This document shows positions 1 through 51,546 of a DNA stretch of 51,546 nucleotides, piece by piece (the stretch's first letter is position 1; each line of letters starts with the position of its first letter). The position numbers and the translations under genes are program-made. The notes beneath the pieces were generated by a model. It had not been told where the DNA came from, ran no database searches, and saw only the letters and a list, made by a program, of their open reading frames with translations. The stretch is from an uncultured Bdellovibrionales bacterium (GTDB lineage: Bacteria; Patescibacteriota; Minisyncoccia; Moranbacterales; UBA1568): contig CAZTYU010000005.1 of assembly GCA_964617535.1 (NCBI GenBank), positions 6,096 through 57,641 on the forward strand, written 5' to 3'.

Positions 1-2395
1 CTTCGAGGAGGCGGCGGACGATCACGTCTTCGATCACATCGCTGATATAGCGGTTAATCGAGCGCGCGCCAAATTCGCGCTCATAACCGTGGGCCACGAC
101 CGCACGGATCGCCTCGGGCGTGAAATTGAGTTTCACTTTCTTTTCCTTGTAGAGCTTGTCAGCGAAGCCCTGAAGCTTCAGCCCCGTGACCTGCTCCATC
201 TCCTCGGGTGTGAGTGAATTGAAGAGGATGACGCCATCGAAACGGTTGAGGAATTCCGGTCGGAACGTCCCCTGCTGGATGATCGAGTTGATGAGATCCT
301 CCTCAATCTCGGCCATCGGGCGACCGGCGTTCGTCGCTTCGTGGATGATACTCGCGCCAGCGTTCGAGGTGGCGATGACGATACAGTTCCGGAAATTCAC
401 CTTGTGACCAAAGCCGTCGGTCACGTAGCCCTCGTCGAGGATCTGGAGGAACAGGTCAAGCGCGCGCGGATAGGCCTTCTCGAGTTCGTCGAGGAGGAGG
501 ATAGAGTACGGATGCTCTTTGACGAGCGTCGTCATGCGGCCCTGGACATTCATCTCGGCGGAACCGATGAGCTCGTCAATCGACTGCGGTGTCTGGAATT
601 CGCTCATATCGAGCCGGATCATGCGATCTTCGTTCCCGAAATAGACATGGGCGAGCGCTTTGGCGGTCTCGGTCTTTCCGACACCGGTCGGCCCCAGAAA
701 CAGGAATGAGCCGATCGGCTTCTTGTCATTGCCGAGACCGGCGCGGGCCTTGCGGAACGCTTCCGCCATCTGCTTGATCGCCTCGGCTTGGCCGATGACA
801 CGCTCGTGGAGGAGAGATTCGAGATTGAGAAGCTTCTGTTTTTCCTCTTCGCTCGCCTCGCCCATCGGAATGCCGGACTTCTCCTCGAGAAAATCCTCGA
901 CGACCGTGCGTTCGATCATCGGGAGGTCAGGATGCTTCTCCCAATAGATGAGCACCTCTTGGGCGAGGTCGATCGCGCGCTCTGGAAACGGCAATTCCCA
1001 ATTGTAGCGCTCTGCGCCATCGACGATCGCGTTGAGCGCTTGGATGGTGAAGACCGGTCGGCTGCGCTCCATCCGCTTGAAGGTATCGATGAGGATGCGG
1101 ATTGTGTCTTCTTTCGATGGCTCGGGCACGGTGATCGCCTCGAAGTATTTGAGCGCCGGGATCTGGCGCTGCCCGAGGGTATGGTAGGCTTCGCCCGTCA
1201 TGAGTCCGATGATCCGGCAGGTCGGCAGCGACAGATAGTCGTTCAAGATATCGCCGACAGCCATGTCGCTCTCGGGATCGAGAAAACGCTCGATGCCCTC
1301 GATGGCCATAACGACGTTGCCGGCATAGACCGCTTCATCGAGGAGTGTGCGCAGCTGACTTTTGGGATCAATCCCCTGAGTCCGGGCGTCCGAAATCGCC
1401 TGCCCCATGTCAAAAATAACGAGCCGCGCTTCATCGATGATTTTGTCTGTGAAACGGTTCTCGCGGATGCGACGGGCAAATGCATGGACAATGGAACGTT
1501 TGCCGATGCCTGGATCGCCGACGAGAAGCGCCGAATTGTCTGTCGGACGAGAGAGGGTCAGCGTGAGCATCTCCATCACTTTTTCCCGGCCGATCGACTC
1601 CTGGCCCATGTAATTGCTGAAATCGTGCTCCGAAAGATCGCTCACATAATGATCGAGATGCGTCGTATAGGCATAGGCCCAGTATTTGCCGATCCGGGTC
1701 GCGCGACAGAGATGATCCCACTCCCAGAAGCGGCTCTCGCGCTCCAGCTCGAGGAAATGTTCGCCTTCGATCTGCCAAGCAGCGTCAAAATGCTCGGGTG
1801 AAATCCGGTTTGCCGTGAGAAACGCTTCGCGCTTTTCCGGCACAGCGATCGTTTCAGCATCCACTTCTTTTGGTGAAAGGCCGAGCCTAAGGAGCGCGCG
1901 ATCCCGCCACGGCGCATGCTCGGGCTCACGCGAGTAATCGGCAGTGCCGCGCAGGTACCGATGCCAGGCGAGCACCGCAATGAGCGTCGCGACTACCGCG
2001 CCGACGAACGACAAGATGCCGACCAGTGTGCCGAACAGCGCGCCGACGACAAAACTGCCGCCGATAAGGAGAAGCGGCGCGATAGCGGCAAACGACGAAA
2101 GCAGGACGACAGCGACCCCCATGAGGATGATCGCGAGAAAGCCTCCGGCGAGCACTACCGACCGGACGATGGCGCCGAGAAAACGGGTGATGAGGTTGTT
2201 CAGGAGCGACTGGGCGAATAGCACCGGATGGAATCCGCGCCAGGTATGAAAACTGATATCACGCTTCCACGGTGAGATAAGCGTGCGCGTGAGTCCTGCT
2301 ACATTGAAACGATGCAGGACATAGCGGACATAGTTCATCGCCACCTTGGCAATGGTGAGAATGCCGATCGAGTAGTACCAAAGGAAAAAATTCAT
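1..2395 (-). CDS. Membrane-anchored ClpA/ClpB-family double AAA+ ATPase (C-terminus lies beyond the window edge)
   Basis: Absent from the ORF track because no stop codon falls in the window. My reverse-strand translation from ATG (2395..2393) stays open to nt 1. It reads MNFFLWYYSIGILT..., with several hydrophobic helices in the first ~150 aa. NBD1-like LLVGDPGIGKRSIVHAFARRI; NBD2 [22 protein letters not shown]; Walker B ILLLDELEKA; [10 protein letters not shown]; GARSINR. The + strand ORFs 341..709 and 788..1801 are antisense shadows. Confidence 0.85.
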   Translation of the reverse strand, partial: MNFFLWYYSIGILTIAKVAMNYVRYVLHRFNVAGLTRTLISPWKRDISFHTWRGFHPVLFAQSLLNNLITRFLGAIVRSVVLAGGFLAIILMGVAVVLLSSFAAIAPLLLIGGSFVVGALFGTLVGILSFVGAVVATLIAVLAWHRYLRGTADYSREPEHAPWRDRALLRLGLSPKEVDAETIAVPEKREAFLTANRISPEHFDAAWQIEGEHFLELERESRFWEWDHLCRATRIGKYWAYAYTTHLDHYVSDLSEHDFSNYMGQESIGREKVMEMLTLTLSRPTDNSALLVGDPGIGKRSIVHAFARRIRENRFTDKIIDEARLVIFDMGQAISDARTQGIDPKSQLRTLLDEAVYAGNVVMAIEGIERFLDPESDMAVGDILNDYLSLPTCRIIGLMTGEAYHTLGQRQIPALKYFEAITVPEPSKEDTIRILIDTFKRMERSRPVFTIQALNAIVDGAERYNWELPFPERAIDLAQEVLIYWEKHPDLPMIERTVVEDFLEEKSGIPMGEASEEEKQKLLNLESLLHERVIGQAEAIKQMAEAFRKARAGLGNDKKPIGSFLFLGPTGVGKTETAKALAHVYFGNEDRMIRLDMSEFQTPQSIDELIGSAEMNVQGRMTTLVKEHPYSILLLDELEKAYPRALDLFLQILDEGYVTDGFGHKVNFRNCIVIATSNAGASIIHEATNAGRPMAEIEEDLINSIIQQGTFRPEFLNRFDGVILFNSLTPEEMEQVTGLKLQGFADKLYKEKKVKLNFTPEAIRAVVAHGYEREFGARSINRYISDVIEDVIVRRLLE

Positions 2396-2460
2396 GCGAG
2401 GCGCATTTCGTGTTTCTTTTTCTTTATCTCCATTGTACCGGTTCGCTGGGCTTTCGTAAA

Positions 2461-2489
2461 TTGAAGTGAGCGCTGTTTTTGCGTATACT
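2461..2489 (+). promoter_or_regulatory. Sigma70-like promoter (TTGAAG-17 nt-TATACT) for the 2501 gene; very short leader
   Basis: TTGAAG at 2461..2466 and TATACT at 2484..2489 with a 17-nt spacer. The ATG is at 2501 and no Shine-Dalgarno is visible. Confidence 0.45.
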
Positions 2490-2500
2490 AGAGCCACTAT

Positions 2501-4243
2501 ATGAAGCCCGTATCCCGACTCTTTGAGACCCCTTGGCTGACCGCTGCCTCTGGGTTCGTCCTCGCTGTGCTCCTCGCGCTCACGCTCGCGCTCTTTGGCT
2601 GGTTTTTCCCGATCCTGACACTCCTCGCAGGACTCTTTCTTTTTGGCGGATTAGTTCTCGCCATCGGTGGCCTCGTGCGCGCCGGTGACCGAACGCGGCT
2701 CGCTGTCATCGGAACACTCGGCCTTCTTGCAGCAGTGATCGCTTGGCAGACCGAACCGACCGTCTTCACCGGACGCGATCAAGGATCCATCGCGCTTGCC
2801 GCTATCGAACTCGCCCAGAACCATGAGCTCGCATTCCGAACGGCCGCTTCTGACGCTTTCTTTGCGATTTACGGACCCGGCCGCGCCCTGAACTTTCCCG
2901 GTTTTGCGTATACCGAAACAGGAGCGCTCATCACCCAGTTCCCGCTCGGCTATATCAGTTATCTCGGACTCTTCGCCAGCTGGTTCGGCACCGCTGGCCT
3001 CATGATCGCAAACGGCATACTCTTCACCCTCTCTGGCTGGACATTCTTCGAGCTCGCACTCCTCTTTGTCACCCGGCGAAATGCGCTCTTTGGCACCGCG
3101 CTCTTTGCGACGTCTTTCCTTCCGATCTGGCTCGCCCAGATAACGCTCACCGAAAACCTCGCGCTCCTCATCTTCCTCGCGATGAGCTACGCACTGGTCC
3201 GATTCGACCGGGATGAGGACTCGCGTTTCCTCCCACTCCTCATTCTCCTCGGATTCCTATTCGCCATGACGCGGATCGAGGGCTTCGTCATCGCCCCCCT
3301 CGCGCTGCTCTATATTCTGTATCGTCCGGCGCTCCGCACACGGCTCCTCGCCCTCCCGAAGCTCTGGGCGATCGGTACGCTGCTCTTTCTCGGTTTTCTC
3401 CTCCTCCGCGATCTCTTCATGAATCTGCCGTTCTACACGATGATCGGCAAGGCAGCATTGAAATACTGGCACGAGGTGAGCTCCGCGACTGGCAATGCGT
3501 CCGACGAGCCGAGTCTCGGGACAGTCCTTGTTTCCTACGGACTTTTCGCTGTTTTCCTCGGCGGCATCGCCAGCCTTGCTTTCGGCATCATGAAACGCCG
3601 CTTCGCCCTCCTCATCCCGGTCCTGCTCGCGCTCCCGACATTCATCTACCTTGTGAACGGCCATATCTCCGATGATCACCCATGGCTTCTCCGGCGGTAT
3701 GCGTTCACACTGCTGCCGCTTCTCCTCCTCGCAACGGTCGTACTCTGGCAGTCCATAGAGGAAACCCTTCGCACCGAGCGGCAGCGTCTTTTCAGTTTCT
3801 TTGCTTTCGGACTCCTTTTCATCATCCAGATCACTCCGAGCATCACCGCGCTCAGGACGATCGAGTATGACACGCTGCACAAACAGGCGAGCGGATTCGC
3901 CGCCCGTTTTGATAGTCGCGACCTCATTCTCATCGACCGGAGTGTGACGGGCGATCCCTTCGCGATGATCGCCGGACCGCTCATGAGTCTCGATGGGAAA
4001 AACGCCGTCTATTTCTTCAATCCCGAAGACTACGCCCGGCTCGACCGCTCCCCGTTCGACCATGTCTATCTCCTGGCGACCGAAGACAGTCTCGGCCGGT
4101 ATGCGGACGCCCTCGGGAACGACCTCCTCCCTGTCGAAGTCGTATCTTTCTCGCATCCGACCCTCGCCGCGGCCGCGCCCTACCGCTTCCCGATCGCTTC
4201 GGATGTGACGAGCGACGCCATTCTCTTTGAGATAACCAGATAG
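2501..4243 (+). CDS. Polytopic membrane protein, possibly a GT-C type (GT39/ArnT-like) glycosyltransferase
   Basis: 580-aa ORF with at least 12 hydrophobic segments followed by a soluble C-terminal ~130 aa. It sits near a GT4 gene. The functional call rests on architecture only; I recognised no catalytic motif. Confidence 0.55.
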   Translation: MKPVSRLFETPWLTAASGFVLAVLLALTLALFGWFFPILTLLAGLFLFGGLVLAIGGLVRAGDRTRLAVIGTLGLLAAVIAWQTEPTVFTGRDQGSIALAAIELAQNHELAFRTAASDAFFAIYGPGRALNFPGFAYTETGALITQFPLGYISYLGLFASWFGTAGLMIANGILFTLSGWTFFELALLFVTRRNALFGTALFATSFLPIWLAQITLTENLALLIFLAMSYALVRFDRDEDSRFLPLLILLGFLFAMTRIEGFVIAPLALLYILYRPALRTRLLALPKLWAIGTLLFLGFLLLRDLFMNLPFYTMIGKAALKYWHEVSSATGNASDEPSLGTVLVSYGLFAVFLGGIASLAFGIMKRRFALLIPVLLALPTFIYLVNGHISDDHPWLLRRYAFTLLPLLLLATVVLWQSIEETLRTERQRLFSFFAFGLLFIIQITPSITALRTIEYDTLHKQASGFAARFDSRDLILIDRSVTGDPFAMIAGPLMSLDGKNAVYFFNPEDYARLDRSPFDHVYLLATEDSLGRYADALGNDLLPVEVVSFSHPTLAAAAPYRFPIASDVTSDAILFEITR

Positions 4244-4246
4244 TCT

Positions 4247-5404
4247 ATGCAGCCGCCCTTCGCTCCTATCCCGAGCCACCTCAATCCCCTCTACCGGAAG
4301 CTCCGCATCACGCTCTGGATCGTCCTTGCGCTTGCCGGCACAGCTATCACGTACCGCTTCCTCTTTCCGACGATTCTGACAAGCTTTGACTTCCGGAATC
4401 CAAAATCGAGCCGGAACCAGATCTTCGACCCGCGCTCCGAAACCGGTACGCTACGGACAAATGGAAAGCTCGAAACCGGCGGGACGCTCATTGCCAATAC
4501 GAGTCCCCTCGGAGACTTCTCCCGTCTTTCCATCGGCATCGATCTCGAGAAACGATCTGAATCGCCGAGCCGCATCGCCGTTAGCGTTAGAAAAAATTAC
4601 CGCGCATTCCTCTACCCCGTGGGTGAGGCCATCGCCGATTTTCCTGCCGCCGAGCTCTACCGCGCAAACAGTATCCCGTACCTCCTTCGGGATGGTCGTC
4701 TCCATCCTTTCGTGAGCGAAGCCGCGCTGCTCTCACGCTACCCGGCCGACATGGTGCGCGAAGTCTCGGACGAATTCCTCGCCCGCTATCCAATTAGTAC
4801 CGATTTCGTCGGTTTCCGCGTCGGCAGCCTCATCTCTTTTGCGGACGGCGTTTACATCGTGACGAGCGAGACCGAAATCCGGCCGATCGGCAGCGCTGAA
4901 ATCTTCCTCGCACTAGGATTCGACTTCGCCGATGTTGTTCCGGTCAGCGAGGAAGACCTGGGGATCTACAAGCGCGGCCGCATCTTCCTCATGGGTGTGC
5001 CGCATCCGGATGGTACTCTTTTCGAAGACCGCGAGAGTCGCCAACTCTACCTCGTCGATAACGGCTTCCGCCGGCCGGTTGCCCCGGGCCGATACCACGA
5101 TTTCCTCCGCGAAAGAATACACCCGATCCTCGCCACAGGTAGCGACGATCAGCAGCTGGCTGAATGTGACGCGATGGCTGGACTTCTGCCCCGCGCGCTC
5201 GGTTGCGACATCGATCTCGAAGGTCTTGCTGGATCGATCGGGCCCGACTATGAAGTCCGTCTCTCGATGAACGACGTTGATATCGATATCGCCAGCTTGT
5301 CGCTCGCCTTTAGTACCCGCCTTGATATCGCCAATGCGGAAACGCTCGCTGCTAAAGTAAAGGCGCGTATCCTTGCTCGCTTCGGACTGGTCACCTCACG
5401 CTAA
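4247..5404 (+). CDS. Hypothetical protein with an N-terminal membrane anchor
   Basis: 385-aa ORF starting 4 nt after the previous stop. It has one TM helix (ITLWIVLALAGTAITYRFLF) and a non-repetitive, globular-looking remainder. No family recognised. Confidence 0.65.
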   Translation: MQPPFAPIPSHLNPLYRKLRITLWIVLALAGTAITYRFLFPTILTSFDFRNPKSSRNQIFDPRSETGTLRTNGKLETGGTLIANTSPLGDFSRLSIGIDLEKRSESPSRIAVSVRKNYRAFLYPVGEAIADFPAAELYRANSIPYLLRDGRLHPFVSEAALLSRYPADMVREVSDEFLARYPISTDFVGFRVGSLISFADGVYIVTSETEIRPIGSAEIFLALGFDFADVVPVSEEDLGIYKRGRIFLMGVPHPDGTLFEDRESRQLYLVDNGFRRPVAPGRYHDFLRERIHPILATGSDDQQLAECDAMAGLLPRALGCDIDLEGLAGSIGPDYEVRLSMNDVDIDIASLSLAFSTRLDIANAETLAAKVKARILARFGLVTSR

Positions 5405-5817
5405 TGCCTATGCATCCGAAAATCGAAACAATCATCACTCGAGAAAAAGAAAACGGCCGGCTTGCGGTCGCTGCGAACCTGCTTTTCGATATCGTCTTTG
5501 CGGGCTGGATCGCATTTGCCGGACTGTACGCTCTCGAAGTCCTGCTCCCGACATTCGTCATGGCCCGGCTCTCACTCGTGAAATTCGCGCTTCTCCTTCT
5601 TATTTTGACGAGCCTCCTCGTCTGGCTTGGCAAGACGCTCGAGATAAAAACAGCTGCTACCGCTAACAGAAAACTCTCTCGCCCATTCCTCATCTCGCTC
5701 ACGCTTATCAGCGCCGGTATCATCGCGCTCGCCCACTATCGCTTTCCCTGGTGGAGCATCCCCGTGGCGGTCCTGGGCTACGGGCTCGTCCTCCGGCTTT
5801 TCATGCGAGACAAATAG
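5404..5817 (+). CDS. Small integral membrane protein (4 predicted TM helices)
   Basis: 137-aa ORF with a TAATG stop/start overlap with the upstream gene. Hydrophobic segments run throughout. Confidence 0.6.
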   Translation: MPMHPKIETIITREKENGRLAVAANLLFDIVFAGWIAFAGLYALEVLLPTFVMARLSLVKFALLLLILTSLLVWLGKTLEIKTAATANRKLSRPFLISLTLISAGIIALAHYRFPWWSIPVAVLGYGLVLRLFMRDK

Positions 5818-5825
5818 TCACTGCG

Positions 5826-6941
5826 CTACCGGAGGATAATCTCGAGCGTTTCTCGTGCTGTCTTATCCCAAGAGAATCGCTTGAGTTCTACCGTTGACCG
5901 ATCAATACAGGTCTGACGCAGCGTTTCGTCGAGCCAGAGCGCTTTGAGTTTTTCAGCAATCGAATCCCGATCCAAAGCATCGACATAGACCGCTCCTTCG
6001 CCCGCCACTTCGCGGAGACTCGAATTGTCCGCTGTCAGGACAGGTACGCCCGAAGCGAACGCCTCCAGAATCGGCAGCCCGAAACCCTCGTAGAGCGATG
6101 GGAAAGCAAACAGCCGCGCACCCTGGTAGAGCGCGCGAAGATCGGCGAAGCTCACCCTCCCCGTCAGAACGATGTCATTTTTGTACCGGCTCGCTTCCCG
6201 AGCCGCGAGGATTCCATCTGAAAGCCAGGCTGGCTCGCCGGCGAGTACGAGGCGCATCTCAGGAATCACTTCCTTTACCGCATTGAATGCTTCGATAAGA
6301 CGAACGAGGTTTTTGCGCGGTTGAAGGGCTCCGACATAGAGAGCGTAGCTTCCTCTCTGGAGCGCATGACGCCGGAGCGTTTCATCAATCTCCTCGTGAG
6401 AGAGCCTCGCGCCGAAAAAATCTGCATCGAAACCATGGTGCACGACATGAACCTGCTTTTCGTCGAGCGACGGGAAAAACTCGAGGAGATCATGCTTCGT
6501 CGATTCCGATACTGCGATAAGCCGGTCAGCCTGCCGAACGGCCGTTTCGAGCATGAAATTCAGTTTCCAGAGATGGCTCTTCGGAAAAGTCTCCGGAAAA
6601 CGCCGGAATGCGAGGTCATGGATCGTTGCGGTCACGATCATGCCACGCGGTAAAACGACTGGTGCCGCCTGAATCGGCAGAAAAAGCCGGTCGGGATGGC
6701 TGCGGAGCATCTCCCACGCGAACCGGGTCTGCATCCAGGCATAGGGAAACGGCAACGATACCTCGCTGTAATTTGCGAGTTTCGGCGGCGCGAGAGCCGG
6801 ATTGAAATTCCCCTTGTGGTAGAGAAGGAAATCCGTCGCGGGCGAAAGCGCGCCAAAGCGCTTCAAAAGCTCGGCGACATAGACCCTCGTCCCGTCTATG
6901 CGGGCATGATCGAGATCGCTCGCTTGGATGGCGAGTTTCAT
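5826..6941 (-). CDS. Glycosyltransferase family 4 (GT-B, group 1)
   Basis: 371 aa. It has the C-terminal GT1/GT4 signature ...FAFPSLYEGFGLPILEAFASGVPVLTADNSSLREV... Its start overlaps the ispH stop by 4 nt. Confidence 0.9.
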   Translation of the reverse strand: MKLAIQASDLDHARIDGTRVYVAELLKRFGALSPATDFLLYHKGNFNPALAPPKLANYSEVSLPFPYAWMQTRFAWEMLRSHPDRLFLPIQAAPVVLPRGMIVTATIHDLAFRRFPETFPKSHLWKLNFMLETAVRQADRLIAVSESTKHDLLEFFPSLDEKQVHVVHHGFDADFFGARLSHEEIDETLRRHALQRGSYALYVGALQPRKNLVRLIEAFNAVKEVIPEMRLVLAGEPAWLSDGILAAREASRYKNDIVLTGRVSFADLRALYQGARLFAFPSLYEGFGLPILEAFASGVPVLTADNSSLREVAGEGAVYVDALDRDSIAEKLKALWLDETLRQTCIDRSTVELKRFSWDKTARETLEIILR

Positions 6942-7897
6942 ACGGAGGTTGCCCGCTCGCGCCGGACTTGCATGAGCTCGACCGGCTCGGCAAAGAACAT
7001 TTTCTCCTCTTTGACGGAAAAACGCTCGACCGACGCACCCGCGGAACGAAAATGCGCGATCACTTCTTGGATGCGATCTTCGGGCGCGCTCGCTCCACCG
7101 GTCACCCCGACGATTGATACGCTATCAAACCACTCCTCTCGAAGATCGGAAATGTCGTCGACCAGGTATGCGCGCGCACCGGCACGCTCCGCCGTCTCGC
7201 GCAAACGATTCGAGTTCGATGACGTGAGCGATCCGACGACGATGACGACCGGCACCGTAGCCGCGAGCGCCTTCACTGCTTCCTGACGATTGGTCGTCGC
7301 GTAGCAGATGTCTTCGAGCGGCGGCGCCGTGATATTCGGATATTTCTCCTTCAGGGCGAGAATCGTCTCACGGGTCTCATCGATCGAGAGCGTCGTCTGC
7401 GTTAGGTAGACCATTTTTTCTGACGCCGGAAAGTCGAGCGCCGCCACATCGGCCGCCGTCTCGACGAGCGGGATATCCGCGCCTGGCACCTCGCCGAGGA
7501 CACCGACGCCTTCGATATGGCCAGGGTGACCGATGTAGATGATTGCATAGCCCTCCTTGATGAAGCGCAGCACCTCGAGGTGTACCTTGGTAACGAGCGG
7601 ACAAGTCGCATCGATAAGACGAAGCTTGCGACGCGCCGCCTCCTCATAGTGGCTCTTTGGTGATCCATGGGCCGAAAAGACTACGACCGATCCCTCAGGA
7701 ACGTCGCGCAGTTCCTCGACGGTGATCGCGCCCTTTTTCGTGATCCCATCGACGACGTGCTTATTGTGGACTATTTCGTGCTTCACATAGACCGGCGCCC
7801 CGAAAAGCTCGAGCGTGTCTTCGACCGCCTTCACGGCCCGCGCCACACCGGCGCAGAAACCATGCGGCTCGGCGATGAGGACTTTTTGGATCGCCAT
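6938..7897 (-). CDS. ispH: 4-hydroxy-3-methylbut-2-enyl diphosphate reductase
   Basis: 319 aa. Contains N-terminal PHGFCAGVARAVKAVE, HEIVHN, ATCPLVTKVH and a conserved SSNSNRL motif. These are typical LytB/IspH motifs. Confidence 0.93.
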   Translation of the reverse strand: MAIQKVLIAEPHGFCAGVARAVKAVEDTLELFGAPVYVKHEIVHNKHVVDGITKKGAITVEELRDVPEGSVVVFSAHGSPKSHYEEAARRKLRLIDATCPLVTKVHLEVLRFIKEGYAIIYIGHPGHIEGVGVLGEVPGADIPLVETAADVAALDFPASEKMVYLTQTTLSIDETRETILALKEKYPNITAPPLEDICYATTNRQEAVKALAATVPVVIVVGSLTSSNSNRLRETAERAGARAYLVDDISDLREEWFDSVSIVGVTGGASAPEDRIQEVIAHFRSAGASVERFSVKEEKMFFAEPVELMQVRRERATSV

Positions 7898-7900
7898 AGT

Positions 7901-8629
7901 CTAGTCCTTGATGAGCGTGCCGACGAATTTCTTGCCGGCGATGTACCGCGTGACATTGCCGAGATCGCCACCATTCATGATCGCGACTTCCATCGATTCC
8001 TTTTCTGCCATCGCGCTCGCGATCGGATCGAATGGAACATTCATTCCTGGATTCCACTTGTTCCCGATGATCCTGCGGAATTTCTTCCATGTCAGGGAAT
8101 CAAACGGTTCTGCATCGCTATGGGTATGCGGATCCTTGTCGTACACGCGTTCGATATTGGAGAGGTTGATGATGCGCTTCACGCCGAGATACTTGCCGAG
8201 CACCACCGCATCGAAATCAGTCGAGAATCCGGGACGCCAACCGGCCGCAACGAGAATCGGTTCCGGTGCCGAATAGAAATCTTCGAGATCATGCGGATTG
8301 GTATTGATCCTCGGGTGCGCGTACTCGCGAAAGATGGTCCGGACGAGATGCGCGTTCATGCGCGTCGCATGGATACCGAGCCAGTCGCGATCCTCATCAT
8401 TGATTTTTGTCACGACGGCCGCCGACTCGATGTACTTCCGCGCCGTGCGACCGCCGCCCGTCACGAGGATAAACCGGTACCCCTTCCGGATATGGCTCAC
8501 GATGAACTTCTTGAAATTCGAGACGAACACATCATCGATCGACTCCGGCACGAGAAGCGAACCACCGAGCGAGATGATGATCCGTTCCTTGGCGGCAGCT
8601 TTCTTATTGGTTTTCTTTGATGTCGGCAT
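7901..8629 (-). CDS. pyrH: UMP kinase, archaeal-type (amino-acid kinase fold)
   Basis: IIISLGGSLLVPE...VTGGGRTARKYI...GIHATRMNAHL...GWRPGFSTDFDAVVLG...ERVYDKDP resembles archaeal PyrH (e.g. the Pyrococcus type). The track start at 8650 is GTG. I prefer the ATG at 8629 (MPTSKK), which overlaps the proS 3' end by 26 nt. Confidence 0.82.
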   Translation of the reverse strand: MPTSKKTNKKAAAKERIIISLGGSLLVPESIDDVFVSNFKKFIVSHIRKGYRFILVTGGGRTARKYIESAAVVTKINDEDRDWLGIHATRMNAHLVRTIFREYAHPRINTNPHDLEDFYSAPEPILVAAGWRPGFSTDFDAVVLGKYLGVKRIINLSNIERVYDKDPHTHSDAEPFDSLTWKKFRRIIGNKWNPGMNVPFDPIASAMAEKESMEVAIMNGGDLGNVTRYIAGKKFVGTLIKD

Positions 8630-9869
8630 AGCGAGTTTTGATAGCAGCACTCAGTTGATTAAATGGGACCGATTCGGCCGCCTCTTCTGTCCGGCCCTTG
8701 AGCTCGGCGGTACCGCTCTCAAGCGTTCGCTTGCCGATGACGATCCGATACGGGATGCCGAGGAGATCGGATTCGGCGAACTTTTCCCCGGCGCTCGCAT
8801 CACGATCGTCGTAGAGTACTTCGATACCGTCCGCCATGAGCGCTGCGTAGATCTCGCCAGCCTTTTCATCTGCACCAAGCGAGAGGAGATGGACCTGGAA
8901 TGGAGCGACAGCTTTCGGCCAGACGAGCCCGCGTTCATCGGCGAGCACCTCGACGATCGTCCCGAGGAGGCGGGTCGGACCGATGCCGTAGCAACCCATC
9001 ACAACCGGACGCATTTCGCCCGCCTCGTCCTTGTACGTAAGACCGAGCGGTTCGGAAAATTTGGTTCCGAGATGAAAGATGTTACCGACTTCAATCGATT
9101 TCTTTTCCACGAGATCGCTGCGCTCCACGCCGAGCTCGACGAGCGTCTCGTCGTTCAGGACTTCTTGATTGAGGGCGATCCCCTTTCGCTCATCGACATA
9201 GAGGATGTCCTCGCCCGCATCAGAAACGGTCTGAAACTCCTCGGAGAAGCGAGCAAAGATACTGCCTGAAGCGAATGCCGCATACGTCCTGTCCCCGATA
9301 CCCAGCCGACGGAATATCCGGATGTACGCCTCGCGAACGGCAGCGTAGGATTTCTGATGCTCCTCGTCATTTCGATCGAATGTATACAGGTCCTTCATGA
9401 GGAACTCCTTGCCGCGCATGACTCCGCTCTTGGCCCGGAGCTCATTCCGAAACTTCGTCTGGAACTGGTACACGGATTTCGGCAAGTCGCGATAGGATGC
9501 GATGTGGTTCTTCATCATGTTCGTCACCGGCTCCTCGTGCGTGATCCCGAGCCCGGTCTCGCCGCCCGATTTGAACTCTGTCTTGAACCAGTTATCGACT
9601 TTCGCATCATCCCAACGGTCAGTTTTCTGCCAAAGCTGCTTGTCCTGAAGCGCAGGCATGAGGATCTCGTTCCCGCCGATCGCGTTCATCTCTTCGCGGA
9701 TGATGCCGATGATCTTGTCGAGCGTCCGAAGCCCGAGCGTCAGATAGCTATAGACGCCGGCCAGCTCCTTATGGACATAGCCAGCACGGATGAGGAGCGA
9801 GGCATTCTTGCTGACCTCGTCGGAGGGCGCGGTCTTGGATGTCTTCGTAAAGAGAGTCGATTGGCGCAT
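8604..9869 (-). CDS. proS: Prolyl-tRNA synthetase, short bacterial form without the INS editing domain
   Basis: 421 aa. Contains N-terminal MRQSTLFTKT..LLIRAGYVHKELAGVYSYLTLGLR, class II motif 2 FRNELRAKSGVMRGKEFLMKDLYTF, and a C-terminal anticodon-binding domain (VAPFQVHLLSLG...GIPYRIVIGKR). Confidence 0.92.
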   Translation of the reverse strand: MRQSTLFTKTSKTAPSDEVSKNASLLIRAGYVHKELAGVYSYLTLGLRTLDKIIGIIREEMNAIGGNEILMPALQDKQLWQKTDRWDDAKVDNWFKTEFKSGGETGLGITHEEPVTNMMKNHIASYRDLPKSVYQFQTKFRNELRAKSGVMRGKEFLMKDLYTFDRNDEEHQKSYAAVREAYIRIFRRLGIGDRTYAAFASGSIFARFSEEFQTVSDAGEDILYVDERKGIALNQEVLNDETLVELGVERSDLVEKKSIEVGNIFHLGTKFSEPLGLTYKDEAGEMRPVVMGCYGIGPTRLLGTIVEVLADERGLVWPKAVAPFQVHLLSLGADEKAGEIYAALMADGIEVLYDDRDASAGEKFAESDLLGIPYRIVIGKRTLESGTAELKGRTEEAAESVPFNQLSAAIKTRYADIKENQ

Positions 9870-9894
9870 ACGGGCAAGCGTGATTATTTCCTGT

Positions 9895-9924
9895 ATTGTA
9901 GGCGATTTTCCATCCCCATGTCAA
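9895..9924 (-). promoter_or_regulatory. Sigma70-like promoter for proS (TTGACA-18 nt-TACAAT on the minus strand)
   Basis: Reverse complement of 9919..9924 is TTGACA and of 9895..9900 is TACAAT, with an 18-nt spacer. The -10 sits about 25 nt upstream of the proS ATG at 9869. Confidence 0.5.
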
Positions 9925-9973
9925 AGAAAAAAGGCCCTTTCAAGCCTCAAATAAAACCATTTTTTCAAAACCC

Positions 9974-11137
9974 CTAGCGGCCCAAGGAAATCTCGAGCAG
10001 GTTCCCCGCCCGCTCGATGGAAAGCGTAATCCGATCCGAAACCGGAACTTCGTAGAGCGCAACTGAAAGCGGCCACTCCAAATTGATTTCGCGGCCATTT
10101 ACCGCTGTCACGATATCGCCATAGCGGAGACCAGCCTTTTCAGCGAGCGATCCCGAGATAACCGCGAGACCCGAACGCTCCGACGGGGTAAAGATCATCG
10201 CGCCGCGATCGCGCGAGAGACCGAATGTCAGTGCTGTTTCGCGCGAGAGTGAAACATAGTACGCACCGATACCGACATAAGACGCTGCCTGACCATTGAT
10301 CACTCGCTGGAGCGAGAGGCGGAGCGCATTAGCCGGCAGGATAAATGCCTGTTCTTCTCCGTCAAACGTTATCGTGCCGATGAGGCCGATGAGATCTCCG
10401 TTCATCGCGACGGCGGCACCGCCGTTCCAGCCAGTGCCGATCTTCCGATCGGGCAAAAATACCCCCTCCCATTCGTCAGTCGACGCAACAGTCTTGCCTG
10501 ACAGATTGAAGGAACGGCTGCGTTCCCCGATATACCCGCTCACGAGCCTGGATTCCTCCGGATCTCCCGTGCTTGCGAGGGCGATGAAGCGCCGGCCCTG
10601 GCGGATATCGTTCGAATTCGCAAAACTCATGGCTGGCGTATCGGCGCGTTCCGTCCGGAAGTAGGCAACATTTACCACGGCGTCGTACGCTACAAATTCA
10701 GCGATCGAGGCATTGCCATCGGAAAAAAATACCGTGAACCTCCGCGTATTCGTCACCGGGGCTTCATTCATATAGGTCGCGACCATGCCGTCATTGGTCA
10801 CGAGGACGCCAGACCATTCGTTCACGGCACCGCTGGTAAGCCGGGCAGTCCGATCAATTGGTACGGAGACAATGCTGACGACCGCTGTCCGAGGGGCAGC
10901 GATGAAGCGCTCGAGCCCCTCTTCCTGAGAAAGTACCACCTGTTCGGTCTTTTGGATGACAGTCGTACTCCCCAGCCCGGCGGTTAGCCACGGCAACTCG
11001 GAAACGAGCGGCCATGTCGAAAGTCTCGGGAGTATAAATGCATAGGCAAGCGCGCTAAAAACTCCTGCTCCCAATGCGAGAAGCAAGAAAAGGCTGAGGA
11101 GTCGGAAAAAGCGCTTACATGAGGTCAGAAATTCCAT
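9974..11137 (-). CDS. HtrA/DegP-like trypsin-fold plus PDZ protein with all three catalytic residues replaced (pseudo-protease), membrane-anchored
   Basis: 387 aa with an N-terminal TM helix and a C-terminal PDZ-like LAEKAGLRYGDIVTAVNGREI. By-eye alignment to the bona fide HtrA at 14726..16009 gives TNKHV to TYMNE, NDVAV to VNVAY and GNSGGP to GWNGGA. Confidence 0.8.
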   Translation of the reverse strand: MEFLTSCKRFFRLLSLFLLLALGAGVFSALAYAFILPRLSTWPLVSELPWLTAGLGSTTVIQKTEQVVLSQEEGLERFIAAPRTAVVSIVSVPIDRTARLTSGAVNEWSGVLVTNDGMVATYMNEAPVTNTRRFTVFFSDGNASIAEFVAYDAVVNVAYFRTERADTPAMSFANSNDIRQGRRFIALASTGDPEESRLVSGYIGERSRSFNLSGKTVASTDEWEGVFLPDRKIGTGWNGGAAVAMNGDLIGLIGTITFDGEEQAFILPANALRLSLQRVINGQAASYVGIGAYYVSLSRETALTFGLSRDRGAMIFTPSERSGLAVISGSLAEKAGLRYGDIVTAVNGREINLEWPLSVALYEVPVSDRITLSIERAGNLLEISLGR

Positions 11138-11200
11138 AATCGGTCTAGAGGGTTTCTATCACGTTTTCCGATTCTCGGCAACGCGGAAAAGCACTGGACT

Positions 11201-11956
11201 TTAGGCCCGCATTCGCCACGGCGACGTGATGAGGAGCAGTGCGATCAGAACGAGGAGGATCGCCCCTTCGACCAGCATCCGTCTCTTGGCCACGCTCCCC
11301 CGCAAGAGATCGAGCGTCAAACGCCACAAGAGATAGAAGAAGACGAGGAGTGCCGCGCCGATCGTCAGGTAGCCAAACGGCCAGAAATGGACTGCCCAAA
11401 CAAGCTCGCCCATCACCATCCCGAGTGCCACCGAACCAAGGAGGACTTCGCGCACATCATCCCGTCCTGCCCAATACAGCGTTTGAAACGCGACAATGCC
11501 GGTCGCCAAAAAGAAGACCAGCATGAGGAGCGCGAGCGGCACTTCATAGTTGAGGTAGAGTCCGTACGCGGCCGCATACGTGAAGAAGAGACTCGCCAGC
11601 GCCGCTGTATTCAGGAGAGCCCGTGCCGTCTCATCGGTCGGGATGAGTTTCAATCGGTAGATGCCAAGGAGCGTCGAATAGAAAAGGATCGTCGCCACCC
11701 AGACGAAGATACGCTGTTCGAAAGCGACATCGATGAGCGAAAGCAGTAGCAGCGTACTGAAGGAAACAACGCTCGGAAGAAATGCCGGATACCATTTGTC
11801 CGTCAGTCGCCGCGACGCCGCGAGCGAAAGCATCACGAAGACGAGAACAGACAAACTATACCAAGACCAAGCCGGAATGATCGGCTCCCGGATCAGGAAC
11901 GAAAGCATCCCGAAAAAGACGGCCGAAAACAGGAATACGGTAAAGTGGAAAATCAT
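11201..11956 (-). CDS. Integral membrane protein (about 8 TM helices), function unknown
   Basis: 251-aa hydrophobic ORF. Its ATG overlaps the clpB stop (ATGA at 11953..11956), which suggests translational coupling. Confidence 0.7.
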
Positions 11957-14592
11957 GCGCGGCGAGATTTCTTAGTGAGCGGCTCAAAGACGAGCTTTCC
12001 GTCCTTTTCGGTGATACCGATTTTCGAACCTGCCTGCATCTTACCCGTCACGAGGAGAAGTGCCAAGGGATCGAGGAGCTCGGTCTGGATCGCGCGCCGA
12101 AGCGGCCGCGCCCCATAGAGCGGGTCGAATCCCTTCTCACCAAGCCAGCGTTCGGCTTTTTGATCGATCTCGATCGCGATGTGCCGCTCGGCAAGCCGTG
12201 TTTTGACCGCCTCAATCTGGAGCTTGACAATCCGGTTGATCACCTCCTGAGAAAGCGGATGGAACACGATCATCTCATCAATCCGGTTCAGGAATTCCGG
12301 ACGGAATGTCGAACGAAGACTTCCCAGAACTGACTCGCGAACCTCCGCTTCGCCGAGCGCATCTTCTTTCTCGGCGGCACTAAAGCCAAGCTGGGCCGAG
12401 CGGCCGAGGAGTTCCGATCCGACATTCGATGTCATGATGATGACCGTATTCTTGAAATTCACGACCCGACCCTTCGCATCTGTCAGCCGGCCGTCATCAA
12501 GCACCTGGAGCAAGATGTTGAAAACATCCGGATGTGCCTTCTCGATTTCGTCGAAGAGAACGACCGCATACGGACGGCGACGTACCATCTCAGTCAGCTG
12601 GCCGCCTTCTTCATAACCGACATATCCAGGAGGCGAACCGATGAGTTTCGCAACCGAATGCGATTCCATATATTCGCTCATATCGACGCGGAGGAGCGCC
12701 TTCTCATCATCAAAGAGAAATTCAGCGAGCGCCTTCGCAAGCTCAGTCTTGCCGACGCCAGTCATCCCGAGGAAGAGAAAAGATCCGATCGGCCGACCTT
12801 CCTCAGAGAGGCCAGCGCGAGAGCGGCGGATCGCATTCGCAACCGCATGAATAGCATCGTCTTGGCCGATGACGCGCGCGCTCAATCGAGCCTCCATCTC
12901 GGCGAGCTTGGCCGACTCCTGTGCGAGCATCTTGGCAACCGGGACGCCGGTCCAGCGCGAGACAACCGCAGCGATATCCTCTTCCCCGATCTCTTCTTTG
13001 AGGAGCATCTCGCCCGCTTGGATGGCACTCAGTTTCGCCTCGGCCTCGCGCACGGCCGTTTCTACTTTCGGTATCTCGCCGTAGCGGATCTCGGCGACCC
13101 GATCGAGGTTGCCGGAACGCTCTGCAATCTCCGCCTCTGAGCGGAGCTTTTCCAGCGCTTTCTTGTGATTGCGCGCCGCCATGATGAGGTCGCGCTCAGA
13201 ACGCCACTGAAGCGAGAGTCGATCGCGCCGCTCGCGTTTTCCAGCGAGATCTTTTTCAATTGCCGCAATCTTTTTCAGCGCATCGCTCCCCTTCTCTTTT
13301 TCGAGCGCCCGCTTCTCGATCTCCATCCGGCGGATATCGCGCAGGGTGCCATCGAGCTCGGTCGGGAGCGACTCGATTTCCATCCGGCGAAGCGAAGCTG
13401 CCTCGTCGATGAGATCAATCGCCTTGTCAGGGAGGAATCGGTCCGTGATATAGCGCCGCGACAGCTTCACCGCCGCGACCAGTGCCGCATCCGTAATATT
13501 CACGCCATGATGAAGCGCGTATTTTTCCTTGATGCCACGGAGAATAGCGATCGCATCCTCCTCGGACGGTTCGGTGACCATAACCGGCTGAAACCTCCGT
13601 TCGAGCGCTGCATCCTTCTCGATATATTTCTGGTACTCCTTGAGCGTCGTCGCGCCGATCGTGCGGAGTTTCCCGCGCGCGAGGGCTGGCTTCAGCATGT
13701 TCGATGCATCCAGCGCTCCCTCGGTCGCCCCGGCTCCGACGAGCGTATGGAGCTCATCGATAAAGAGGATAAAATGATCAGCTGATCGCTCGATTTCTTT
13801 CAGGATCGATTTGAGCCGCTCCTCAAATTCACCACGAAACTTCGCTCCCGCAAGGAGGCTCCCCAGATCCAGCGAGACGATCTCCTTGTCCTTGAGCGAC
13901 TCCGGCACATCGCCCGAGACGATACGCAGCGCCAGTCCCTCGGCAATCGCCGTCTTGCCGGTGCCAGCTTCACCAATGAGCACCGGATTATTTTTGGTTC
14001 GACGCGAGAGCACCTGGATCACGCGGCGGATCTCACCGTCACGTCCGATGACCGGATCGAGTTTCTCTTCTCGGGCCAGCGCCGTAAGATTGACGGCATA
14101 TTTCTCGAGCGCCTGATAGCTGGCTTCGGGTCGTTCGTTTTCGACGCTCGTCTGGCCGCGCACCTCAGAGAGAACGGCCAGCATCTTGTCCTCCGTCAGA
14201 CCAGCAGAGAGGAGTATCTGACGCGCTTCGTTATCGGCGAGCGTCAGCGCGATGAAAAGATGTTCGGTCGAAATGAAACGATCGCCCATTTTCTGCATCG
14301 TCTTCTCGGCTTGACTGAAAACCTGAGACAAATTTGCCGCAAGATAGACCTGTCCGATTGCTCCTGTTTTCCCTGACGGAAATGCGTCAATCAGTCCAAG
14401 CGCCTCACCTTTGAGTTTTTCGATATCTGGAACGATGCGACGCGCGACGACCGGAACGATAGAATCATCCTGTGAAAGGAGCGCGTACAGGAGGTGTGGA
14501 GCGCGTAGCTCTGGATTCCCTCGGGAGAGGGCGTTTTCCTGAGCCGCCCGCACCGCCTCCTGACTTTTCTCGGTAAAACGATTGATGTTCAT
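11953..14592 (-). CDS. clpB: Chaperone disaggregase ClpB
   Basis: 879 aa. Contains a Clp_N repeat, NBD1 [15 protein letters not shown] / [10 protein letters not shown], a long coiled-coil middle domain, and NBD2 [16 protein letters not shown] / [11 protein letters not shown] / GARPLRR. Confidence 0.96.
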
Positions 14593-14628
14593 ACGCGTAT
14601 ATTTATTATCTGCCGCTACTGTAGCGCA

Positions 14629-14655
14629 TTAGCACTCTACATGCAAGAGTGCTAA
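14629..14655. promoter_or_regulatory. CIRCE operator (HrcA binding site), perfect consensus
   Basis: TTAGCACTC-TACATGCAA-GAGTGCTAA matches the TTAGCACTC-N9-GAGTGCTAA consensus exactly. It lies 37 nt upstream of the clpB ATG. A possible TTGCAT-17-TACAGT promoter overlaps its proximal half on the minus strand. Confidence 0.85.
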
Positions 14656-14674
14656 TTCTGGGTTTTATTCCCAC

Positions 14675-14699
14675 AAAAAAGCAGCCCTTCTGGGGCCGC
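14675..14699 (-). terminator. Rho-independent terminator after htrA
   Basis: The minus strand reads GCGGCCCCAGAAGGGCUGC, a 7-bp stem with one G-U pair. It is followed by UUUUUU and lies 27 nt after the htrA stop. Confidence 0.6.
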
Positions 14700-14725
14700 C
14701 ATTTGTTCGGTATTTTCCGCCGGAC

Positions 14726-16009
14726 TCAAGGTTGCAGCCGACGTTCTTCGAGCCGAATCGTCACCTCTTTCTCATCGCCTTTATGCGAGATACGAAGTTT
14801 CACGGTATCCCCGACCTGGTGTCCGGCAATGAGTACCGAAAGCGGGTGTTTCTCATCCACTTTTTGGCCATCGATCTCGAGGATGATGTCATTCTCCACC
14901 AGCCCCGCTTTGTCCGCCGGCGATCCAGGTATCACCGCGAAATCCGTCAGATTTTCACCGCGCTGAATAAGCGCGCCGTAGCTGTACGAGAGGCCGGCCT
15001 CCGCGCTGATATCCTCATTGAGAATGACGTAGCGCACACCAATATACGGGACAGCGATGCGGCCGGTCCGCTTCACCTCATCGACCGCACGCTTGATCTG
15101 ATTGACTGGGATCGCGAAACCGATATTCTCAGCGCCCTGGGCGACAGCGACATTGATACCGATCACTTCGCCGGAAAGATTGAGAAGTGGTCCACCGGAA
15201 TTCCCCGGATTGATTGCCGCATCAGTCTGGATGATATCGCGAAGCACTTCCTCCTGACCGTACGAGACGCCGGCCGAGAGCTCGCGTTTGAGTCCGGAAA
15301 TGATGCCGCGCGAAACAGAGTTAGCGAATTCACCCAAGGGATTTCCGATCGCGATCGCCGTCTGGCCGACGCGAACCGCATCCGAATCACCGAGGGGCAG
15401 CGCCGGAAAACCGTCTCCGTTCACCTTGATAACGGCGACATCATTGACGGGATCGAGCGCCAGCACGGTGGCCGGCAATTCTTTTCCATCAGTCGTGATC
15501 ACCGTGTATTCCGCCCGACTATCGGATACAACATGCTTGTTCGTGACAATATAGCCATCCTGACTGACAAAAAATCCCGATCCGTATCCGACGGTCTGCC
15601 GCGTCGATTCCCCCGGATCCTGAGATCGGTTAGAGAACGGAAATCCGAAAAAGCTCCGGACCTTCGGCACGTCCTTTGTGATGACGATGCTGACGACTGC
15701 AGGCGATGCACGCTCCACGACAGAGACGATTCCCTGGTCTTCAAGCGGCACTGGGGCAGGTTCAGCGACTGTTTTCTGGATGCTCTCCGGGGCATTTCGA
15801 CTAAAGAGCTTTCCGATAACCGAAACCGAATCGAGACGGGCCATATAGCCTCCGAGGAGTCCAAAGACGAATGAGAGAAGCACCACGAGCGGCCACGGCG
15901 CACCCGTGCGTTTCGCTGGCATTTCCTTTCCGCTGATGCGGAGATCCGGGACAACGGTCGGTGGAGTTGGTGTTTCGGGGACGTTCAAATCAGGGTTTTG
16001 ATTTTGCAT
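14726..16009 (-). CDS. htrA: Periplasmic-type serine protease HtrA/DegP with one PDZ domain, N-terminal membrane anchor
   Basis: 427 aa. Catalytic triad motifs are intact: TNKHVV, NDVAVIKV, GNSGGPLLN. PDZ domain: PADKAGLVENDIILEIDGQKV. Confidence 0.92.
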   Translation of the reverse strand: MQNQNPDLNVPETPTPPTVVPDLRISGKEMPAKRTGAPWPLVVLLSFVFGLLGGYMARLDSVSVIGKLFSRNAPESIQKTVAEPAPVPLEDQGIVSVVERASPAVVSIVITKDVPKVRSFFGFPFSNRSQDPGESTRQTVGYGSGFFVSQDGYIVTNKHVVSDSRAEYTVITTDGKELPATVLALDPVNDVAVIKVNGDGFPALPLGDSDAVRVGQTAIAIGNPLGEFANSVSRGIISGLKRELSAGVSYGQEEVLRDIIQTDAAINPGNSGGPLLNLSGEVIGINVAVAQGAENIGFAIPVNQIKRAVDEVKRTGRIAVPYIGVRYVILNEDISAEAGLSYSYGALIQRGENLTDFAVIPGSPADKAGLVENDIILEIDGQKVDEKHPLSVLIAGHQVGDTVKLRISHKGDEKEVTIRLEERRLQP

Positions 16010-16027
16010 ACGTTTGGTGTTTACGGT

Positions 16028-17083
16028 TTAGAAAAGCAGCGTTGGATCGCTCTCCGCATTCTCGCGAAGTTTCTTCTCATAGGCCCGCATTTCCTCCGAG
16101 CGGAACTCGATACGCGCTTCATCGCGTCGCCATTCATATTCGTCCGAGATGACGCTCACCGGCAGCGCCCTCATCTGTTCGCTCAGCCAATCAGCAAAGG
16201 AAAGCTTCCGTGTGAAAATCTGGCGGATGTAATACTGCCGGACGTCATCCTCGAGCTTGGTGTCCTCGACCAACAGGATATGATATCCGAGCGGGCTTTC
16301 GACAATACCGGTCGCGATGCCGAGCTTTGCATTGTCCACCGGGCTGCGGAGTTCTGGCGCGAGATCCTCAAGGTAAAACCAGCCGAGGTCTCCCCCTTGG
16401 GCCTTCGTCTCCCCTTCGGAATACTTGCGTGCCACATCGGGAAATGCCTCCTTCGCCTTGAGCGCTTTTTCCGCTGCCTGAATCGCTTCCTTCGCCTTGG
16501 TCTGATCGACTTCGGACTCGTACACCTTGAAAAGTTCTGCCTCGTACATCGCCGGACGGACGATCTGCTCCTGAAAATCCAGAATCGTCCAGCCGTAGAG
16601 GCGAGCAAGCGTTTCTTCTACCTTGTCCGTTGTGCCAAGTTCCTTCATCTTCACGGTCGTTTCTTCCTCGACCTGGCTGCTCGTGACAGAAATTCCGCGT
16701 TCACGCGCCAAGAGTTCAACAGCTTTGTCCTCGAGCATCTTATTAACGAGGTCTTTTTCACGGATCTTCAATCGCTTTTTTCCGTCATCAGTCGTGAAGT
16801 CGACACGCATGCCGAGTTCGGCGAAGTCCTGAGATTCATAGAAATGCCGAAGCGCCTCCCGGTTTGCGGAGAGCCCTTCGGTCGTCACCGCAACGCCCTG
16901 CCCGATCAGGACCACTGGAAAAGGAAACCGGGTCGTAAAGAGGCGGCTGAATCCGTTCTCTGGAAATTTGTAGACGAGGACGAGGACGCTGATCGCAAGC
17001 GCTATGACGAGAATGAAAGCAGCGAGAACGATCTTCGGCCACTGCGGCGTAAACGGTTTGATGGGGAGGTCGACTTCAACCAT
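16028..17083 (-). CDS. Membrane-anchored PpiC/parvulin-type peptidyl-prolyl isomerase (PrsA/SurA-like)
   Basis: 351 aa with an N-terminal TM helix, a SurA_N-like helical region and the parvulin motif GGDLGWFYLEDLAPEL...GIVESPLGYHILLVED. Confidence 0.85.
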   Translation of the reverse strand: MVEVDLPIKPFTPQWPKIVLAAFILVIALAISVLVLVYKFPENGFSRLFTTRFPFPVVLIGQGVAVTTEGLSANREALRHFYESQDFAELGMRVDFTTDDGKKRLKIREKDLVNKMLEDKAVELLARERGISVTSSQVEEETTVKMKELGTTDKVEETLARLYGWTILDFQEQIVRPAMYEAELFKVYESEVDQTKAKEAIQAAEKALKAKEAFPDVARKYSEGETKAQGGDLGWFYLEDLAPELRSPVDNAKLGIATGIVESPLGYHILLVEDTKLEDDVRQYYIRQIFTRKLSFADWLSEQMRALPVSVISDEYEWRRDEARIEFRSEEMRAYEKKLRENAESDPTLLF

Positions 17084-17101
17084 AGTTTTTATATAGGTCT
17101 T

Positions 17102-17500
17102 TTAACGGTGAGCGGGGCCAAAAAAGCGATTCCACCATTTGCTGTAATTCGGAACTTCCCAAGCAACCTTTTCTGATGCATCCGATGGCGCAGCCGATGC
17201 CTCTGCTTCCTCGAATCGGACTTCGCCCTCGATCGCCATCACTTTTTCCTCCTGGCGCCGCAGACCAAGTTTCTCCTTGGCTTCTTCTTCCTTGAAATTC
17301 GGCGACGCGAAGTACTGAATTTTCTCTGAAAGCGTCTCGTTCTCCCGAGCAATCCTATCTGCCTCACGGCGGAGAACGTCGATCTCTGCCTGAATCCGGA
17401 CACTTCGCTCGTACTGGCGATAGCTCGCCCAACCGGCAGCGAGCCCAAGACCGATAATCACGATGAGTCCCAGACGAGCCCATGGAGAGCGCCAGCTCAT
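17102..17500 (-). CDS. Septum formation initiator family protein (FtsB/DivIC-like)
   Basis: 132 aa with an N-terminal TM helix, a coiled coil (IQAEIDVLRREADRIARENETLSEKIQ) and ...EEEAKEKLGLRRQEEKV, typical of DivIC/FtsB. Confidence 0.6.
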   Translation of the reverse strand: MSWRSPWARLGLIVIIGLGLAAGWASYRQYERSVRIQAEIDVLRREADRIARENETLSEKIQYFASPNFKEEEAKEKLGLRRQEEKVMAIEGEVRFEEAEASAAPSDASEKVAWEVPNYSKWWNRFFGPAHR

Positions 17501-17503
17501 AGG

Positions 17504-17614
17504 CTAGTAGAGAAAGAGAGGGGCGATGAGAAACAGCACCATAGAAAGCGCAACCAAGGCCGAAATAACGACCCAGGCGACATAGATCTTCTTGTGCCGC
17601 GTTTTGAAGCTCAT
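17504..17614 (-). CDS. Possible 36-aa single-TM micro-protein
   Basis: MSFKTRHKKIYVAWVVISALVALSMVLFLIAPLFLY starts at the internal ATG 17614. The longer track ORF (to 17764) has an implausible N-terminus. Support is weak. Confidence 0.3.
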   Translation of the reverse strand: MSFKTRHKKIYVAWVVISALVALSMVLFLIAPLFLY

Positions 17615-17670
17615 AGGCTGTTTCCATGGGCCAGTATAGCATAGCGGCTCTCGCCCGTTCAACGCTCTTA

Positions 17671-17698
17671 TTGACAGGTCTCTCTCGACTGATAGAAT
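17671..17698 (+). promoter_or_regulatory. Sigma70-like promoter (TTGACA-16 nt-TAGAAT) driving the truncated + strand ORF
   Basis: TTGACA at 17671..17676 and TAGAAT at 17693..17698. An AGGAG Shine-Dalgarno lies 5 nt before the ATG at 17763. Confidence 0.5.
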
Positions 17699-17762
17699 GC
17701 CGCCGACCTCGATTTCCGAGGCTTTTCGCCCTTTGACAACCCAACCCCTTCTAGGAGCAGCC

Positions 17763-17861
17763 ATGAAGACTTACTCAGTAGGCGGACTCACGCTTTCCCT
17801 CCCAATCATCCTCGGCGCCGGCGCCTGCAAAGACCCACGTCAGCTCAACAACGAAAACTAG
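17763..17861 (+). pseudogene. 32-codon 5' stump of a + strand gene (N-terminus resembles dihydroorotate-dehydrogenase-like TIM-barrel flavoenzymes), cut off at the edge of the RM island
   Basis: My translation is MKTYSVGGLTLSLPIILGAGACKDPRQLNNEN*. GL.L..P..LGAGA.K resembles the GLxFxNPxGLAAGxDK start of DHODH-like enzymes. The ORF has its own promoter and SD but stops exactly where GC content drops. Its TAG shares the CTAG at 17858..17861 with the convergent endonuclease stop. Confidence 0.4.
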
Positions 17862-18661
17862 TCCTTATAGTCACGTATTGCAGCGCCATCTAACTCATCC
17901 GCTGGCAGTAATTTATAGTGCCTTTCTTCGGCCACTTTGACTTCCTCTTCTTCAACGGTTAACTCAAACAGTGCAATTCTGTTGTCTGACATAAACTGAG
18001 CAGATATAGCCTTGCATTTCATTCCAGGAAATGTTTCTTGACACCATTGAATATCCTGAGACGTCTGAACAACAGAAATTTGATCCGCTCCACCTTTCGC
18101 CTGAACAGGTATAATGTAGTGGCACCCGTACTTATCAAGACCTACATAAAGTTCATCGATTTCGATTTGTGTCCCAGTACTCACCGTGGTACGCAAATGA
18201 CTCTGTAGACTATAAGTAGTTAGACCTAAAAACACGTCAAGCAAACGACTATATCGAACAACCGCTAGCAACGCTTGTTCATCATTGAGCGCATAGGCAC
18301 GGATAATCTCGGGAGTTGCATCAGGAATACCTACAGTAACAAGTTCTGTTCTCGGAAGAATCCTGCTAAGCTTCACTAGCTTAAACTGGTATTTAGCCCT
18401 CCCAGCACCAACAATAATCCACTCTTTTCCTTCCGGCTGCGTGCTCAAAATGGACTCCGGGAGTGCACTTCTATACCTGAGTGAATAAACTACATCACCC
18501 AGGTTTTTTGGTAAATCAATGCCAAGCTCTTGGGCCGCTGCTGGAATGTCTTCTCTGTCAAATTCGATGACAGAAAGTCCCTCAGTGTATCTGTCAGTAA
18601 ATATCTTTTCAATAATCCTCCCGTAACGATTGGATGCGGCAGGCGAATCATTTTTAGACAT
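17858..18661 (-). CDS. Putative type II restriction endonuclease partner of the C5-methyltransferase
   Basis: 267-aa ORF overlapping the MTase 3' end by 8 nt, with the same low GC. It has a PD-(D/E)xK-like arrangement ...QIEIDELYVGLDKYGCHYIIPVQAKGG... (D...QxK variant). No family recognised by eye. Confidence 0.6.
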   Translation of the reverse strand: MSKNDSPAASNRYGRIIEKIFTDRYTEGLSVIEFDREDIPAAAQELGIDLPKNLGDVVYSLRYRSALPESILSTQPEGKEWIIVGAGRAKYQFKLVKLSRILPRTELVTVGIPDATPEIIRAYALNDEQALLAVVRYSRLLDVFLGLTTYSLQSHLRTTVSTGTQIEIDELYVGLDKYGCHYIIPVQAKGGADQISVVQTSQDIQWCQETFPGMKCKAISAQFMSDNRIALFELTVEEEEVKVAEERHYKLLPADELDGAAIRDYKD

Positions 18662-20009
18662 ACTTCTTTATCCTAGAGTTAGTAAGTGATCTCTTTGAAA
18701 CTTTCCTAGGTGTGGGCGTGTGTTTTTCCTTGTCGCTATTTTTCCTATCCCTCTTTCCAATAGGAGAAGTGACACCCAAAAATTCTGAGGCTTGTCGCAT
18801 ATTCATACGCAAGAGCAGATCATCCCCCATTGCCAGGATTTTCTTCGGATGCTGTGGCACTATTTTTGCAGCCTTTAGAATTGCTTTCCCGATAGCTCTC
18901 GCCATCGGTGGAGATACCGCGTTCCCTATCTGTCGAGCGCCGTGCCACTTTGTTTCATGGAAACGAAACCAGTCAGGAAATCCGTGAAGCCGCGCCATCT
19001 CTCGGACCGTAATACAACGTGGATATTTGTAGTGAATCGGTCGTGGAGATGTAAATGCCCCTCGTGCAGCATCCGTTCCGGCGCGTAGTGTATTAGAGAC
19101 TCCAAAAGAAGGGAGCTTAAAGAAACGCGATATCGGTTCAACCTTACCCTCCGGCGTTCGCGCAAACCGATCTCGTGATACTTTTGTATGTTCCGCTCGC
19201 ATGCTTGAAGTTAACAACGAAGCATCCCACTTTCTTTGGTATCCATAATGCCAAGCGTTTTCTGAAAGCACTCGCATTTCTTGCGCATATTCACTAGGCT
19301 TTTTCCACGCTATCTTTGGTAATCGTATTTCGTCAGATTCAAGCAATGCTTCGTACATATCAGCATCTGGAAGATCGCCGAGAGCATCTTTGCAAGTTGG
19401 TCCCTCAGGAAGCGACTTATCCCCCTTGACCGAACCGGCTTGACGGAAAACAACCTCAGGATATTCCGGTATCCGTAGACCCTTTTTAGCACCAAGAAGA
19501 ATTAGTCTCTGTCTATTCTGGGGAGCACTATATTCTGCTGCATTAAGAACCTTCCACGGTTTTTGGACAACATAGCCAGAGGTCTCAAACGATGCGATCA
19601 CTTCCTCCAAAAATGCCTTATGACGGCCCACAGTAAGACCCTTAACGTTCTCAAACACGAAATAGCTTGCATCAAGTTCTTTGACTATACGGACAAATTC
19701 TCGCACAAGCGAATTCCTAGGATCATCAAGCGCTCTCTTGCCGATCATCGAGAACCCCTGACAAGGAGCTCCCCCAACTACTAAATCAACTTTCTTATTA
19801 CCTATATTAGCCTCCCTGCGAATATCTTTTCCAGAAATTTTCGAAACATCCCGGCAAATTACCGCCGCTTCAGGAAAATTATAATGATGGATTACTGCAT
19901 GGATTGGATCAATTTCCACCGCAGCGGCCACATCAAAACCAGCCTGTTCTAAGCCCAGACTTAGACCACCGGCTCCAGCAAATAAATCAATAGCGATTGG
20001 TCGTGACAT
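18654..20009 (-). CDS. DNA (cytosine-5)-methyltransferase with a basic C-terminal tail
   Basis: 451 aa. Motif I DLFAGAGGLSLGL, motif IV GGAPCQGFS, motif VI FVFENVKGL, motif VIII QNRQRLILLG, TRD TLRAG, motif X GNAVSPPMARAIG. Confidence 0.94.
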   Translation of the reverse strand: MSRPIAIDLFAGAGGLSLGLEQAGFDVAAAVEIDPIHAVIHHYNFPEAAVICRDVSKISGKDIRREANIGNKKVDLVVGGAPCQGFSMIGKRALDDPRNSLVREFVRIVKELDASYFVFENVKGLTVGRHKAFLEEVIASFETSGYVVQKPWKVLNAAEYSAPQNRQRLILLGAKKGLRIPEYPEVVFRQAGSVKGDKSLPEGPTCKDALGDLPDADMYEALLESDEIRLPKIAWKKPSEYAQEMRVLSENAWHYGYQRKWDASLLTSSMRAEHTKVSRDRFARTPEGKVEPISRFFKLPSFGVSNTLRAGTDAARGAFTSPRPIHYKYPRCITVREMARLHGFPDWFRFHETKWHGARQIGNAVSPPMARAIGKAILKAAKIVPQHPKKILAMGDDLLLRMNMRQASEFLGVTSPIGKRDRKNSDKEKHTPTPRKVSKRSLTNSRIKKYV

Positions 20010-20253
20010 AGCGATTTCTATTCTACCTCACATTTGGGGTGTTTAGACAGCATTGCTATCCAAAGTGACTTCCTCAATCTTATCGGTGGCCACCTTTATT
20101 AAGGGCGCGCGCCGGCTGAAGCCACTCCGCGCCGGCCAGGAAATCCCCTGGAAGTGCCTCCCCCGAAGCTAGATCGTCCCATGTGACGGTTTCCTGCGCC
20201 CCTGCTCTATCACGAGCGGCGGGCGCTTTCTTTTTTCCCAGAAATTTTTCAGA

Positions 20254-20292
20254 TAAAAAAAACTCCCGTGCCAGAGATTACTCTGACACGGG
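20254..20292 (-). terminator. Rho-independent terminator after the 20311..21615 ORF
   Basis: The minus strand reads CCCGUGUCAGAG-UAAU-CUCUGGCACGGG, a 12-bp stem with one mismatch. It is followed by AG then UUUUUUUU. Confidence 0.65.
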
Positions 20293-20310
20293 CTTCAACT
20301 CACTAGACCA

Positions 20311-21615
20311 TCAGTCCGGCGGACGGAGCGCCGGATACAGCTTTTCGGCCAAGGGGCCGACGAGTCCGCGCAGCCGCTCATCGAGGGCAGCGAGCTCGGC
20401 CTGAGCAGCTACGAGCCGTTCTTCAACGGCTGCACGCTCAGCGAGGAGCGCTGCGATGCTGTCGGTCGGGATGACCGAAGGCGCTGCCTTGCCACGACGC
20501 TTCTTCGGCGGCTCATCGCCGGAACGCGACTTCCGGTTCTTGCGATCGGAAAGACCGGTCTTCGGAAGCGGACGAAGCTCGATGCCGACGAGGCCGCGTT
20601 CGCTGACGAAGCTCTCTTCTGCCTGATAGGTGGACGGACCGACTTGGCGGATCCACTTGAGGCCGATGAGCTCCATCGTGCAGCCGGTGGCGTACCAGCG
20701 GTCGGTTTTTCCGGCAAAGAGTTCACGGGCGACGGAGACCATGTCCCGTCCCATGAAAACGCCGTTCTCCTTGCCCTGGAGCAGCCGCTCGAGGAGCCGA
20801 GCGTGGACCTCGTGGGACGCTGATTGAGCATGGACAGGATCTGGCATGGCAGACCTCCTTGTTGACGTAGTGGGATGGGATCGATCCGATCCGAGTGGGG
20901 AAACGAATCGGACTTTGACTTTCCAGCTTTCCCTCGCCCGGCGCGTCGGACGGAGTGCGGGCGATGGCGGGGCCGTCGGCTGCACCGCAACCTGCGGCGC
21001 TGGACTCGGCACGTTTGCAGGAACCGGAGCTCGGCGAGTCATCTCCTCCGGAGAAAGCTGCCTAACCCGGCCATGGCCGAGCCGCTGCCATTCGCGACTG
21101 ATCATGGTCCGACCATCAACCGGCAGAGGACGAACAGCTCGGATATCGTCCCCAGAATCGTCATCGTCCCGGCGCACCCGAGGAGGAGCGGATGGGGCTG
21201 CCGGACGAGTCGTCGGCAGTACGGGACGCACTTCGGGTTCGATCACCCCCTGCCAGTGAGTCGCGTTGCCTGCTCTCACGACGGGAGCGAGCTGACGGAG
21301 AAACGACGCTCGATCGAAGCCGGGCGGGAGACGGAGAACGCCAGCGACTGTCCCTTGCGGAAACAGTACGGACCGGATCGACACATGGACGATACCTGGC
21401 ATGAGTTCCGACCCTTCTATCGCTTCTAGACGGTACTGGGAGGGATTCGGAAGCGATCGCGATTCGCCAACGATATCGAGACGCCAGACTCCAGCGATCC
21501 CCAAAACCCGCAGCACGGAAAGGAGCATCGCTTGCGCGCGCTCAAGGACGAGCGGTTTCACCGCAACATCTTTTGGGCATCGAACATCTAGTCCGAGGCC
21601 GCTTGGCATATCCAT
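20311..21615 (-). CDS. Hypothetical protein: N-terminal globular part, Pro/Arg-rich low-complexity middle, C-terminal domain plus coiled coil
   Basis: 434-aa ORF with an SD-like AGGAAGAGG before the ATG at 21615 and a terminator downstream. An in-frame internal ATG at 20847 is preceded by a perfect AAGGAGG, so the real product may be the 178-aa C-terminal part. No family recognised. Confidence 0.5.
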   Translation of the reverse strand: MDMPSGLGLDVRCPKDVAVKPLVLERAQAMLLSVLRVLGIAGVWRLDIVGESRSLPNPSQYRLEAIEGSELMPGIVHVSIRSVLFPQGTVAGVLRLPPGFDRASFLRQLAPVVRAGNATHWQGVIEPEVRPVLPTTRPAAPSAPPRVRRDDDDSGDDIRAVRPLPVDGRTMISREWQRLGHGRVRQLSPEEMTRRAPVPANVPSPAPQVAVQPTAPPSPALRPTRRARESWKVKVRFVSPLGSDRSHPTTSTRRSAMPDPVHAQSASHEVHARLLERLLQGKENGVFMGRDMVSVARELFAGKTDRWYATGCTMELIGLKWIRQVGPSTYQAEESFVSERGLVGIELRPLPKTGLSDRKNRKSRSGDEPPKKRRGKAAPSVIPTDSIAALLAERAAVEERLVAAQAELAALDERLRGLVGPLAEKLYPALRPPD

Positions 21616-21761
21616 GGCCTCTTCCTTTCAGTACGACACGAGGGATCCAGAAGCGTAGGCTTCCGGGACTTAAGGAACATTTCCAGGAGCTTAGCGCACA
21701 GAATCAGGCTTGTAAAGAAACGGGTTCTGCTCCGGTCGAAGCGGGACCTATCGACCGACGA

Positions 21762-22799
21762 CTAGAGTTCCGGCGCTCGGACTATGGTCAGCGACTGGGT
21801 ATCCGGATGTCGGGAAGCGAAGGCCGACACGGTCGCTGCTACTTCGGCTGCGGTGTGGCATTCCATGAGCTCCCTCCGAAGTTCGCGCGCGCCGGGAAAT
21901 CCGACGATATAGGCCTGGAAATGTTTTTTCAAAAGTTCAAAACTCTTGGTATCGCCCCAAGTCTCTGCAAAGAGCTCGGTGAGAACGAGGATCGCTTCAA
22001 GGCGCTCGCGCACGGTCACGCTCGTCTTCGATTCATCGAATAGCCATGGATTTCCGAATACACCGCGACCGATCATGACGCCATCACAACCAGTCTCGGC
22101 ACATTTTTTCCGTGCCTCAGCAATACTCTTCACATCACCGTTACCGATGATGAGCGTCTCCGGACTCACTGCATCCCGGAGAGCTACAGCGTCCGTCATC
22201 CGATCCCAATGCGCCGGGACGAGCGACATTTCTTTCTTGGTTCGGAGATGGAGCGTGACCGCAGCCGGCTTTGTCTCGAACACCTTCGGGAGCCACGCCT
22301 CGAGCTCGTCGCGGCTATAGCCGAGCCTCGTCTTTACCGATACCGGCAAAGGCTCGGTCCCGTCGGCACGGACGCCCTCCATCGCGGCGCGGATGACGGC
22401 TTGAGCAAGAGCCGGGTCTTTCATGCACGCCGCCCCCGCCCCTTGTTTCATCACATTTTTATCGGGGCAGCCCATATTGATATCAATCCCATCGAAGCCG
22501 AGGCTCTTCACGAGCTTCGCCGCCTCGAACATGTTTTCCGGGTGACCGGTGAAAAGCTGCGCGACGATGGGCCGTTCATTGTCGTCGAATCGGAGATCGC
22601 GAATGAGCGCCTCACGTCCCTTTGGATGGCACAGTCCGTCCGCCGCGACGAATTCCGTCCACAGCACATCCGGCTTCCGGTAGCGCGTGATGAACTGGCG
22701 AAAACTGTAGTCGGTGATATTGGCGAGCGGCGCCAAAACGAAAAACGGCCGCGGCAAGCGGTCCCAAAAACCGAGAAAAGGAGTGTCCAGAGTCTTCAT
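21762..22799 (-). CDS. dus: tRNA-dihydrouridine synthase
   Basis: LAPLANITDYSFRQF..., QLFTGHPENM, DGIDINMGCPDKNVMKQGAGAACM, VSVKTRLGY, IGNGDV and DGVMIGRGVFGNPWLF are Dus-family motifs. I prefer the ATG at 22799 (GGGAGGG SD and TATAGT upstream) over the track start at 22853. Confidence 0.88.
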   Translation of the reverse strand: MKTLDTPFLGFWDRLPRPFFVLAPLANITDYSFRQFITRYRKPDVLWTEFVAADGLCHPKGREALIRDLRFDDNERPIVAQLFTGHPENMFEAAKLVKSLGFDGIDINMGCPDKNVMKQGAGAACMKDPALAQAVIRAAMEGVRADGTEPLPVSVKTRLGYSRDELEAWLPKVFETKPAAVTLHLRTKKEMSLVPAHWDRMTDAVALRDAVSPETLIIGNGDVKSIAEARKKCAETGCDGVMIGRGVFGNPWLFDESKTSVTVRERLEAILVLTELFAETWGDTKSFELLKKHFQAYIVGFPGARELRRELMECHTAAEVAATVSAFASRHPDTQSLTIVRAPEL

Positions 22800-22895
22800 A
22801 AAATCCCTCCCACTATAGAGAGCTTTTGAGAAAAAAGAAAGCTGCCAGACCAACGTGTGGTAGCAGCAATTAATTTCAAGGCCAGAGCGGGACAG

Positions 22896-23537
22896 CTACT
22901 CGATCCGCGAAGAACGGATATGGCCTTTGTAGAGGAAGCTCTTCAGCATCCCGAGCTCTCTTGCCGTCGGACGGTATTCGCGGAGACTCGCGAGGAGAGT
23001 GAGGACGATACCCTGCCCGAAGAGATCGACCATCTTTTCCATTCGCCGCGGCTCGACTTCCTTCCGAGCGACCGCCCAAGAAAGCACGAGCGCGTTGGCG
23101 TCGTGACAGACGTCGATGACGGGAAGCTGACGGAGCGCATGGAGCGCCCGGAGGATGCGCGGCCGGGACAGCGGGGCCCGATTCGCCGGGACAGAGAGGT
23201 CGATCGGGTAACCGAAGAATTCCCGGCCCGGCTCATGCTTCATCCACCAGTAAAAGCCGACGCCGATAGAAACATGCGTTTCGTCTTTTTGGCTCGGCAG
23301 CACCGCTGGCCGACGAAACCGCTCGCTGGTACGAGCGCCGAGCATCGTCCGTTCCGGAAAAGACGAGCCGCTGTCCTTGAGGTCGCCACGGCCGGCTGGC
23401 GATGGCAGCTCGAGTCCGACGAACGGGAAAACGGGAAAGTCACCCGCGCAGTTCGGGACCACGATCTGGCGGACGAGGCGCGCGTGCTCCGGAATGAGCG
23501 CCGGATGCGAATACGGGAACGTATGGAGCGTACCCAC
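22896..23537 (-). CDS. Hypothetical protein (213 aa), no recognisable family
   Basis: The track ORF extends to 23735 from a TTG. A GTG at 23537 is preceded by AGGAGG with a 7-nt spacer, and the protein looks globular from there (VGTLHTFPYSHPALIPEH...). The + strand ORF 22857..23555 is an R/E-rich shadow. Confidence 0.55.
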   Translation of the reverse strand: MGTLHTFPYSHPALIPEHARLVRQIVVPNCAGDFPVFPFVGLELPSPAGRGDLKDSGSSFPERTMLGARTSERFRRPAVLPSQKDETHVSIGVGFYWWMKHEPGREFFGYPIDLSVPANRAPLSRPRILRALHALRQLPVIDVCHDANALVLSWAVARKEVEPRRMEKMVDLFGQGIVLTLLASLREYRPTARELGMLKSFLYKGHIRSSRIE

Positions 23538-23648
23538 GGTATATCCTCCTCTTGAAAATGAACAAAGACACCCCCTATGCAAAAGATTCTTTGCAACACC
23601 GTTAATTAACACCAGGCTGGAATTTCTGTCCACCCGAGAGAATGCTAT

Positions 23649-23677
23649 TTGACAGTCGGTTGATTTTTCAGTAATAT
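23649..23677 (+). promoter_or_regulatory. Near-consensus sigma70 promoter of the Rrf2-suf operon (TTGACA-17 nt-TAATAT)
   Basis: TTGACA at 23649..23654 and TAATAT at 23672..23677. The palindrome CTAATTAG (23683..23690) lies just downstream and is a candidate operator. Confidence 0.55.
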
Positions 23678-23722
23678 CAGACCTAATTAGTCCGATTTCA
23701 TTACCCAACCGAATTTCTTTAT

Positions 23723-24127
23723 ATGAAGGTATCAAAAAAGGCTTACTACGGGCTTCGGGCCGCGATCGCCCTCGCCCATGCTGATCGGGCGCTGTCGATC
23801 CGCATCCTCGCCGAATCCGAACATCTTCCCGAGGACTATCTGGAAAAGATACTCCAAAGTCTCCGCCGCGCCGGGATCGTCGAGGCGACCAAAGGTGTCT
23901 CCGGCGGCTACACGCTCGCCCGAAACGCCAGCGACACGAGCGCCTGGGATATCCTCAGCGTTCTGGACGGTCCGATCGAGATGTTTCGTCCACCAGTAAA
24001 AGGCGCGCTCCCCTGTTTCCAAGTCAGCCACTGCCAAACGAATCAGGTTTGGCGGACGCTCGAAGACAAGATCGAGGAGACGCTTTCCGGCATCTCGCTC
24101 GAACATTTATCCCATAATGCGCGCTAA
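23723..24127 (+). CDS. Rrf2-family transcriptional regulator (IscR/SufR-like role)
   Basis: 134 aa. MKVSKKAYYGLRAAIALA...LPEDYLEKILQSLRRAGIVEATKGVSGGYTLAR is the Rrf2 wHTH. Only two Cys (PCFQVSHC) lie in the cluster-ligand region. Confidence 0.9.
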   Translation: MKVSKKAYYGLRAAIALAHADRALSIRILAESEHLPEDYLEKILQSLRRAGIVEATKGVSGGYTLARNASDTSAWDILSVLDGPIEMFRPPVKGALPCFQVSHCQTNQVWRTLEDKIEETLSGISLEHLSHNAR

Positions 24128-24130
24128 CGT

Positions 24131-24847
24131 ATGCTCCGTCTCGAGAATTTTTCCGTCTCAGTCGAAAAAAAGAGCATCCTTCGCGATTTCACTTTCGATT
24201 TTCTCCCCGGCAAGACGTATGCCCTCATGGGACCGAACGGCTCCGGAAAATCAACTCTCGCGAGCGCGATTCTGGGCCATCCGAAATATTCGGTCGCCCG
24301 AAATTCGAAGCTCCTCATGAATGGGAAGAGCCTGAAACCGCTTTCGCCTGACGCTCGCGCGCGCCAAGGCGTCTTCTTGTCATTCCAGACGCCGATGGAA
24401 CTCGCAGGCGTGACCGTATTCGAACTCCTCCGCCTCGCGCTCGAAAAAAAGATCGCGCCCGTCGAACTGCATGCCCTCGTCGGAAAATATGCCCGTGAGC
24501 TCCGGATCAAGGATGAACTCCTCAAACGTTCCCTCAATGCCGGGTTCTCCGGCGGTGAAAAGAAGAAATTTGAAGCCCTTCAGGCCGTGCTCCTCGCCCC
24601 CAGCTTTGCTATTTTCGATGAGATCGATACCGGAGTGGATGTCGATGCGTTGAAAACGATTGCGACATTCCTCAGGCGGCATCTCCCTAAAGAAACGACG
24701 CTCGTGTTCATCACGCATTCCACCCGCCTCTTGAAAGCCATCAAACCGGATACTGTCCTCGTCCTCCGAGATGGGCGGCTCGTGAAAACCGGGAGCGCCG
24801 CGCTCGCCAAGAAAATCGAGGAGCGCGGATTCGATTCGATCAAATAA
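24131..24847 (+). CDS. sufC: Fe-S cluster assembly ATPase SufC
   Basis: 238 aa. Walker A GPNGSGKSTL, ABC signature FSGGEKKK, Walker B AIFDEIDTGVD, immediately upstream of sufB. Confidence 0.93.
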   Translation: MLRLENFSVSVEKKSILRDFTFDFLPGKTYALMGPNGSGKSTLASAILGHPKYSVARNSKLLMNGKSLKPLSPDARARQGVFLSFQTPMELAGVTVFELLRLALEKKIAPVELHALVGKYARELRIKDELLKRSLNAGFSGGEKKKFEALQAVLLAPSFAIFDEIDTGVDVDALKTIATFLRRHLPKETTLVFITHSTRLLKAIKPDTVLVLRDGRLVKTGSAALAKKIEERGFDSIK

Positions 24848-24851
24848 TCCC

Positions 24852-26258
24852 ATGGCCCGCTCAAAAAAATCCACCCTTGATCTCGGAGACTATCGCTACG
24901 GCTTCTCCATGCCCGAACGTTCCGTCCACAAAACAGACACCGGTCTCGATGCTGCTACCGTCGCCGAGATTTCAGGCGTCAAAGGCGAAGCGAAATGGAT
25001 GCGGAATTTCCGGCTCGCGAGCTACGAGACGTTCATGGAAAAGCCCATGCCCGATTGGGGCGCCGATCTCTCCGGGATCGACTTTGATCGCATCACCTAT
25101 TACCTGAAAGCGACAAAGGAACAGTCCGGTTCCTGGGAAGACCTGCCGAAAGAAATCAAGGATACCTACGACAAGATCGGCGTCCCGGAAGCGGAGAAGA
25201 ATTTCCTTGCCGGCGTTTCGGCCCAGTACGAATCCGAAGTCGTCTATGAAAGCGTTCACAAGGAACTGACCAAGCTCGGAGTCATCTTCTGCGATATGGA
25301 TACGGCCGTAGAGAAATATCCGGAAATCGTCCGGGAGTACTTCGGCAAACTTATTCCCCCGAACGACAACAAATTCGCCGCCCTCAACTCGGCGGTCTGG
25401 AGCGGCGGCTCGTTCGTTTACGTGCCGAAAGGCGTCCGGGTCGATCTCCCACTCCAGGCCTATTTCCGGATCAATGCCGAGTCTTTCGGCCAGTTCGAAC
25501 GGACGCTCATCATCGCCGAGGAAGGCAGCTCCGTACACTACATCGAGGGGTGCACCGCGCCCATCTACCGCTCGAGCTCGCTCCACTCGGCCGTGGTCGA
25601 GATTTTCGTGAAAAAAAATGCGCGCGTCCGCTACACGACCGTCCAGAACTGGTCCAAGAATATCTACAATCTCGTGACGAAACGAGCCCGCGCTGAGGAA
25701 AATGCCATCATGGAGTGGATCGATTGCAACATCGGTTCCGGCGTCACGATGAAATACCCGGCCGTGTATCTCGCCGGACGCGGGGCGCGGGGCGAAGTAC
25801 TCTCGATCGCCTATGCCGGCGAGGGCCAGCACCAGGATGCTGGCGCCAAGATGGTACACCTCGCGCCGGACACGAGTTCGCGAGTCATTTCCAAGTCGAT
25901 TTCAAAGGATGGCGGCCGTACGTCGTATCGCGGGCTGGTCCACATCGCTAGTGGCGCGACCAATGCCAAAGCGTCGGTCATCTGTGACGCACTGCTCCTC
26001 GATGCCGAGTCGCGATCAGATACCTACCCGGCGATGCGCGTGAATGAGGAGACTGCCTCGGTCGAGCACGAAGCAACTGTCGAACGCATCGGCGAAGAAA
26101 AGCTTTTTTATCTCACCTCGCGCGGGATTTTGGAAAGTGACGCCGAAGGACTCCTCGTCAACGGCTTCATCGACCCGGTTGTGAAGGAAATACCGCTCGA
26201 ATACTCCATCGAGCTCAATCGACTCATAAACCTCGAAATGAAAGGCTCCGTCGGCTAA
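24852..26258 (+). CDS. sufB: Fe-S cluster assembly scaffold SufB
   Basis: 468 aa with typical SufB blocks: ...FVYVPKGVRVDLPLQAYFRIN..., HYIEGCTAP, TKYPAVYL-like MKYPAVYLAGRGA, HEATVERIGEEKLFYLTSRGI. Confidence 0.94.
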   Translation: MARSKKSTLDLGDYRYGFSMPERSVHKTDTGLDAATVAEISGVKGEAKWMRNFRLASYETFMEKPMPDWGADLSGIDFDRITYYLKATKEQSGSWEDLPKEIKDTYDKIGVPEAEKNFLAGVSAQYESEVVYESVHKELTKLGVIFCDMDTAVEKYPEIVREYFGKLIPPNDNKFAALNSAVWSGGSFVYVPKGVRVDLPLQAYFRINAESFGQFERTLIIAEEGSSVHYIEGCTAPIYRSSSLHSAVVEIFVKKNARVRYTTVQNWSKNIYNLVTKRARAEENAIMEWIDCNIGSGVTMKYPAVYLAGRGARGEVLSIAYAGEGQHQDAGAKMVHLAPDTSSRVISKSISKDGGRTSYRGLVHIASGATNAKASVICDALLLDAESRSDTYPAMRVNEETASVEHEATVERIGEEKLFYLTSRGILESDAEGLLVNGFIDPVVKEIPLEYSIELNRLINLEMKGSVG

Positions 26259-26263
26259 CCTCT

Positions 26264-26854
26264 ATGCAGTACCGGGATATCTCAAACGATACGGAATCAC
26301 TCTATCGGCTCGCCGAAAACGAGAAAGCGGTTTTTTTCATGCTGAATAGAATCGGAAAAATCACGGTCGAACTCGCCGGCCCCGGTGCCGCCGCACACGT
26401 TTTCGCTTTTTATACTGGCGAGGACGTAGACGCGAAATCGCTCGATCTCACTCAGAGACACCTCGCTCCCGATACCGTATCCTCGGCGCTCGTAAAAGCC
26501 GCCCTCGATAATGACGCTTCGTTCGCCTACGATGGATCGATCAAAATCGATAAAGGTGCCTTCCGGTCCCATGCGAGCCAAGAAAGCCGTACGCTCCTCC
26601 TCTCGCCCACAGCCCGCGCTTCGGCCCGGCCGGCGCTCGAAATCCTCGCGCATGACGTTATCTGCCATCATGCAGCGACCACGAGTCCGGTAAATGACGA
26701 GGCGCTCTTCTTCGCCCGCTCACGCGGACTTTCGAAAGACGCCGCTAAGAAACTTCTGGTCCGGGGATTTTTCCAAGAAGCGTTCGAGCAGATGGAAGCA
26801 CTCGGCATCAAGGCCGCTGAGACGAAAAGCCGCATGCTCTCTTTTATCGCCTAG
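26264..26854 (+). CDS. sufD: SufD-like Fe-S assembly protein, short form
   Basis: 196 aa with the C-terminal SufBD block SQESRTLLLSPTARASARPALEILAHDVICHHAATTSPVNDEALFFARSRGL. It is roughly half the length of E. coli SufD. Confidence 0.8.
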   Translation: MQYRDISNDTESLYRLAENEKAVFFMLNRIGKITVELAGPGAAAHVFAFYTGEDVDAKSLDLTQRHLAPDTVSSALVKAALDNDASFAYDGSIKIDKGAFRSHASQESRTLLLSPTARASARPALEILAHDVICHHAATTSPVNDEALFFARSRGLSKDAAKKLLVRGFFQEAFEQMEALGIKAAETKSRMLSFIA

Positions 26855-26860
26855 AACGAT

Positions 26861-28087
26861 ATGTTGAATCCCGAACACATCCGAAAAGATTTCCCGATCT
26901 ACGAATCCCAGCCGGATCTCGTCTACCTTGATTCGGCCGCAACTGCCCTCAAACCAAAGGCGGTCATCGATGCGATGAACGGCTACTACTTCGAGTATTC
27001 CGCAAACATCGCCCGAGGACTGTACCCGCTGGCCGAAGGCGCAACCACGGCGTTTGAAAAGGCACGAGAAACCGTGGCTCGCTTTGTCTCGGCAGAAGCA
27101 AAAGAATCAGTCATCTTTACGGCCAATGCGACCCACGCCATCAATCTGGTCGCGCTCGGGCTCGAAACATCCATAGAACAAAGGGGCAATATCGTCGTGA
27201 CCGAACTCGAACACCATTCGAACTATCTCCCCTGGAAAGAGCTCGCTCGTCGCAGCGGCGCCGAGCTTCGGGCAGCGCGTTTCACGGACGACGGCGAGAT
27301 CGACCAAACACATCTCGCTACGCTCATCGACGAAAACACAACCATCTTCGCCTTTTCAGCCGTCTCGAACGTCTTCGGCATCATCAATCCGGTCGCCCAA
27401 ATCATCCAGTCGGTCCGAACAATCAACTCGGGCGTACTTGTCCTCGTCGATGCCTGCCAAGCTGCTGGACATATTCTGACGAGCCTCCGAGACTGGGATG
27501 CAGATTATATCGTCTTTTCCGGCCACAAACTCTTCGGTCCGACCGGTATCGGCGTACTTACGGGAAAACAGAAATCGCTGGAACGTCTCGTCCCGGTGAC
27601 TGTCGGCGGCGGCACAGTACTCGACGCGTGCAGCACTGTCACCGAATACAAGAAACTCCCTGAGAATCTTGAGGGCGGGACGCCGAATATCGCCGGCGCC
27701 ATCGGTCTCATGAAAGCGATCGAATACGTAGGGTCGCTCGGGCTCGAATCCATCCACGCTCATGAAACAGCGCTCGCTCAGTATGCGATCCGGCGGCTGA
27801 CGGAGACGTTTGGCGAGTATATCCATATGCTCGGAACAGACGACGCCGCGCGCCGCGCCGGGATCATCGCATTTTCACTCGATGGGATCCATCCGCATGA
27901 CCTCGCCCACCTCCTCGGTGAAGAGAGCATCTGCATTCGAGCTGGCGAACACTGTGCCTCCCCGCTCCACCGCCGACTCGGACTCAGCGCGACGAGCCGC
28001 TTATCACTCTCGATCTACTCGACCGAAGCCGACATTGAACGACTGATCACCACGATGGCAAAAATCTATCGAATTTTCAAGCGCTAG
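26861..28087 (+). CDS. sufS: Cysteine desulfurase SufS (class V aminotransferase)
   Basis: 408 aa. Contains the PLP-lysine motif FSGHKLFGPTGIGVL and the catalytic-Cys loop RAGEHCASPL, and sits within the suf operon. Confidence 0.92.
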   Translation: MLNPEHIRKDFPIYESQPDLVYLDSAATALKPKAVIDAMNGYYFEYSANIARGLYPLAEGATTAFEKARETVARFVSAEAKESVIFTANATHAINLVALGLETSIEQRGNIVVTELEHHSNYLPWKELARRSGAELRAARFTDDGEIDQTHLATLIDENTTIFAFSAVSNVFGIINPVAQIIQSVRTINSGVLVLVDACQAAGHILTSLRDWDADYIVFSGHKLFGPTGIGVLTGKQKSLERLVPVTVGGGTVLDACSTVTEYKKLPENLEGGTPNIAGAIGLMKAIEYVGSLGLESIHAHETALAQYAIRRLTETFGEYIHMLGTDDAARRAGIIAFSLDGIHPHDLAHLLGEESICIRAGEHCASPLHRRLGLSATSRLSLSIYSTEADIERLITTMAKIYRIFKR

Positions 28088-28090
28088 CCT

Positions 28091-28456
28091 ATGACGCTCT
28101 ATCAAGACCAGATTCTCGATCACTATCGCAATCCGCGGAATTTCGGATCACTGCCGCATGCCACCCATCATGCCGGAGCGAAGAATCCGACCTGCGGCGA
28201 CTCCCTCCAGATGGACATCGCCGTTCAAAATGGTACTATTTCCGATGTGAGGTTTACTGGCAGCGGCTGTGCCATCTCCCAAGCTTCGGCTTCGCTCCTC
28301 TCGGAAGCAATCCGGGGTGAACGTGTGGAAGATGCGCTCGCGCTCAAACCGGAAGCCGTGCTGAAGCTCCTCGGCGTCCCGCTCTCGCCGGGTCGGATGA
28401 AGTGCGGGCTCCTCTCGCTCGAAACGCTCCATAAAACACTCACAAGTAAACAATAA
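28091..28456 (+). CDS. sufU: SufU/IscU-type sulfur-transfer/scaffold protein
   Basis: 121 aa. YRNPRNFG, NPTCGDSL, GSGCAISQASAS and RMKCGLLSLETL are NifU_N/SufU motifs. Confidence 0.9.
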   Translation: MTLYQDQILDHYRNPRNFGSLPHATHHAGAKNPTCGDSLQMDIAVQNGTISDVRFTGSGCAISQASASLLSEAIRGERVEDALALKPEAVLKLLGVPLSPGRMKCGLLSLETLHKTLTSKQ

Positions 28457-28472
28457 TTAGCACATTTGTCCT

Positions 28473-28742
28473 ATGGCTTGGAAAGATGAAGTAAAGCCCG
28501 CTGGTCCGGTAACCCTGTCGAATGGCTGGATCGTCGAAGTCGATCACGGCGTCTGCATCGGTGCAGCTCCCTGCACTGCCATGGCTCCAAATACCTTCGC
28601 CCTCGATGACGGCGGTAAGGCAGCCATCCTCTCGACGGTCGACGCTGATGATCAGGAAACTATCCTGAACGCGGCACGCGGCTGTCCGGTCGCAGCCATC
28701 CGCATCAAAGACGCCTCCGGTAAGCAGATTTTCCCCGAGTAA
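28473..28742 (+). CDS. Small single-cluster ferredoxin (three-Cys pattern, possibly [3Fe-4S])
   Basis: 89 aa with CIGAAPC...GCPVAAI. This follows the Cys-x5-Cys...Cys-Pro layout of Pyrococcus-type single-cluster ferredoxins, with Ala at the position of the fourth ligand. Confidence 0.75.
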   Translation: MAWKDEVKPAGPVTLSNGWIVEVDHGVCIGAAPCTAMAPNTFALDDGGKAAILSTVDADDQETILNAARGCPVAAIRIKDASGKQIFPE

Positions 28743-28762
28743 TATTTCCCTCTCGCTGAAAA

Positions 28763-28792
28763 GGAATCGGGCGTCCGCCTGGTTCCTTTTTT
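28763..28792 (+). terminator. Hairpin plus U-tract between ferredoxin and sufT (terminator or attenuator)
   Basis: GGAATCGGGCG-TC-CGCCTGGTTCC forms an 11-bp stem with 2 mismatches, followed by TTTTTT. It ends 10 nt before the sufT ATG. Confidence 0.45.
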
Positions 28793-28801
28793 CTCCCCTC
28801 T

Positions 28802-29125
28802 ATGCCAAAAGTCGCAGAGAAGACATCTATCGAGACCAAGGTGCGCGAAAAGCTTCACCTCGTACTTGATCCTGAACTCGGCATCTCTATTGTCGAACTC
28901 GGACTCATCTACGGGATCGCCGTCGACAGCGAGGGGAAATGCACGATCACGATGACGCTGACCACCATGGGTTGCCCCCTCTTCGGACAGATCCAGAAAG
29001 AGATCGAGGACCGGGTGATGGAGCTCGAAACCATCGAAGACGTCGAAACCGTGCTCACATTCGATCCGCCGTGGACGATTGCCCGCATGACGCCCGAAGC
29101 AAAAATCCAGCTCGGGCTCGACTGA
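28802..29125 (+). CDS. sufT: DUF59/MIP18-family Fe-S assembly protein (SufT-like)
   Basis: 107 aa. VLDPELGISIVELGLIYGI...TMTLTTMGCPLFGQI is the hallmark of the DUF59 family. Confidence 0.85.
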   Translation: MPKVAEKTSIETKVREKLHLVLDPELGISIVELGLIYGIAVDSEGKCTITMTLTTMGCPLFGQIQKEIEDRVMELETIEDVETVLTFDPPWTIARMTPEAKIQLGLD

Positions 29126-29133
29126 CAGGAATT

Positions 29134-29169
29134 AAAAAAACCGCCCCTCAATCCCGAGGAGCGGTTTTT
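29134..29169. terminator. Bidirectional rho-independent terminator between convergent sufT and OFOR-beta
   Basis: AAAAAAA-CCGCCCCTC-AATCCC-GAGGAGCGG-TTTTT forms a 9-bp stem with one mismatch. An A-tract lies on one side and a T-tract on the other. Confidence 0.65.
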
Positions 29170-29171
29170 GT

Positions 29172-30029
29172 TTATTGATACTGTTTGAGCAGGAGGTCGA
29201 GTTTCTTCTGATCGAGTGCACGTTCATAGAGCGGGTCAGCCCCTTCACGCACGACCCCCTCATAGCTCGGACGACCGGTTTCCTGATACAGGATGCCGAG
29301 CGCCAGCCGCTCCGTATCAAGCGCGATACCGAGCGCTTTGGATCTGTCGCTTTTGTCGTGCTCCGGACCGAGGTAGTAGGTATGATCCCGAAACCACTGA
29401 AACGTATTCTGCTTGTTAAAGACAACGCAGGGCTGGAAGACATCGACGAGCGCATAGCCCTGGTGCTGAATCGCTGCCTTGATGATTTCCTTGGCCTGTG
29501 GGATATCACCCGAGAAAGCGCGGGCGACAAAAGTCGCGCCGGCTGAAATCGCGATCGCCATCGGATTGAACGGCTCGAGCATGACGCCATCCACCTGAAC
29601 CGGCGTCTGCATCCCCTTTTCGGACGTCGGCGACGCCTGGCCCTTGGTGAGGCCGTAAATCATGTTGTCATGAACGATATTGGTGATATCGGGATTGCGC
29701 CGGATCGTATGCAGAAAATGATTCCCGCCCTCACCATAGGTATCACCATCGCCGGATTCCGCAATGACCGTCAGTTTCGGATTCGCCGTCTTGATCGCGA
29801 TCGCCGGCGGCAGCGCCCGGCCGTGAAGCCCGTTGAAATAATGGACTCGGAGATAGTGCGGCGTCTTAGCTGCTTGGCCGATACCCGAGCAGATCACCAC
29901 GTCGGTCGGGAGTATGTCCATCTCCGCGAGCACGCCTTTCACGATGTTCAGAATCGGGAAATTGCCGCAGCCCGGACACCAGGCCATGTCGGTTCCATGC
30001 GGCATGTCATAGAGCTTTTTGTCGATCAT
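29172..30029 (-). CDS. 2-oxoacid:ferredoxin oxidoreductase, beta (TPP-binding) subunit
   Basis: 285 aa. Contains [11 protein letters not shown] and the TPP motif [13 protein letters not shown]. Its start overlaps the alpha-subunit stop by 4 nt. Substrate (pyruvate or 2-oxoglutarate) cannot be decided by eye. Confidence 0.9.
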
Positions 30030-31726
30030 AGCTTTGCCAAACGTTTAGTCAGTGTTTCGACAGAAAACGGATTCCCATCGGACTGGAGAATGCGATGAGT
30101 CACCTCGATACCATATTCCCGCCCGAGGAGGTCAGCGAACTGTCCGCTGGCATTGTTCTCAACGACGACGACCTTTTCAGCTTTCGCCAAAAGTTTTTTC
30201 CCCTCAGCCGGTAGCGGGTAGACCTGAGGGAAATGGACATGGCCGAACTTTTCACTACCGATACGGCCCATCACCTCTTGGACGACACCAAAATTTGACC
30301 CCCAGGTAACGACGAGTGTTTTTGCCTTCTTCGCTGTCGCGGAAATAACCGGCGGCAGCGCCTCGCTCGCGATACCCTCATGTTTCTTCAGTCGCTTGCC
30401 ATGCTGCTCACGCCGAACGGCAGCGCTCTCCGTAATATGGCCGAGGGTATCATGCTCGTCGGAATCAACGCCGACCAGTCCGGCACCGTATCCCGGGACA
30501 CCACGCGGTGAAATGCCGTCCTCAGCGAGCGTGTAGCGTTCATAGCTCGCCCCCGTCTTTACGATATGCGGCTTATTCGATGCCGCCCTGAGCTCCTTCA
30601 GCGACACGACCGTCACGGAATCGAGGAAGTATTGGTCAGTCAGGACAAACACCGGGATCTGATACTTGTCAGCGATCCGGAACGCCTCGGTCATCAGGTG
30701 ATATGCCTCCTCCGGCGTCCCGGGTGCATAGATCGCTCGAGGAAACTCGCCGTGACCGGCATAGAGGACGAGGTTGAGATCGGCCTGCTCCGTACGAGTT
30801 GGCAGTCCGGTCGCCGGCCCCGGCCGCATCCCGACATGCACGACGATCGGCGTCTCGATCATCCCGGCGAGACTGATACCCTCGCACATGAGCGCGAAAC
30901 CGCCGCCCGACGTCGTCACGACCGCGCGCGCACCGGCGTACCAGGCCCCGAGCCCCTGATTGATCGCTGCGATCTCATCTTCGGCCTGATCAACGACGAT
31001 GCCAAAGTCTTTCTTGTGCGCTGCAAGAAACGTGAGGAGTCCTGTTCCCGGCGACATGGGGTAGGAACTGATGTAGTTGCAGCCGGCCGCCAGCGTCCCG
31101 AGGCCTACGCTCTCCATGCCGTCGAGGAGAAGCATTCCATCAGTCGGTGCCGTTCTCGGAACGGAAATCTCGACTCCCTCGAGGAAAGAAATATGCGTTC
31201 CATGGACATAGCCTTTTTTCGCTGCCTCAATGTTCTTGGCCACCACTTCTTCGCCTTTTCGGGCGAAATGCGCCCGGAGAAAATCATGGAAAACCTCCTC
31301 CTCGGCGCGAAGCATGCCAAGCACGACGCCGACCGCAACGGTACTGGTATAGATCGGATGGCCGAGTTCGGTCGCAAACCGGGTAAACGGAACATCGACG
31401 ACCCGGCACTCCGTATCGCAGACCTTGGCCTTCTCCCCGATGATGACCGTCCCCTTGGAAATTCGGTGTTCGAGGTGTGGGACGACATTCTTATCAAGCG
31501 CAAAAAGGAGGTCGATACGATCGACATAGGCGCGCCGCTTTTCCGAAGTGAGCCGGATCTCGGTTGAATTGCTCCCCCCGCGAATCCGAGACATGTATTC
31601 CTTGGAAGCGAAGACGTGGTAGCCCTCTTTCTTGAGCACCTGCACGAGGAGCGTCTCGACGGTCTGCACCCCCTGCCCAGCCGCGCCGCCGAGCACTATG
31701 GAAATATCGCCAGTAAACCGATGCAT
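30026..31726 (-). CDS. 2-oxoacid:ferredoxin oxidoreductase, fused gamma-alpha subunit
   Basis: 566 aa. The N-terminal POR gamma domain ([19 protein letters not shown]) is followed by the alpha pyrimidine-binding domain ([12 protein letters not shown], ...[27 protein letters not shown]). Confidence 0.9.
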
Positions 31727-31775
31727 GATGAAAGTGTGTCTTTGTTTTTGTACTCCCAGTATAGCAGAACCGGCA

Positions 31776-31988
31776 TCACGAGGCTGTGCCGTCGAGTTCT
31801 TTCTTCACGATCTGGAATTCATTCTCCACCTCGCGAAGACGTTCCTTGCTCGACTTCACGAGCGCGACGCCTTCTTTCACTTTCTCGAGTGCCTTCTCTA
31901 CGTCGATTTCCTCCTGGCTTTCGAACCACTCCGTAATCCCTTCGAGTTTTTTGAGCGCTTCGCCGAGCGATTCTTTCTTGTTCGTCAT
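31776..31988 (-). CDS. xseB: Exodeoxyribonuclease VII small subunit
   Basis: 70 aa. LGEALKKLEGITEWFESQEEIDVEKALEKVKEGVALVKSSKERL is the typical XseB helical hairpin. It lies directly downstream of xseA. Confidence 0.88.
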   Translation of the reverse strand: MTNKKESLGEALKKLEGITEWFESQEEIDVEKALEKVKEGVALVKSSKERLREVENEFQIVKKELDGTAS

Positions 31989-31990
31989 AG

Positions 31991-33514
31991 CTATTCCGTT
32001 ATCCCTGTTATTTCTGATTCTATACTGCCTTGGCCCAGTTGTATATCGATTCGATCTCCAAGCGCCACCCCATCCGTACCACGAATGATCCGCCCTTCTT
32101 TGCGTACCAAACTATAGCCGAGCTGAAGCACCCGCACCGGATCATACTGCCGGAGCTGTGCTTCAGCTGCCTTCACCCGGTCGCGAGCGTTCGCTATGGC
32201 AGCCTCGGTCCTCGCACGCCAGAGCGCTCCATCGGAATCGAGTCGGGCGATCGTCCGGCGGCAGTACTCGGGAAATAGCGCGGCGGCTTCACGAAACGCC
32301 GCCTGTACCAAGCCTACTCGATCGAGGATGTTGTCGAGGGCTTGGCGGAGTGACTCTTCGCCGATCCGTACTCGCTCATGGACGAGCATGCGAAATTCCT
32401 GCATCACCCTCGAGAGCGCCGAGGCGTGCTTGCCGAGACTCGCGCGCGCCTCGTCCCAAGAACTGGAAAGATATCGAGCCGTCGCCGTCGGTGTCGAGAC
32501 CATATGATCAGCGGCAAGTGCGGCGAGCGAGACGTCGCGTTCATGACCGATACCAGCGAGGATCGGAATTCGGGATAAGATGATCTCCTGCACGAGCGCC
32601 TCGGTATTGAATGCTTGGAGGCTTTCGAGGCTACCGCCGCCACGGATGATGACGAGCACGTCGTAGCGCTCCGGGACGCGATTGAAGTAGCGGATCGCTT
32701 CGATGATATCAAAGACTGCTTTTTTCCCTTCGACGAGCGTCGGAAAAAAATCGACGCGCATCCCGGACCGGACGAGATTCATGGTGAAGTCACCGATCGC
32801 CGCTCCTTGTTCAGAAGTGATGAGCGCGATTCGTTCGGGGAAAGCCGGTATCGGCCGTTTCCGTTCGAGAGAAAAAGTACCGGCGAGCTCGAGTTTCTTA
32901 TAGAGCGCATCATACGCTTTCTTCAGTTCCCCTTCGCCGGCATATTCGATCACGCCGACTTTCAGGCTGAGCCGACCAGACGGCTTGTAGATATCCGGCA
33001 CGCCCTCGACGATCACTTCGTCACCAATCGCAAGTGTGATCCCCGACACCTCATATTGGTAGCGAAAGATGAGACAAGACAGCACGCTCTCGTCCTCGGC
33101 ATCTTTCAGTGTGAAATACACCACGCGCTCACGGATATCGAGGCTCGAGACTTCGCCCCGGAGCCGGGCGGCCATGCCAGAGAGCTCAATGTTGAGGCTA
33201 TCGAGAAACTGCGAGACGGACAGCGGCTCGGATGACGATGTCTCCAGTTCAGCAGCGGAAACGACCTCCGATTCCAGGAGCGGACCCTCTTGACCAGCAA
33301 TCTCTGCAATCATCGCAAGGAGTGTTTTCCCATATTTTCGGTACTTCGCATCCTTGATCCCCTTCACCTGGCAGAGTGCGTCTTTGTCACGCGGAAGTGT
33401 CCGGACCAGCTCTTCGAGCGCGGCGTTGTTGAGGACACGGTAGCCCTCCACCCCCTCTACCCGTGCCTGCTCATCACGCCAGGCCCGGAGCGCATTCAGT
33501 AATTCGTAATTCAT
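31991..33514 (-). CDS. xseA: Exodeoxyribonuclease VII large subunit with an N-terminal HRDC domain
   Basis: The XseA core has an OB fold (LSVSQFLDSLN...VVYFTLKD), a catalytic region (IALITSEQGAAIGDF, IIRGGGSLESL, GIGHERD) and a coiled-coil tail. It is preceded by about 70 aa that are HRDC-like (LLNALRAWRDEQARVEGVEGYRVLNNAALEELV...VKGIKDAKYRKYGKTLL). I prefer the ATG at 33514 to the GTG at 33535. Confidence 0.88.
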   Translation of the reverse strand: MNYELLNALRAWRDEQARVEGVEGYRVLNNAALEELVRTLPRDKDALCQVKGIKDAKYRKYGKTLLAMIAEIAGQEGPLLESEVVSAAELETSSSEPLSVSQFLDSLNIELSGMAARLRGEVSSLDIRERVVYFTLKDAEDESVLSCLIFRYQYEVSGITLAIGDEVIVEGVPDIYKPSGRLSLKVGVIEYAGEGELKKAYDALYKKLELAGTFSLERKRPIPAFPERIALITSEQGAAIGDFTMNLVRSGMRVDFFPTLVEGKKAVFDIIEAIRYFNRVPERYDVLVIIRGGGSLESLQAFNTEALVQEIILSRIPILAGIGHERDVSLAALAADHMVSTPTATARYLSSSWDEARASLGKHASALSRVMQEFRMLVHERVRIGEESLRQALDNILDRVGLVQAAFREAAALFPEYCRRTIARLDSDGALWRARTEAAIANARDRVKAAEAQLRQYDPVRVLQLGYSLVRKEGRIIRGTDGVALGDRIDIQLGQGSIESEITGITE

Positions 33515-33618
33515 AGCCGGTTCACAATATTCCACACTGCGCTAATACCGCTTCTCTAGTATACAGGGTACGCTTTGTATTCTTTTATCAGATCAAGATC
33601 GAGACTTTCCAAATATGT

Positions 33619-33643
33619 AAAAAGAGGGTAATCTCCTCTTTTT
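33619..33643 (-). terminator. AT-rich hairpin after the pilin-fusion gene (possible terminator)
   Basis: AAAAAGAGG-GTAATCT-CCTCTTTTT is a perfect 9-bp inverted repeat, 30 nt after the stop at 33674. The stem is GC-poor. Confidence 0.4.
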
Positions 33644-33673
33644 ACAGGTCGTCCACAACATTTAGTCGCCGGC

Positions 33674-36600
33674 CTACTTCGGCACGAGGCTACAATCCTG
33701 GCTATTGATATTCGTACTCCAGCCATTGATTCCAGCACCATTGTTTCGTACGTAACTGCCGGGACCGATAACATTGTTCCGGATGGTGATGTCCCGGAAA
33801 TAGTAGTTCCCCGGATCCGACCCATTATCCTCCGGATTACCGACATAATTGTATGCCTGGATACCGGCCGTAAAGCAGTTCTTTTCGATGATGACATTGC
33901 CGAAGCTTCCGAACACACCTGCTGGGACACCGTTTGTCTGACGGACGGTATTGCGCGCGATATAGTTGTTGCTTCCCGGATCCCTCGGATTGCCGTCTTG
34001 CGGCGTATCAGCCGCGTCGCCGATCGTGAATGCTGCCCCGGTCGGTTCGATGATATTCACGTCGAAGTAATTATCGAGGAACTGCATATTGCTCGACTCG
34101 AATCCGCTGAGGACATCGCTCGGCATCGTGCCACGGATATCATTTCCCTGCGATACCCCTCCATTCACCCAAGAATACTCGATCGCATGATTGTACTTAT
34201 CGGTCGGGCGGATGTTGCGGATCGTATTGTACAGCGTCGAAACGTTGGTCGAGTAGCGAATGCGGATGCCGTGGTTCGCATCGTCGATCGCATTGTGTTC
34301 GACAGTGATGTTGTTCGCTCCGCTCGTGACATTCACCGCCTCGCCACCGCAAGGACCAATCTCTGAATCTCGGATGATTACATTCGACACGCCCGAGACC
34401 GTGATGCAGGCGCCGCCCGGATTGGAAATGCGCATCCCAGCGATCACCTGACCCGAAGAGGCGTTGATCGGACCAGAATTTGTGAAACTCGAGACGCGCG
34501 GACCGGCTGATCCACCAGTTGGCGCTGGAGTAGGCGTCGGCGTGGGTGTCGGAGTAGGCGTCGGTGTTGGGGTCGGTGCAGGACTTCCCCCTCCCGTTAC
34601 CGTGAGCGTCCCGACTTTGTAGCGGTTCGAACCGCTCGGATTGGTGACGCCCGTACCCATCTGAAGCGCCTGGTCAGTCCAAGGGTTGCCGCCTGAGAGA
34701 CCCACCCGGATATCGTACGTTCCTGACGGGAGATCGGCTGGAACCGTCACGTTCCGGACATCGGAAGCGCTCCCTGACCAGGTGGCTGAATTGACGCCGT
34801 GATCATCCACCGAAACGATGGTTGTTCCGTTGTCGAAGTGCATGAACTGGAGTAAATTGTCGGCCATTGCCACGCGATCCCAGTTGAGTGTGATCGAGAT
34901 GGTCTCGCCAGCGGAAGCATTGTACGTGTACGGGGTGGCAGCGTTCACCCGGGTAGTGGTCGGGGCTGGTGTCACGACGCTCTTTCCGGCGCTACAGCTC
35001 GCGGTAGTGCCGCCAGAGAGTCCGGCGCAGGTCCAGGTGTAGCCATCCGTTCCCGTCGCGACGCTCGAAGCGGTGCCTTGGGTGCAGAGATTGGTCGATG
35101 GCGCCACCGGAAACGTTCCGCCATTCGAAACGCCACAGACACCGTTTACCGGAGCCGGAGCAGTCGGAGCGGCCGAGACGAATTGGAACCAGTCGATGTT
35201 GGCGATGCCCGATCCGCCCTGCATGGCGAGGACGACCGTGTGGAGGCCAGTCACGGTCTGCGAGAGGTTGATGGACTGTTCAGTGTACACGAACCAGTCG
35301 CCGGTATTCGCGACGGTGAGCGAGCCGATTTTGGTACCGCCGAGCGAGTCGAGGTAGACATCGATATTCTGCCCGGCGTAATCGGCTGGGACAGCGACGC
35401 GGAACTTCATACCTTTGGCGCCGCCCGTACCGAAATTCACATTGTCGTAGCGGAGCCAGTCGCCGCCGTCGAGGAAGCCGACATGATCAGCCGAAACGGT
35501 TGCCCCCTGCATTCCATCGGCACTTTCAGCCTGCACCGAAGAAAAAGCGCTCCGACCGACCAATCCCCCTCCCGTTACCGTGAGCGTCCCGACTTTGTAG
35601 CGGTTCGAACCGCTCGGATTGGTGACGCCCGTACCCATCTGAAGCGCCTGGTCAGTCCAAGGGTTGCCGCCTGAGAGACCCACCCGGATATCGTACGTTC
35701 CTGACGGGAGATCGGCTGGAACCGTCACGTTCCGGACATCGGAAGCGCTCCCTGACCAGGTGGCTGAATTGACGCCGTGATCATCCACCGAAACGATGGT
35801 TGTTCCGTTGTCGAAGTGCATGAACTGGAGTAAATTGTCGGCCATTGCCACGCGATCCCAGTTGAGTGTGATCGAGATGGTCTCGCCAGCGGAAGCATTG
35901 TACGTGTACGGGGTGGCAGCGTTCACCCGGGTAGTGGTCGGGGCTGGTGTCACGACGCTCTTTCCGGCGCTACAGCTCGCGGTAGTGCCGCCAGAGAGTC
36001 CGGCGCAGGTCCAGGTGTAGCCATCCGTTCCCGTCGCGACGCTCGAAGCGGTGCCTTGGGTGCAGAGATTGGTCGATGGCGCCACCGGAAACGTTCCGCC
36101 ATTCGAAACGCCACAGACACCGTTTACCGGAGCCGGAGCAGTCGGAGCGGCCGAGACGAATTGGAACCAGTCGATGTTGGCGATGCCCGATCCGCCCTGC
36201 ATGGCGAGGACGACCGTGTGGAGGCCAGTCACGGTCTGCGAGAGGTTGATGGACTGTTCAGTGTACACGAACCAGTCGCCGGTATTCGCGACGGTGAGCG
36301 AGCCGATTTTGGTACCGCCGAGCGAGTCGAGGTAGACATCGATATTCTGCCCGGCGTAATCGGCTGGGACAGCGACGCGGAACTTCATACCTTTGGCGCC
36401 GCCCGTACCGAAATTCACATTGTCGTAGCGGAGCCAGTCGCCGCCGTCGAGGAAGCCGACTGAGACATCGATCTTCTCTGCGCCCTGCATACTGTCATAC
36501 CCCTCACCCTGGATAGTCGCGTATGCATCACGGGTAGTCGAAGTATCGACAACCTTCCACTTGTAGACGCTTGTGACTTTCTTTTTGGTCGTAGTCTGCG

Positions 36601-37363
36601 CTTCAGCCCGATTGATGAGTCGTGGGAGGAATCGCGATGCCTGAGTGCTCGGGTATTCGACTTGGACTGTCAATTGGTAATCCCCCGGGGCAAGGCCAGT
36701 GTAGGTCTGTGGACTCGCACAGGCAGAGAACGGCGCCCCGTTGAGCGAACATGTGACGCTTTGGGCGGTAGAACTGGGGTTACTGACCGCAAAGGTAAAC
36801 GTCGCCGATGTCTCGGTCGTGATCGTCACCGGGGCGGTCTGGAAGGAGACTGACGGTAGCGCGGACGAAGCGACTGAACTCGACGTCGAGGTCATCCCTG
36901 ATTGTGACGTCGTACTGCACTGAAAGCTATCCCATCCCGTCCGGACCAGGGTCGAGTTAAAGATCGAGGTCCCACTCGTATCCCGGATACTGAGGATAAA
37001 GTTTACGATCACCCAGGCTAAAAGGATGATGGCAAAGCCGATGAGGGCGGCCATGATCCCCCCTTTGGCAAAGCGCATCCGTCCCTCATCGCCAGCCGAA
37101 GTAATGTAGACAAAGGCCATGGCGACAATCACCGCGATGGCAATCGCACTCATGATGTTCCGGAGGAAGACGATGATGCTATTGATCCCGACCACCAAAT
37201 GGCAGAGGGTGCACTTCACGGTCTGATCACCCGTCTGATTGGGATCATCGGTCGTGAGGCCGCAGGGAATGATGCCGGCGTGGGCGGGTGTAGGAGCAAA
37301 GGTAAACGCGAACCCGCCCACGAGAACAAAGACCCAGACAAGCACGGCGATTGATCGCTGCAT
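33674..37363 (-). CDS. Secreted/membrane-anchored multidomain protein: T4SS (TrbC/VirB2-like) pilin module, Ig-like, 2x [CBM6-like + Cys-rich + beta-sandwich], PT linker, right-handed parallel beta-helix
   Basis: 1,229 aa. Signal peptide ...APTPAHA. Pilin-like IIPCG..VKCTLCHLVVGINSIIVFLRNI plus two TM helices around SAGDEGRMRFAKGG. CBM6-like GEGYDSMQG..GFLDGGDWLRYDNVNFG..IDVYLDSLGGTKIG..TGDWFVY..NIDWFQF. Linker PTPTPTPTPTPTPTP. PbH1-like repeats NVIIRDSEIGPCGG.. NITVEHNAIDDANHGIRI.. STLYNTIRNI. Confidence 0.85.
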   Translation of the reverse strand: MQRSIAVLVWVFVLVGGFAFTFAPTPAHAGIIPCGLTTDDPNQTGDQTVKCTLCHLVVGINSIIVFLRNIMSAIAIAVIVAMAFVYITSAGDEGRMRFAKGGIMAALIGFAIILLAWVIVNFILSIRDTSGTSIFNSTLVRTGWDSFQCSTTSQSGMTSTSSSVASSALPSVSFQTAPVTITTETSATFTFAVSNPSSTAQSVTCSLNGAPFSACASPQTYTGLAPGDYQLTVQVEYPSTQASRFLPRLINRAEAQTTTKKKVTSVYKWKVVDTSTTRDAYATIQGEGYDSMQGAEKIDVSVGFLDGGDWLRYDNVNFGTGGAKGMKFRVAVPADYAGQNIDVYLDSLGGTKIGSLTVANTGDWFVYTEQSINLSQTVTGLHTVVLAMQGGSGIANIDWFQFVSAAPTAPAPVNGVCGVSNGGTFPVAPSTNLCTQGTASSVATGTDGYTWTCAGLSGGTTASCSAGKSVVTPAPTTTRVNAATPYTYNASAGETISITLNWDRVAMADNLLQFMHFDNGTTIVSVDDHGVNSATWSGSASDVRNVTVPADLPSGTYDIRVGLSGGNPWTDQALQMGTGVTNPSGSNRYKVGTLTVTGGGLVGRSAFSSVQAESADGMQGATVSADHVGFLDGGDWLRYDNVNFGTGGAKGMKFRVAVPADYAGQNIDVYLDSLGGTKIGSLTVANTGDWFVYTEQSINLSQTVTGLHTVVLAMQGGSGIANIDWFQFVSAAPTAPAPVNGVCGVSNGGTFPVAPSTNLCTQGTASSVATGTDGYTWTCAGLSGGTTASCSAGKSVVTPAPTTTRVNAATPYTYNASAGETISITLNWDRVAMADNLLQFMHFDNGTTIVSVDDHGVNSATWSGSASDVRNVTVPADLPSGTYDIRVGLSGGNPWTDQALQMGTGVTNPSGSNRYKVGTLTVTGGGSPAPTPTPTPTPTPTPTPTPAPTGGSAGPRVSSFTNSGPINASSGQVIAGMRISNPGGACITVSGVSNVIIRDSEIGPCGGEAVNVTSGANNITVEHNAIDDANHGIRIRYSTNVSTLYNTIRNIRPTDKYNHAIEYSWVNGGVSQGNDIRGTMPSDVLSGFESSNMQFLDNYFDVNIIEPTGAAFTIGDAADTPQDGNPRDPGSNNYIARNTVRQTNGVPAGVFGSFGNVIIEKNCFTAGIQAYNYVGNPEDNGSDPGNYYFRDITIRNNVIGPGSYVRNNGAGINGWSTNINSQDCSLVPK
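34586..35482 (-). repeat. Tandem tract copy A (897 nt), identical to 35564..36460
   Basis: Direct comparison of the two stretches shows identity from TCCCCCTCCCGTTACC... to ...GAGGAAGCCGAC, with a period of 978 nt. The antisense track ORFs 34818..35042 / 35796..36020 and 35073..35357 / 36051..36335 are identical pairs. Confidence 0.95.
35564..36460 (-). repeat. Tandem tract copy B (897 nt), identical to 34586..35482
   Basis: As for copy A. The two copies are separated by a non-repeated 81-nt segment (35483..35563). Confidence 0.95.
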
Positions 37364-37603
37364 ACAATAGTAGTGTTTTTTTCAGTATAACAGTACTTTT
37401 GGTATGAATTTGAAAACGCGTCAACCCATCAACAAGTAGCATACTCCTACAGCACCAGATTCGCATCAGAGATACAGAGAATGGAAACTGGAAAAATCAA
37501 ACATCAAAATCATTCTTCGCTTTCATTTTTGAATTTTACCCTGTCACTTTCCATTTTGATATTTACATTTTGATACCGAGCCGTATCAAAGGCACGGCGT
37601 TCT

Positions 37604-40600
37604 CTAACGGCCCGAGTTGTACAGCGCTTGCACCTCAGCTGCCGAAAGCGCCCGATTATAGACACGCACTTCGTCGATGAGTCCGTTGAAGTTATTGCTC
37701 GTATTGCCCTGGCCCTCCATCCCGATGCGCGTGCCGGCACCGCCGGTATACGATATCGAGTTGGTATAGCTCGTCGTCTTCACGGCCGTGCCATCGACAT
37801 ACAGCACCTGAGTATTGGCCGTATCGTCAAAGGTATAGGCGTAGTGGTGCCAGCCCGTACCGGCATAATAGGTCAGATTCGAAGTCTGATTCCAAGTCGT
37901 CCCGTCATAGTAGAACCCGGTCAGCCCGCCCGGCGAGGTAGAGTCGAGGTCGATCGCCACTTTATCCCCGAGGCTGATGAGCGTCGCGCCGCTCGTATCG
38001 GCCGAATTCAGCTTGGCCCAGCCGGCGACGGTGATATTGGCCGGACTGCTGAAGAGTCCCGAGACCGCCACATAGTCGTCCGTTCCGTCGAGACTCACTC
38101 CCTGCCCGAGCTTACCGATCACCTTTGTCGGGCTGTTGGTCAACGTACCCGTATTCCCCGCTCCGCTCCGGTCATAGGCGGTCGTCGCGGCCATGTCTTG
38201 ACCATTGAACGACCAGTAACCGACGAGTCCCGTATCCGTCCCGGTCGGTGCAGAGAGACGATAGAGCTGTGCAACTTCGTCAGCCGAGAGGACACGACTA
38301 TAGATTCTTACCTCGTCAAGCTGACCGCTATAATAATCCGACGCGTCAGGGTAGCGACCAACCGAAAGTTGGTTACCCGCATCGCTCTGTCTACCAGTTG
38401 CGTTTCCGCTACTATCTGCACTCGTAGGAGATCCGTTCACGTAAAGCCGCATGTTTGTTGTGCTATCCCCGTCTTGCGAAGCACACACATGTGTCCACTG
38501 ACTGAAAGGGACGACAGCTCTATTGGCCTCAATATACCCCGATGAACTCGTTCCCTTAAAGCTCGTTCCGATCCCGTGACCACCTGTATAGCCGTTTATG
38601 AGGTACAAGTCCCAGCCAGAAGTTAATCCTACATTAAACGTATTCACAACCCCCGGAAACGAGGATCCATTATCTATGGGATTCACCCAGGTACAAGCGG
38701 TGAATCGAGAAAGGTCAGTAAAGGCCGATGAGCTAGACGCACCGATATAATCATTCGTTCCATCGAAACTGACTGCACTCCCGATCTGTCCGGTCGTCCA
38801 GGTCGGACCATTGGTCAGTGTCCCCGCATTTCCATTTACGCTCGCATCGCTCGCACTCGTCCCCGAACCATCGTCGAGCTTCCAGTATCCGACGAGACCA
38901 CTGTCGGCGCGGCCTGTCCCCTGTGGGGTCGAGACGCTGGTATTTGTTTTGTCCGGTGTGCCGATGTCATAGAGAGCTTTCACCTCCGCTGTCGAGAGCG
39001 CCCGGCTATAGAGCCGCGTCTCATCAATCCGCCCGTCAAAATAATTCAATCCGAGCCCCCCGCTCCCGCCGCCGCCGGTGTAACTGTTCAGGTTGGTACC
39101 GGAGTATGCAAGTGTTGAGGCATTTGCAGAGTTCTCGAGAACCCCGTCAACATAGAGACTCATCGTCGTACCGTCGAAAGTAACTACCGCATGGTGCCAG
39201 CCGCCGACGATATTCGTCGAACCAGTGATCGTCCCAGCCGATGGATTTGTACCATCCCCCCAGCGCACGACGTACGGACCGCTCGTCGCCGTGTCGTCCG
39301 CCTGAGAAAGTGACCAGCCATTGTCCCAGCCTGAGTCGGAATAAGAGGGGTTAAAGATAAGCCGGTACGTAGTCGCATCGCCCGTATCCGCATACGTCCA
39401 AGTCGAAAGCGTGAAATTGGTCGGCTTCAGCACTGCGCTGTTCGAGTTGTCGACATAGTCGTTCGTCCCATCAAAATTGAGTGCCTGCCCGACCCGGCCG
39501 ATACCCCGCACAGCACCGGAAAGCGTCCCTGTGTTGCGGCTGCCGCTTCGATCAAAGGCCAGTGTACTGGTCATGTCCTGCGCGTTCATCGACCAGTAGC
39601 CACGGAGACCTGTATCAACGCCCGTTGCTGCCGTCTGGTTATAGAGCATGATCACGTCCTCAGCCGAGTACGCCCGGTCATAGATACGGATCTCGTCGAG
39701 ACTCCCAGCAAACTGCAGTCCTGCCCCGGGCGTATCGCCGATCGAGAGCGCTATCGTATTGGCAAGCGTCCCGATATTGCCTATCGTGCCACTATCGGTC
39801 GCGGCCAAAGGTAGACCATCGACATAAATTTCACTGTTGGCCGGGCTGTCCTGGTCCCAGACTGCGACAAAGTGGTGCCACCCGGCGCTGGTAATTGCAT
39901 AGCCGTTCGCAGCAACGGAATAGGTGTCCGTACCATCGAAAACCTCGAGGTTGAGCGCATCAGCCGAGTCGTCAATGTAGACCCGATATCCAGGGTTCGT
40001 GCCATCCCATTTACTCACGATTGCATCGACGGTCGTATAGGTCGATCGATTGAACCAGCCAGCTATCGTCATATCGTCCGTATCGCCGAAATCGAGCACG
40101 CCGTTTGCCGGGTCCGAGAGCGCGATATAGTCATTGGTCCCATCGAACGTAACAGCCGATCCGATTCGGCCCGTTCCCCAGGTCGGCCCGTTCGTCAGCG
40201 TCCCGGCGGCGGTCGCATTCACGCTTGCGTCGGCAGCACTCGTCCCTGTCCCTTCATCTAGCGGCCAGTAGCCGACAAGGCTGGATTCAGGATTCCCTGA
40301 GCCGGCCGGTTGGGCAGCACTGGTGTTTGCTTTGTTCGCACTCCCAGCATCATAGAGTGACTTTACTTCGCTCGCGGTGATGATGCGGTTATACACCCGC
40401 GCCTCATCGATCACGCCGTCAAAGAGCTCGCCCGGCGTCCCAGTATTGTTGTATGCGCCGATATACATATCCCCCGTTGCTTCGCTAGAGGCAGTACCAA
40501 CGGGCGCCTGATTTTCATACGTTGTGGTCAGCGCACCATTCACATAAAATACCGGATCGTTTGCGACCGACGAATTGTTATATGTGACACAAACATGCGA

Positions 40601-41836
40601 CCACTGATTATAGGGTATCGTTGTCGTACCAAACCACCACCCCGCTGTCGTACTGAATGTTCGATAGAACGAGATTCCAAGGTTTGAAAAAGTAGAGTAG
40701 TCCAAAAGCATTTGCCAACCAAGTCCGGAGTTATTGTATTTGGTCGTAATATCGCCGTAAGTGGTGAGCGAACTATTCGGCTTCACCCAGGCGCAGGTCG
40801 AGAGGTTCACGATATCGTCGACGATCGCACCCGACCCGGCATTCACATACTGCGTACTGGCTGAGGCAAAGTTCAGCGCCTGGCCGATTTTCCCTACCGT
40901 CTTTGTTGGCGTGTTCACAAGCGTGCCGGTGTTGCGCCCACCCGATCGGTCGCTGACGAGCGTACTGCGGAAATCATCTGCCCCGAACGCCCAGTACCCG
41001 ACGAGTCCCGTGTCTACCCCGGTCGGAGCCGTCAGTTTATAGAGGTCATTGATCTCGGCCGGTGACAATGCGCGGTCGTAGACGCGTGCCTCGTCGATGA
41101 GGCCATCAAAGGGGTTGCCGTTATCGCTCTCGGCACCGAGCCGGAATGCGACCGCGTTGGACAGATCACCGATGTTCCCGATCGTGCCGCTTTTCGTCCC
41201 ATTGTCATCGCGTCCATCGATATAGACTTCGACATTGGTCGCGCTGTCCTGGTCCCAGACGAAAGCGAAATGATGCCAGCCAGCCGAAGTGAACGAGGTC
41301 GCCGAGGTGATAGAATACTCATCCGTCCCATCGGACACTTCGAGCGCGATGAGGTCAGTCGTGTTGTCGATATTCACGATATAACCGATATCAGCCGCCG
41401 TATTGCTGTTGCGTTTGGCCACGACTGTATCAATAGTATTGAACGATGTCGTGCGGTTGAACCAGCCCGTGATCGTGATATCGTCCGTATCCCCGAAATC
41501 GAGCGTCGCCGTATCCGCCGTCGTCGCATAGTCATCCGTCCCGTCAAAATCGATAGCCGAACCGATTTGTCCCGTCGTCCAGGTCGGACCATTGGTGAGC
41601 GTCAGCGCGGTGATAGTATTAACGCTCGCATTAGCAGCGCTCGTCCCCGTCCCCTCGTCGAGTTTCCAGTATCCGACCAGCCCCGCCCCGAGCCCACCAT
41701 CACCGACCTCGGGGCCCGCATTCGTATTCACCTTCACCCCGGCACGCACGGCGAAATACCAGTAGCCCCCCGCTAATAATGAAAGGGCGACAATAATTCC
41801 CAGCCACTGCCATGTGCGACTACTGGTGTGTGTCAT
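37604..41836 (-). CDS. Giant membrane-anchored surface protein with six LamG/concanavalin-A-like (Laminin_G_3-type) domains, paralogue 1
   Basis: Six units each run from ..GL(V/R)GYW.(L/F)(D/N).. through TLTNGPTW..GQIGSA..FDGT(N/D)DY ... WHH ... (Y/F)(V/I)(D/N)G ... to (I/L)DE(V/A)R(V/I)Y.RALS..E(V/I)..LY. The signal anchor is MTHTSSRTWQWLGIIVALSLLAGGYWYF. I prefer the ATG at 41836; the track start at 41866 translates a conserved repeat element. Confidence 0.88.
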   Translation of the reverse strand: MTHTSSRTWQWLGIIVALSLLAGGYWYFAVRAGVKVNTNAGPEVGDGGLGAGLVGYWKLDEGTGTSAANASVNTITALTLTNGPTWTTGQIGSAIDFDGTDDYATTADTATLDFGDTDDITITGWFNRTTSFNTIDTVVAKRNSNTAADIGYIVNIDNTTDLIALEVSDGTDEYSITSATSFTSAGWHHFAFVWDQDSATNVEVYIDGRDDNGTKSGTIGNIGDLSNAVAFRLGAESDNGNPFDGLIDEARVYDRALSPAEINDLYKLTAPTGVDTGLVGYWAFGADDFRSTLVSDRSGGRNTGTLVNTPTKTVGKIGQALNFASASTQYVNAGSGAIVDDIVNLSTCAWVKPNSSLTTYGDITTKYNNSGLGWQMLLDYSTFSNLGISFYRTFSTTAGWWFGTTTIPYNQWSHVCVTYNNSSVANDPVFYVNGALTTTYENQAPVGTASSEATGDMYIGAYNNTGTPGELFDGVIDEARVYNRIITASEVKSLYDAGSANKANTSAAQPAGSGNPESSLVGYWPLDEGTGTSAADASVNATAAGTLTNGPTWGTGRIGSAVTFDGTNDYIALSDPANGVLDFGDTDDMTIAGWFNRSTYTTVDAIVSKWDGTNPGYRVYIDDSADALNLEVFDGTDTYSVAANGYAITSAGWHHFVAVWDQDSPANSEIYVDGLPLAATDSGTIGNIGTLANTIALSIGDTPGAGLQFAGSLDEIRIYDRAYSAEDVIMLYNQTAATGVDTGLRGYWSMNAQDMTSTLAFDRSGSRNTGTLSGAVRGIGRVGQALNFDGTNDYVDNSNSAVLKPTNFTLSTWTYADTGDATTYRLIFNPSYSDSGWDNGWSLSQADDTATSGPYVVRWGDGTNPSAGTITGSTNIVGGWHHAVVTFDGTTMSLYVDGVLENSANASTLAYSGTNLNSYTGGGGSGGLGLNYFDGRIDETRLYSRALSTAEVKALYDIGTPDKTNTSVSTPQGTGRADSGLVGYWKLDDGSGTSASDASVNGNAGTLTNGPTWTTGQIGSAVSFDGTNDYIGASSSSAFTDLSRFTACTWVNPIDNGSSFPGVVNTFNVGLTSGWDLYLINGYTGGHGIGTSFKGTSSSGYIEANRAVVPFSQWTHVCASQDGDSTTNMRLYVNGSPTSADSSGNATGRQSDAGNQLSVGRYPDASDYYSGQLDEVRIYSRVLSADEVAQLYRLSAPTGTDTGLVGYWSFNGQDMAATTAYDRSGAGNTGTLTNSPTKVIGKLGQGVSLDGTDDYVAVSGLFSSPANITVAGWAKLNSADTSGATLISLGDKVAIDLDSTSPGGLTGFYYDGTTWNQTSNLTYYAGTGWHHYAYTFDDTANTQVLYVDGTAVKTTSYTNSISYTGGAGTRIGMEGQGNTSNNFNGLIDEVRVYNRALSAAEVQALYNSGR

Positions 41837-41860
41837 ACAGTTCGACCCGTTAGAGACAGG

Positions 41861-41963
41861 TCCCACTTAGAATCCATCCAATTCATTCGATGGTTGTGCT
41901 GGTCCACTATTCGTTTTTCTGATACGTATTGAATCATCGTCAGTATATTTTGGATTCTAACGG
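41861..41963. mobile_element. 103-nt AT-rich MITE-like insert with 10-bp terminal inverted repeats, flanked by direct GACAGG
   Basis: TTAGAATCCA (41867..41876) pairs with TGGATTCTAA (41951..41960). GACAGG occurs at 41855..41860 and again at 41964..41969. The equivalent junction upstream of LamG-2 (46483..46500) lacks the insert. Confidence 0.3.
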
Positions 41964-42118
41964 GACAGGAAGCGTTTCAATCGATTCTTGAGATAGCGTT
42001 TGCCCATACCCGTCTTCAGATACTTTTCCCGATTGAAAGCGTCATGCGCATCGATACAGACTTCATAGTAGATAATATCGAATGGTCCTCGACCCTTGGT
42101 GGATACTACCTTTCCATA
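41957..42118 (-). pseudogene. 5'-truncated GIY-YIG nuclease gene remnant (C-terminal 53 codons)
   Basis: My translation is YGKVVSTKGRGPFDIIYYEVCIDAHDAFNREKYLKTGMGKRYLKNRLKRFLSR*. It aligns with residues ~32-84 of the intact ORF 46470..46739. The GIY and YIG motif region and the start codon are missing. Confidence 0.75.
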
Positions 42119-42124
42119 TCTTTC

Positions 42125-42133
42125 ATTATAGCA
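42125..42133 (-). promoter_or_regulatory. Extended -10 promoter element TGCTATAAT (minus strand) downstream of the LamG-2 stop
   Basis: Part of a 16-nt block CTTGCTATAATGAAAG (reverse complement of 42120..42135) that is repeated identically at 46845..46860. Confidence 0.45.
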
Positions 42134-42210
42134 AGAACCGCCTGTCTTCCTTTAGGCCGTTAGCGGAAGGTACCGCGGACGACTGAAATCGTGCTAGGGA
42201 CTCGGCGTTC

Positions 42211-45200
42211 TTAACGGCCTGAATTATACAATGCCCCGATCTCGCTCGCCGAGAGAATGCGACTATACGCCCGCACTTCATCGATCGCGCCGGTAAAGGC
42301 GTCCGGTCCGTCCGGCACCGATCCGATGCGGGTTTCGGCAGTAGCATCGGTCCCATAGGTCGTACAGCCCGCTAGTGACTCCGAGAAACTCCCATTGGCA
42401 TACAGATCTGTCGAAGTCGTTGTGACAACCAAGGCGAGGTGTGTCCACTCATTCGTCGGCGGCGAATAGTCAAAGGTGAGAGTAGTCCCCGAACCACAAT
42501 TGAGGGTTACTTCGCCTGTCCCTGAATACAAGAGAAAACCGAAACGCATATCATTACTCGCAAAGGTATCGCGCTTCGCGATGATGGTGCCGAAATCAGA
42601 AAAGTTCGTCGGCTTCACCCAGCTCGTGAGTGTGAAGGAAGCCGTAGAAAAATCAAAAGCGGTGCCAACACTGATGTAATCATTCGTCCCGTCAAAGGTC
42701 ACTCCTTGGCCCAGCTTGCCGCGCGCAACAGTCGGTCCATTCGTCAGTGTGCCATCGTTTCCCGCTCCGCTCCGGTCATAGGCCGTCGTACCAACGGTAT
42801 CCTGCCCATTGAACGACCAGTAGCCTTTCAGACTCGTATCGGTCCCCGTCGGCACGCCGAGGCTGTAGACCTGGCGGATCTCATCGTCCGAGAGCACGCG
42901 GCGATATACCCGGACCTCGTCAATCAATCCGGAAAAGGCTACTGTCGAGCCTGGTTCATCCCCGATAGCCAGATCCATCCCAGCGGTACTGCTCCGGGCG
43001 GCGCTTCCTGCACTATCAGTCGCCGCCACCAAGGAGCCGTTCTGATAGAGCCGGAAACCCGAGCCCGATGTGCCCACCTGGACACCGCAGATATGGGTCC
43101 ATGAGCCCGTCGGCAGTCCACTTGTTCTTTCCGCGTAGACATTTCCGTTGTACGATGTCCCGAAACCGAGATTGCTATCGACCTGATCGATATAGAGGTC
43201 CCAATAGGCCGCTCCGCCGCTGTACCGGCTGACGATGTTGCCATAGTTGTGGGTATCATTGCCATCCGGATTGACCCAGGCGCAGAGCGTAACATCGATG
43301 ATGTCATCCAATGACGCTGGATTGGAGACAAGGACATGGTCGTCCACACCATCGAAATCCACCGCGCTGCCGATCCGGCCCGTCCCCCATGTCGGACCGC
43401 TCGTGAGCGTCCCGGCAGAAAAAGCGTTCGCACCGGAATCCGCCGCGCTCGTCCCGGTTCCCTCGTCGAGCTTCCAATAGGCGGCCAGATCCGAATCAAG
43501 CCGGCCGGTCCCCTGCGGCGTCGAGACGCTCGAGTTCACCTTGTCCGGTGTGCCTCGGTCGTAAAGCGCCTTGATCTCAGCAGCTGACAGGACGCGGCTA
43601 TAGGCACGGGCTTCGTCGATCTGGCCAGACCAAAAAAGCCCGCCGTGACCGTTGCAGTTCCCACCGATTTCCACAGCATTGGATGTCGAGGTAAGCGCCC
43701 CGCCCGCCCATGCGGTCGTAGTATCTAGCCTGCCATCGACATAGATGAGGATCGTCGACCCGTCATAGGTGAACGTCGCCATGTGCCACTCGCCATCATT
43801 TACATCAATCGCTCCCTCTACGACTCCGCTGACCGTCGAGCCGTTCGCGAGATAGACCGCTACTTTTCCGACCGTAGAAAAATTCACTCCGAAGTCCACG
43901 GGCCCATCCCCGGATGTCCCCCCACAAAAAGATTTGTCGATGAAGTGCTTCTCGGTCGTCGCCGTCGTCTTGATCCAAGCAGACCAGCTCGTCGTCGTGA
44001 GTCCGTCGAGCGCATCAACATCGCCCATCGTGATATAGTCATTCGCTCCGTCGAACTGGATCGCTTGGCCGACGCGCCCGCGTACTGCTACCGGACTACT
44101 GGTGACCGCACCCCAGTTACCCAAACCACTCCGATCGTATACACCCCATGAAGTCAGTGAGGCTGAAGTATCCGATCCATCAAGTGACCAGTAGCCGCGG
44201 AGACCGGTATCGATGCCACTTGTCTGAACTGTCGCGCGGTAGAGCAAATTAACGTCAGCATTCGTTAGCGGTCGAGTATAGACCCGTACATCGTCGAGCT
44301 TGCCATCAAACGGATTGCCACCATCACTCTCGGCACCGACCGTAAAAGCCAGCGTGTTCGCGATATTGTCCACGTAGTGCAGATAGGAGGCGCAACTTCC
44401 GGTATCGGTGACATCTACACCATCGACAAATATCCTCGGGCACTGGAAGAATCCGCTCGGATTGAGGTATTCATCAAACATCACAACGAGATGATGCCAG
44501 CCCGTCGTCGTATAGGTAGTCGTCGAAGTGGACTGCGATATGTCAGGCGTATTGGTCGTCGATTGCACCTTGGCATAGATTTTGTCGTCCACGTCGTCGA
44601 TGTAGACGACATAGCCGTCACCCGTCGCCGGGTCATCTTTCTTTGCGACGAGAGTGTCATCGGTCGTCGCGGTATCGCGATTGAACCAGAGCGAGACACT
44701 AAAGATGTCACCATTCCCGTTGTCGCTCGGCAGGGCGAAATCGAGTATCCCGCTCGCCGGGTCGGCGACCGCTACATAATCATTTGTCCCGTCGAAATCG
44801 ACCGCACTCCCGATCTGCCCGGTGGTCCAGGTCGGTCCGTTTGTGAGCGTTCCATCGTTTTGACCGACGCCCTTGTCGTCCGCGTTCGTCCCGGTCCCTT
44901 CGTCGAGCGGCCAGTAGAGAGCGAGGCCAGCTGCGAGGTCGCTGCCGCCCTGCGGCTGCGTCCCGCCGGTATTCGCGAGATTCGGTGTACCGCGATCATA
45001 CAGCGCCTTGATTTCCGCGGCGGTAAAGAGGCGATTATAGATCCGCACCTCATCGATATTTCCGTCGAAGAAATTCGACACCCCGTTATCATAGCTCCCG
45101 ATATTGACATCCATCGGCGCATCGCTCTCCATCGTTCCCGATGGAGACTGTGTCTCGGTCACTGCAACCGACACGGCATTGATATAGACAGTCGGATCAT

Positions 45201-46473
45201 TGGCAGTCGAGGTCCGATTGTACACCATGCAGAGATGCGTCCACTTATTTTTTGGCAGACTGCCGGTCGCCGTATTCCACTGTGCATAGCCCAAACCCCC
45301 GCTCCAGCCGCTGAACACTGTAAGCAGTTCATTGGCTCCATCCGCCATGAATTGCCACCCGGTCGATGAAGCATCTTTCGCGACAAGCGTTCCATCGCCA
45401 GCGTCCTCTACGTTTGCCCAGAGACAGACCGTCAAATTCGAGATGTCATCGAGGTTCGCTGGGGAACCCATCCCGATATAGTCATCCACCCCGTCGAAAC
45501 TCATCGCTTGGCCGACCCGGCCTGCAATCGGCGTCGGGGCCGGCAGCGTTCCCGTTCCGAACGGCGTCCCTCGATTTGCCCCACCGCTCTGATCATAGAC
45601 ATAATCGCCGCGCTCCGTAGCGTCGAACGACCAGTAGCCTTTCAAACTCGTATCGACCCCGGTCGGCGATGTGAGACGGTACAGCTCGGCTGCCTGTTCG
45701 GCCGTAAAAGCCCGGGTCGGATAGTACCGCACCTCGTCGATCTTGCCGTCGAACGGGTTGCCGCCGTCGCTCTCGGCGCCGATACGCTGCGCCAGCGCAT
45801 TCCCCACCGGCTCCATATCGTTGATATTGCCGGTCACCGTCGGACTGTCGGGCAGGCCGTTGATATACATGGTCAGATCACCGCTACTTGGCGACATGGT
45901 GACGACGAAATGATTCCAACCCGTCGCCGTAAAGGTCGATGTCGAAGCGAGCTGATATTCGTCTACCCCATCGGAAAATTCAAAGATAAGCAGATCCGTC
46001 GCATCGTCGACATACACTACATAGCCATCTTCTGCTGCTGTAATGCCATTTCTCTTTGCAACGATCGTATCGTCCGTAGTAAAAGTGTCACGGTTGAACC
46101 AACCAGCGATGGTAAAGCGCGATCGCTCCAGCGCGAGCTCGAGCGGATCAGCATCCGGGGCGGTCACATAATCGTTCGTTCCGTCGAAATCCAACGCATA
46201 ACCGATCTGACCAGTCGTCCAGGTCGGACCATTGGTGAGCGTACCCGTCGCACCATTCACGCTCCCGTCAGTCGTACTCGTCCCGGTGTTTTCGTCGAAT
46301 CTCCAATACGCGGCGAGGCCATTCGCCGGATCGTTCGCCCCAGCTGTCTGGCCCGCTGTCGTGTTCGTCTTCACCCCGGCGCGCACCGCAAAATACCAGT
46401 AGCCCGCCCCCAACGTAATCAGGACGAGTATGATTCCTAGCCACTGCCATGTGCGACTGCTGGTGTGTGTCAT
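42211..46473 (-). CDS. Giant membrane-anchored surface protein with six LamG-like domains, paralogue 2
   Basis: 1,420 aa with the same (A/B)x3 LamG architecture and the signal anchor MTHTSSRTWQWLGIILVLITLGAGYWYF. Its start codon overlaps the GIY-YIG stop (ATGA at 46470..46473). Confidence 0.9.
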   Translation of the reverse strand: MTHTSSRTWQWLGIILVLITLGAGYWYFAVRAGVKTNTTAGQTAGANDPANGLAAYWRFDENTGTSTTDGSVNGATGTLTNGPTWTTGQIGYALDFDGTNDYVTAPDADPLELALERSRFTIAGWFNRDTFTTDDTIVAKRNGITAAEDGYVVYVDDATDLLIFEFSDGVDEYQLASTSTFTATGWNHFVVTMSPSSGDLTMYINGLPDSPTVTGNINDMEPVGNALAQRIGAESDGGNPFDGKIDEVRYYPTRAFTAEQAAELYRLTSPTGVDTSLKGYWSFDATERGDYVYDQSGGANRGTPFGTGTLPAPTPIAGRVGQAMSFDGVDDYIGMGSPANLDDISNLTVCLWANVEDAGDGTLVAKDASSTGWQFMADGANELLTVFSGWSGGLGYAQWNTATGSLPKNKWTHLCMVYNRTSTANDPTVYINAVSVAVTETQSPSGTMESDAPMDVNIGSYDNGVSNFFDGNIDEVRIYNRLFTAAEIKALYDRGTPNLANTGGTQPQGGSDLAAGLALYWPLDEGTGTNADDKGVGQNDGTLTNGPTWTTGQIGSAVDFDGTNDYVAVADPASGILDFALPSDNGNGDIFSVSLWFNRDTATTDDTLVAKKDDPATGDGYVVYIDDVDDKIYAKVQSTTNTPDISQSTSTTTYTTTGWHHLVVMFDEYLNPSGFFQCPRIFVDGVDVTDTGSCASYLHYVDNIANTLAFTVGAESDGGNPFDGKLDDVRVYTRPLTNADVNLLYRATVQTSGIDTGLRGYWSLDGSDTSASLTSWGVYDRSGLGNWGAVTSSPVAVRGRVGQAIQFDGANDYITMGDVDALDGLTTTSWSAWIKTTATTEKHFIDKSFCGGTSGDGPVDFGVNFSTVGKVAVYLANGSTVSGVVEGAIDVNDGEWHMATFTYDGSTILIYVDGRLDTTTAWAGGALTSTSNAVEIGGNCNGHGGLFWSGQIDEARAYSRVLSAAEIKALYDRGTPDKVNSSVSTPQGTGRLDSDLAAYWKLDEGTGTSAADSGANAFSAGTLTSGPTWGTGRIGSAVDFDGVDDHVLVSNPASLDDIIDVTLCAWVNPDGNDTHNYGNIVSRYSGGAAYWDLYIDQVDSNLGFGTSYNGNVYAERTSGLPTGSWTHICGVQVGTSGSGFRLYQNGSLVAATDSAGSAARSSTAGMDLAIGDEPGSTVAFSGLIDEVRVYRRVLSDDEIRQVYSLGVPTGTDTSLKGYWSFNGQDTVGTTAYDRSGAGNDGTLTNGPTVARGKLGQGVTFDGTNDYISVGTAFDFSTASFTLTSWVKPTNFSDFGTIIAKRDTFASNDMRFGFLLYSGTGEVTLNCGSGTTLTFDYSPPTNEWTHLALVVTTTSTDLYANGSFSESLAGCTTYGTDATAETRIGSVPDGPDAFTGAIDEVRAYSRILSASEIGALYNSGR

Positions 46474-46739
46474 GTAGTTCGACCCGTTAGAGACAGGAAA
46501 CGTTTCAATCGATTCTTGAGGTAGCGTTTGCCCATACCAGTCTTCAGGTACTTTTCACGATTGAAGGCGTCATGCGTATCGATACAGGCTTCATAATAGA
46601 TGATATCAAACGGCCCGCGTCCTTTGGTAGACGCTACTTTTCCATCGTTATGTTCTTTGAAACGCTTCCGCATGTCTTCGGTACAGCCAGTGTACCATTT
46701 GCCGTCTTTTTGGCTCGCGAGGATGTAGACGTACTGCAT
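46470..46739 (-). CDS. GIY-YIG (URI-domain) nuclease family protein
   Basis: 89 aa. YVYILASQKDGKWYTGCTEDMRKRFKEHN ... NREKYLK carries the GIY/YIG beta-hairpin, a conserved Arg and the catalytic Glu, as in the YhbQ/COG2827 type. Hand-counted GC is about 45-47 % on lines 46561 and 46621, against about 58 % in the flanking LamG genes. Confidence 0.88.
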   Translation of the reverse strand: MQYVYILASQKDGKWYTGCTEDMRKRFKEHNDGKVASTKGRGPFDIIYYEACIDTHDAFNREKYLKTGMGKRYLKNRLKRFLSLTGRTT

Positions 46740-46755
46740 AGCTGTCTCTAACGGG
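46483..46755. mobile_element. GIY-YIG cassette bounded by perfect 14-bp inverted repeats (putative selfish or invertible module)
   Basis: CCCGTTAGAGACAG at 46483..46496 and its exact reverse complement CTGTCTCTAACGGG at 46742..46755 enclose essentially the whole ORF. The low GC contrasts with the surroundings. Confidence 0.4.
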
Positions 46756-46825
46756 GCAAGCGAATCAACCCAAAGGCCAGAAGTATGCCGATGTATTGGA
46801 TGGTACGAGAACGAGTAAGGGTCAT
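46748..46825 (-). pseudogene. Collapsed LamG-gene remnant (25 codons: signal-anchor start joined to a ...PR-stop end)
   Basis: My translation is MTLTRSRTIQYIGILLAFGLIRLPR*. It resembles the LamG-3 N-terminus (MSAYSLTRSRTFQYVGILLIL). It ends in CCCGTTAG, like the ...GGCCGTTAG termini of the LamG ORFs. Confidence 0.5.
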
Positions 46826-46849
46826 GTATGTCGATTTTCAGTACCTTTC

Positions 46850-46858
46850 ATTATAGCA
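46850..46858 (-). promoter_or_regulatory. Extended -10 promoter element TGCTATAAT (minus strand) just after the LamG-3 stop
   Basis: Same 16-nt block as at 42120..42135. It is positioned to drive the remnant, the GIY-YIG ORF and LamG-2. Confidence 0.45.
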
Positions 46859-46865
46859 AGGCGAG

Positions 46866-49800
46866 CTACTTCCCAGAGCTGTAGAGCGCCTTGATTTCAC
46901 TTGCCGAAAGTTCTCGGTTATACACCCTTACTTCGTCCAATTTCGTATTGAGAAAATTTCCATAGTTCGTATCATTCTGCCACTGCGCGCCGATTGCGAA
47001 TCGCCCGCCGGTTGTCCCGAGCGGGCTTTGTGGCGTGCCGGTCGTCGGTACTAAAACACCATCAATATAAAGCTTTGCCGATGAACCATTTCGTGTGACA
47101 ACAACGTGGCGCCAACCAGACGAAAGTGTCGCTGATCCGATGACGCCCGTCGAAGAACAGCCCGATTCCGCAAAGGTGACCGAGGTGCTATCCACATCTA
47201 TCCGCGGATTATAGAAGCACCCTCCGGAATTGCCCCGCATAAGCGGGCTGCCTGTCGCTGAACCGGTCTGATTTACCCAAAACGCCACCGAATAGAGCGT
47301 CTGCTCGGTCGTATAATCGCCGAGCGCAATATAATCGTCCGTTCCATCAAATTGGAGCGCTTGGCCAAGCTTGCCCCACTTCACGGCTGGGCCACCAGTC
47401 AGCGTGCCGTCATTCCCCGCGCCGCTTCGATCATAGGCCGTCGTGCCACTCATATCCTGGCCGTTGAAACTCCAGTAACCCTTCAGCCCCGTATCGGTCC
47501 CAGTTGGCGTTCCAAGCCGGTAGAGCTGCCCCACCTCGTCCGCCGAGAGCGTGCGTCTATATATCCTGACATCGTCAATGAGGCCGTTGAAGTAGCTCGC
47601 GCCACCGCCAGACCAGCACCGACCGATGGTGATATTTGATTCGGTATTTACGGTCAATGCACTCGAGCTCGATTCGACAATCTTGGTCCCGTCGAGATAA
47701 ATGCTATTTGTTGTTCCTTGGTTCGTATATACCACATGGTGCCAGGTTGTGCCGAGGCCGGTTACTTGAGTGGAAACATACCCGCCAGTACCCGAAGACC
47801 CAAAGATGAGGTTCTCCGTACCTGTATTGTCATAGAGGAGACACTGATGATTCGAGCCCTCCTCTCCATTGATCTGACCGATTATCGGCATACCATCGAC
47901 AGCCGCATCTCCCTTTACCCAAGCTGCGACCGTAATCGAATCCGCCGAAACGAGTGTCGTCCCGAGACTGATGTAGTCATCAGTCCCGTCGAAGTCCACC
48001 GCGCTCCCGATCTGCCCCGTCGTCCATGTCGGTCCATTGGTGAGCGTCCCGGTAAAGCCGTTCGTACTCGCATCGGCCGCGCTCGTCCCAGAGCCCTCAT
48101 CGAGTTTCCAGTAGCCGGCGAGGCCTGAGTCGAGCCGACCAGTACCCTGTGGAGTCGAGACGCTCGTATTTGTCTTGTCAGGAGCGCTCGCATCATACAG
48201 CGACTTGATCTCGGCTGCGGTGAGAGCACGAGAGTATATCCGAACTTCGTCGATTAGAGCATTGGCATTTCGAGCGCTGGGATCAGAAACATCTGTACCA
48301 ATCACAAAGTCTGAAGAATTGGAAACTGATCCAGAGGGAGTTTCTGTATCAACTACGACACCATCAATATAGAAAGACATAGCACTCCCTGAGCGGACAC
48401 CGTAATAATGGTGCCATTGATTATCATTCGTTGTTGCTACAGTTGCCGTAGCATAATAGTCGGTCGTACCATTGCCGACAAAGAAAGACATGGTATTCGT
48501 ACTATCGTAAAGAAAAGCATACCCAGCTGAGTTAGGTGAACTGATGGGCTTCTTGGCGAGAGGAATATTGGCTGAACTCCCCTGACTCGAGTAGCCCCGT
48601 CCCTTCATCCAAAAACCGACTGAGAAGTCCCCCGAGCCGAAATCGAGGATGCCCGATGACGGGTCGCCCATCGTGATATAGGCATCCGTATCTGATCCGT
48701 TCGGGAAAAAGTCGAATGCCTGTCCCACGCGCCCTCCTTTCACCGCAGGACTATTGGTTATCGTCCCATTGTTTCCTGCGCCGCTCCGATCATAGGCCGT
48801 CGTACCGGATATGTCTTGGCCATTGAACGACCAGTAGCCCTTGAGGCTCGTATCGACGCCCGTCGGGGCAGTCAGGCGGTAGAGCTGAGCCACTTCATCT
48901 GCCGAGAGGATGCGGTCGTACAGGCGTGTCTCATCGATTTTCCCAGAATAATAGTCTTGGACTCCACCAAAGCTCCCAAGATACCCAGTAGTCGCCGTTG
49001 CGTCATCTACCGCTCCGGTGGTCGTTGTGCTCGATCCAGCCAGTGCGCCATCAATGTAAAGGGTTGCTCCAACCGCATCATCCCAGGTTGCTGTCAGATG
49101 ATGCCAGCCTTGATACTCCGAGGTGCTCGTATACGTCGGGCCGGCTACATCAGCATACGTTCCATAACTGCCGCGATAGAGCAATTCCCAGTGGTTATAC
49201 CCCACGGAGCAGCTGTTGAATTGGAGCTGCACATGGCTCCCCGGGGTCTCTGCCGCGAAGACGTTGCTATACGTACAGAGACTCAGAGCCTCGGTCGTAT
49301 TGACCCATGCCGATATGGTTCCTTTACGTGGGATCTTGGTCGCAAAAGATACATGGTCATTCGTCCCGTCAAAATTCACCGCGCTTCCGATTTGCCCAGT
49401 CGTCCAGGTCGGACCGTTAGTGAGCGTACCATTGTTGGCATTGACGCTTTTGTCGGCCGTACTCGTACCGGTGTTTTCATCAAAGGGGAAATACGCAAAG
49501 AGGCCGGAGTCAAGATTGCTTGTCCCCTGTTTCTGTCCCGCACTGGTGTTCGCCCTGTCAGGGCTGCCACGGTCATAAAACGACTTAATTTCATTTGCCG
49601 AAAGCGCGCGGTTGTAGACCCTTACCTCATCGAGGTTACCATTGAAAAATGCATCTGAAGCCGGACCACGAGTACCCAGTTTTGCGGTATAGGTTGAGGT
49701 TGCATATCCGCCACTAGTCGAATCGGAATTTGCGGTACTCGATTGAAGAATACCATCTGCATAGATCAGAAAACTATTGCTCGCATACGAGGTCGTGTTT

Positions 49801-51047
49801 GTCGTGATGACAAACGCGAAGTGATGCCACTGATTATCATTAAATCCGGTTTGAACTGATAGCCTACCTGATTGTCCACCATCACTGTTTTTAATCGTAG
49901 CCGTTAATCTTCCGCTTGTATCACCATCGAGACCGACATACCACCCGTCAGGAATATATCCTCCTTGTGAAATGAAGACTCCTCCCGTTGCAGAGGGGGC
50001 AGATTTGAACCAGCCCGTAGCAGTAAACGTGGTATTGGCGAATTGGTAAGGTGTGCTGACACCTAGATCGACATAATCATCCGTCCCGTCGAACTGGAAC
50101 GCTTGGCCAGCGCGACCATCAGTCACGGTTGGACCATTCGTGAGTGTCCCAGTATTTCCCGCGCCGCTCCGATCATAGGCGTTCGTCCCGGACACCGAAT
50201 CGCCATTAAACGACCAGTAGCCTTTGAGTCCCGTATCGACACCTGTCGGAGCAGTCAGGCGATAGAGCGACGAAACTTCGTCAGCCGACAGGGGCCGATC
50301 ATAGACGCGAACCTCGTCCAGCTTACCGTTAAAGTAGCCGGTAGCCGAATTAGTGCTGCCGATATACATCGTCCCTGATCCGGATGGGTACCCGCCCGCG
50401 ACCGTATCGGTACCCGTCGAATCAAGCGCCCCGTTGATATAAAAAGACACATTTGGCTTATCGAAAGTGGCCGCCACGTGCACCCACTGCCCCGCCGCAA
50501 CTGCTCCAGTTGAATATACAAACGCTCCGCCACCTCCCTGGTGGGACATTAGCTTTGTTGACGAACCATCGTGATAGAGCGCCAGCCCGTAGTAGGTATT
50601 GGAATCACCAGACGAATACTTTCGGACTATCTGGTACGTGGTGCCATTGGTCATGGTGCCATCGATATAGACCCAGGCAGCAACTGTCTTCTTGTCCTTT
50701 ACAATCGGGGTATCGCCCGTGCCAGCCGTTATATAATCATTTGTCCCGTCGAAATCGACCGCGCTCCCGATCTGCCCAGTGACCCAGGTCGGGCCATTGG
50801 TCAGCGTCCCGGTATTGCCATTGGTACTCGCATCCGCCGCGCTCGTTCCGGTGTTTTCATCGAGCTTCCAGTACCCGGCTAGTCCGGCAGAGAGGTCGCC
50901 AGTACCCTGTAACTGACTGCTGCTCGTATTTGTCTTTACGCCCGCGCGCGCAGCGAAATACCAACAGCCCGCGGCGAGAGCAGCCAGAATAAGCAGTATT
51001 CCTACGTACTGGAAGGTTCGCGATCGGGTGAGGGAGTATGCAGACAT
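46866..51047 (-). CDS. Giant membrane-anchored surface protein with six LamG-like domains, paralogue 3
   Basis: 1,393 aa with signal anchor MSAYSLTRSRTFQYVGILLILAALAAGCWYF, six LamG units and the same C-terminal ...LDEVRVYNRELSASEIKALYSSGK. Confidence 0.9.
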   Translation of the reverse strand: MSAYSLTRSRTFQYVGILLILAALAAGCWYFAARAGVKTNTSSSQLQGTGDLSAGLAGYWKLDENTGTSAADASTNGNTGTLTNGPTWVTGQIGSAVDFDGTNDYITAGTGDTPIVKDKKTVAAWVYIDGTMTNGTTYQIVRKYSSGDSNTYYGLALYHDGSSTKLMSHQGGGGAFVYSTGAVAAGQWVHVAATFDKPNVSFYINGALDSTGTDTVAGGYPSGSGTMYIGSTNSATGYFNGKLDEVRVYDRPLSADEVSSLYRLTAPTGVDTGLKGYWSFNGDSVSGTNAYDRSGAGNTGTLTNGPTVTDGRAGQAFQFDGTDDYVDLGVSTPYQFANTTFTATGWFKSAPSATGGVFISQGGYIPDGWYVGLDGDTSGRLTATIKNSDGGQSGRLSVQTGFNDNQWHHFAFVITTNTTSYASNSFLIYADGILQSSTANSDSTSGGYATSTYTAKLGTRGPASDAFFNGNLDEVRVYNRALSANEIKSFYDRGSPDRANTSAGQKQGTSNLDSGLFAYFPFDENTGTSTADKSVNANNGTLTNGPTWTTGQIGSAVNFDGTNDHVSFATKIPRKGTISAWVNTTEALSLCTYSNVFAAETPGSHVQLQFNSCSVGYNHWELLYRGSYGTYADVAGPTYTSTSEYQGWHHLTATWDDAVGATLYIDGALAGSSTTTTGAVDDATATTGYLGSFGGVQDYYSGKIDETRLYDRILSADEVAQLYRLTAPTGVDTSLKGYWSFNGQDISGTTAYDRSGAGNNGTITNSPAVKGGRVGQAFDFFPNGSDTDAYITMGDPSSGILDFGSGDFSVGFWMKGRGYSSQGSSANIPLAKKPISSPNSAGYAFLYDSTNTMSFFVGNGTTDYYATATVATTNDNQWHHYYGVRSGSAMSFYIDGVVVDTETPSGSVSNSSDFVIGTDVSDPSARNANALIDEVRIYSRALTAAEIKSLYDASAPDKTNTSVSTPQGTGRLDSGLAGYWKLDEGSGTSAADASTNGFTGTLTNGPTWTTGQIGSAVDFDGTDDYISLGTTLVSADSITVAAWVKGDAAVDGMPIIGQINGEEGSNHQCLLYDNTGTENLIFGSSGTGGYVSTQVTGLGTTWHHVVYTNQGTTNSIYLDGTKIVESSSSALTVNTESNITIGRCWSGGGASYFNGLIDDVRIYRRTLSADEVGQLYRLGTPTGTDTGLKGYWSFNGQDMSGTTAYDRSGAGNDGTLTGGPAVKWGKLGQALQFDGTDDYIALGDYTTEQTLYSVAFWVNQTGSATGSPLMRGNSGGCFYNPRIDVDSTSVTFAESGCSSTGVIGSATLSSGWRHVVVTRNGSSAKLYIDGVLVPTTGTPQSPLGTTGGRFAIGAQWQNDTNYGNFLNTKLDEVRVYNRELSASEIKALYSSGK

Positions 51048-51063
51048 GAGGTGGATGAGCCGC

Positions 51064-51118
51064 TAGTTGTTAGTTACTAGTTTCTAGCGTCTGTTCGACA
51101 CAAATCTGCTAACAACTA
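51064..51118. repeat. Perfect 10-bp inverted repeat in the CTAG-rich LamG-3 leader
   Basis: TAGTTGTTAG (51064..51073) and CTAACAACTA (51109..51118) are separated by 35 nt. Six CTAG tetranucleotides occur within 51062..51134. Confidence 0.6.
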
Positions 51119-51147
51119 AGAACTAGTCGCTAGCTACTATTTCTTCC

Positions 51148-51156
51148 ATTATATCA
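51148..51156 (-). promoter_or_regulatory. Extended -10 promoter element TGATATAAT (minus strand) for LamG-3
   Basis: The reverse complement of 51148..51156 is TGATATAAT. It overlaps the VanZ stop codon, about 100 nt upstream of the LamG-3 ATG. Confidence 0.45.
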
Positions 51157-51531
51157 TCGCTTGTTCCTCGTGCTGAGGGCATAAATGACGGCCAAAGCAA
51201 TGGCAATCCCAATGCCATCAATCGCGACGTCGGATAGCCGCGCACCGCGCCCGAACACGAATGACTGATGGAATTCGTCGAGCGCACCGTAGGCGAGCGC
51301 GAATGCTCCGGAGAGGATCAAAACAAGTAGGGGTCGCTCGCGTGTATAGACCGCGACAAAGAAACGGAACGCGAGGAATGCCAGGACGGCGTATTCGAAG
51401 ACGTGGGCACTTTTCCGTTCCAGCACATACCAAAGCGGCGGCTCGATGTCCTGCCCGCTCCCCGGCATTTCGGAAAACGCGAAAATCACCACACACCAGA
51501 TGAAGAGCGGGATGAACCTCCGAATCCGCAC
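51154..51531 (-). CDS. VanZ-family membrane protein (start uncertain, the frame stays open to the window edge)
   Basis: 125 aa from the GTG at 51531. Four TM helices, with KSAHVFEYAVLAFL and DEFHQSFVFGRGARLSDVAIDGIG, which are typical VanZ-like motifs. Confidence 0.8.
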   Translation of the reverse strand: MRIRRFIPLFIWCVVIFAFSEMPGSGQDIEPPLWYVLERKSAHVFEYAVLAFLAFRFFVAVYTRERPLLVLILSGAFALAYGALDEFHQSFVFGRGARLSDVAIDGIGIAIALAVIYALSTRNKR

Positions 51532-51546
51532 GTCCTCGAAATATCG

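Follow-up and report, generated by a model that had tools for sequence, protein, structure and literature searches.

A probable polysaccharide-targeting surface protein tethered by a T4SS-pilin-type module in a Moranbacterium

Introduction

In the conjugative pilins VirB2 and TraA, a signal peptide precedes two helices that form a hairpin around a short basic loop; both termini lie on the outer side. To our knowledge, the canonical conjugative pilins carry neither a disulfide-locked ectodomain nor a passenger. Two-domain pilus adhesins are known from other machineries, namely FimH and PapG of the chaperone-usher type, the type IVb minor pilins CofB and TcpB, and the tip adhesins of sortase pili. 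In the T4SSs described, VirB1 and the Gram-positive adhesin PrgB are separate proteins.

Arrays of VirB2-like T4SS pilins (Pfam family PF18895) occur in Saccharibacteria and in further classes (Wang et al. 2023, PMC10633639; Quinonero-Coronel et al. 2025, PMC12102498). A virB4 gene is found close to the VirB2-like pilins of the CPR in 1,135 of 1,948 assemblies, and in Southlakia these pilins are essential (PMC12102498, PMC10633639, PMC12857230). The described CPR pilins are small stand-alone proteins, whose small size has been explicitly remarked (PMC10633639; PMC12102498), and a pilus has never yet been observed for PF18895 proteins or for any CPR T4SS (PMC12857230). No discussion of pilin-plus-passenger proteins was found in the literature searched. 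Here, we describe a Moranbacterial ORF in which a PF18895 module is followed by a 1,075-aa passenger.

Results

In the 51.5-kb stretch of DNA analysed (the window), 33674..37363 on the minus strand is a single uninterrupted ATG-initiated ORF of 1,229 aa, exactly the continuous frame with pilin module and passenger that the first-pass annotation had described. The order from the N-terminus is a signal peptide, the PF18895 hairpin, an S/T linker, an Ig-like region, two units of CBM6, Cys-rich module and beta-sandwich, a (PT)n linker, and a beta-helix. The HMM check proposed in that annotation returned T4SS_pilin and Beta_helix, both above the cut-off, and CBM_6 twice. The open frame spans 3.7 kb, the Pfam E-values reach 1e-47, and the N-terminal module has 4,313 homologues; chance can therefore not account for the modules and the ORF. 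The composition is uniform along the ORF and with the neighbouring genes. The organism is, as had been supposed, a CPR bacterium, belonging to Ca. Moraniibacteriota (Moranbacteria); it is described as tiny and of symbiotic type.

The signal peptide, aa 1–29 (MQRSIAVLVWVFVLVGGFAFTFAPTPAHA; 37277..37363, minus strand), is delimited by a hydropathy segment at 1–27, a model helix at 2–21, and the DNA similarity to the stand-alone gene, which begins just after it. The cleavage site is of the AxA type, before G30, and the signal peptide is unrelated to those of the stand-alone orthologues. The T4SS_pilin module follows at aa 30–155 (36899..37276, minus strand), as delimited by Pfam, the alignment invariants, the AlphaFold2 hairpin, and the blastn and codon alignments to the stand-alone gene on L006. 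Its Pfam match covers aa 60–123 (E 5.7e-8; 33.2 bits versus a cut-off of 26.6). The first-pass annotation had called residues ~29–135 T4SS-pilin-like and had made this assignment depend on a pilin-family match; with PF18895 above the cut-off, residues 1–155 are a bona fide module of this family.

The module comprises an extracellular Cys loop (C34/C51/C54), TM1 (~59–87), a basic loop (88–102), TM2 (~103–125), and an extracellular tail carrying W144 and C149. The layout proposed at first reading was matched by the hydropathy segments (1–27, 56–92, and 96–130, with three K/R between the TMs) and by the AlphaFold2 model, in which the signal-peptide helix precedes a hairpin of helices 52–89 and 97–129 joined by loop 90–96. 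The basic loop between the hairpin helices reads TSAGDEGRMRFAKGG. In the alignment, all of the family invariants, C34, C51, C54, H55, K100, G109, W117, and C149, are present. Furthermore, conservation of the extracellular Cys loop, H55, W117, and C149 is no looser in the fused than in the stand-alone members of the family; among 65 fused and 43 stand-alone representatives, C34 is kept in 97 and 100%, C149 in 100 and 98%, and K100 in 98 and 98%, respectively. These results also support the earlier statement that the topology places the passenger outside the cell.

A direct link to VirB2 and TraA, as drawn in the first-pass annotation, could not be shown by similarity. TrbC (PF04956) gave no match at E <= 1 in the fused protein, and hhalign of the module profile (A1), which is shallow (Neff 1.9), assigned a probability of 0.4% to Agrobacterium VirB2 and of 0.6% to F TraA. 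A profile search of the PDB sequences with the pilin module found nothing. A Foldseek search of the PDB with the model of aa 1–200 yielded no match at E <= 0.001; this bare hairpin, with a pLDDT of 70–84, discriminates little. The fused protein shares with VirB2/TrbC/TraA the signal peptide, the hairpin of two helices around a short basic loop, and, as predicted, termini on the outer side; sequence or profile similarity to them was not detectable, and Foldseek gave no significant structural match.

In the passenger, the Ig-like beta-sandwich region (~aa 176–274, Cys pair C205/C215; 36542..36838, minus strand) is present as had been noted, although Pfam gave only sub-threshold PEGA/Y_Y_Y matches; its identity to the Ig-like portions of large, unrelated surface proteins is 33–52%. 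The two CBM6-like modules were confirmed as two full-length copies of CBM_6 (PF03422, E 2.1e-47). Copy 1 occupies aa 275–403 (36155..36541, minus strand; Pfam and PDB similarity) and copy 2 aa 601–729 (35177..35563, minus strand), where the best Pfam stretch is 611–729 and an edge analysis identified the first 27 residues as a diverged homologue of aa 275–301. Solved structures were matched at E 7.5e-20 (2v4v), 9.3e-17 (1gmm), and 1.7e-13 (1uy1), and the alignment to 2v4v retains the GDW/GDY, TGDW, and N..W motifs, some positions of which may contribute to the ligand-binding cleft (an aromatic pair and an Asn).

The Cys-rich modules and the (PT)n linker, both reported earlier, are directly readable in the translation. 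Module 1 (aa 415–465; 35969..36121, minus strand) has four Cys in the pattern CGVSNGG...C...W.C.G..GG...C, and module 2 (aa 741–791; 34991..35143, minus strand) is identical to it. Over 40 giant, unrelated surface proteins contain this ~60-aa type of module at 54–71% identity, and it is also found in the pilin fusions L013 and L014. Each CBM6 and Cys-rich pair is followed by a ~125-aa beta-sandwich that the first-pass annotation had not listed. The first (aa 475–600; 35564..35941, minus strand) is part of repeat unit 1 and has only a sub-threshold MalQ_N match, and the second (aa 801–926; 34586..34963, minus strand) is identical to it. The (PT)n linker lies at about aa 927–950 (34514..34585, minus strand).

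The C-terminal part, aa 951–1229 with the stop codon (33674..34513, minus strand), is a right-handed parallel beta-helix and a putative depolymerase, as assigned from PF13229, AlphaFold2, Foldseek, and its homologues. Beta_helix (PF13229) matched aa 967–1100 with 28.7 bits versus a cut-off of 25.9, and the AlphaFold2 model (pLDDT 91.4, pTM 0.91) consists entirely of short beta-strands. The 89 homologues at 45–60% identity are uncharacterised proteins of 255–485 aa, named "right-handed parallel beta-helix repeat-containing" or NosD-like (PF05048). Across 34 sequences, D999, N1074, D1083, D1116, N1156, N1162, R1195, and N1197 are invariant. The Foldseek neighbours are PL6 alginate lyase, GH110, GH136, GH28, and tailspikes, all weak (E >= 5.7e-4, TM ~0.5), and also include the adhesin PfbA (4mr0). 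No catalytic activity could be assigned; a phmmer search of the PDB sequences found nothing. The fold of the "pectate-lyase-type" beta-helix proposed at first reading is therefore right but the name too specific: the Pfam output for the fused protein contains no Pec_lyase family, and an identity as pectate lyase (PL1/PL3/PL9) is supported neither by this output nor by the top Foldseek matches or the sequence homologues. The broader claim of a carbohydrate-active type agrees with the CBM6 match to 2v4v and with beta-helix neighbours among polysaccharide lyases, hydrolases, and phage tailspikes.

The closest homologues of the N-terminal module all bear PF18895, and its nearest relatives (84–93% identical) are stand-alone pilins of ~155 aa. 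To that extent, it is true that such pilins normally end about there. However, at least 100 aa follow the module in 65 of the 150 best cluster representatives and in 49 of the 103 module ORFs in reference genomes, so that small size is not a defining PF18895 trait. The view of the fusion as exceptional was thus overturned by the length survey that the first-pass annotation had itself proposed: the pilin-plus-passenger architecture is common in the family and recurs independently. The passengers include fn3 and HExxH domains and, above the cut-off, SLT lytic transglycosylase, which was found in L029, L045, and 10 of the 65 extended representatives. CBM6 with a beta-helix was seen in no other family member surveyed. 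The Moranbacterial protein is the longest pilin-plus-passenger protein surveyed and the only sugar-targeting one; the type and length of its passenger are its sole unique aspects.

A VirB4-like ATPase lies within 10 kb at 19 of 68 family loci, and of the 25 module ORFs found in loci with VirB4, 13 carry an extension. Among the ORFs of the window, no T4SS family was found. The closest stand-alone orthologues have a type IV pilus operon and a ClpB paralogue as neighbours, and none has VirB4 within 10 kb.

The mature pilin part forms a mosaic cassette, which, like the repeat described below, is new relative to the first-pass annotation. Across aa 29–154, and only there, it is 97.6% DNA-identical to the stand-alone L006 gene (blastn and codon alignment); its protein is ~99% identical to the stand-alone pilin, and the similarity breaks off sharply at the signal-peptidase site and at the stop-codon position. 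Of nine sites differing from L006, four are derived on the fused lineage and synonymous; no change derived on that lineage is clearly non-synonymous. On either side of the cassette, the sequence departs from that of the stand-alone locus. The junction with its Ser/Thr-rich linker (aa 156–175, SGMTSTSSSVASSALPSVSF; 36839..36898, minus strand) shows no stop codon, second signal peptide, or frame change, and its style, W..F.C.TTS followed by an S/T/G linker, is that of other natural fusions in the family.

The passenger contains an exact 897-nt direct repeat, annotated without strand, with copy A at 34586..35482 (aa 628–926) and copy B at 35564..36460 (aa 302–600). In the ORF orientation, the 81 nt between the copies are ~43–48% identical to the 81 nt preceding copy B. 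The period of 978 nt is a multiple of three, and the reading frame is therefore preserved whatever the copy number. The sharp cassette edges and the exact repeat indicate, at the level of the sequence, recent recombination or gene conversion. Contigs from other samples, 100% identical, span xseA through the beta-helix and end 30–51 nt inside copy A (window 34615 and 34636). Support from other assemblies exists for the organism, for the gene's 3' end, and for the repeat; none of the independent contigs spans the pilin-passenger or the signal-peptide-pilin junction. The exact fused protein was not on record in the homology searches, and neither were the truncated products known on L086 and L088. 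None of the refuting outcomes that the first-pass annotation had named was encountered.

Discussion

With a probability of about 0.6, we favour a real fused Moranbacterial gene for a polysaccharide-targeting surface protein that is tethered by its PF18895 module. As judged from the sequence, the protein would be exported in a Sec-dependent manner and cut by signal peptidase after AHA29. Hydropathy, charge, and conservation suggest that the hairpin would then lie in the membrane with the basic loop inside and both ends outside, and that the four family-invariant cysteines would lock it. With both ends outside, the 1,075-aa passenger is predicted to be extracellular. The domain-wise pairing of cysteines and the SLT, fn3, and CBM-type passengers of sister proteins fit such a location.

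That pilin and passenger are not one gene, the contig being chimeric or collapsed at the cassette, the repeat, or both, is very improbable. Such an artefact would account for the razor-sharp edges of the similarity to the stand-alone gene, and an exact 897-nt repeat is prone to mislead assemblers, as the contigs breaking there in other samples illustrate; in addition, no independent contig crosses the junction and no database record of the protein exists. However, the missing record is uninformative, because the L086 and L088 products are also absent. Since neither cassette flank matches the stand-alone locus, a chimera would require two joins, both in frame, and a k-mer-based join would need pilin sequence at both edges of the true gene. 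The nine differences from L006, four of them derived on the fused lineage, the lack of a signal peptide of the passenger's own, the frame-preserving period, the natural style of the junction, and the uniform composition likewise argue for a genuine gene. Another alternative concerns function: the passenger might only bind glycans, through two CBM6 and a non-catalytic beta-helix, and attach the cell to a host or matrix. A beta-helix adhesin such as PfbA among the structural neighbours and the failure to match a catalytic family are in line with a pure adhesin, as is the published absence of PrgB-type adhesins from the T4SS loci of the CPR, which leaves that role open (PMC12102498). The Asp, Asn, and Arg invariant across the beta-helix sequences, the predominance of lyases and hydrolases among the neighbours, and the true enzymes, e.g., SLT, of sister pilin fusions make this unlikely.

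For the tethered surface protein favoured here, the chance is slightly below even that it can be incorporated, as a minor "decorated" subunit, into the fibre or T4SS-associated structure of the stand-alone pilin. Co-assembly with the stand-alone pilin is favoured because the cassette is ~99% protein-identical to it and keeps all of the family signatures. A conjugative-type filament would have no steric room for a 1,075-aa passenger on every subunit; therefore, only a minor or tip subunit would be conceivable. Somewhat more doubtful is that the PF18895 hairpin serves solely as an export signal and static two-helix membrane anchor, never entering a pilus or T4SS structure. The window free of T4SS genes and the closest stand-alone orthologues beside a type IV pilus operon, outside T4SS loci, speak for a static anchor and against a T4SS-structure role; the very large passenger, the varied passengers on about half of the family, as expected of a general-purpose anchor, and the lack of significant similarity to canonical VirB2/TraA point the same way. 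A simple anchor, however, would need none of the Cys loop, H55, W117, and C149 that the fused members keep strictly, nor does it explain the extended pilins inside VirB4-containing loci or a cassette that has drifted only synonymously.

The protein belongs to the same Pfam family and phylum as the described CPR pilins and has their layout of signal peptide, Cys loop, two TMs, and basic loop; VirB4 association is likewise shared at the family level (19/68 loci here versus 1,135/1,948 published assemblies). Unlike them, it bears a 1,075-aa passenger, lies in no pilin array, and has no T4SS locus within 51.5 kb.

As in two-domain pilus adhesins, one polypeptide combines a pilin module with a glycan-binding type of ectodomain and would serve as a minor or tip subunit beside a major pilin; the folds and machineries are nevertheless unrelated, the anchor is a T4SS-pilin-type hairpin, a probable enzyme is added, and filament entry is a proposal. 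The accessory T4SS functions of VirB1 lytic transglycosylases and PrgB, wall cutting and adhesion, recur fused to a pilin in sister proteins (SLT), but the passenger here is CBM6 and beta-helix, neither SLT nor PrgB-like. Finally, CBM6, linkers, and beta-helix follow the modular CAZyme layout of CBM-bearing beta-helix depolymerases (PL6, GH28, GH110, GH136, and tailspikes), although this beta-helix is of an uncharacterised family that matches no CAZy class. We know of no CAZyme that is anchored by a pilin module.

The recombination or gene conversion indicated by the sequence would keep the anchor matched to the stand-alone pilin. Family and fold suggest that the two CBM6 would bind a glycan, on a host cell or in the matrix, and that the beta-helix with its conserved Asp/Asn/Arg may cleave or modify it. 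The protein is thus most likely a surface-displayed, glycan-binding depolymerase of putative activity on a pilin-module tether.

Results

A T4SS-pilin module heads a multidomain protein

The gene is a single ATG-started frame of 1,229 codons on the minus strand of the window (33674-37363). Pfam searches placed T4SS_pilin (PF18895) on residues 60-123, where the score of 33.2 bits (E = 5.7e-8) exceeds the gathering cut-off of 26.6. They also identified two full CBM_6 modules (E = 2.1e-47) and Beta_helix (PF13229) at residues 967-1100 (28.7 bits; cut-off 25.9). The only NCBIfam match, which fell below threshold, was to a "pilin-like conjugal transfer protein" from a Mycoplasma ICE. The hydropathy profile contains three segments (residues 1-27, 56-92 and 96-130), and AlphaFold2 modelled residues 1-200 as a helix at 2-21 followed by a hairpin of two helices, 52-89 and 97-129, connected by a loop at 90-96 (helix pLDDT of 70-84). 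The N-terminus is thus predicted, from hydropathy and the model, to comprise a signal peptide and, after it, a hairpin of two helices whose loop, TSAGDEGRMRFAKGG, carries three Lys/Arg residues. In the translation, the hairpin is followed by an S/T linker, an Ig-like region supported solely by weak matches, two units each composed of a CBM6 module, a four-Cys module and a beta-sandwich of ~125 residues, a (PT)n linker and the beta-helix. Pfam, hydropathy, AlphaFold2 and the translation agree with the domain description in the first-pass annotation, which had named all of these modules except the additional beta-sandwiches and had missed an exact 897-nt repeat.

A separate passenger gene starting at M158 was rejected, as its product would have no signal peptide and no stop codon precedes M158. 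The promoter and terminator scan gave scores no better than those of shuffled sequence. A short motif, TATACTGA[A/G]AAAAA, is found upstream of the start codon in both this gene and the stand-alone pilin gene of locus L006, and may represent a common -10 box and leader.

The window is chromosomal, encoding ClpB, HtrA, an aminoacyl-tRNA synthetase, IspH, SufBCDS, pyruvate:ferredoxin oxidoreductase and XseAB, with no tRNA or Rfam match. Its SufB falls in a 90%-identity cluster in which the named members are proteins from Candidatus Moraniibacteriota MAGs. Directly upstream of the fusion gene, on the same strand, lie genes for three paralogous proteins of ~1,400 residues (37604-41866, 42211-46473 and 46866-51047, minus strand). 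Each contains six Laminin_G_3 (concanavalin-like lectin) domains, and the N-terminus of at least the first includes a hydrophobic segment resembling a single TM anchor; the four genes together make up a ~17-kb island of giant surface proteins. Elsewhere, a low-GC island (~17,800-20,010; 0.45 versus ~0.57) contains a C5 cytosine DNA methylase gene (18654-20009) and an adjoining 267-aa ORF with no Pfam match (17858-18661), and is probably a horizontally acquired restriction-modification unit. One ClpB-like ORF of more than 833 aa (1-2500, minus strand), with an unusually hydrophobic N-terminal region, runs off the window start, and another ClpB paralogue lies at 11953-14592. Two consecutive plus-strand ORFs of 580 and 385 aa (2501-4243 and 4247-5404) matched no Pfam family at E <= 0.001.

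Passengers are common in the pilin family

A word-indexed search with residues 1-150 retrieved 39 relatives, the nearest of which (84-93% identical) are stand-alone PF18895 proteins of 152-157 aa. In the alignment, these proteins finish with "...WDSFQCSTTSQAQ" and a stop codon, where the fusion protein reads "...WDSFQCSTTSQSGMTSTSSS..." and goes on. When 1.84 billion cluster representatives were searched exhaustively with phmmer, 4,313 homologues of the N-terminal module were found. Among the best 150 of the 4,313, 43 were stand-alone pilins (220 aa or less), 65 carried an N-terminal module followed by at least 100 further residues (total length up to 854 aa), 15 had the module at the C-terminus, 6 contained several tandem modules, and the 21 outside all of these classes were mostly longer proteins with an internal module. 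In the reference set of one genome per species (68 loci, 103 module-containing ORFs), the module was followed by at least 100 residues in 49 ORFs, at least 200 in 16 and at least 400 in 4, with a maximum of 713. The earlier expectation that such pilins end shortly after the hairpin therefore holds for the closest relatives, but not for the family at large. Nearly all members of the subfamily were found in Moranbacteria and Parcubacteria genomes.

Several kinds of passenger were recognised by Pfam. SLT lytic transglycosylase domains scored above the cut-off in two reference loci (L029:8657-9778 and L045:9914-11029), and nine SLT and one SLT_3 domains were found among the 65 fused representatives; the pilin-SLT fusion has the appearance of a "VirB2-VirB1-like" protein. 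Further passengers comprise fn3, CARDB and Ig-like domains. C-terminal HExxH segments, zincin-like and matching Peptidase_M64 below the cut-off, were found in three loci (L053:37-1902, L054:9863-11587 and L062:9884-11515), and the fusions of loci L013 and L014, at 57-59% identity, carry the Cys-rich module of the present protein. None of the other fused proteins surveyed carries a CBM_6 or Beta_helix passenger, and none reaches 1,229 aa. These results indicate that the pilin-plus-passenger architecture is common, and that the combination with CBM6 and a beta-helix is unique within the sample.

Four representatives (P0095, P0104, P0181 and P0188) are single ORFs of ~500-580 aa with five to seven modules; these tandem "poly-pilins" are either an alternative encoding of the published pilin arrays or a gene-calling fusion of such arrays.

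The signature residues of the family (C34, C51, C54, H55, Y86, G91, K100, G109, W117 and C149) are as well conserved in fused representatives (65) as in stand-alone ones (43). The fused modules thus keep the extracellular Cys loop and the tail, which is not what is expected of a degenerate leftover anchor.

Relation to type IV secretion and to VirB2

The large ORFs around the 68 reference loci were clustered, and the commonest clusters were annotated. In 19 of the 68 loci, a VirB4-type ATPase (TraG P-loop, AAA_10, DUF87) is encoded no more than 10 kb away, always on the same strand and mostly ~5-7 kb upstream of the pilin-module gene. In these VirB4-containing loci, 13 of the 25 module ORFs have extensions of at least 100 aa; in L054, the HExxH pilin protein (574 aa) is encoded ~5 kb downstream of a VirB4-like ATPase, within a run of three extended-pilin genes. 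This proximity agrees with the report that PF18895/VirB2-like pilins lie near virB4 in 1,135 of 1,948 CPR assemblies, in arrays of 2-11 genes (PMC12102498).

The window itself contains no T4SS component over its 51.5 kb. The closest stand-alone orthologues (L001-L005 and L008-L012) always have a divergent type IV pilus operon, encoding PilM, two small proteins, two T2SSE ATPases (PilB- and PilT-like) and a T2SSF protein (PilC), on one side and a ClpB paralogue on the other; no VirB4 gene occurs within 10 kb of them. Their locus differs from that of the fusion gene; the two ClpB genes of the window are merely paralogues, neither being the orthologue of the pilin-adjacent ClpB. The setting of these orthologues raises the possibility that the "T4SS pilin" family is linked to type IV pili in this sublineage.

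Membership of the protein in PF18895 is established. A direct kinship with canonical VirB2/TraA could not be demonstrated: Pfam gave no PF04956 match, the family profile matched no PDB sequence, and a Foldseek search of the N-terminal model against the PDB returned nothing significant, both of the latter searches being uninformative for a helical hairpin. In hhalign, the family profile aligned to approximate sequences of Agrobacterium VirB2 and F TraA with a probability below 1%, which gives no evidence of a relationship. The "VirB2-like" label rests on layout, gene neighbourhood and the literature.

The passenger carries putative glycan-active domains

The CBM6 modules match PDB entries 2v4v (E = 7.5e-20), 1gmm and 1uy1. 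The beta-helix has 89 homologues with 45-60% identity over its full length, mostly proteins of 255-485 aa from Proteobacteria, Acidobacteria and metagenomes, none of which carries a pilin module; the few names among them are "right-handed parallel beta-helix repeat-containing protein" or NosD-like. AlphaFold2 modelled the beta-helix with confidence (pLDDT 91.4, pTM 0.91), and certain Asp, Asn and Arg positions are invariant across its family. A phmmer search against PDB sequences returned nothing, and the structural neighbours, all weak (E of at least 5.7e-4, TM ~0.5), are PL6 alginate lyases, GH136, GH110, GH28, phage tailspikes and RbmB. With these neighbours and uncharacterised homologues, the beta-helix is not demonstrably a pectate lyase, and the earlier label "pectate-lyase-type" is too specific; the fold and the accompanying domains argue for a putative polysaccharide-active domain.

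The 14 cysteines of the passenger are distributed over its domains in even numbers, which is the pattern expected of a protein outside the cell. The four-Cys module (CG.SNGG...C...W.C.G..GG...C; ~50 aa, 35969-36121 and 34991-35143) matches no Pfam family. More than 40 unrelated giant surface proteins of many phyla share it (54-71% identity), as do the pilin fusions of L013 and L014 and P0030. The full-length homology search found no full-length relative, being swamped by the ~60-aa Cys-rich module of giant surface proteins.

An exact 897-nt direct repeat occupies 34586-35482 and 35564-36460 with a period of 978 nt, so that the DNA encoding residues 302-600 is identical to that encoding residues 628-926. 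The 81 nt preceding each copy (residues 275-301 and 601-627) are homologous, with only ~43-48% identity, and identity jumps abruptly from ~45% to 100% at the repeat edge. This juxtaposition rules out a simple recent tandem duplication, and suggests instead that two older copies underwent gene conversion or segmental replacement. A period of 978 nt would keep the reading frame at any true copy number, which could exceed two, since in three other samples the contigs end 30-51 nt into the repeat.

Evidence that the gene is genuine

An exact look-up of XseB identified 18 contigs, eight of which were retrieved and proved 99.8-100% identical to the window; the organism is therefore present in several samples. 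Three of them (L086, L088 and L090) cover xseA through the entire beta-helix and end at 34615 or 34636, within the repeat, as the contigs of a k-mer assembler do at a true repeat.

That the gene is an assembly artefact is very improbable. These three contigs independently reproduce the stretch from xseA to the beta-helix, although no independent contig spans the junctions of the signal peptide with the pilin and of the pilin with the linker. The flanks on both sides of the mature pilin part (hereafter the cassette) are unlike those of the stand-alone locus, the cassette has derived substitutions of its own, the passenger lacks its own signal peptide, and the junction resembles those of other natural fusions, such as P0031, which also has "TTSQSG". 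Composition is uniform as well, in a chimerism test (composition and GC3) of low power because the relatives have similar GC. The exact protein, with an ATG or GTG-7 start, is not on record, and a metagenome scan with the first 173 residues of the passenger yielded no close relative: its matches were remote Ig-like ones in unrelated proteins that have no upstream pilin module. The missing record is, however, uninformative, since the homology searches also failed to retrieve truncated products that are known to exist on Logan contigs.

A probable recent exchange of the cassette

The cassette (36903-37279) shares 97.6% DNA identity, with 9 differences over 377 nt, with L006:216-592, the stand-alone gene from sample SRR33394499. 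The similarity is confined to ORF nucleotides 85-461, the signal peptide and both flanks being unrelated: it starts exactly at the predicted signal-peptidase site, between AHA and G, and stops two codons before the stand-alone stop codon. By comparison, the stand-alone genes of L006 and L007 match along their full length, signal peptide included, with 81% identity. The differences between the cassette and L006 include a single amino-acid change (I123V), and polarisation with two outgroups assigned four derived synonymous changes, and no clearly non-synonymous one, to the fused lineage. We read this pattern as a recent recombination or gene conversion of the pilin cassette between a plain and a fused gene, apparently followed by purifying selection.

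Discussion

In the mechanism that we propose, the protein would be exported by Sec and cleaved between AHA and G. Conjugative pilins form hairpins with both termini outside, and this analogy, together with the extracytoplasmic nature of SLT, fn3 and CBM passengers, suggests an N-out/C-out hairpin here. The passenger would then be extracellular, where the CBM6 modules would bind a glycan that the beta-helix cuts or modifies.

What the hairpin does with the passenger is a matter of graded likelihood. We tentatively favour, with a probability of roughly 0.45, entry of the protein into a pilin fibre as a minor decorated subunit, because its core still shares ~99% identity with a plain pilin and shows the signatures of the family. 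Retention in the membrane as a tethered enzyme is a serious contender, itself somewhat short of even odds, and release of the passenger by cleavage shares the small remainder with the assembly artefact. The protein would work in a manner like that of the two-domain pilus adhesins FimH, PapG, CofB and TcpB and of modular surface CAZymes. It is anchored by a module that belongs to the CPR T4SS-pilin family PF18895, and not demonstrably to canonical VirB2/TrbC. A wider reading, unlikely in this full form, is that Moranbacteria, and perhaps other CPR, build T4SS-dependent, enzyme-decorated pilin fibres, in which passenger-bearing subunits co-polymerise with a near-identical plain pilin, the filament binds and digests host surface layers, and gene conversion keeps the cores compatible. 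The passengers seen comprise lytic transglycosylases, metalloprotease-like domains, adhesive repeats and the CBM6-guided putative polysaccharide depolymerase described here.

CPR bacteria depend on host cells. In the only genetically tested CPR system, the T4SS and pilin genes are essential, but the function of the pilin is obscure; no adhesin, including the PrgB-like type, has been detected for the CPR T4SS, and CPR pilins are described as small proteins with no mention of long fusions (PMC10633639, PMC12102498, PMC12857230). The essential pilin array is that of Southlakia epibionticum (PMC10633639, PMC12857230). Our targeted literature searches found no description of pilin-enzyme fusions, in keeping with the first-pass statement that no example was known, yet the pilin-plus-passenger class is abundant in sequence data; the present protein is its largest member surveyed and the sole, putatively, carbohydrate-targeting one.

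About half of the surveyed Moranbacteria PF18895 proteins bear extracellular passengers, including cell-wall- and polysaccharide-targeting ones, and some of these are encoded in VirB4-containing loci. This class-level pattern provides a testable handle on the function of CPR T4SS pilins: the pilin module may act as a scaffold that displays domains for binding and degrading the host surface. The present protein is the most elaborate example seen and points to a glycan target. The pilin-SLT fusions could supply the VirB1 function, and could thereby explain the apparent absence of VirB1 from most VirB2-bearing CPR genomes. If the module only anchors its passengers, the pattern would be less surprising, but would still provide a useful rule for annotating a family of unknown proteins that is very abundant.

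Follow-up and report, generated by a model that had tools for sequence, protein, structure and literature searches.

A GIY-YIG nuclease gene framed by inverted repeats in a LamG gene array is probably a resident copy of a widespread, very small mobile element

The GIY-YIG nuclease gene located between two large LamG genes and the inverted repeat which frames it very probably represent one resident copy (copy A) of a widespread mobile element of approximately 275-280 bp, with the nuclease as its presumed mobility enzyme. The window, i.e. the whole stretch of 51,546 nucleotides analysed here, contains this intact copy, one truncated copy (copy B) and one mini-element. All parts of the layout described in an earlier note on this DNA (an extended -10 box, a 25-codon ORF, a perfect 14-bp inverted repeat, an 89-aa GIY-YIG ORF and an ATGA overlap) are indeed present on the minus strand (Table 1), and the nuclease ORF has the low GC content noticed there (0.467 vs 0.560 for the window). 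The interpretation given in that note is, as a whole, partly supported. As judged from the homologous loci, the 14-bp repeat is not LamG-specific; a very widespread mini-element carries it as the core of its terminal inverted repeat (TIR). The proposed tie of the cassette to LamG genes is incidental; most family members adjoin unrelated genes (ychF, tpiA, pilin genes and many others), and at such loci the ORF is found together with its inverted repeats, the opposite of the repeat-less occurrence which the note had considered.

Table 1. Positions of the element copies, related sequences and neighbouring genes in the window
Feature	Position	Strand	Basis or remark
Whole mini-element, copy A, 275 bp, YCCCG…CGGGR	46482..46756	-	family-wide conservation limits and filled/empty site alignments
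Left TIR, C + CCCGTTAGAGACAG, 2 nt 5' of ATG	46742..46756	-	CCCGTTAGAGACAG at 46742..46755, then ct, then nuclease ATG at 46739
GIY-YIG nuclease ORF, 89 aa	46470..46739	-	Pfam PF01541, E=8e-15
Right TIR, CTGTCTCTAACGGG + T, codons L-S-L-T-G	46482..46496	-	CTGTCTCTAACGGG at 46483..46496, exact reverse complement of the left 14-mer, within the last nuclease codons
ATGA stop/start overlap, nuclease ORF/LamG-2	46470..46473	-	
25-codon ORF MTLTRSRTIQYIGILLAFGLIRLPR*, probable fossil of a LamG-3-type 5' end	46748..46825	-	stopped by a TAG of the left arm (…LPR*)
TGCTATAAT, putative extended -10-like box	46850..46858	-	read from sequence
LamG-2, 1420 aa, 6 Laminin_G_3 domains, host gene downstream of copy A	42211..46473	-	
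LamG-3, 1393 aa, upstream neighbour of copy A	46866..51047	-	stop at 46866
Copy B, 5'-truncated nuclease gene (residues ~33-83)	41966..42117	-	tblastn 94 % aa identity; 87 % nt identity
ORF-less mini-element, 105 nt, TCCCGTTAGAATCCA…TGGATTCTAAGTGGGA, within the right arm of copy B	41861..41965	-	bordered by a CCTG duplication (41966..41969 and 41857..41860)
Rest of the right arm of copy B, TCTCTAACGGG	41846..41856	-	then LamG-1 ATG at 41834..41836
Second TGCTATAAT box, junction B	42125..42133	-	
LamG-1, 1410 aa counted from the ATG, host gene following copy B	37604..41836	-	
Arm-like inverted repeat GGCCGTTA…TAACGGCC, LamG-2 3' end	42155..42219	-	read directly
Solitary left-arm-like sequence CCGTTAGAGAA at the LamG-1 stop codon (…GR*)	37600..37610	-	

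With up to two mismatches allowed, the 14-mer occurs three times in the window (0.24 expected), and the same pairing is found at the same positions in 75 of 80 independent homologous loci, so the repeat does not owe its existence to chance. In these 75 loci, which are spread over at least eight phyla, a perfect inverted repeat of at least 10 nt (median 14 nt; shuffled mean 6) encloses one ORF only, which encodes a GIY-YIG nuclease of 86 aa; Patescibacteria and Omnitrophota are the main hosts. The left arm CCCGTTAGAG… precedes the ATG, and the right arm …CTCTAACGGG provides the last codons (L-S-L-T-G). The TIRs comprise 13-19 bp and have the consensus YCCCGTTAGAGAn … nTCTCTAACGGGR. Conservation reaches background 7 nt outside each core, on both sides alike, and together with the alignment of filled and empty sites this places the TIRs at the exact insertion boundaries; the ends of copy A were defined in the same way. 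In copy A the usual stop codon is lost, and three extra codons lead to the ATGA of LamG-2. The N-terminus of the 25-codon ORF resembles that of LamG-3 (SLTRSRTFQYVGILL). Its PR-stop end had been taken for LamG-type, which it is not, because the left arm encodes CCC CGT TAG in this frame; the same end is present on Pgk at another family locus (…LTDKPR*, L054).

Evidence for mobility was obtained from sites with and without the element. In ychF orthologues with 94-87 % identity the synteny is kept and the nuclease gene is absent, and in the alignment the filled site reads ATGAGT[278 bp]ATGAGT, while the empty loci have a single ATGAGT (three sites aligned with DNA, L090-L092, 90-87 %; two more without DNA). 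At the pgk-tpiA locus, removal of the element and one TAAA regains the Pgk C-terminus of the orthologue (…LTDK*); this case is a reconstruction, and directly aligned empty sites come from one locus only, ychF. Since the duplication overlaps the outer inverted repeat, its exact length is ambiguous (4, 5 or 6 bp), with 4 bp being most likely. Identical 4-mers flank the element in 30 of the 75 loci (14 % in the shuffled control); the other 45 have none, among them copy A, which is flanked by CTTG and CGAA. Two copies in one single-cell genome (L042 and L046) are 95 % identical and have unrelated flanks. Further, ORF-less mini derivatives of 25–125 nt with the same ends are common: besides the one in the window, approximately 19 mini-elements or hairpins with family arms were detected in approximately 450 kb of flanks, where by our estimate about 0.04 would be expected by chance. 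At the level of sequence, these comparisons establish the family as discrete mobile insertions with a short target duplication, located at unrelated sites in many phyla.

Almost always, the element has the same orientation as a host gene and lies 0-15 nt from its start codon. In 51 of the 75 loci a co-oriented host ORF starts at a distance of 15 nt or less, in 27 of these with an ATGA overlap, and some elements lie in frame within prepilin leaders. It appears that the elements insert at host start codons and that the host gene is not silenced. At many CPR loci, the nuclease takes its start codon from the left copy of the duplicated target ATGA(R), and the right copy supplies the nuclease stop together with the host ATG; the host gene would therefore still be translated by stop/start coupling.

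The two arms show strong covariation. Positions L+9/R-9 are complementary in 99 % of cases with three pair types (36 % expected), positions L-3/R+3 in 92 % (43 % expected), and L+7 and L+8 are compensated even where the Ser codon changes, until the pairing ends abruptly at L+10. In the right arm, the third codon positions (CTA, ACG) are 100 % invariant in 74 loci, at a family-wide pS of 0.76. The covariation could equally reflect selection at the RNA level. If the inverted repeat was mainly an mRNA device, in which the 14-bp stem loops out the ORF, masks its ribosome-binding region and brings upstream signals of the host next to the host start codon (or creates an RNase III site), the covariation would mean RNA pairing and not DNA recognition. 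In line with this, the RNA MFE fold pairs both arms and closes the ORF, the left arm is separated from the ATG by 1-13 nt (mostly 2-10), at the usual place of a Shine-Dalgarno sequence, the co-orientation and adjacency with host start codons are strict, and 15 G·T pairs occur at L-4/R+4 on the sense strand. However, the overall z-score of the fold is only -1.6, no Rfam family matches the element, the ORF-less mini-elements retain complementary ends although there is no ORF to regulate, and the last conserved bases on either side fall on the insertion boundaries, as for DNA ends. A mainly regulatory repeat, which would be compatible with mobility of the element by other means, seems unlikely to us.

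The LamG array contains further traces of the element. Copy B lacks a start codon and the left arm and differs from copy A with a pN of 0.025 and a pS of 0.52. The 14-mer occurs in exact form a third time 5' of LamG-1 (41846..41859); like copy B, this occurrence was missed in the earlier note. The two LamG paralogues have homologous flanks around the cassette, and a 16-nt box (cttgctataatgaaag) around TGCTATAAT recurs at junction B; a scan for -35/-10 promoters did not call the box upstream of copy A. The left half of the inverted repeat at the 3' end of LamG-2 provides the LamG-2 stop codon, and this repeat is possibly a decayed mini-element. No element is present at the 5' end of LamG-3. Concerning the history of the locus, the element would have landed in a LamG-3-type 5' end, of which the 25-codon …LPR* fossil remains, and now lies ahead of LamG-2. 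The unit may then have been duplicated together with the LamG array, and the copy at LamG-1 may later have lost its 5' half and been struck by the mini-element. Arm-like sequences mark four boundaries of LamG genes in the window, and element relics at several LamG gene boundaries bear on the suggestion in the earlier note that the nuclease could stimulate recombination within the array; the sequence itself contains no direct evidence of recombination at the arms.

The nuclease has more than 3100 homologues and looks functional according to its sequence and structural model. PF01541 spans residues 2-68 of the 89-aa protein, AF2 models the protein as one compact domain (pLDDT 88.9), and Y5, Y16, R26, H30, E62 and N76 are invariant or nearly so and match the catalytic set of I-TevI by pattern. 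The best sequence match is 1zg2 (UPF0213, E=1.4e-10), B. subtilis yazA is approximately 39 % identical, and Foldseek matched the model to UPF0213 (closest), Slx1 (TMq ~0.6) and I-TevI (1ln0). GIY-YIG nucleases are typically multi-domain according to PMC11893778; in the protein of 86-89 aa studied here, no DNA-binding or other extra domain was detected.

Copy A is identical in six of the seven assemblies compared, shows no sign of recent movement among them and is common to another species. The layout of remnant, element and LamG gene is also found in the Moranbacteria loci L008/L009 and in L010, the fossil being kept in L008/L009 as MSLTRYRTYQYIGLILGALAIASPR*, and the comparison with L008 yields a dN/dS of 0.16 for the nuclease. 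Judged by these comparisons, copy A is old and under purifying selection, and a Moranbacteria MAG has it as well. A host function acquired by domestication would likewise account for the strong purifying selection and the long residence; the cassette would then have ceased to be selfish, or never have been so. Such a host nuclease would resemble the Ssn nucleases (SsnA, cd10448; Chenal et al. 2025, PMC11893778), described there as site-specific ssDNA nucleases with NTS/SRM repeats, which cluster near surface-protein genes and modulate transformation. It would cut ssDNA at arm or hairpin repeats and modulate recombination, transformation or repair, including diversification of the LamG array. 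This Ssn precedent, the ancient residence in Moranbacteria, the arm-like sequences at the four LamG boundaries and the predicted Slx1-like fold are in favour of domestication, but the empty sites, the target duplication, the recent intragenomic copies and the spread across phyla reveal mobile behaviour of the family, and the host contexts are mostly housekeeping genes and not surface arrays. We therefore regard domestication as improbable, and a mobile element remains our preferred explanation.

The earlier note had also proposed a selfish homing-type cassette. A selfish mobile insertion is well in line with the TIRs, target duplication, empty sites, copies and mini derivatives, but not a classical homing gene. 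A free-standing GIY-YIG homing endonuclease would cut the empty allele or a paralogue (the LamG 5' region) and be copied by recombinational repair, with the repeats being incidental. The GIY-YIG domain, the homologous flanks of the two LamG paralogues and weak similarities to group I intron endonucleases (TIGR01453, 26.3 bits, far under the cutoff of 56) and to a PHROG homing endonuclease (E=0.006) could point in this direction. However, the protein is very short and has no DNA-binding domain, and homing predicts neither TIRs, target duplication and mini derivatives nor many unrelated sites; insertion with target duplication at non-homologous sites is already indicated by the ychF sites and by L042/L046. 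This makes homing a quite improbable explanation.

About as improbable is a passenger cassette moved in trans by an unlinked transposase which recognises the CCCGTTAGAG ends, with the nuclease as cargo, e.g. a toxin or defence gene. A target duplication of 4 bp is typical for some DDE IS families, and GIY-YIG enzymes are without known transposition catalysis. On the other hand, the C-terminal codons of the nuclease contain the right arm and co-evolve with it, the pairing of ORF and ends holds across at least eight phyla, the window revealed no transposase, and the related Ssn nucleases bind their own flanking repeats, as stated in PMC11893778. Finally, the inverton-like switch suggested by the perfect 14-bp repeat, with a promoter-like box on one side and a surface-protein gene on the other, in which arm-arm recombination would flip the 273-bp segment and uncouple LamG-2 from the promoter, is highly improbable: no inverted orientation was detected among the seven independent assemblies compared, throughout the family the element keeps one orientation towards the host gene, a scan of 27 window ORFs revealed no invertase or other recombinase, and the same arms flank the nuclease gene ahead of housekeeping genes.

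For the mobile element, we propose that the nuclease is its own mobility enzyme, which would recognise the arm-arm stem in single-stranded DNA and cut just outside of it, by analogy with the Ssn hairpin nucleases and with the Slx1 fold, which is structure-selective. In the mRNA, this stem may also tune translation. Against this explanation, we know of no strand-transfer or ligation chemistry of a GIY-YIG hydrolase. In the literature searched, no description of a GIY-YIG element of approximately 275 bp was found. It is tempting to speculate, at slightly less than even chances, that the family constitutes a new class of autonomous prokaryotic transposable elements and the smallest one known (approximately 275 bp), in which an 86-aa GIY-YIG nuclease is encoded in the loop of its own hairpin and cuts at the ssDNA stem, and which borrows the host start codon, hands translation back via ATGA and uses sites in prepilin leaders. 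If so, the borrowed start codon and the ATGA overlap would make the element harmless for its host, and in Omnitrophota and relatives, where it lies in frame in prepilin leaders, the prepilin peptidase would free the pilin at the regenerated G|FTLIE.

Among known systems, the UPF0213 (YhbQ-YazA) proteins and the Slx1 domain are the best sequence and structure matches of the nuclease. A conserved basic C-terminal helix with LSLTG at its end is peculiar to the element family. To our knowledge, the UPF0213 and Slx1 proteins are encoded by single-copy host genes for which flanking TIRs are not reported. With the GIY-YIG homing endonucleases (I-TevI, Seg) the element shares the catalytic fold, the selfish insertion beside or inside conserved genes and an expression compatible with the host gene. 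Those enzymes have 200-300 aa with separate DNA-binding domains and spread by homing without TIRs or target duplication, while the element has both and uses unrelated insertion sites, and its TIGR01453 score is below cutoff.

Like insertion sequences and MITEs, the element has TIRs, a short target-site duplication, presence/absence polymorphism, several copies per genome and ORF-less derivatives. It differs by the lack of a DDE, HUH, serine or tyrosine transposase, its sole protein being the GIY-YIG nuclease, by the location of one TIR inside the ORF and by the stem-like covariation of distal TIR positions. Moreover, its size is far below that of any autonomous IS known to us. With IS200/IS605 and REP/RAYT it has in common a small enzyme and hairpin-forming repeats which also occur as ORF-less copies; recognition of ssDNA hairpins is, for the element, only proposed. 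Their Y1 HUH enzymes act via covalent intermediates, in contrast to a GIY-YIG hydrolase, and IS200/IS605 elements have subterminal hairpins and neither TIRs nor target duplication, both of which are present here.

The closest known system is Ssn/NTS, to which the element family is related by sequence, although it fails the defining repeat motif. The statement in the earlier note that no system of this form had been described therefore needs qualifying, since a relative with a comparable repeat-gene-repeat layout, Ssn/NTS, has been described (PMC11893778), and the authors of that paper point out the IS-like layout and the likeness to IS200/IS605 and REP/RAYT. Both systems have a small single-domain GIY-YIG protein of approximately 90 aa, a gene framed by inverted-repeat DNA, and stems with a similar beginning, A[TC]CCCG. 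The Ssn repeats also occur elsewhere as short hairpins, for which the mini-elements in the searched flanks and in the window may be a counterpart. In its catalytic core the nuclease is homologous to an NTS-flanked Azospirillum member, with 38 % identity over 65 aa (pairwise E=9e-14), and it is equally close to UPF0213. In hhalign this match has a probability of 97 % over columns 1-70 only; the C-terminal third is unaligned and unrelated (…KRYLKNRLKRFLSLTG in the element family versus …KKWNRDWKIRLIEE.NPDW in Ssn). The SRM pattern HGTCWYN(0-2)YYVSBRHN(0-5)WNVSBRGN(0-2)RNCYNB has no match in the window and none within 500 bp of 74 family loci, while in the positive control L088 four matches flank the gene, and the mini-elements in the searched flanks of family loci also differ from SRM in sequence. 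According to PMC11893778, Ssn nucleases bind to a hairpin, with the ssDNA cut lying a few nt upstream of it, and their genes have complete hairpins of approximately 28 nt per flank, whereas the element has one half per flank with the gene in the loop, and its right arm is coding. As far as that text goes, the hosts of Ssn are Pseudomonadati, in contrast to the main hosts of the element, and the insertion boundaries, the target duplication and the placement at start codons and in prepilin leaders are features of the element that are undescribed for Ssn.

Reading of the minus strand between 46200 and 47100 together with the ORF list confirmed the order described in the earlier note, in which the LamG-3 stop is followed by the TGCTATAAT box, a 25-codon remnant, a 14-mer, the ATG of the nuclease, the inverse 14-mer and an ATGA overlap with LamG-2; every item of that description is present. 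The low GC content of the nuclease ORF was also borne out (0.467 vs 0.560 for the whole window). Both LamG neighbours are six-domain Laminin_G_3 proteins. With up to 2 mismatches allowed, the 14-mer occurs three times in the window, while 0.24 occurrences are expected.

Positions of the features discussed, in window coordinates
Feature	Position	Strand	Basis or detail
LamG-3	end at 46866	-	ORF list
TGCTATAAT box (extended -10-like)	46850..46858	-	direct reading
25-codon ORF, MTLTRSRTIQYIGILLAFGLIRLPR then stop	46748..46825	-	ORF list
Copy A, intact element	46482..46756	-	275 bp
Left 14-mer CCCGTTAGAGACAG, 2 nt 5' of nuclease ATG	46742..46755	-	direct reading
Nuclease ORF, 89 aa	46470..46739	-	PF01541 (GIY-YIG), E=8e-15
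Right 14-mer CTGTCTCTAACGGG, exact reverse complement, within last codons of ORF	46483..46496	-	direct reading
LamG-2, ATG overlapped by nuclease TGA	42211..46473	-	ORF list
Arm-like sequence at LamG-2 stop codon	42155..42219	-	GGCCGTTA...TAACGGCC; left-arm-like GGCCGTTAAG..., matching TAACGGCC 49 nt downstream
Second TGCTATAAT box	42125..42133		LamG-2/LamG-1 junction
Copy B nuclease fragment	41966..42117	-	residues ~33-83; 94 % aa, 87 % nt identical to copy A
105-nt insert splitting copy B right arm	41861..41965	-	own arms TCCCGTTAGAATCCA...TGGATTCTAAGTGGGA; CCTG duplication either side
Third 14-mer copy	41846..41859		directly 5' of LamG-1 ATG
Arm-like sequence at LamG-1 stop codon	37600..37610	-	CCGTTAGAGAA / left-arm-like GGCCGTTAGAGAA
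Gene of CBM6/CBM35/beta-helix protein	33674..37363		1229 aa
300-nt direct repeat	34586..34885 and 35564..35863		100 % identical, spaced 978 nt
Methylase region	17858..20009		C5 cytosine DNA methylase (18654..20009), ORF of 267 aa (17858..18661)

The inverted repeat belongs to the nuclease gene family and not to LamG. We found more than 3100 homologues of the nuclease, the best 120 of which share 72-92 % identity and mostly measure 86 aa; their C-terminus ...KRFLSLTG is almost invariant, and the right-hand 14-mer corresponds to its last codons. A scan with one genome per species yielded at least 549 loci, from which 80 were retained for analysis (Patescibacteria, Omnitrophota, Elusimicrobiota, Planctomycetota, Desulfobacterota, Nitrospirota, Clostridia and others; handles such as L008 denote these and further loci from other genomes). 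In 75/80 loci the bases just 5' of the ATG form an inverted repeat with the last codons that is perfect over 10 nt or more (median 14); for shuffled upstream sequences the mean was 6 and the maximum 11. When the loci were anchored on the invariant cores, conservation extended from 7 nt beyond the left core to 7 nt beyond the right core, with background outside, and these symmetric limits are the ends of the element. The host gene next to it varies between loci and is at most of them not LamG, so that the proposed tie of the 14-mer and the nuclease to LamG genes was rejected. No family member was found in viral contigs (IMG/VR), and the plasmid collection held distant relatives only (~39 %).

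The element thus delimited has terminal inverted repeats (TIRs) as arms, a target duplication, site polymorphism, mini derivatives, covarying arms and a placement at host start codons with stop/start overlap. The selfish cassette considered in the earlier note stands: this is a mobile insertion with empty sites, target duplication, recent copies and mini derivatives. In two Saccharibacteria (L060, L066) the ychF start is precisely where the cassette is inserted. Five YchF orthologues (94, 92, 90, 87 and 87 % identity) have kept the neighbour gene and lack the nuclease gene, and their gap measures 110-155 bp vs 388 bp in L060. Alignment of three of these empty loci (90, 87 and 87 %) with the filled sites showed ...ACGT ATGAGT TTATC... 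when empty and ...ACGC ATGAGT CCCGTTAGAACC...GGTTCTAACGGG ATGAGT TTATCC... when filled. In one empty-site genome, an IS200-like Y1 transposase gene (PF01797; L090:2382-2984) is located directly downstream of ychF. At the filled pgk-tpiA site of Omnitrophota, Pgk ends with ...LTDKPR-stop; removal of the element and one TAAA gives GAT AAA TAG gATG and ...LTDK-stop, which is the C-terminus of the Pgk orthologue in L093, and L094 has a compact empty junction. The same spot that holds the element in Omnitrophota L054/L083 is occupied in L095:479-862 by another small gene (Pfam 23S_rRNA_IVP family), which hints at a recurrent landing site of small selfish genes.

Flanking 4-mers are identical in 30/75 loci when the ends are set at YCCCG...CGGGR, vs 14 % in the shuffled control (TGAA 18, TGAG 5, TCAA, TTTA and TAAA 2 each, CTGG 1). 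A 4-bp target-site duplication with these ends fits best for ychF, pgk-tpiA, the pilin sites and the mini-element in the window, and 5-6 bp (ATGAR/ATGAGT) are still compatible. In one Elusimicrobiota single-cell genome, two elements (L042, L046) are 95 % identical and have unrelated flanks; the next most similar element shares 77 %. In addition, about 19 mini-elements without an ORF were found in the flanks of the 80 loci, compared to ~0.04 estimated by chance; they measure 25-125 nt and have CCGTTAGAnnn...nnnTCTAACGG as their ends, with matching distal bases (mini-elements or hairpins at L016, L017, L019, L022, L024, L025, L026, L051, L055, L061, L072, L074, L077, L078 and L086). The shortest, of 27 nt in L026 (CCGTTAGAGAATTGTGTTCTCTAACGG) and 25 nt in L078, amount to plain hairpins and resemble REP/NTS repeats in this respect. 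Elements also occur in tandem or nested (L034:1-400, L016:900-1500), and in L034 one element is joined by its right end to the left end of its neighbour (...ATCTCTAACGGGGTAAACCCCGTTAGAGAT...), resulting in a perfect long palindrome.

Copy A, the intact element in front of LamG-2, is an ordinary, old copy of this family. Here the canonical stop is lost (GGG TCG AAC...), and the ORF is extended by 3 codons to the ATGA of LamG-2; the same loss is seen in L008/L009 and L010. A LamG-3-type remnant ending with ...PR-stop, followed by the element and a LamG-2-type gene, is a layout found twice in a Moranbacteria MAG (L008/L009) and also in L010, with an element identity to the window of 83 % at the nucleotide level. 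Because the layout is common to these loci at considerable divergence, the arrangement in the window was inherited and is not recent. The dN/dS of 0.16 vs L008 indicates purifying selection on the nuclease. Seven independent assemblies of this organism have the cassette in one and the same orientation, six of them being 100 % identical at the locus and the seventh 97 %; the suggested inverton-like switch failed as an inverton and was rejected. The 25-codon remnant was only in part what it had been taken for. Its N-terminus does resemble that of LamG-3 (LTRSRT[IF]QY[IV]GILL), whereas LamG-2 and LamG-1 start with MTHTSSRTWQWLGI, but its PR-stop is not of LamG type: here the upstream ORF reads into the left arm, CCC CGT TAG. 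An identical 16-nt box, cttgctataatgaaag, which contains TGCTATAAT, is located 5' of both LamG junction cassettes. The TGCTATAAT boxes were not called in a sigma-70 promoter scan since there is no -35, and a promoter role would rely only on the literal consensus match. An Rfam search of 41700..47000 revealed no relevant RNA family, the single miRNA match (E=0.35) being due to chance.

The LamG-2/LamG-1 junction harbours copy B, of which only the 3' part of the nuclease gene is left, without start codon and without left arm. The 105-nt insert in its right arm is one of the mini-elements of the family. Most differences between copies A and B are synonymous (pN 0.025, pS 0.52), and thus the duplication of the unit is old while the truncation of copy B is comparatively recent. 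LamG-2 and LamG-1 end with ...SGR-stop, their stop codons lying inside left-arm-like sequences, whereas LamG-3 ends with ...SGK-stop; possibly, the arm-like sequences are decayed mini-elements which reshaped the LamG C-termini. At the LamG junction we thus see no novel LamG-specific switch but a place, rich in fossils, where a general element has landed. Elsewhere in the window, the CBM6/CBM35/beta-helix protein, which also has an N-terminal T4SS-pilin-like domain, contains a 300-nt direct repeat within its gene, suggestive of a domain duplicated internally very recently or of a collapse in the assembly. The C5 cytosine DNA methylase gene overlaps an ORF without Pfam match, a possible restriction-modification pair.

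The two arms are kept complementary throughout the family. The paired arm positions L+9/R-9 are complementary in 99 % of the loci (T·A 36, C·G 20, A·T 18), with 36 % expected under independent assortment, and L-3/R+3 in 92 % (expected 43 %). Changes at L+7 and L+8 are compensated on the opposite arm even where a Ser codon becomes Thr, Ala, Val, Phe or Ile, and the complementarity ends abruptly at L+10. In 74 loci the Leu (CTA) and Thr (ACG) codons of the right arm do not vary at their third positions, while synonymous sites in the rest of the gene are saturated (median pS 0.76). The maintained pairing and these invariant positions show that the right arm is constrained as nucleic acid beyond its coding function. 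Mismatches were also compared with regard to RNA or sense-strand pairing vs duplex identity; G·T was counted 18 times and A·C 9 times, an asymmetry dominated by one position and therefore favouring neither mode clearly. The arm stem is predicted in the mRNA as well, where it may have an additional effect on translation.

In 51/75 loci a host ORF on the same strand, 60 aa or longer, begins no more than 15 nt from the right arm, and in 27 of these 51 its ATG overlaps the nuclease TGA. In CPR-type loci the left flank is ATGA(A/G)T, and in 16/27 such loci its ATG is in frame with the nuclease (MNPVRE.../MSPVR...), the internal ATG missing in several, since the host start codon is part of the duplicated target, as at ychF. 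In a duplication of this type, the left copy provides the nuclease start and the right copy the nuclease stop and the host ATG. At many CPR loci a TATAAT-like box is present only 6-12 nt 5' of the left-end ATGA(R)T of the element, which suggests that leaders are very short, so that the element would capture the first start codon of the host.

In Omnitrophota/Ratteibacteria (L062:2935-3633; L022:2356-4312), the element is inserted in frame inside pseudopilin genes at the prepilin-peptidase site, reading ...KERG/FTPLE...nuclease...SLTG/FTLIEIML..., where the slash marks the site. The left arm TTTACCCCGTTAGAG encodes FTPLE, a mimic of the pilin motif FTLIE. In L022 the prepilin-peptidase site is occupied in three consecutive pilin-like genes, by a mini-element, a full element and a decayed one. 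Judged from these sequences, the invariant C-terminal Gly of the nuclease family would be the -1 Gly of the prepilin cleavage site, which suggests that the host peptidase could free the pilin from the nuclease fusion.

The AlphaFold model of the nuclease (pLDDT 88.9) has a β-β-α-β-α fold and a long basic C-terminal helix. Structurally it is closest to UPF0213 BH0048, to the Slx1 nuclease domain (TMq ~0.6), Slx1 being an enzyme that acts structure-selectively on branched DNA, and to the catalytic domain of I-TevI; the nearest solved structure by sequence is 1zg2 (E=1.4e-10). Invariant or near-invariant residues include Y5, Y16, R26, H30, E62 and N76, which by their pattern we take to correspond to the I-TevI catalytic set. 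Purifying selection acts on a nuclease that seems catalytically intact. NCBIfam and PHROGs gave sub-threshold similarity to homing endonucleases only, and a homing endonuclease was rejected, as there is no DNA-binding domain, TIGR01453 scores 26 bits vs a cutoff of 56, and TIRs and target duplication are present. Probably, the arms form a stem in single-stranded DNA which is recognised by the nuclease, and movement would begin with a cut of each strand just outside this stem.

These observations are important for several reasons. If the nuclease truly mobilises the element, GIY-YIG would be a new enzyme class among the few prokaryotic transposition catalysts. The element accounts for thousands of genes annotated without function as 'GIY-YIG nuclease family protein' in CPR/Patescibacteria, Omnitrophota and other uncultured phyla, and its mobility explains their horizontally transferred look. 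It is also a source of mis-annotation, such as host ORFs ending with ...PR-stop, N-terminal 'MNPVRE' extensions and fused pilin-nuclease genes. Last but not least, the family supplies a pool of nucleases which are very small and for which the cognate DNA stem is defined, the property that also favours Ssn enzymes as ssDNA tools.

The Ssn system is the sole close description that we found; otherwise the literature searched contained nothing on a TIR-flanked GIY-YIG cassette, and the family appears to be undescribed. According to Chenal et al. 2025 (PMC11893778), Ssn are small single-domain GIY-YIG proteins (cd10448) whose genes have ~28-nt hairpin repeats (NTS/SRM) on both sides, with further copies of these repeats scattered over the genome; the enzyme binds an ssDNA hairpin, cuts a few nt upstream and works with the stem halves on separate oligonucleotides, and NTS-ssnA-NTS was likened by its authors to an insertion sequence. 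As a proxy for SsnA we used the Ssn-type GIY-YIG gene WP_014249537.1 between sufB and sufC on the Azospirillum lipoferum plasmid AZO_p3 (L088:1354-1972), which has two canonical near-perfect NTS hairpins (CGTCATCCCCGCGAAGGCGGGGATCCAG) on each side, in inverted pairs. The catalytic core of the window protein is 38 % identical to this proxy (E=9e-14; hhalign probability 97 %), and its C-terminal third does not align. The published SRM/NTS motif occurs neither in the window nor in any of 74 family loci. Thus, the family is probably a relative of Ssn in its workings, but by its repeats it is a non-member. It differs from Ssn in that the gene lies inside the hairpin loop and one arm is coding, and in that insertion boundaries and a target duplication can be demonstrated. 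If the nuclease is the mobilising enzyme, the family would be a natural, testable case of the IS-like behaviour only hypothesised for Ssn/NTS. In its structure, the element corresponds to insertion sequences and MITEs in everything except the class of transposase.
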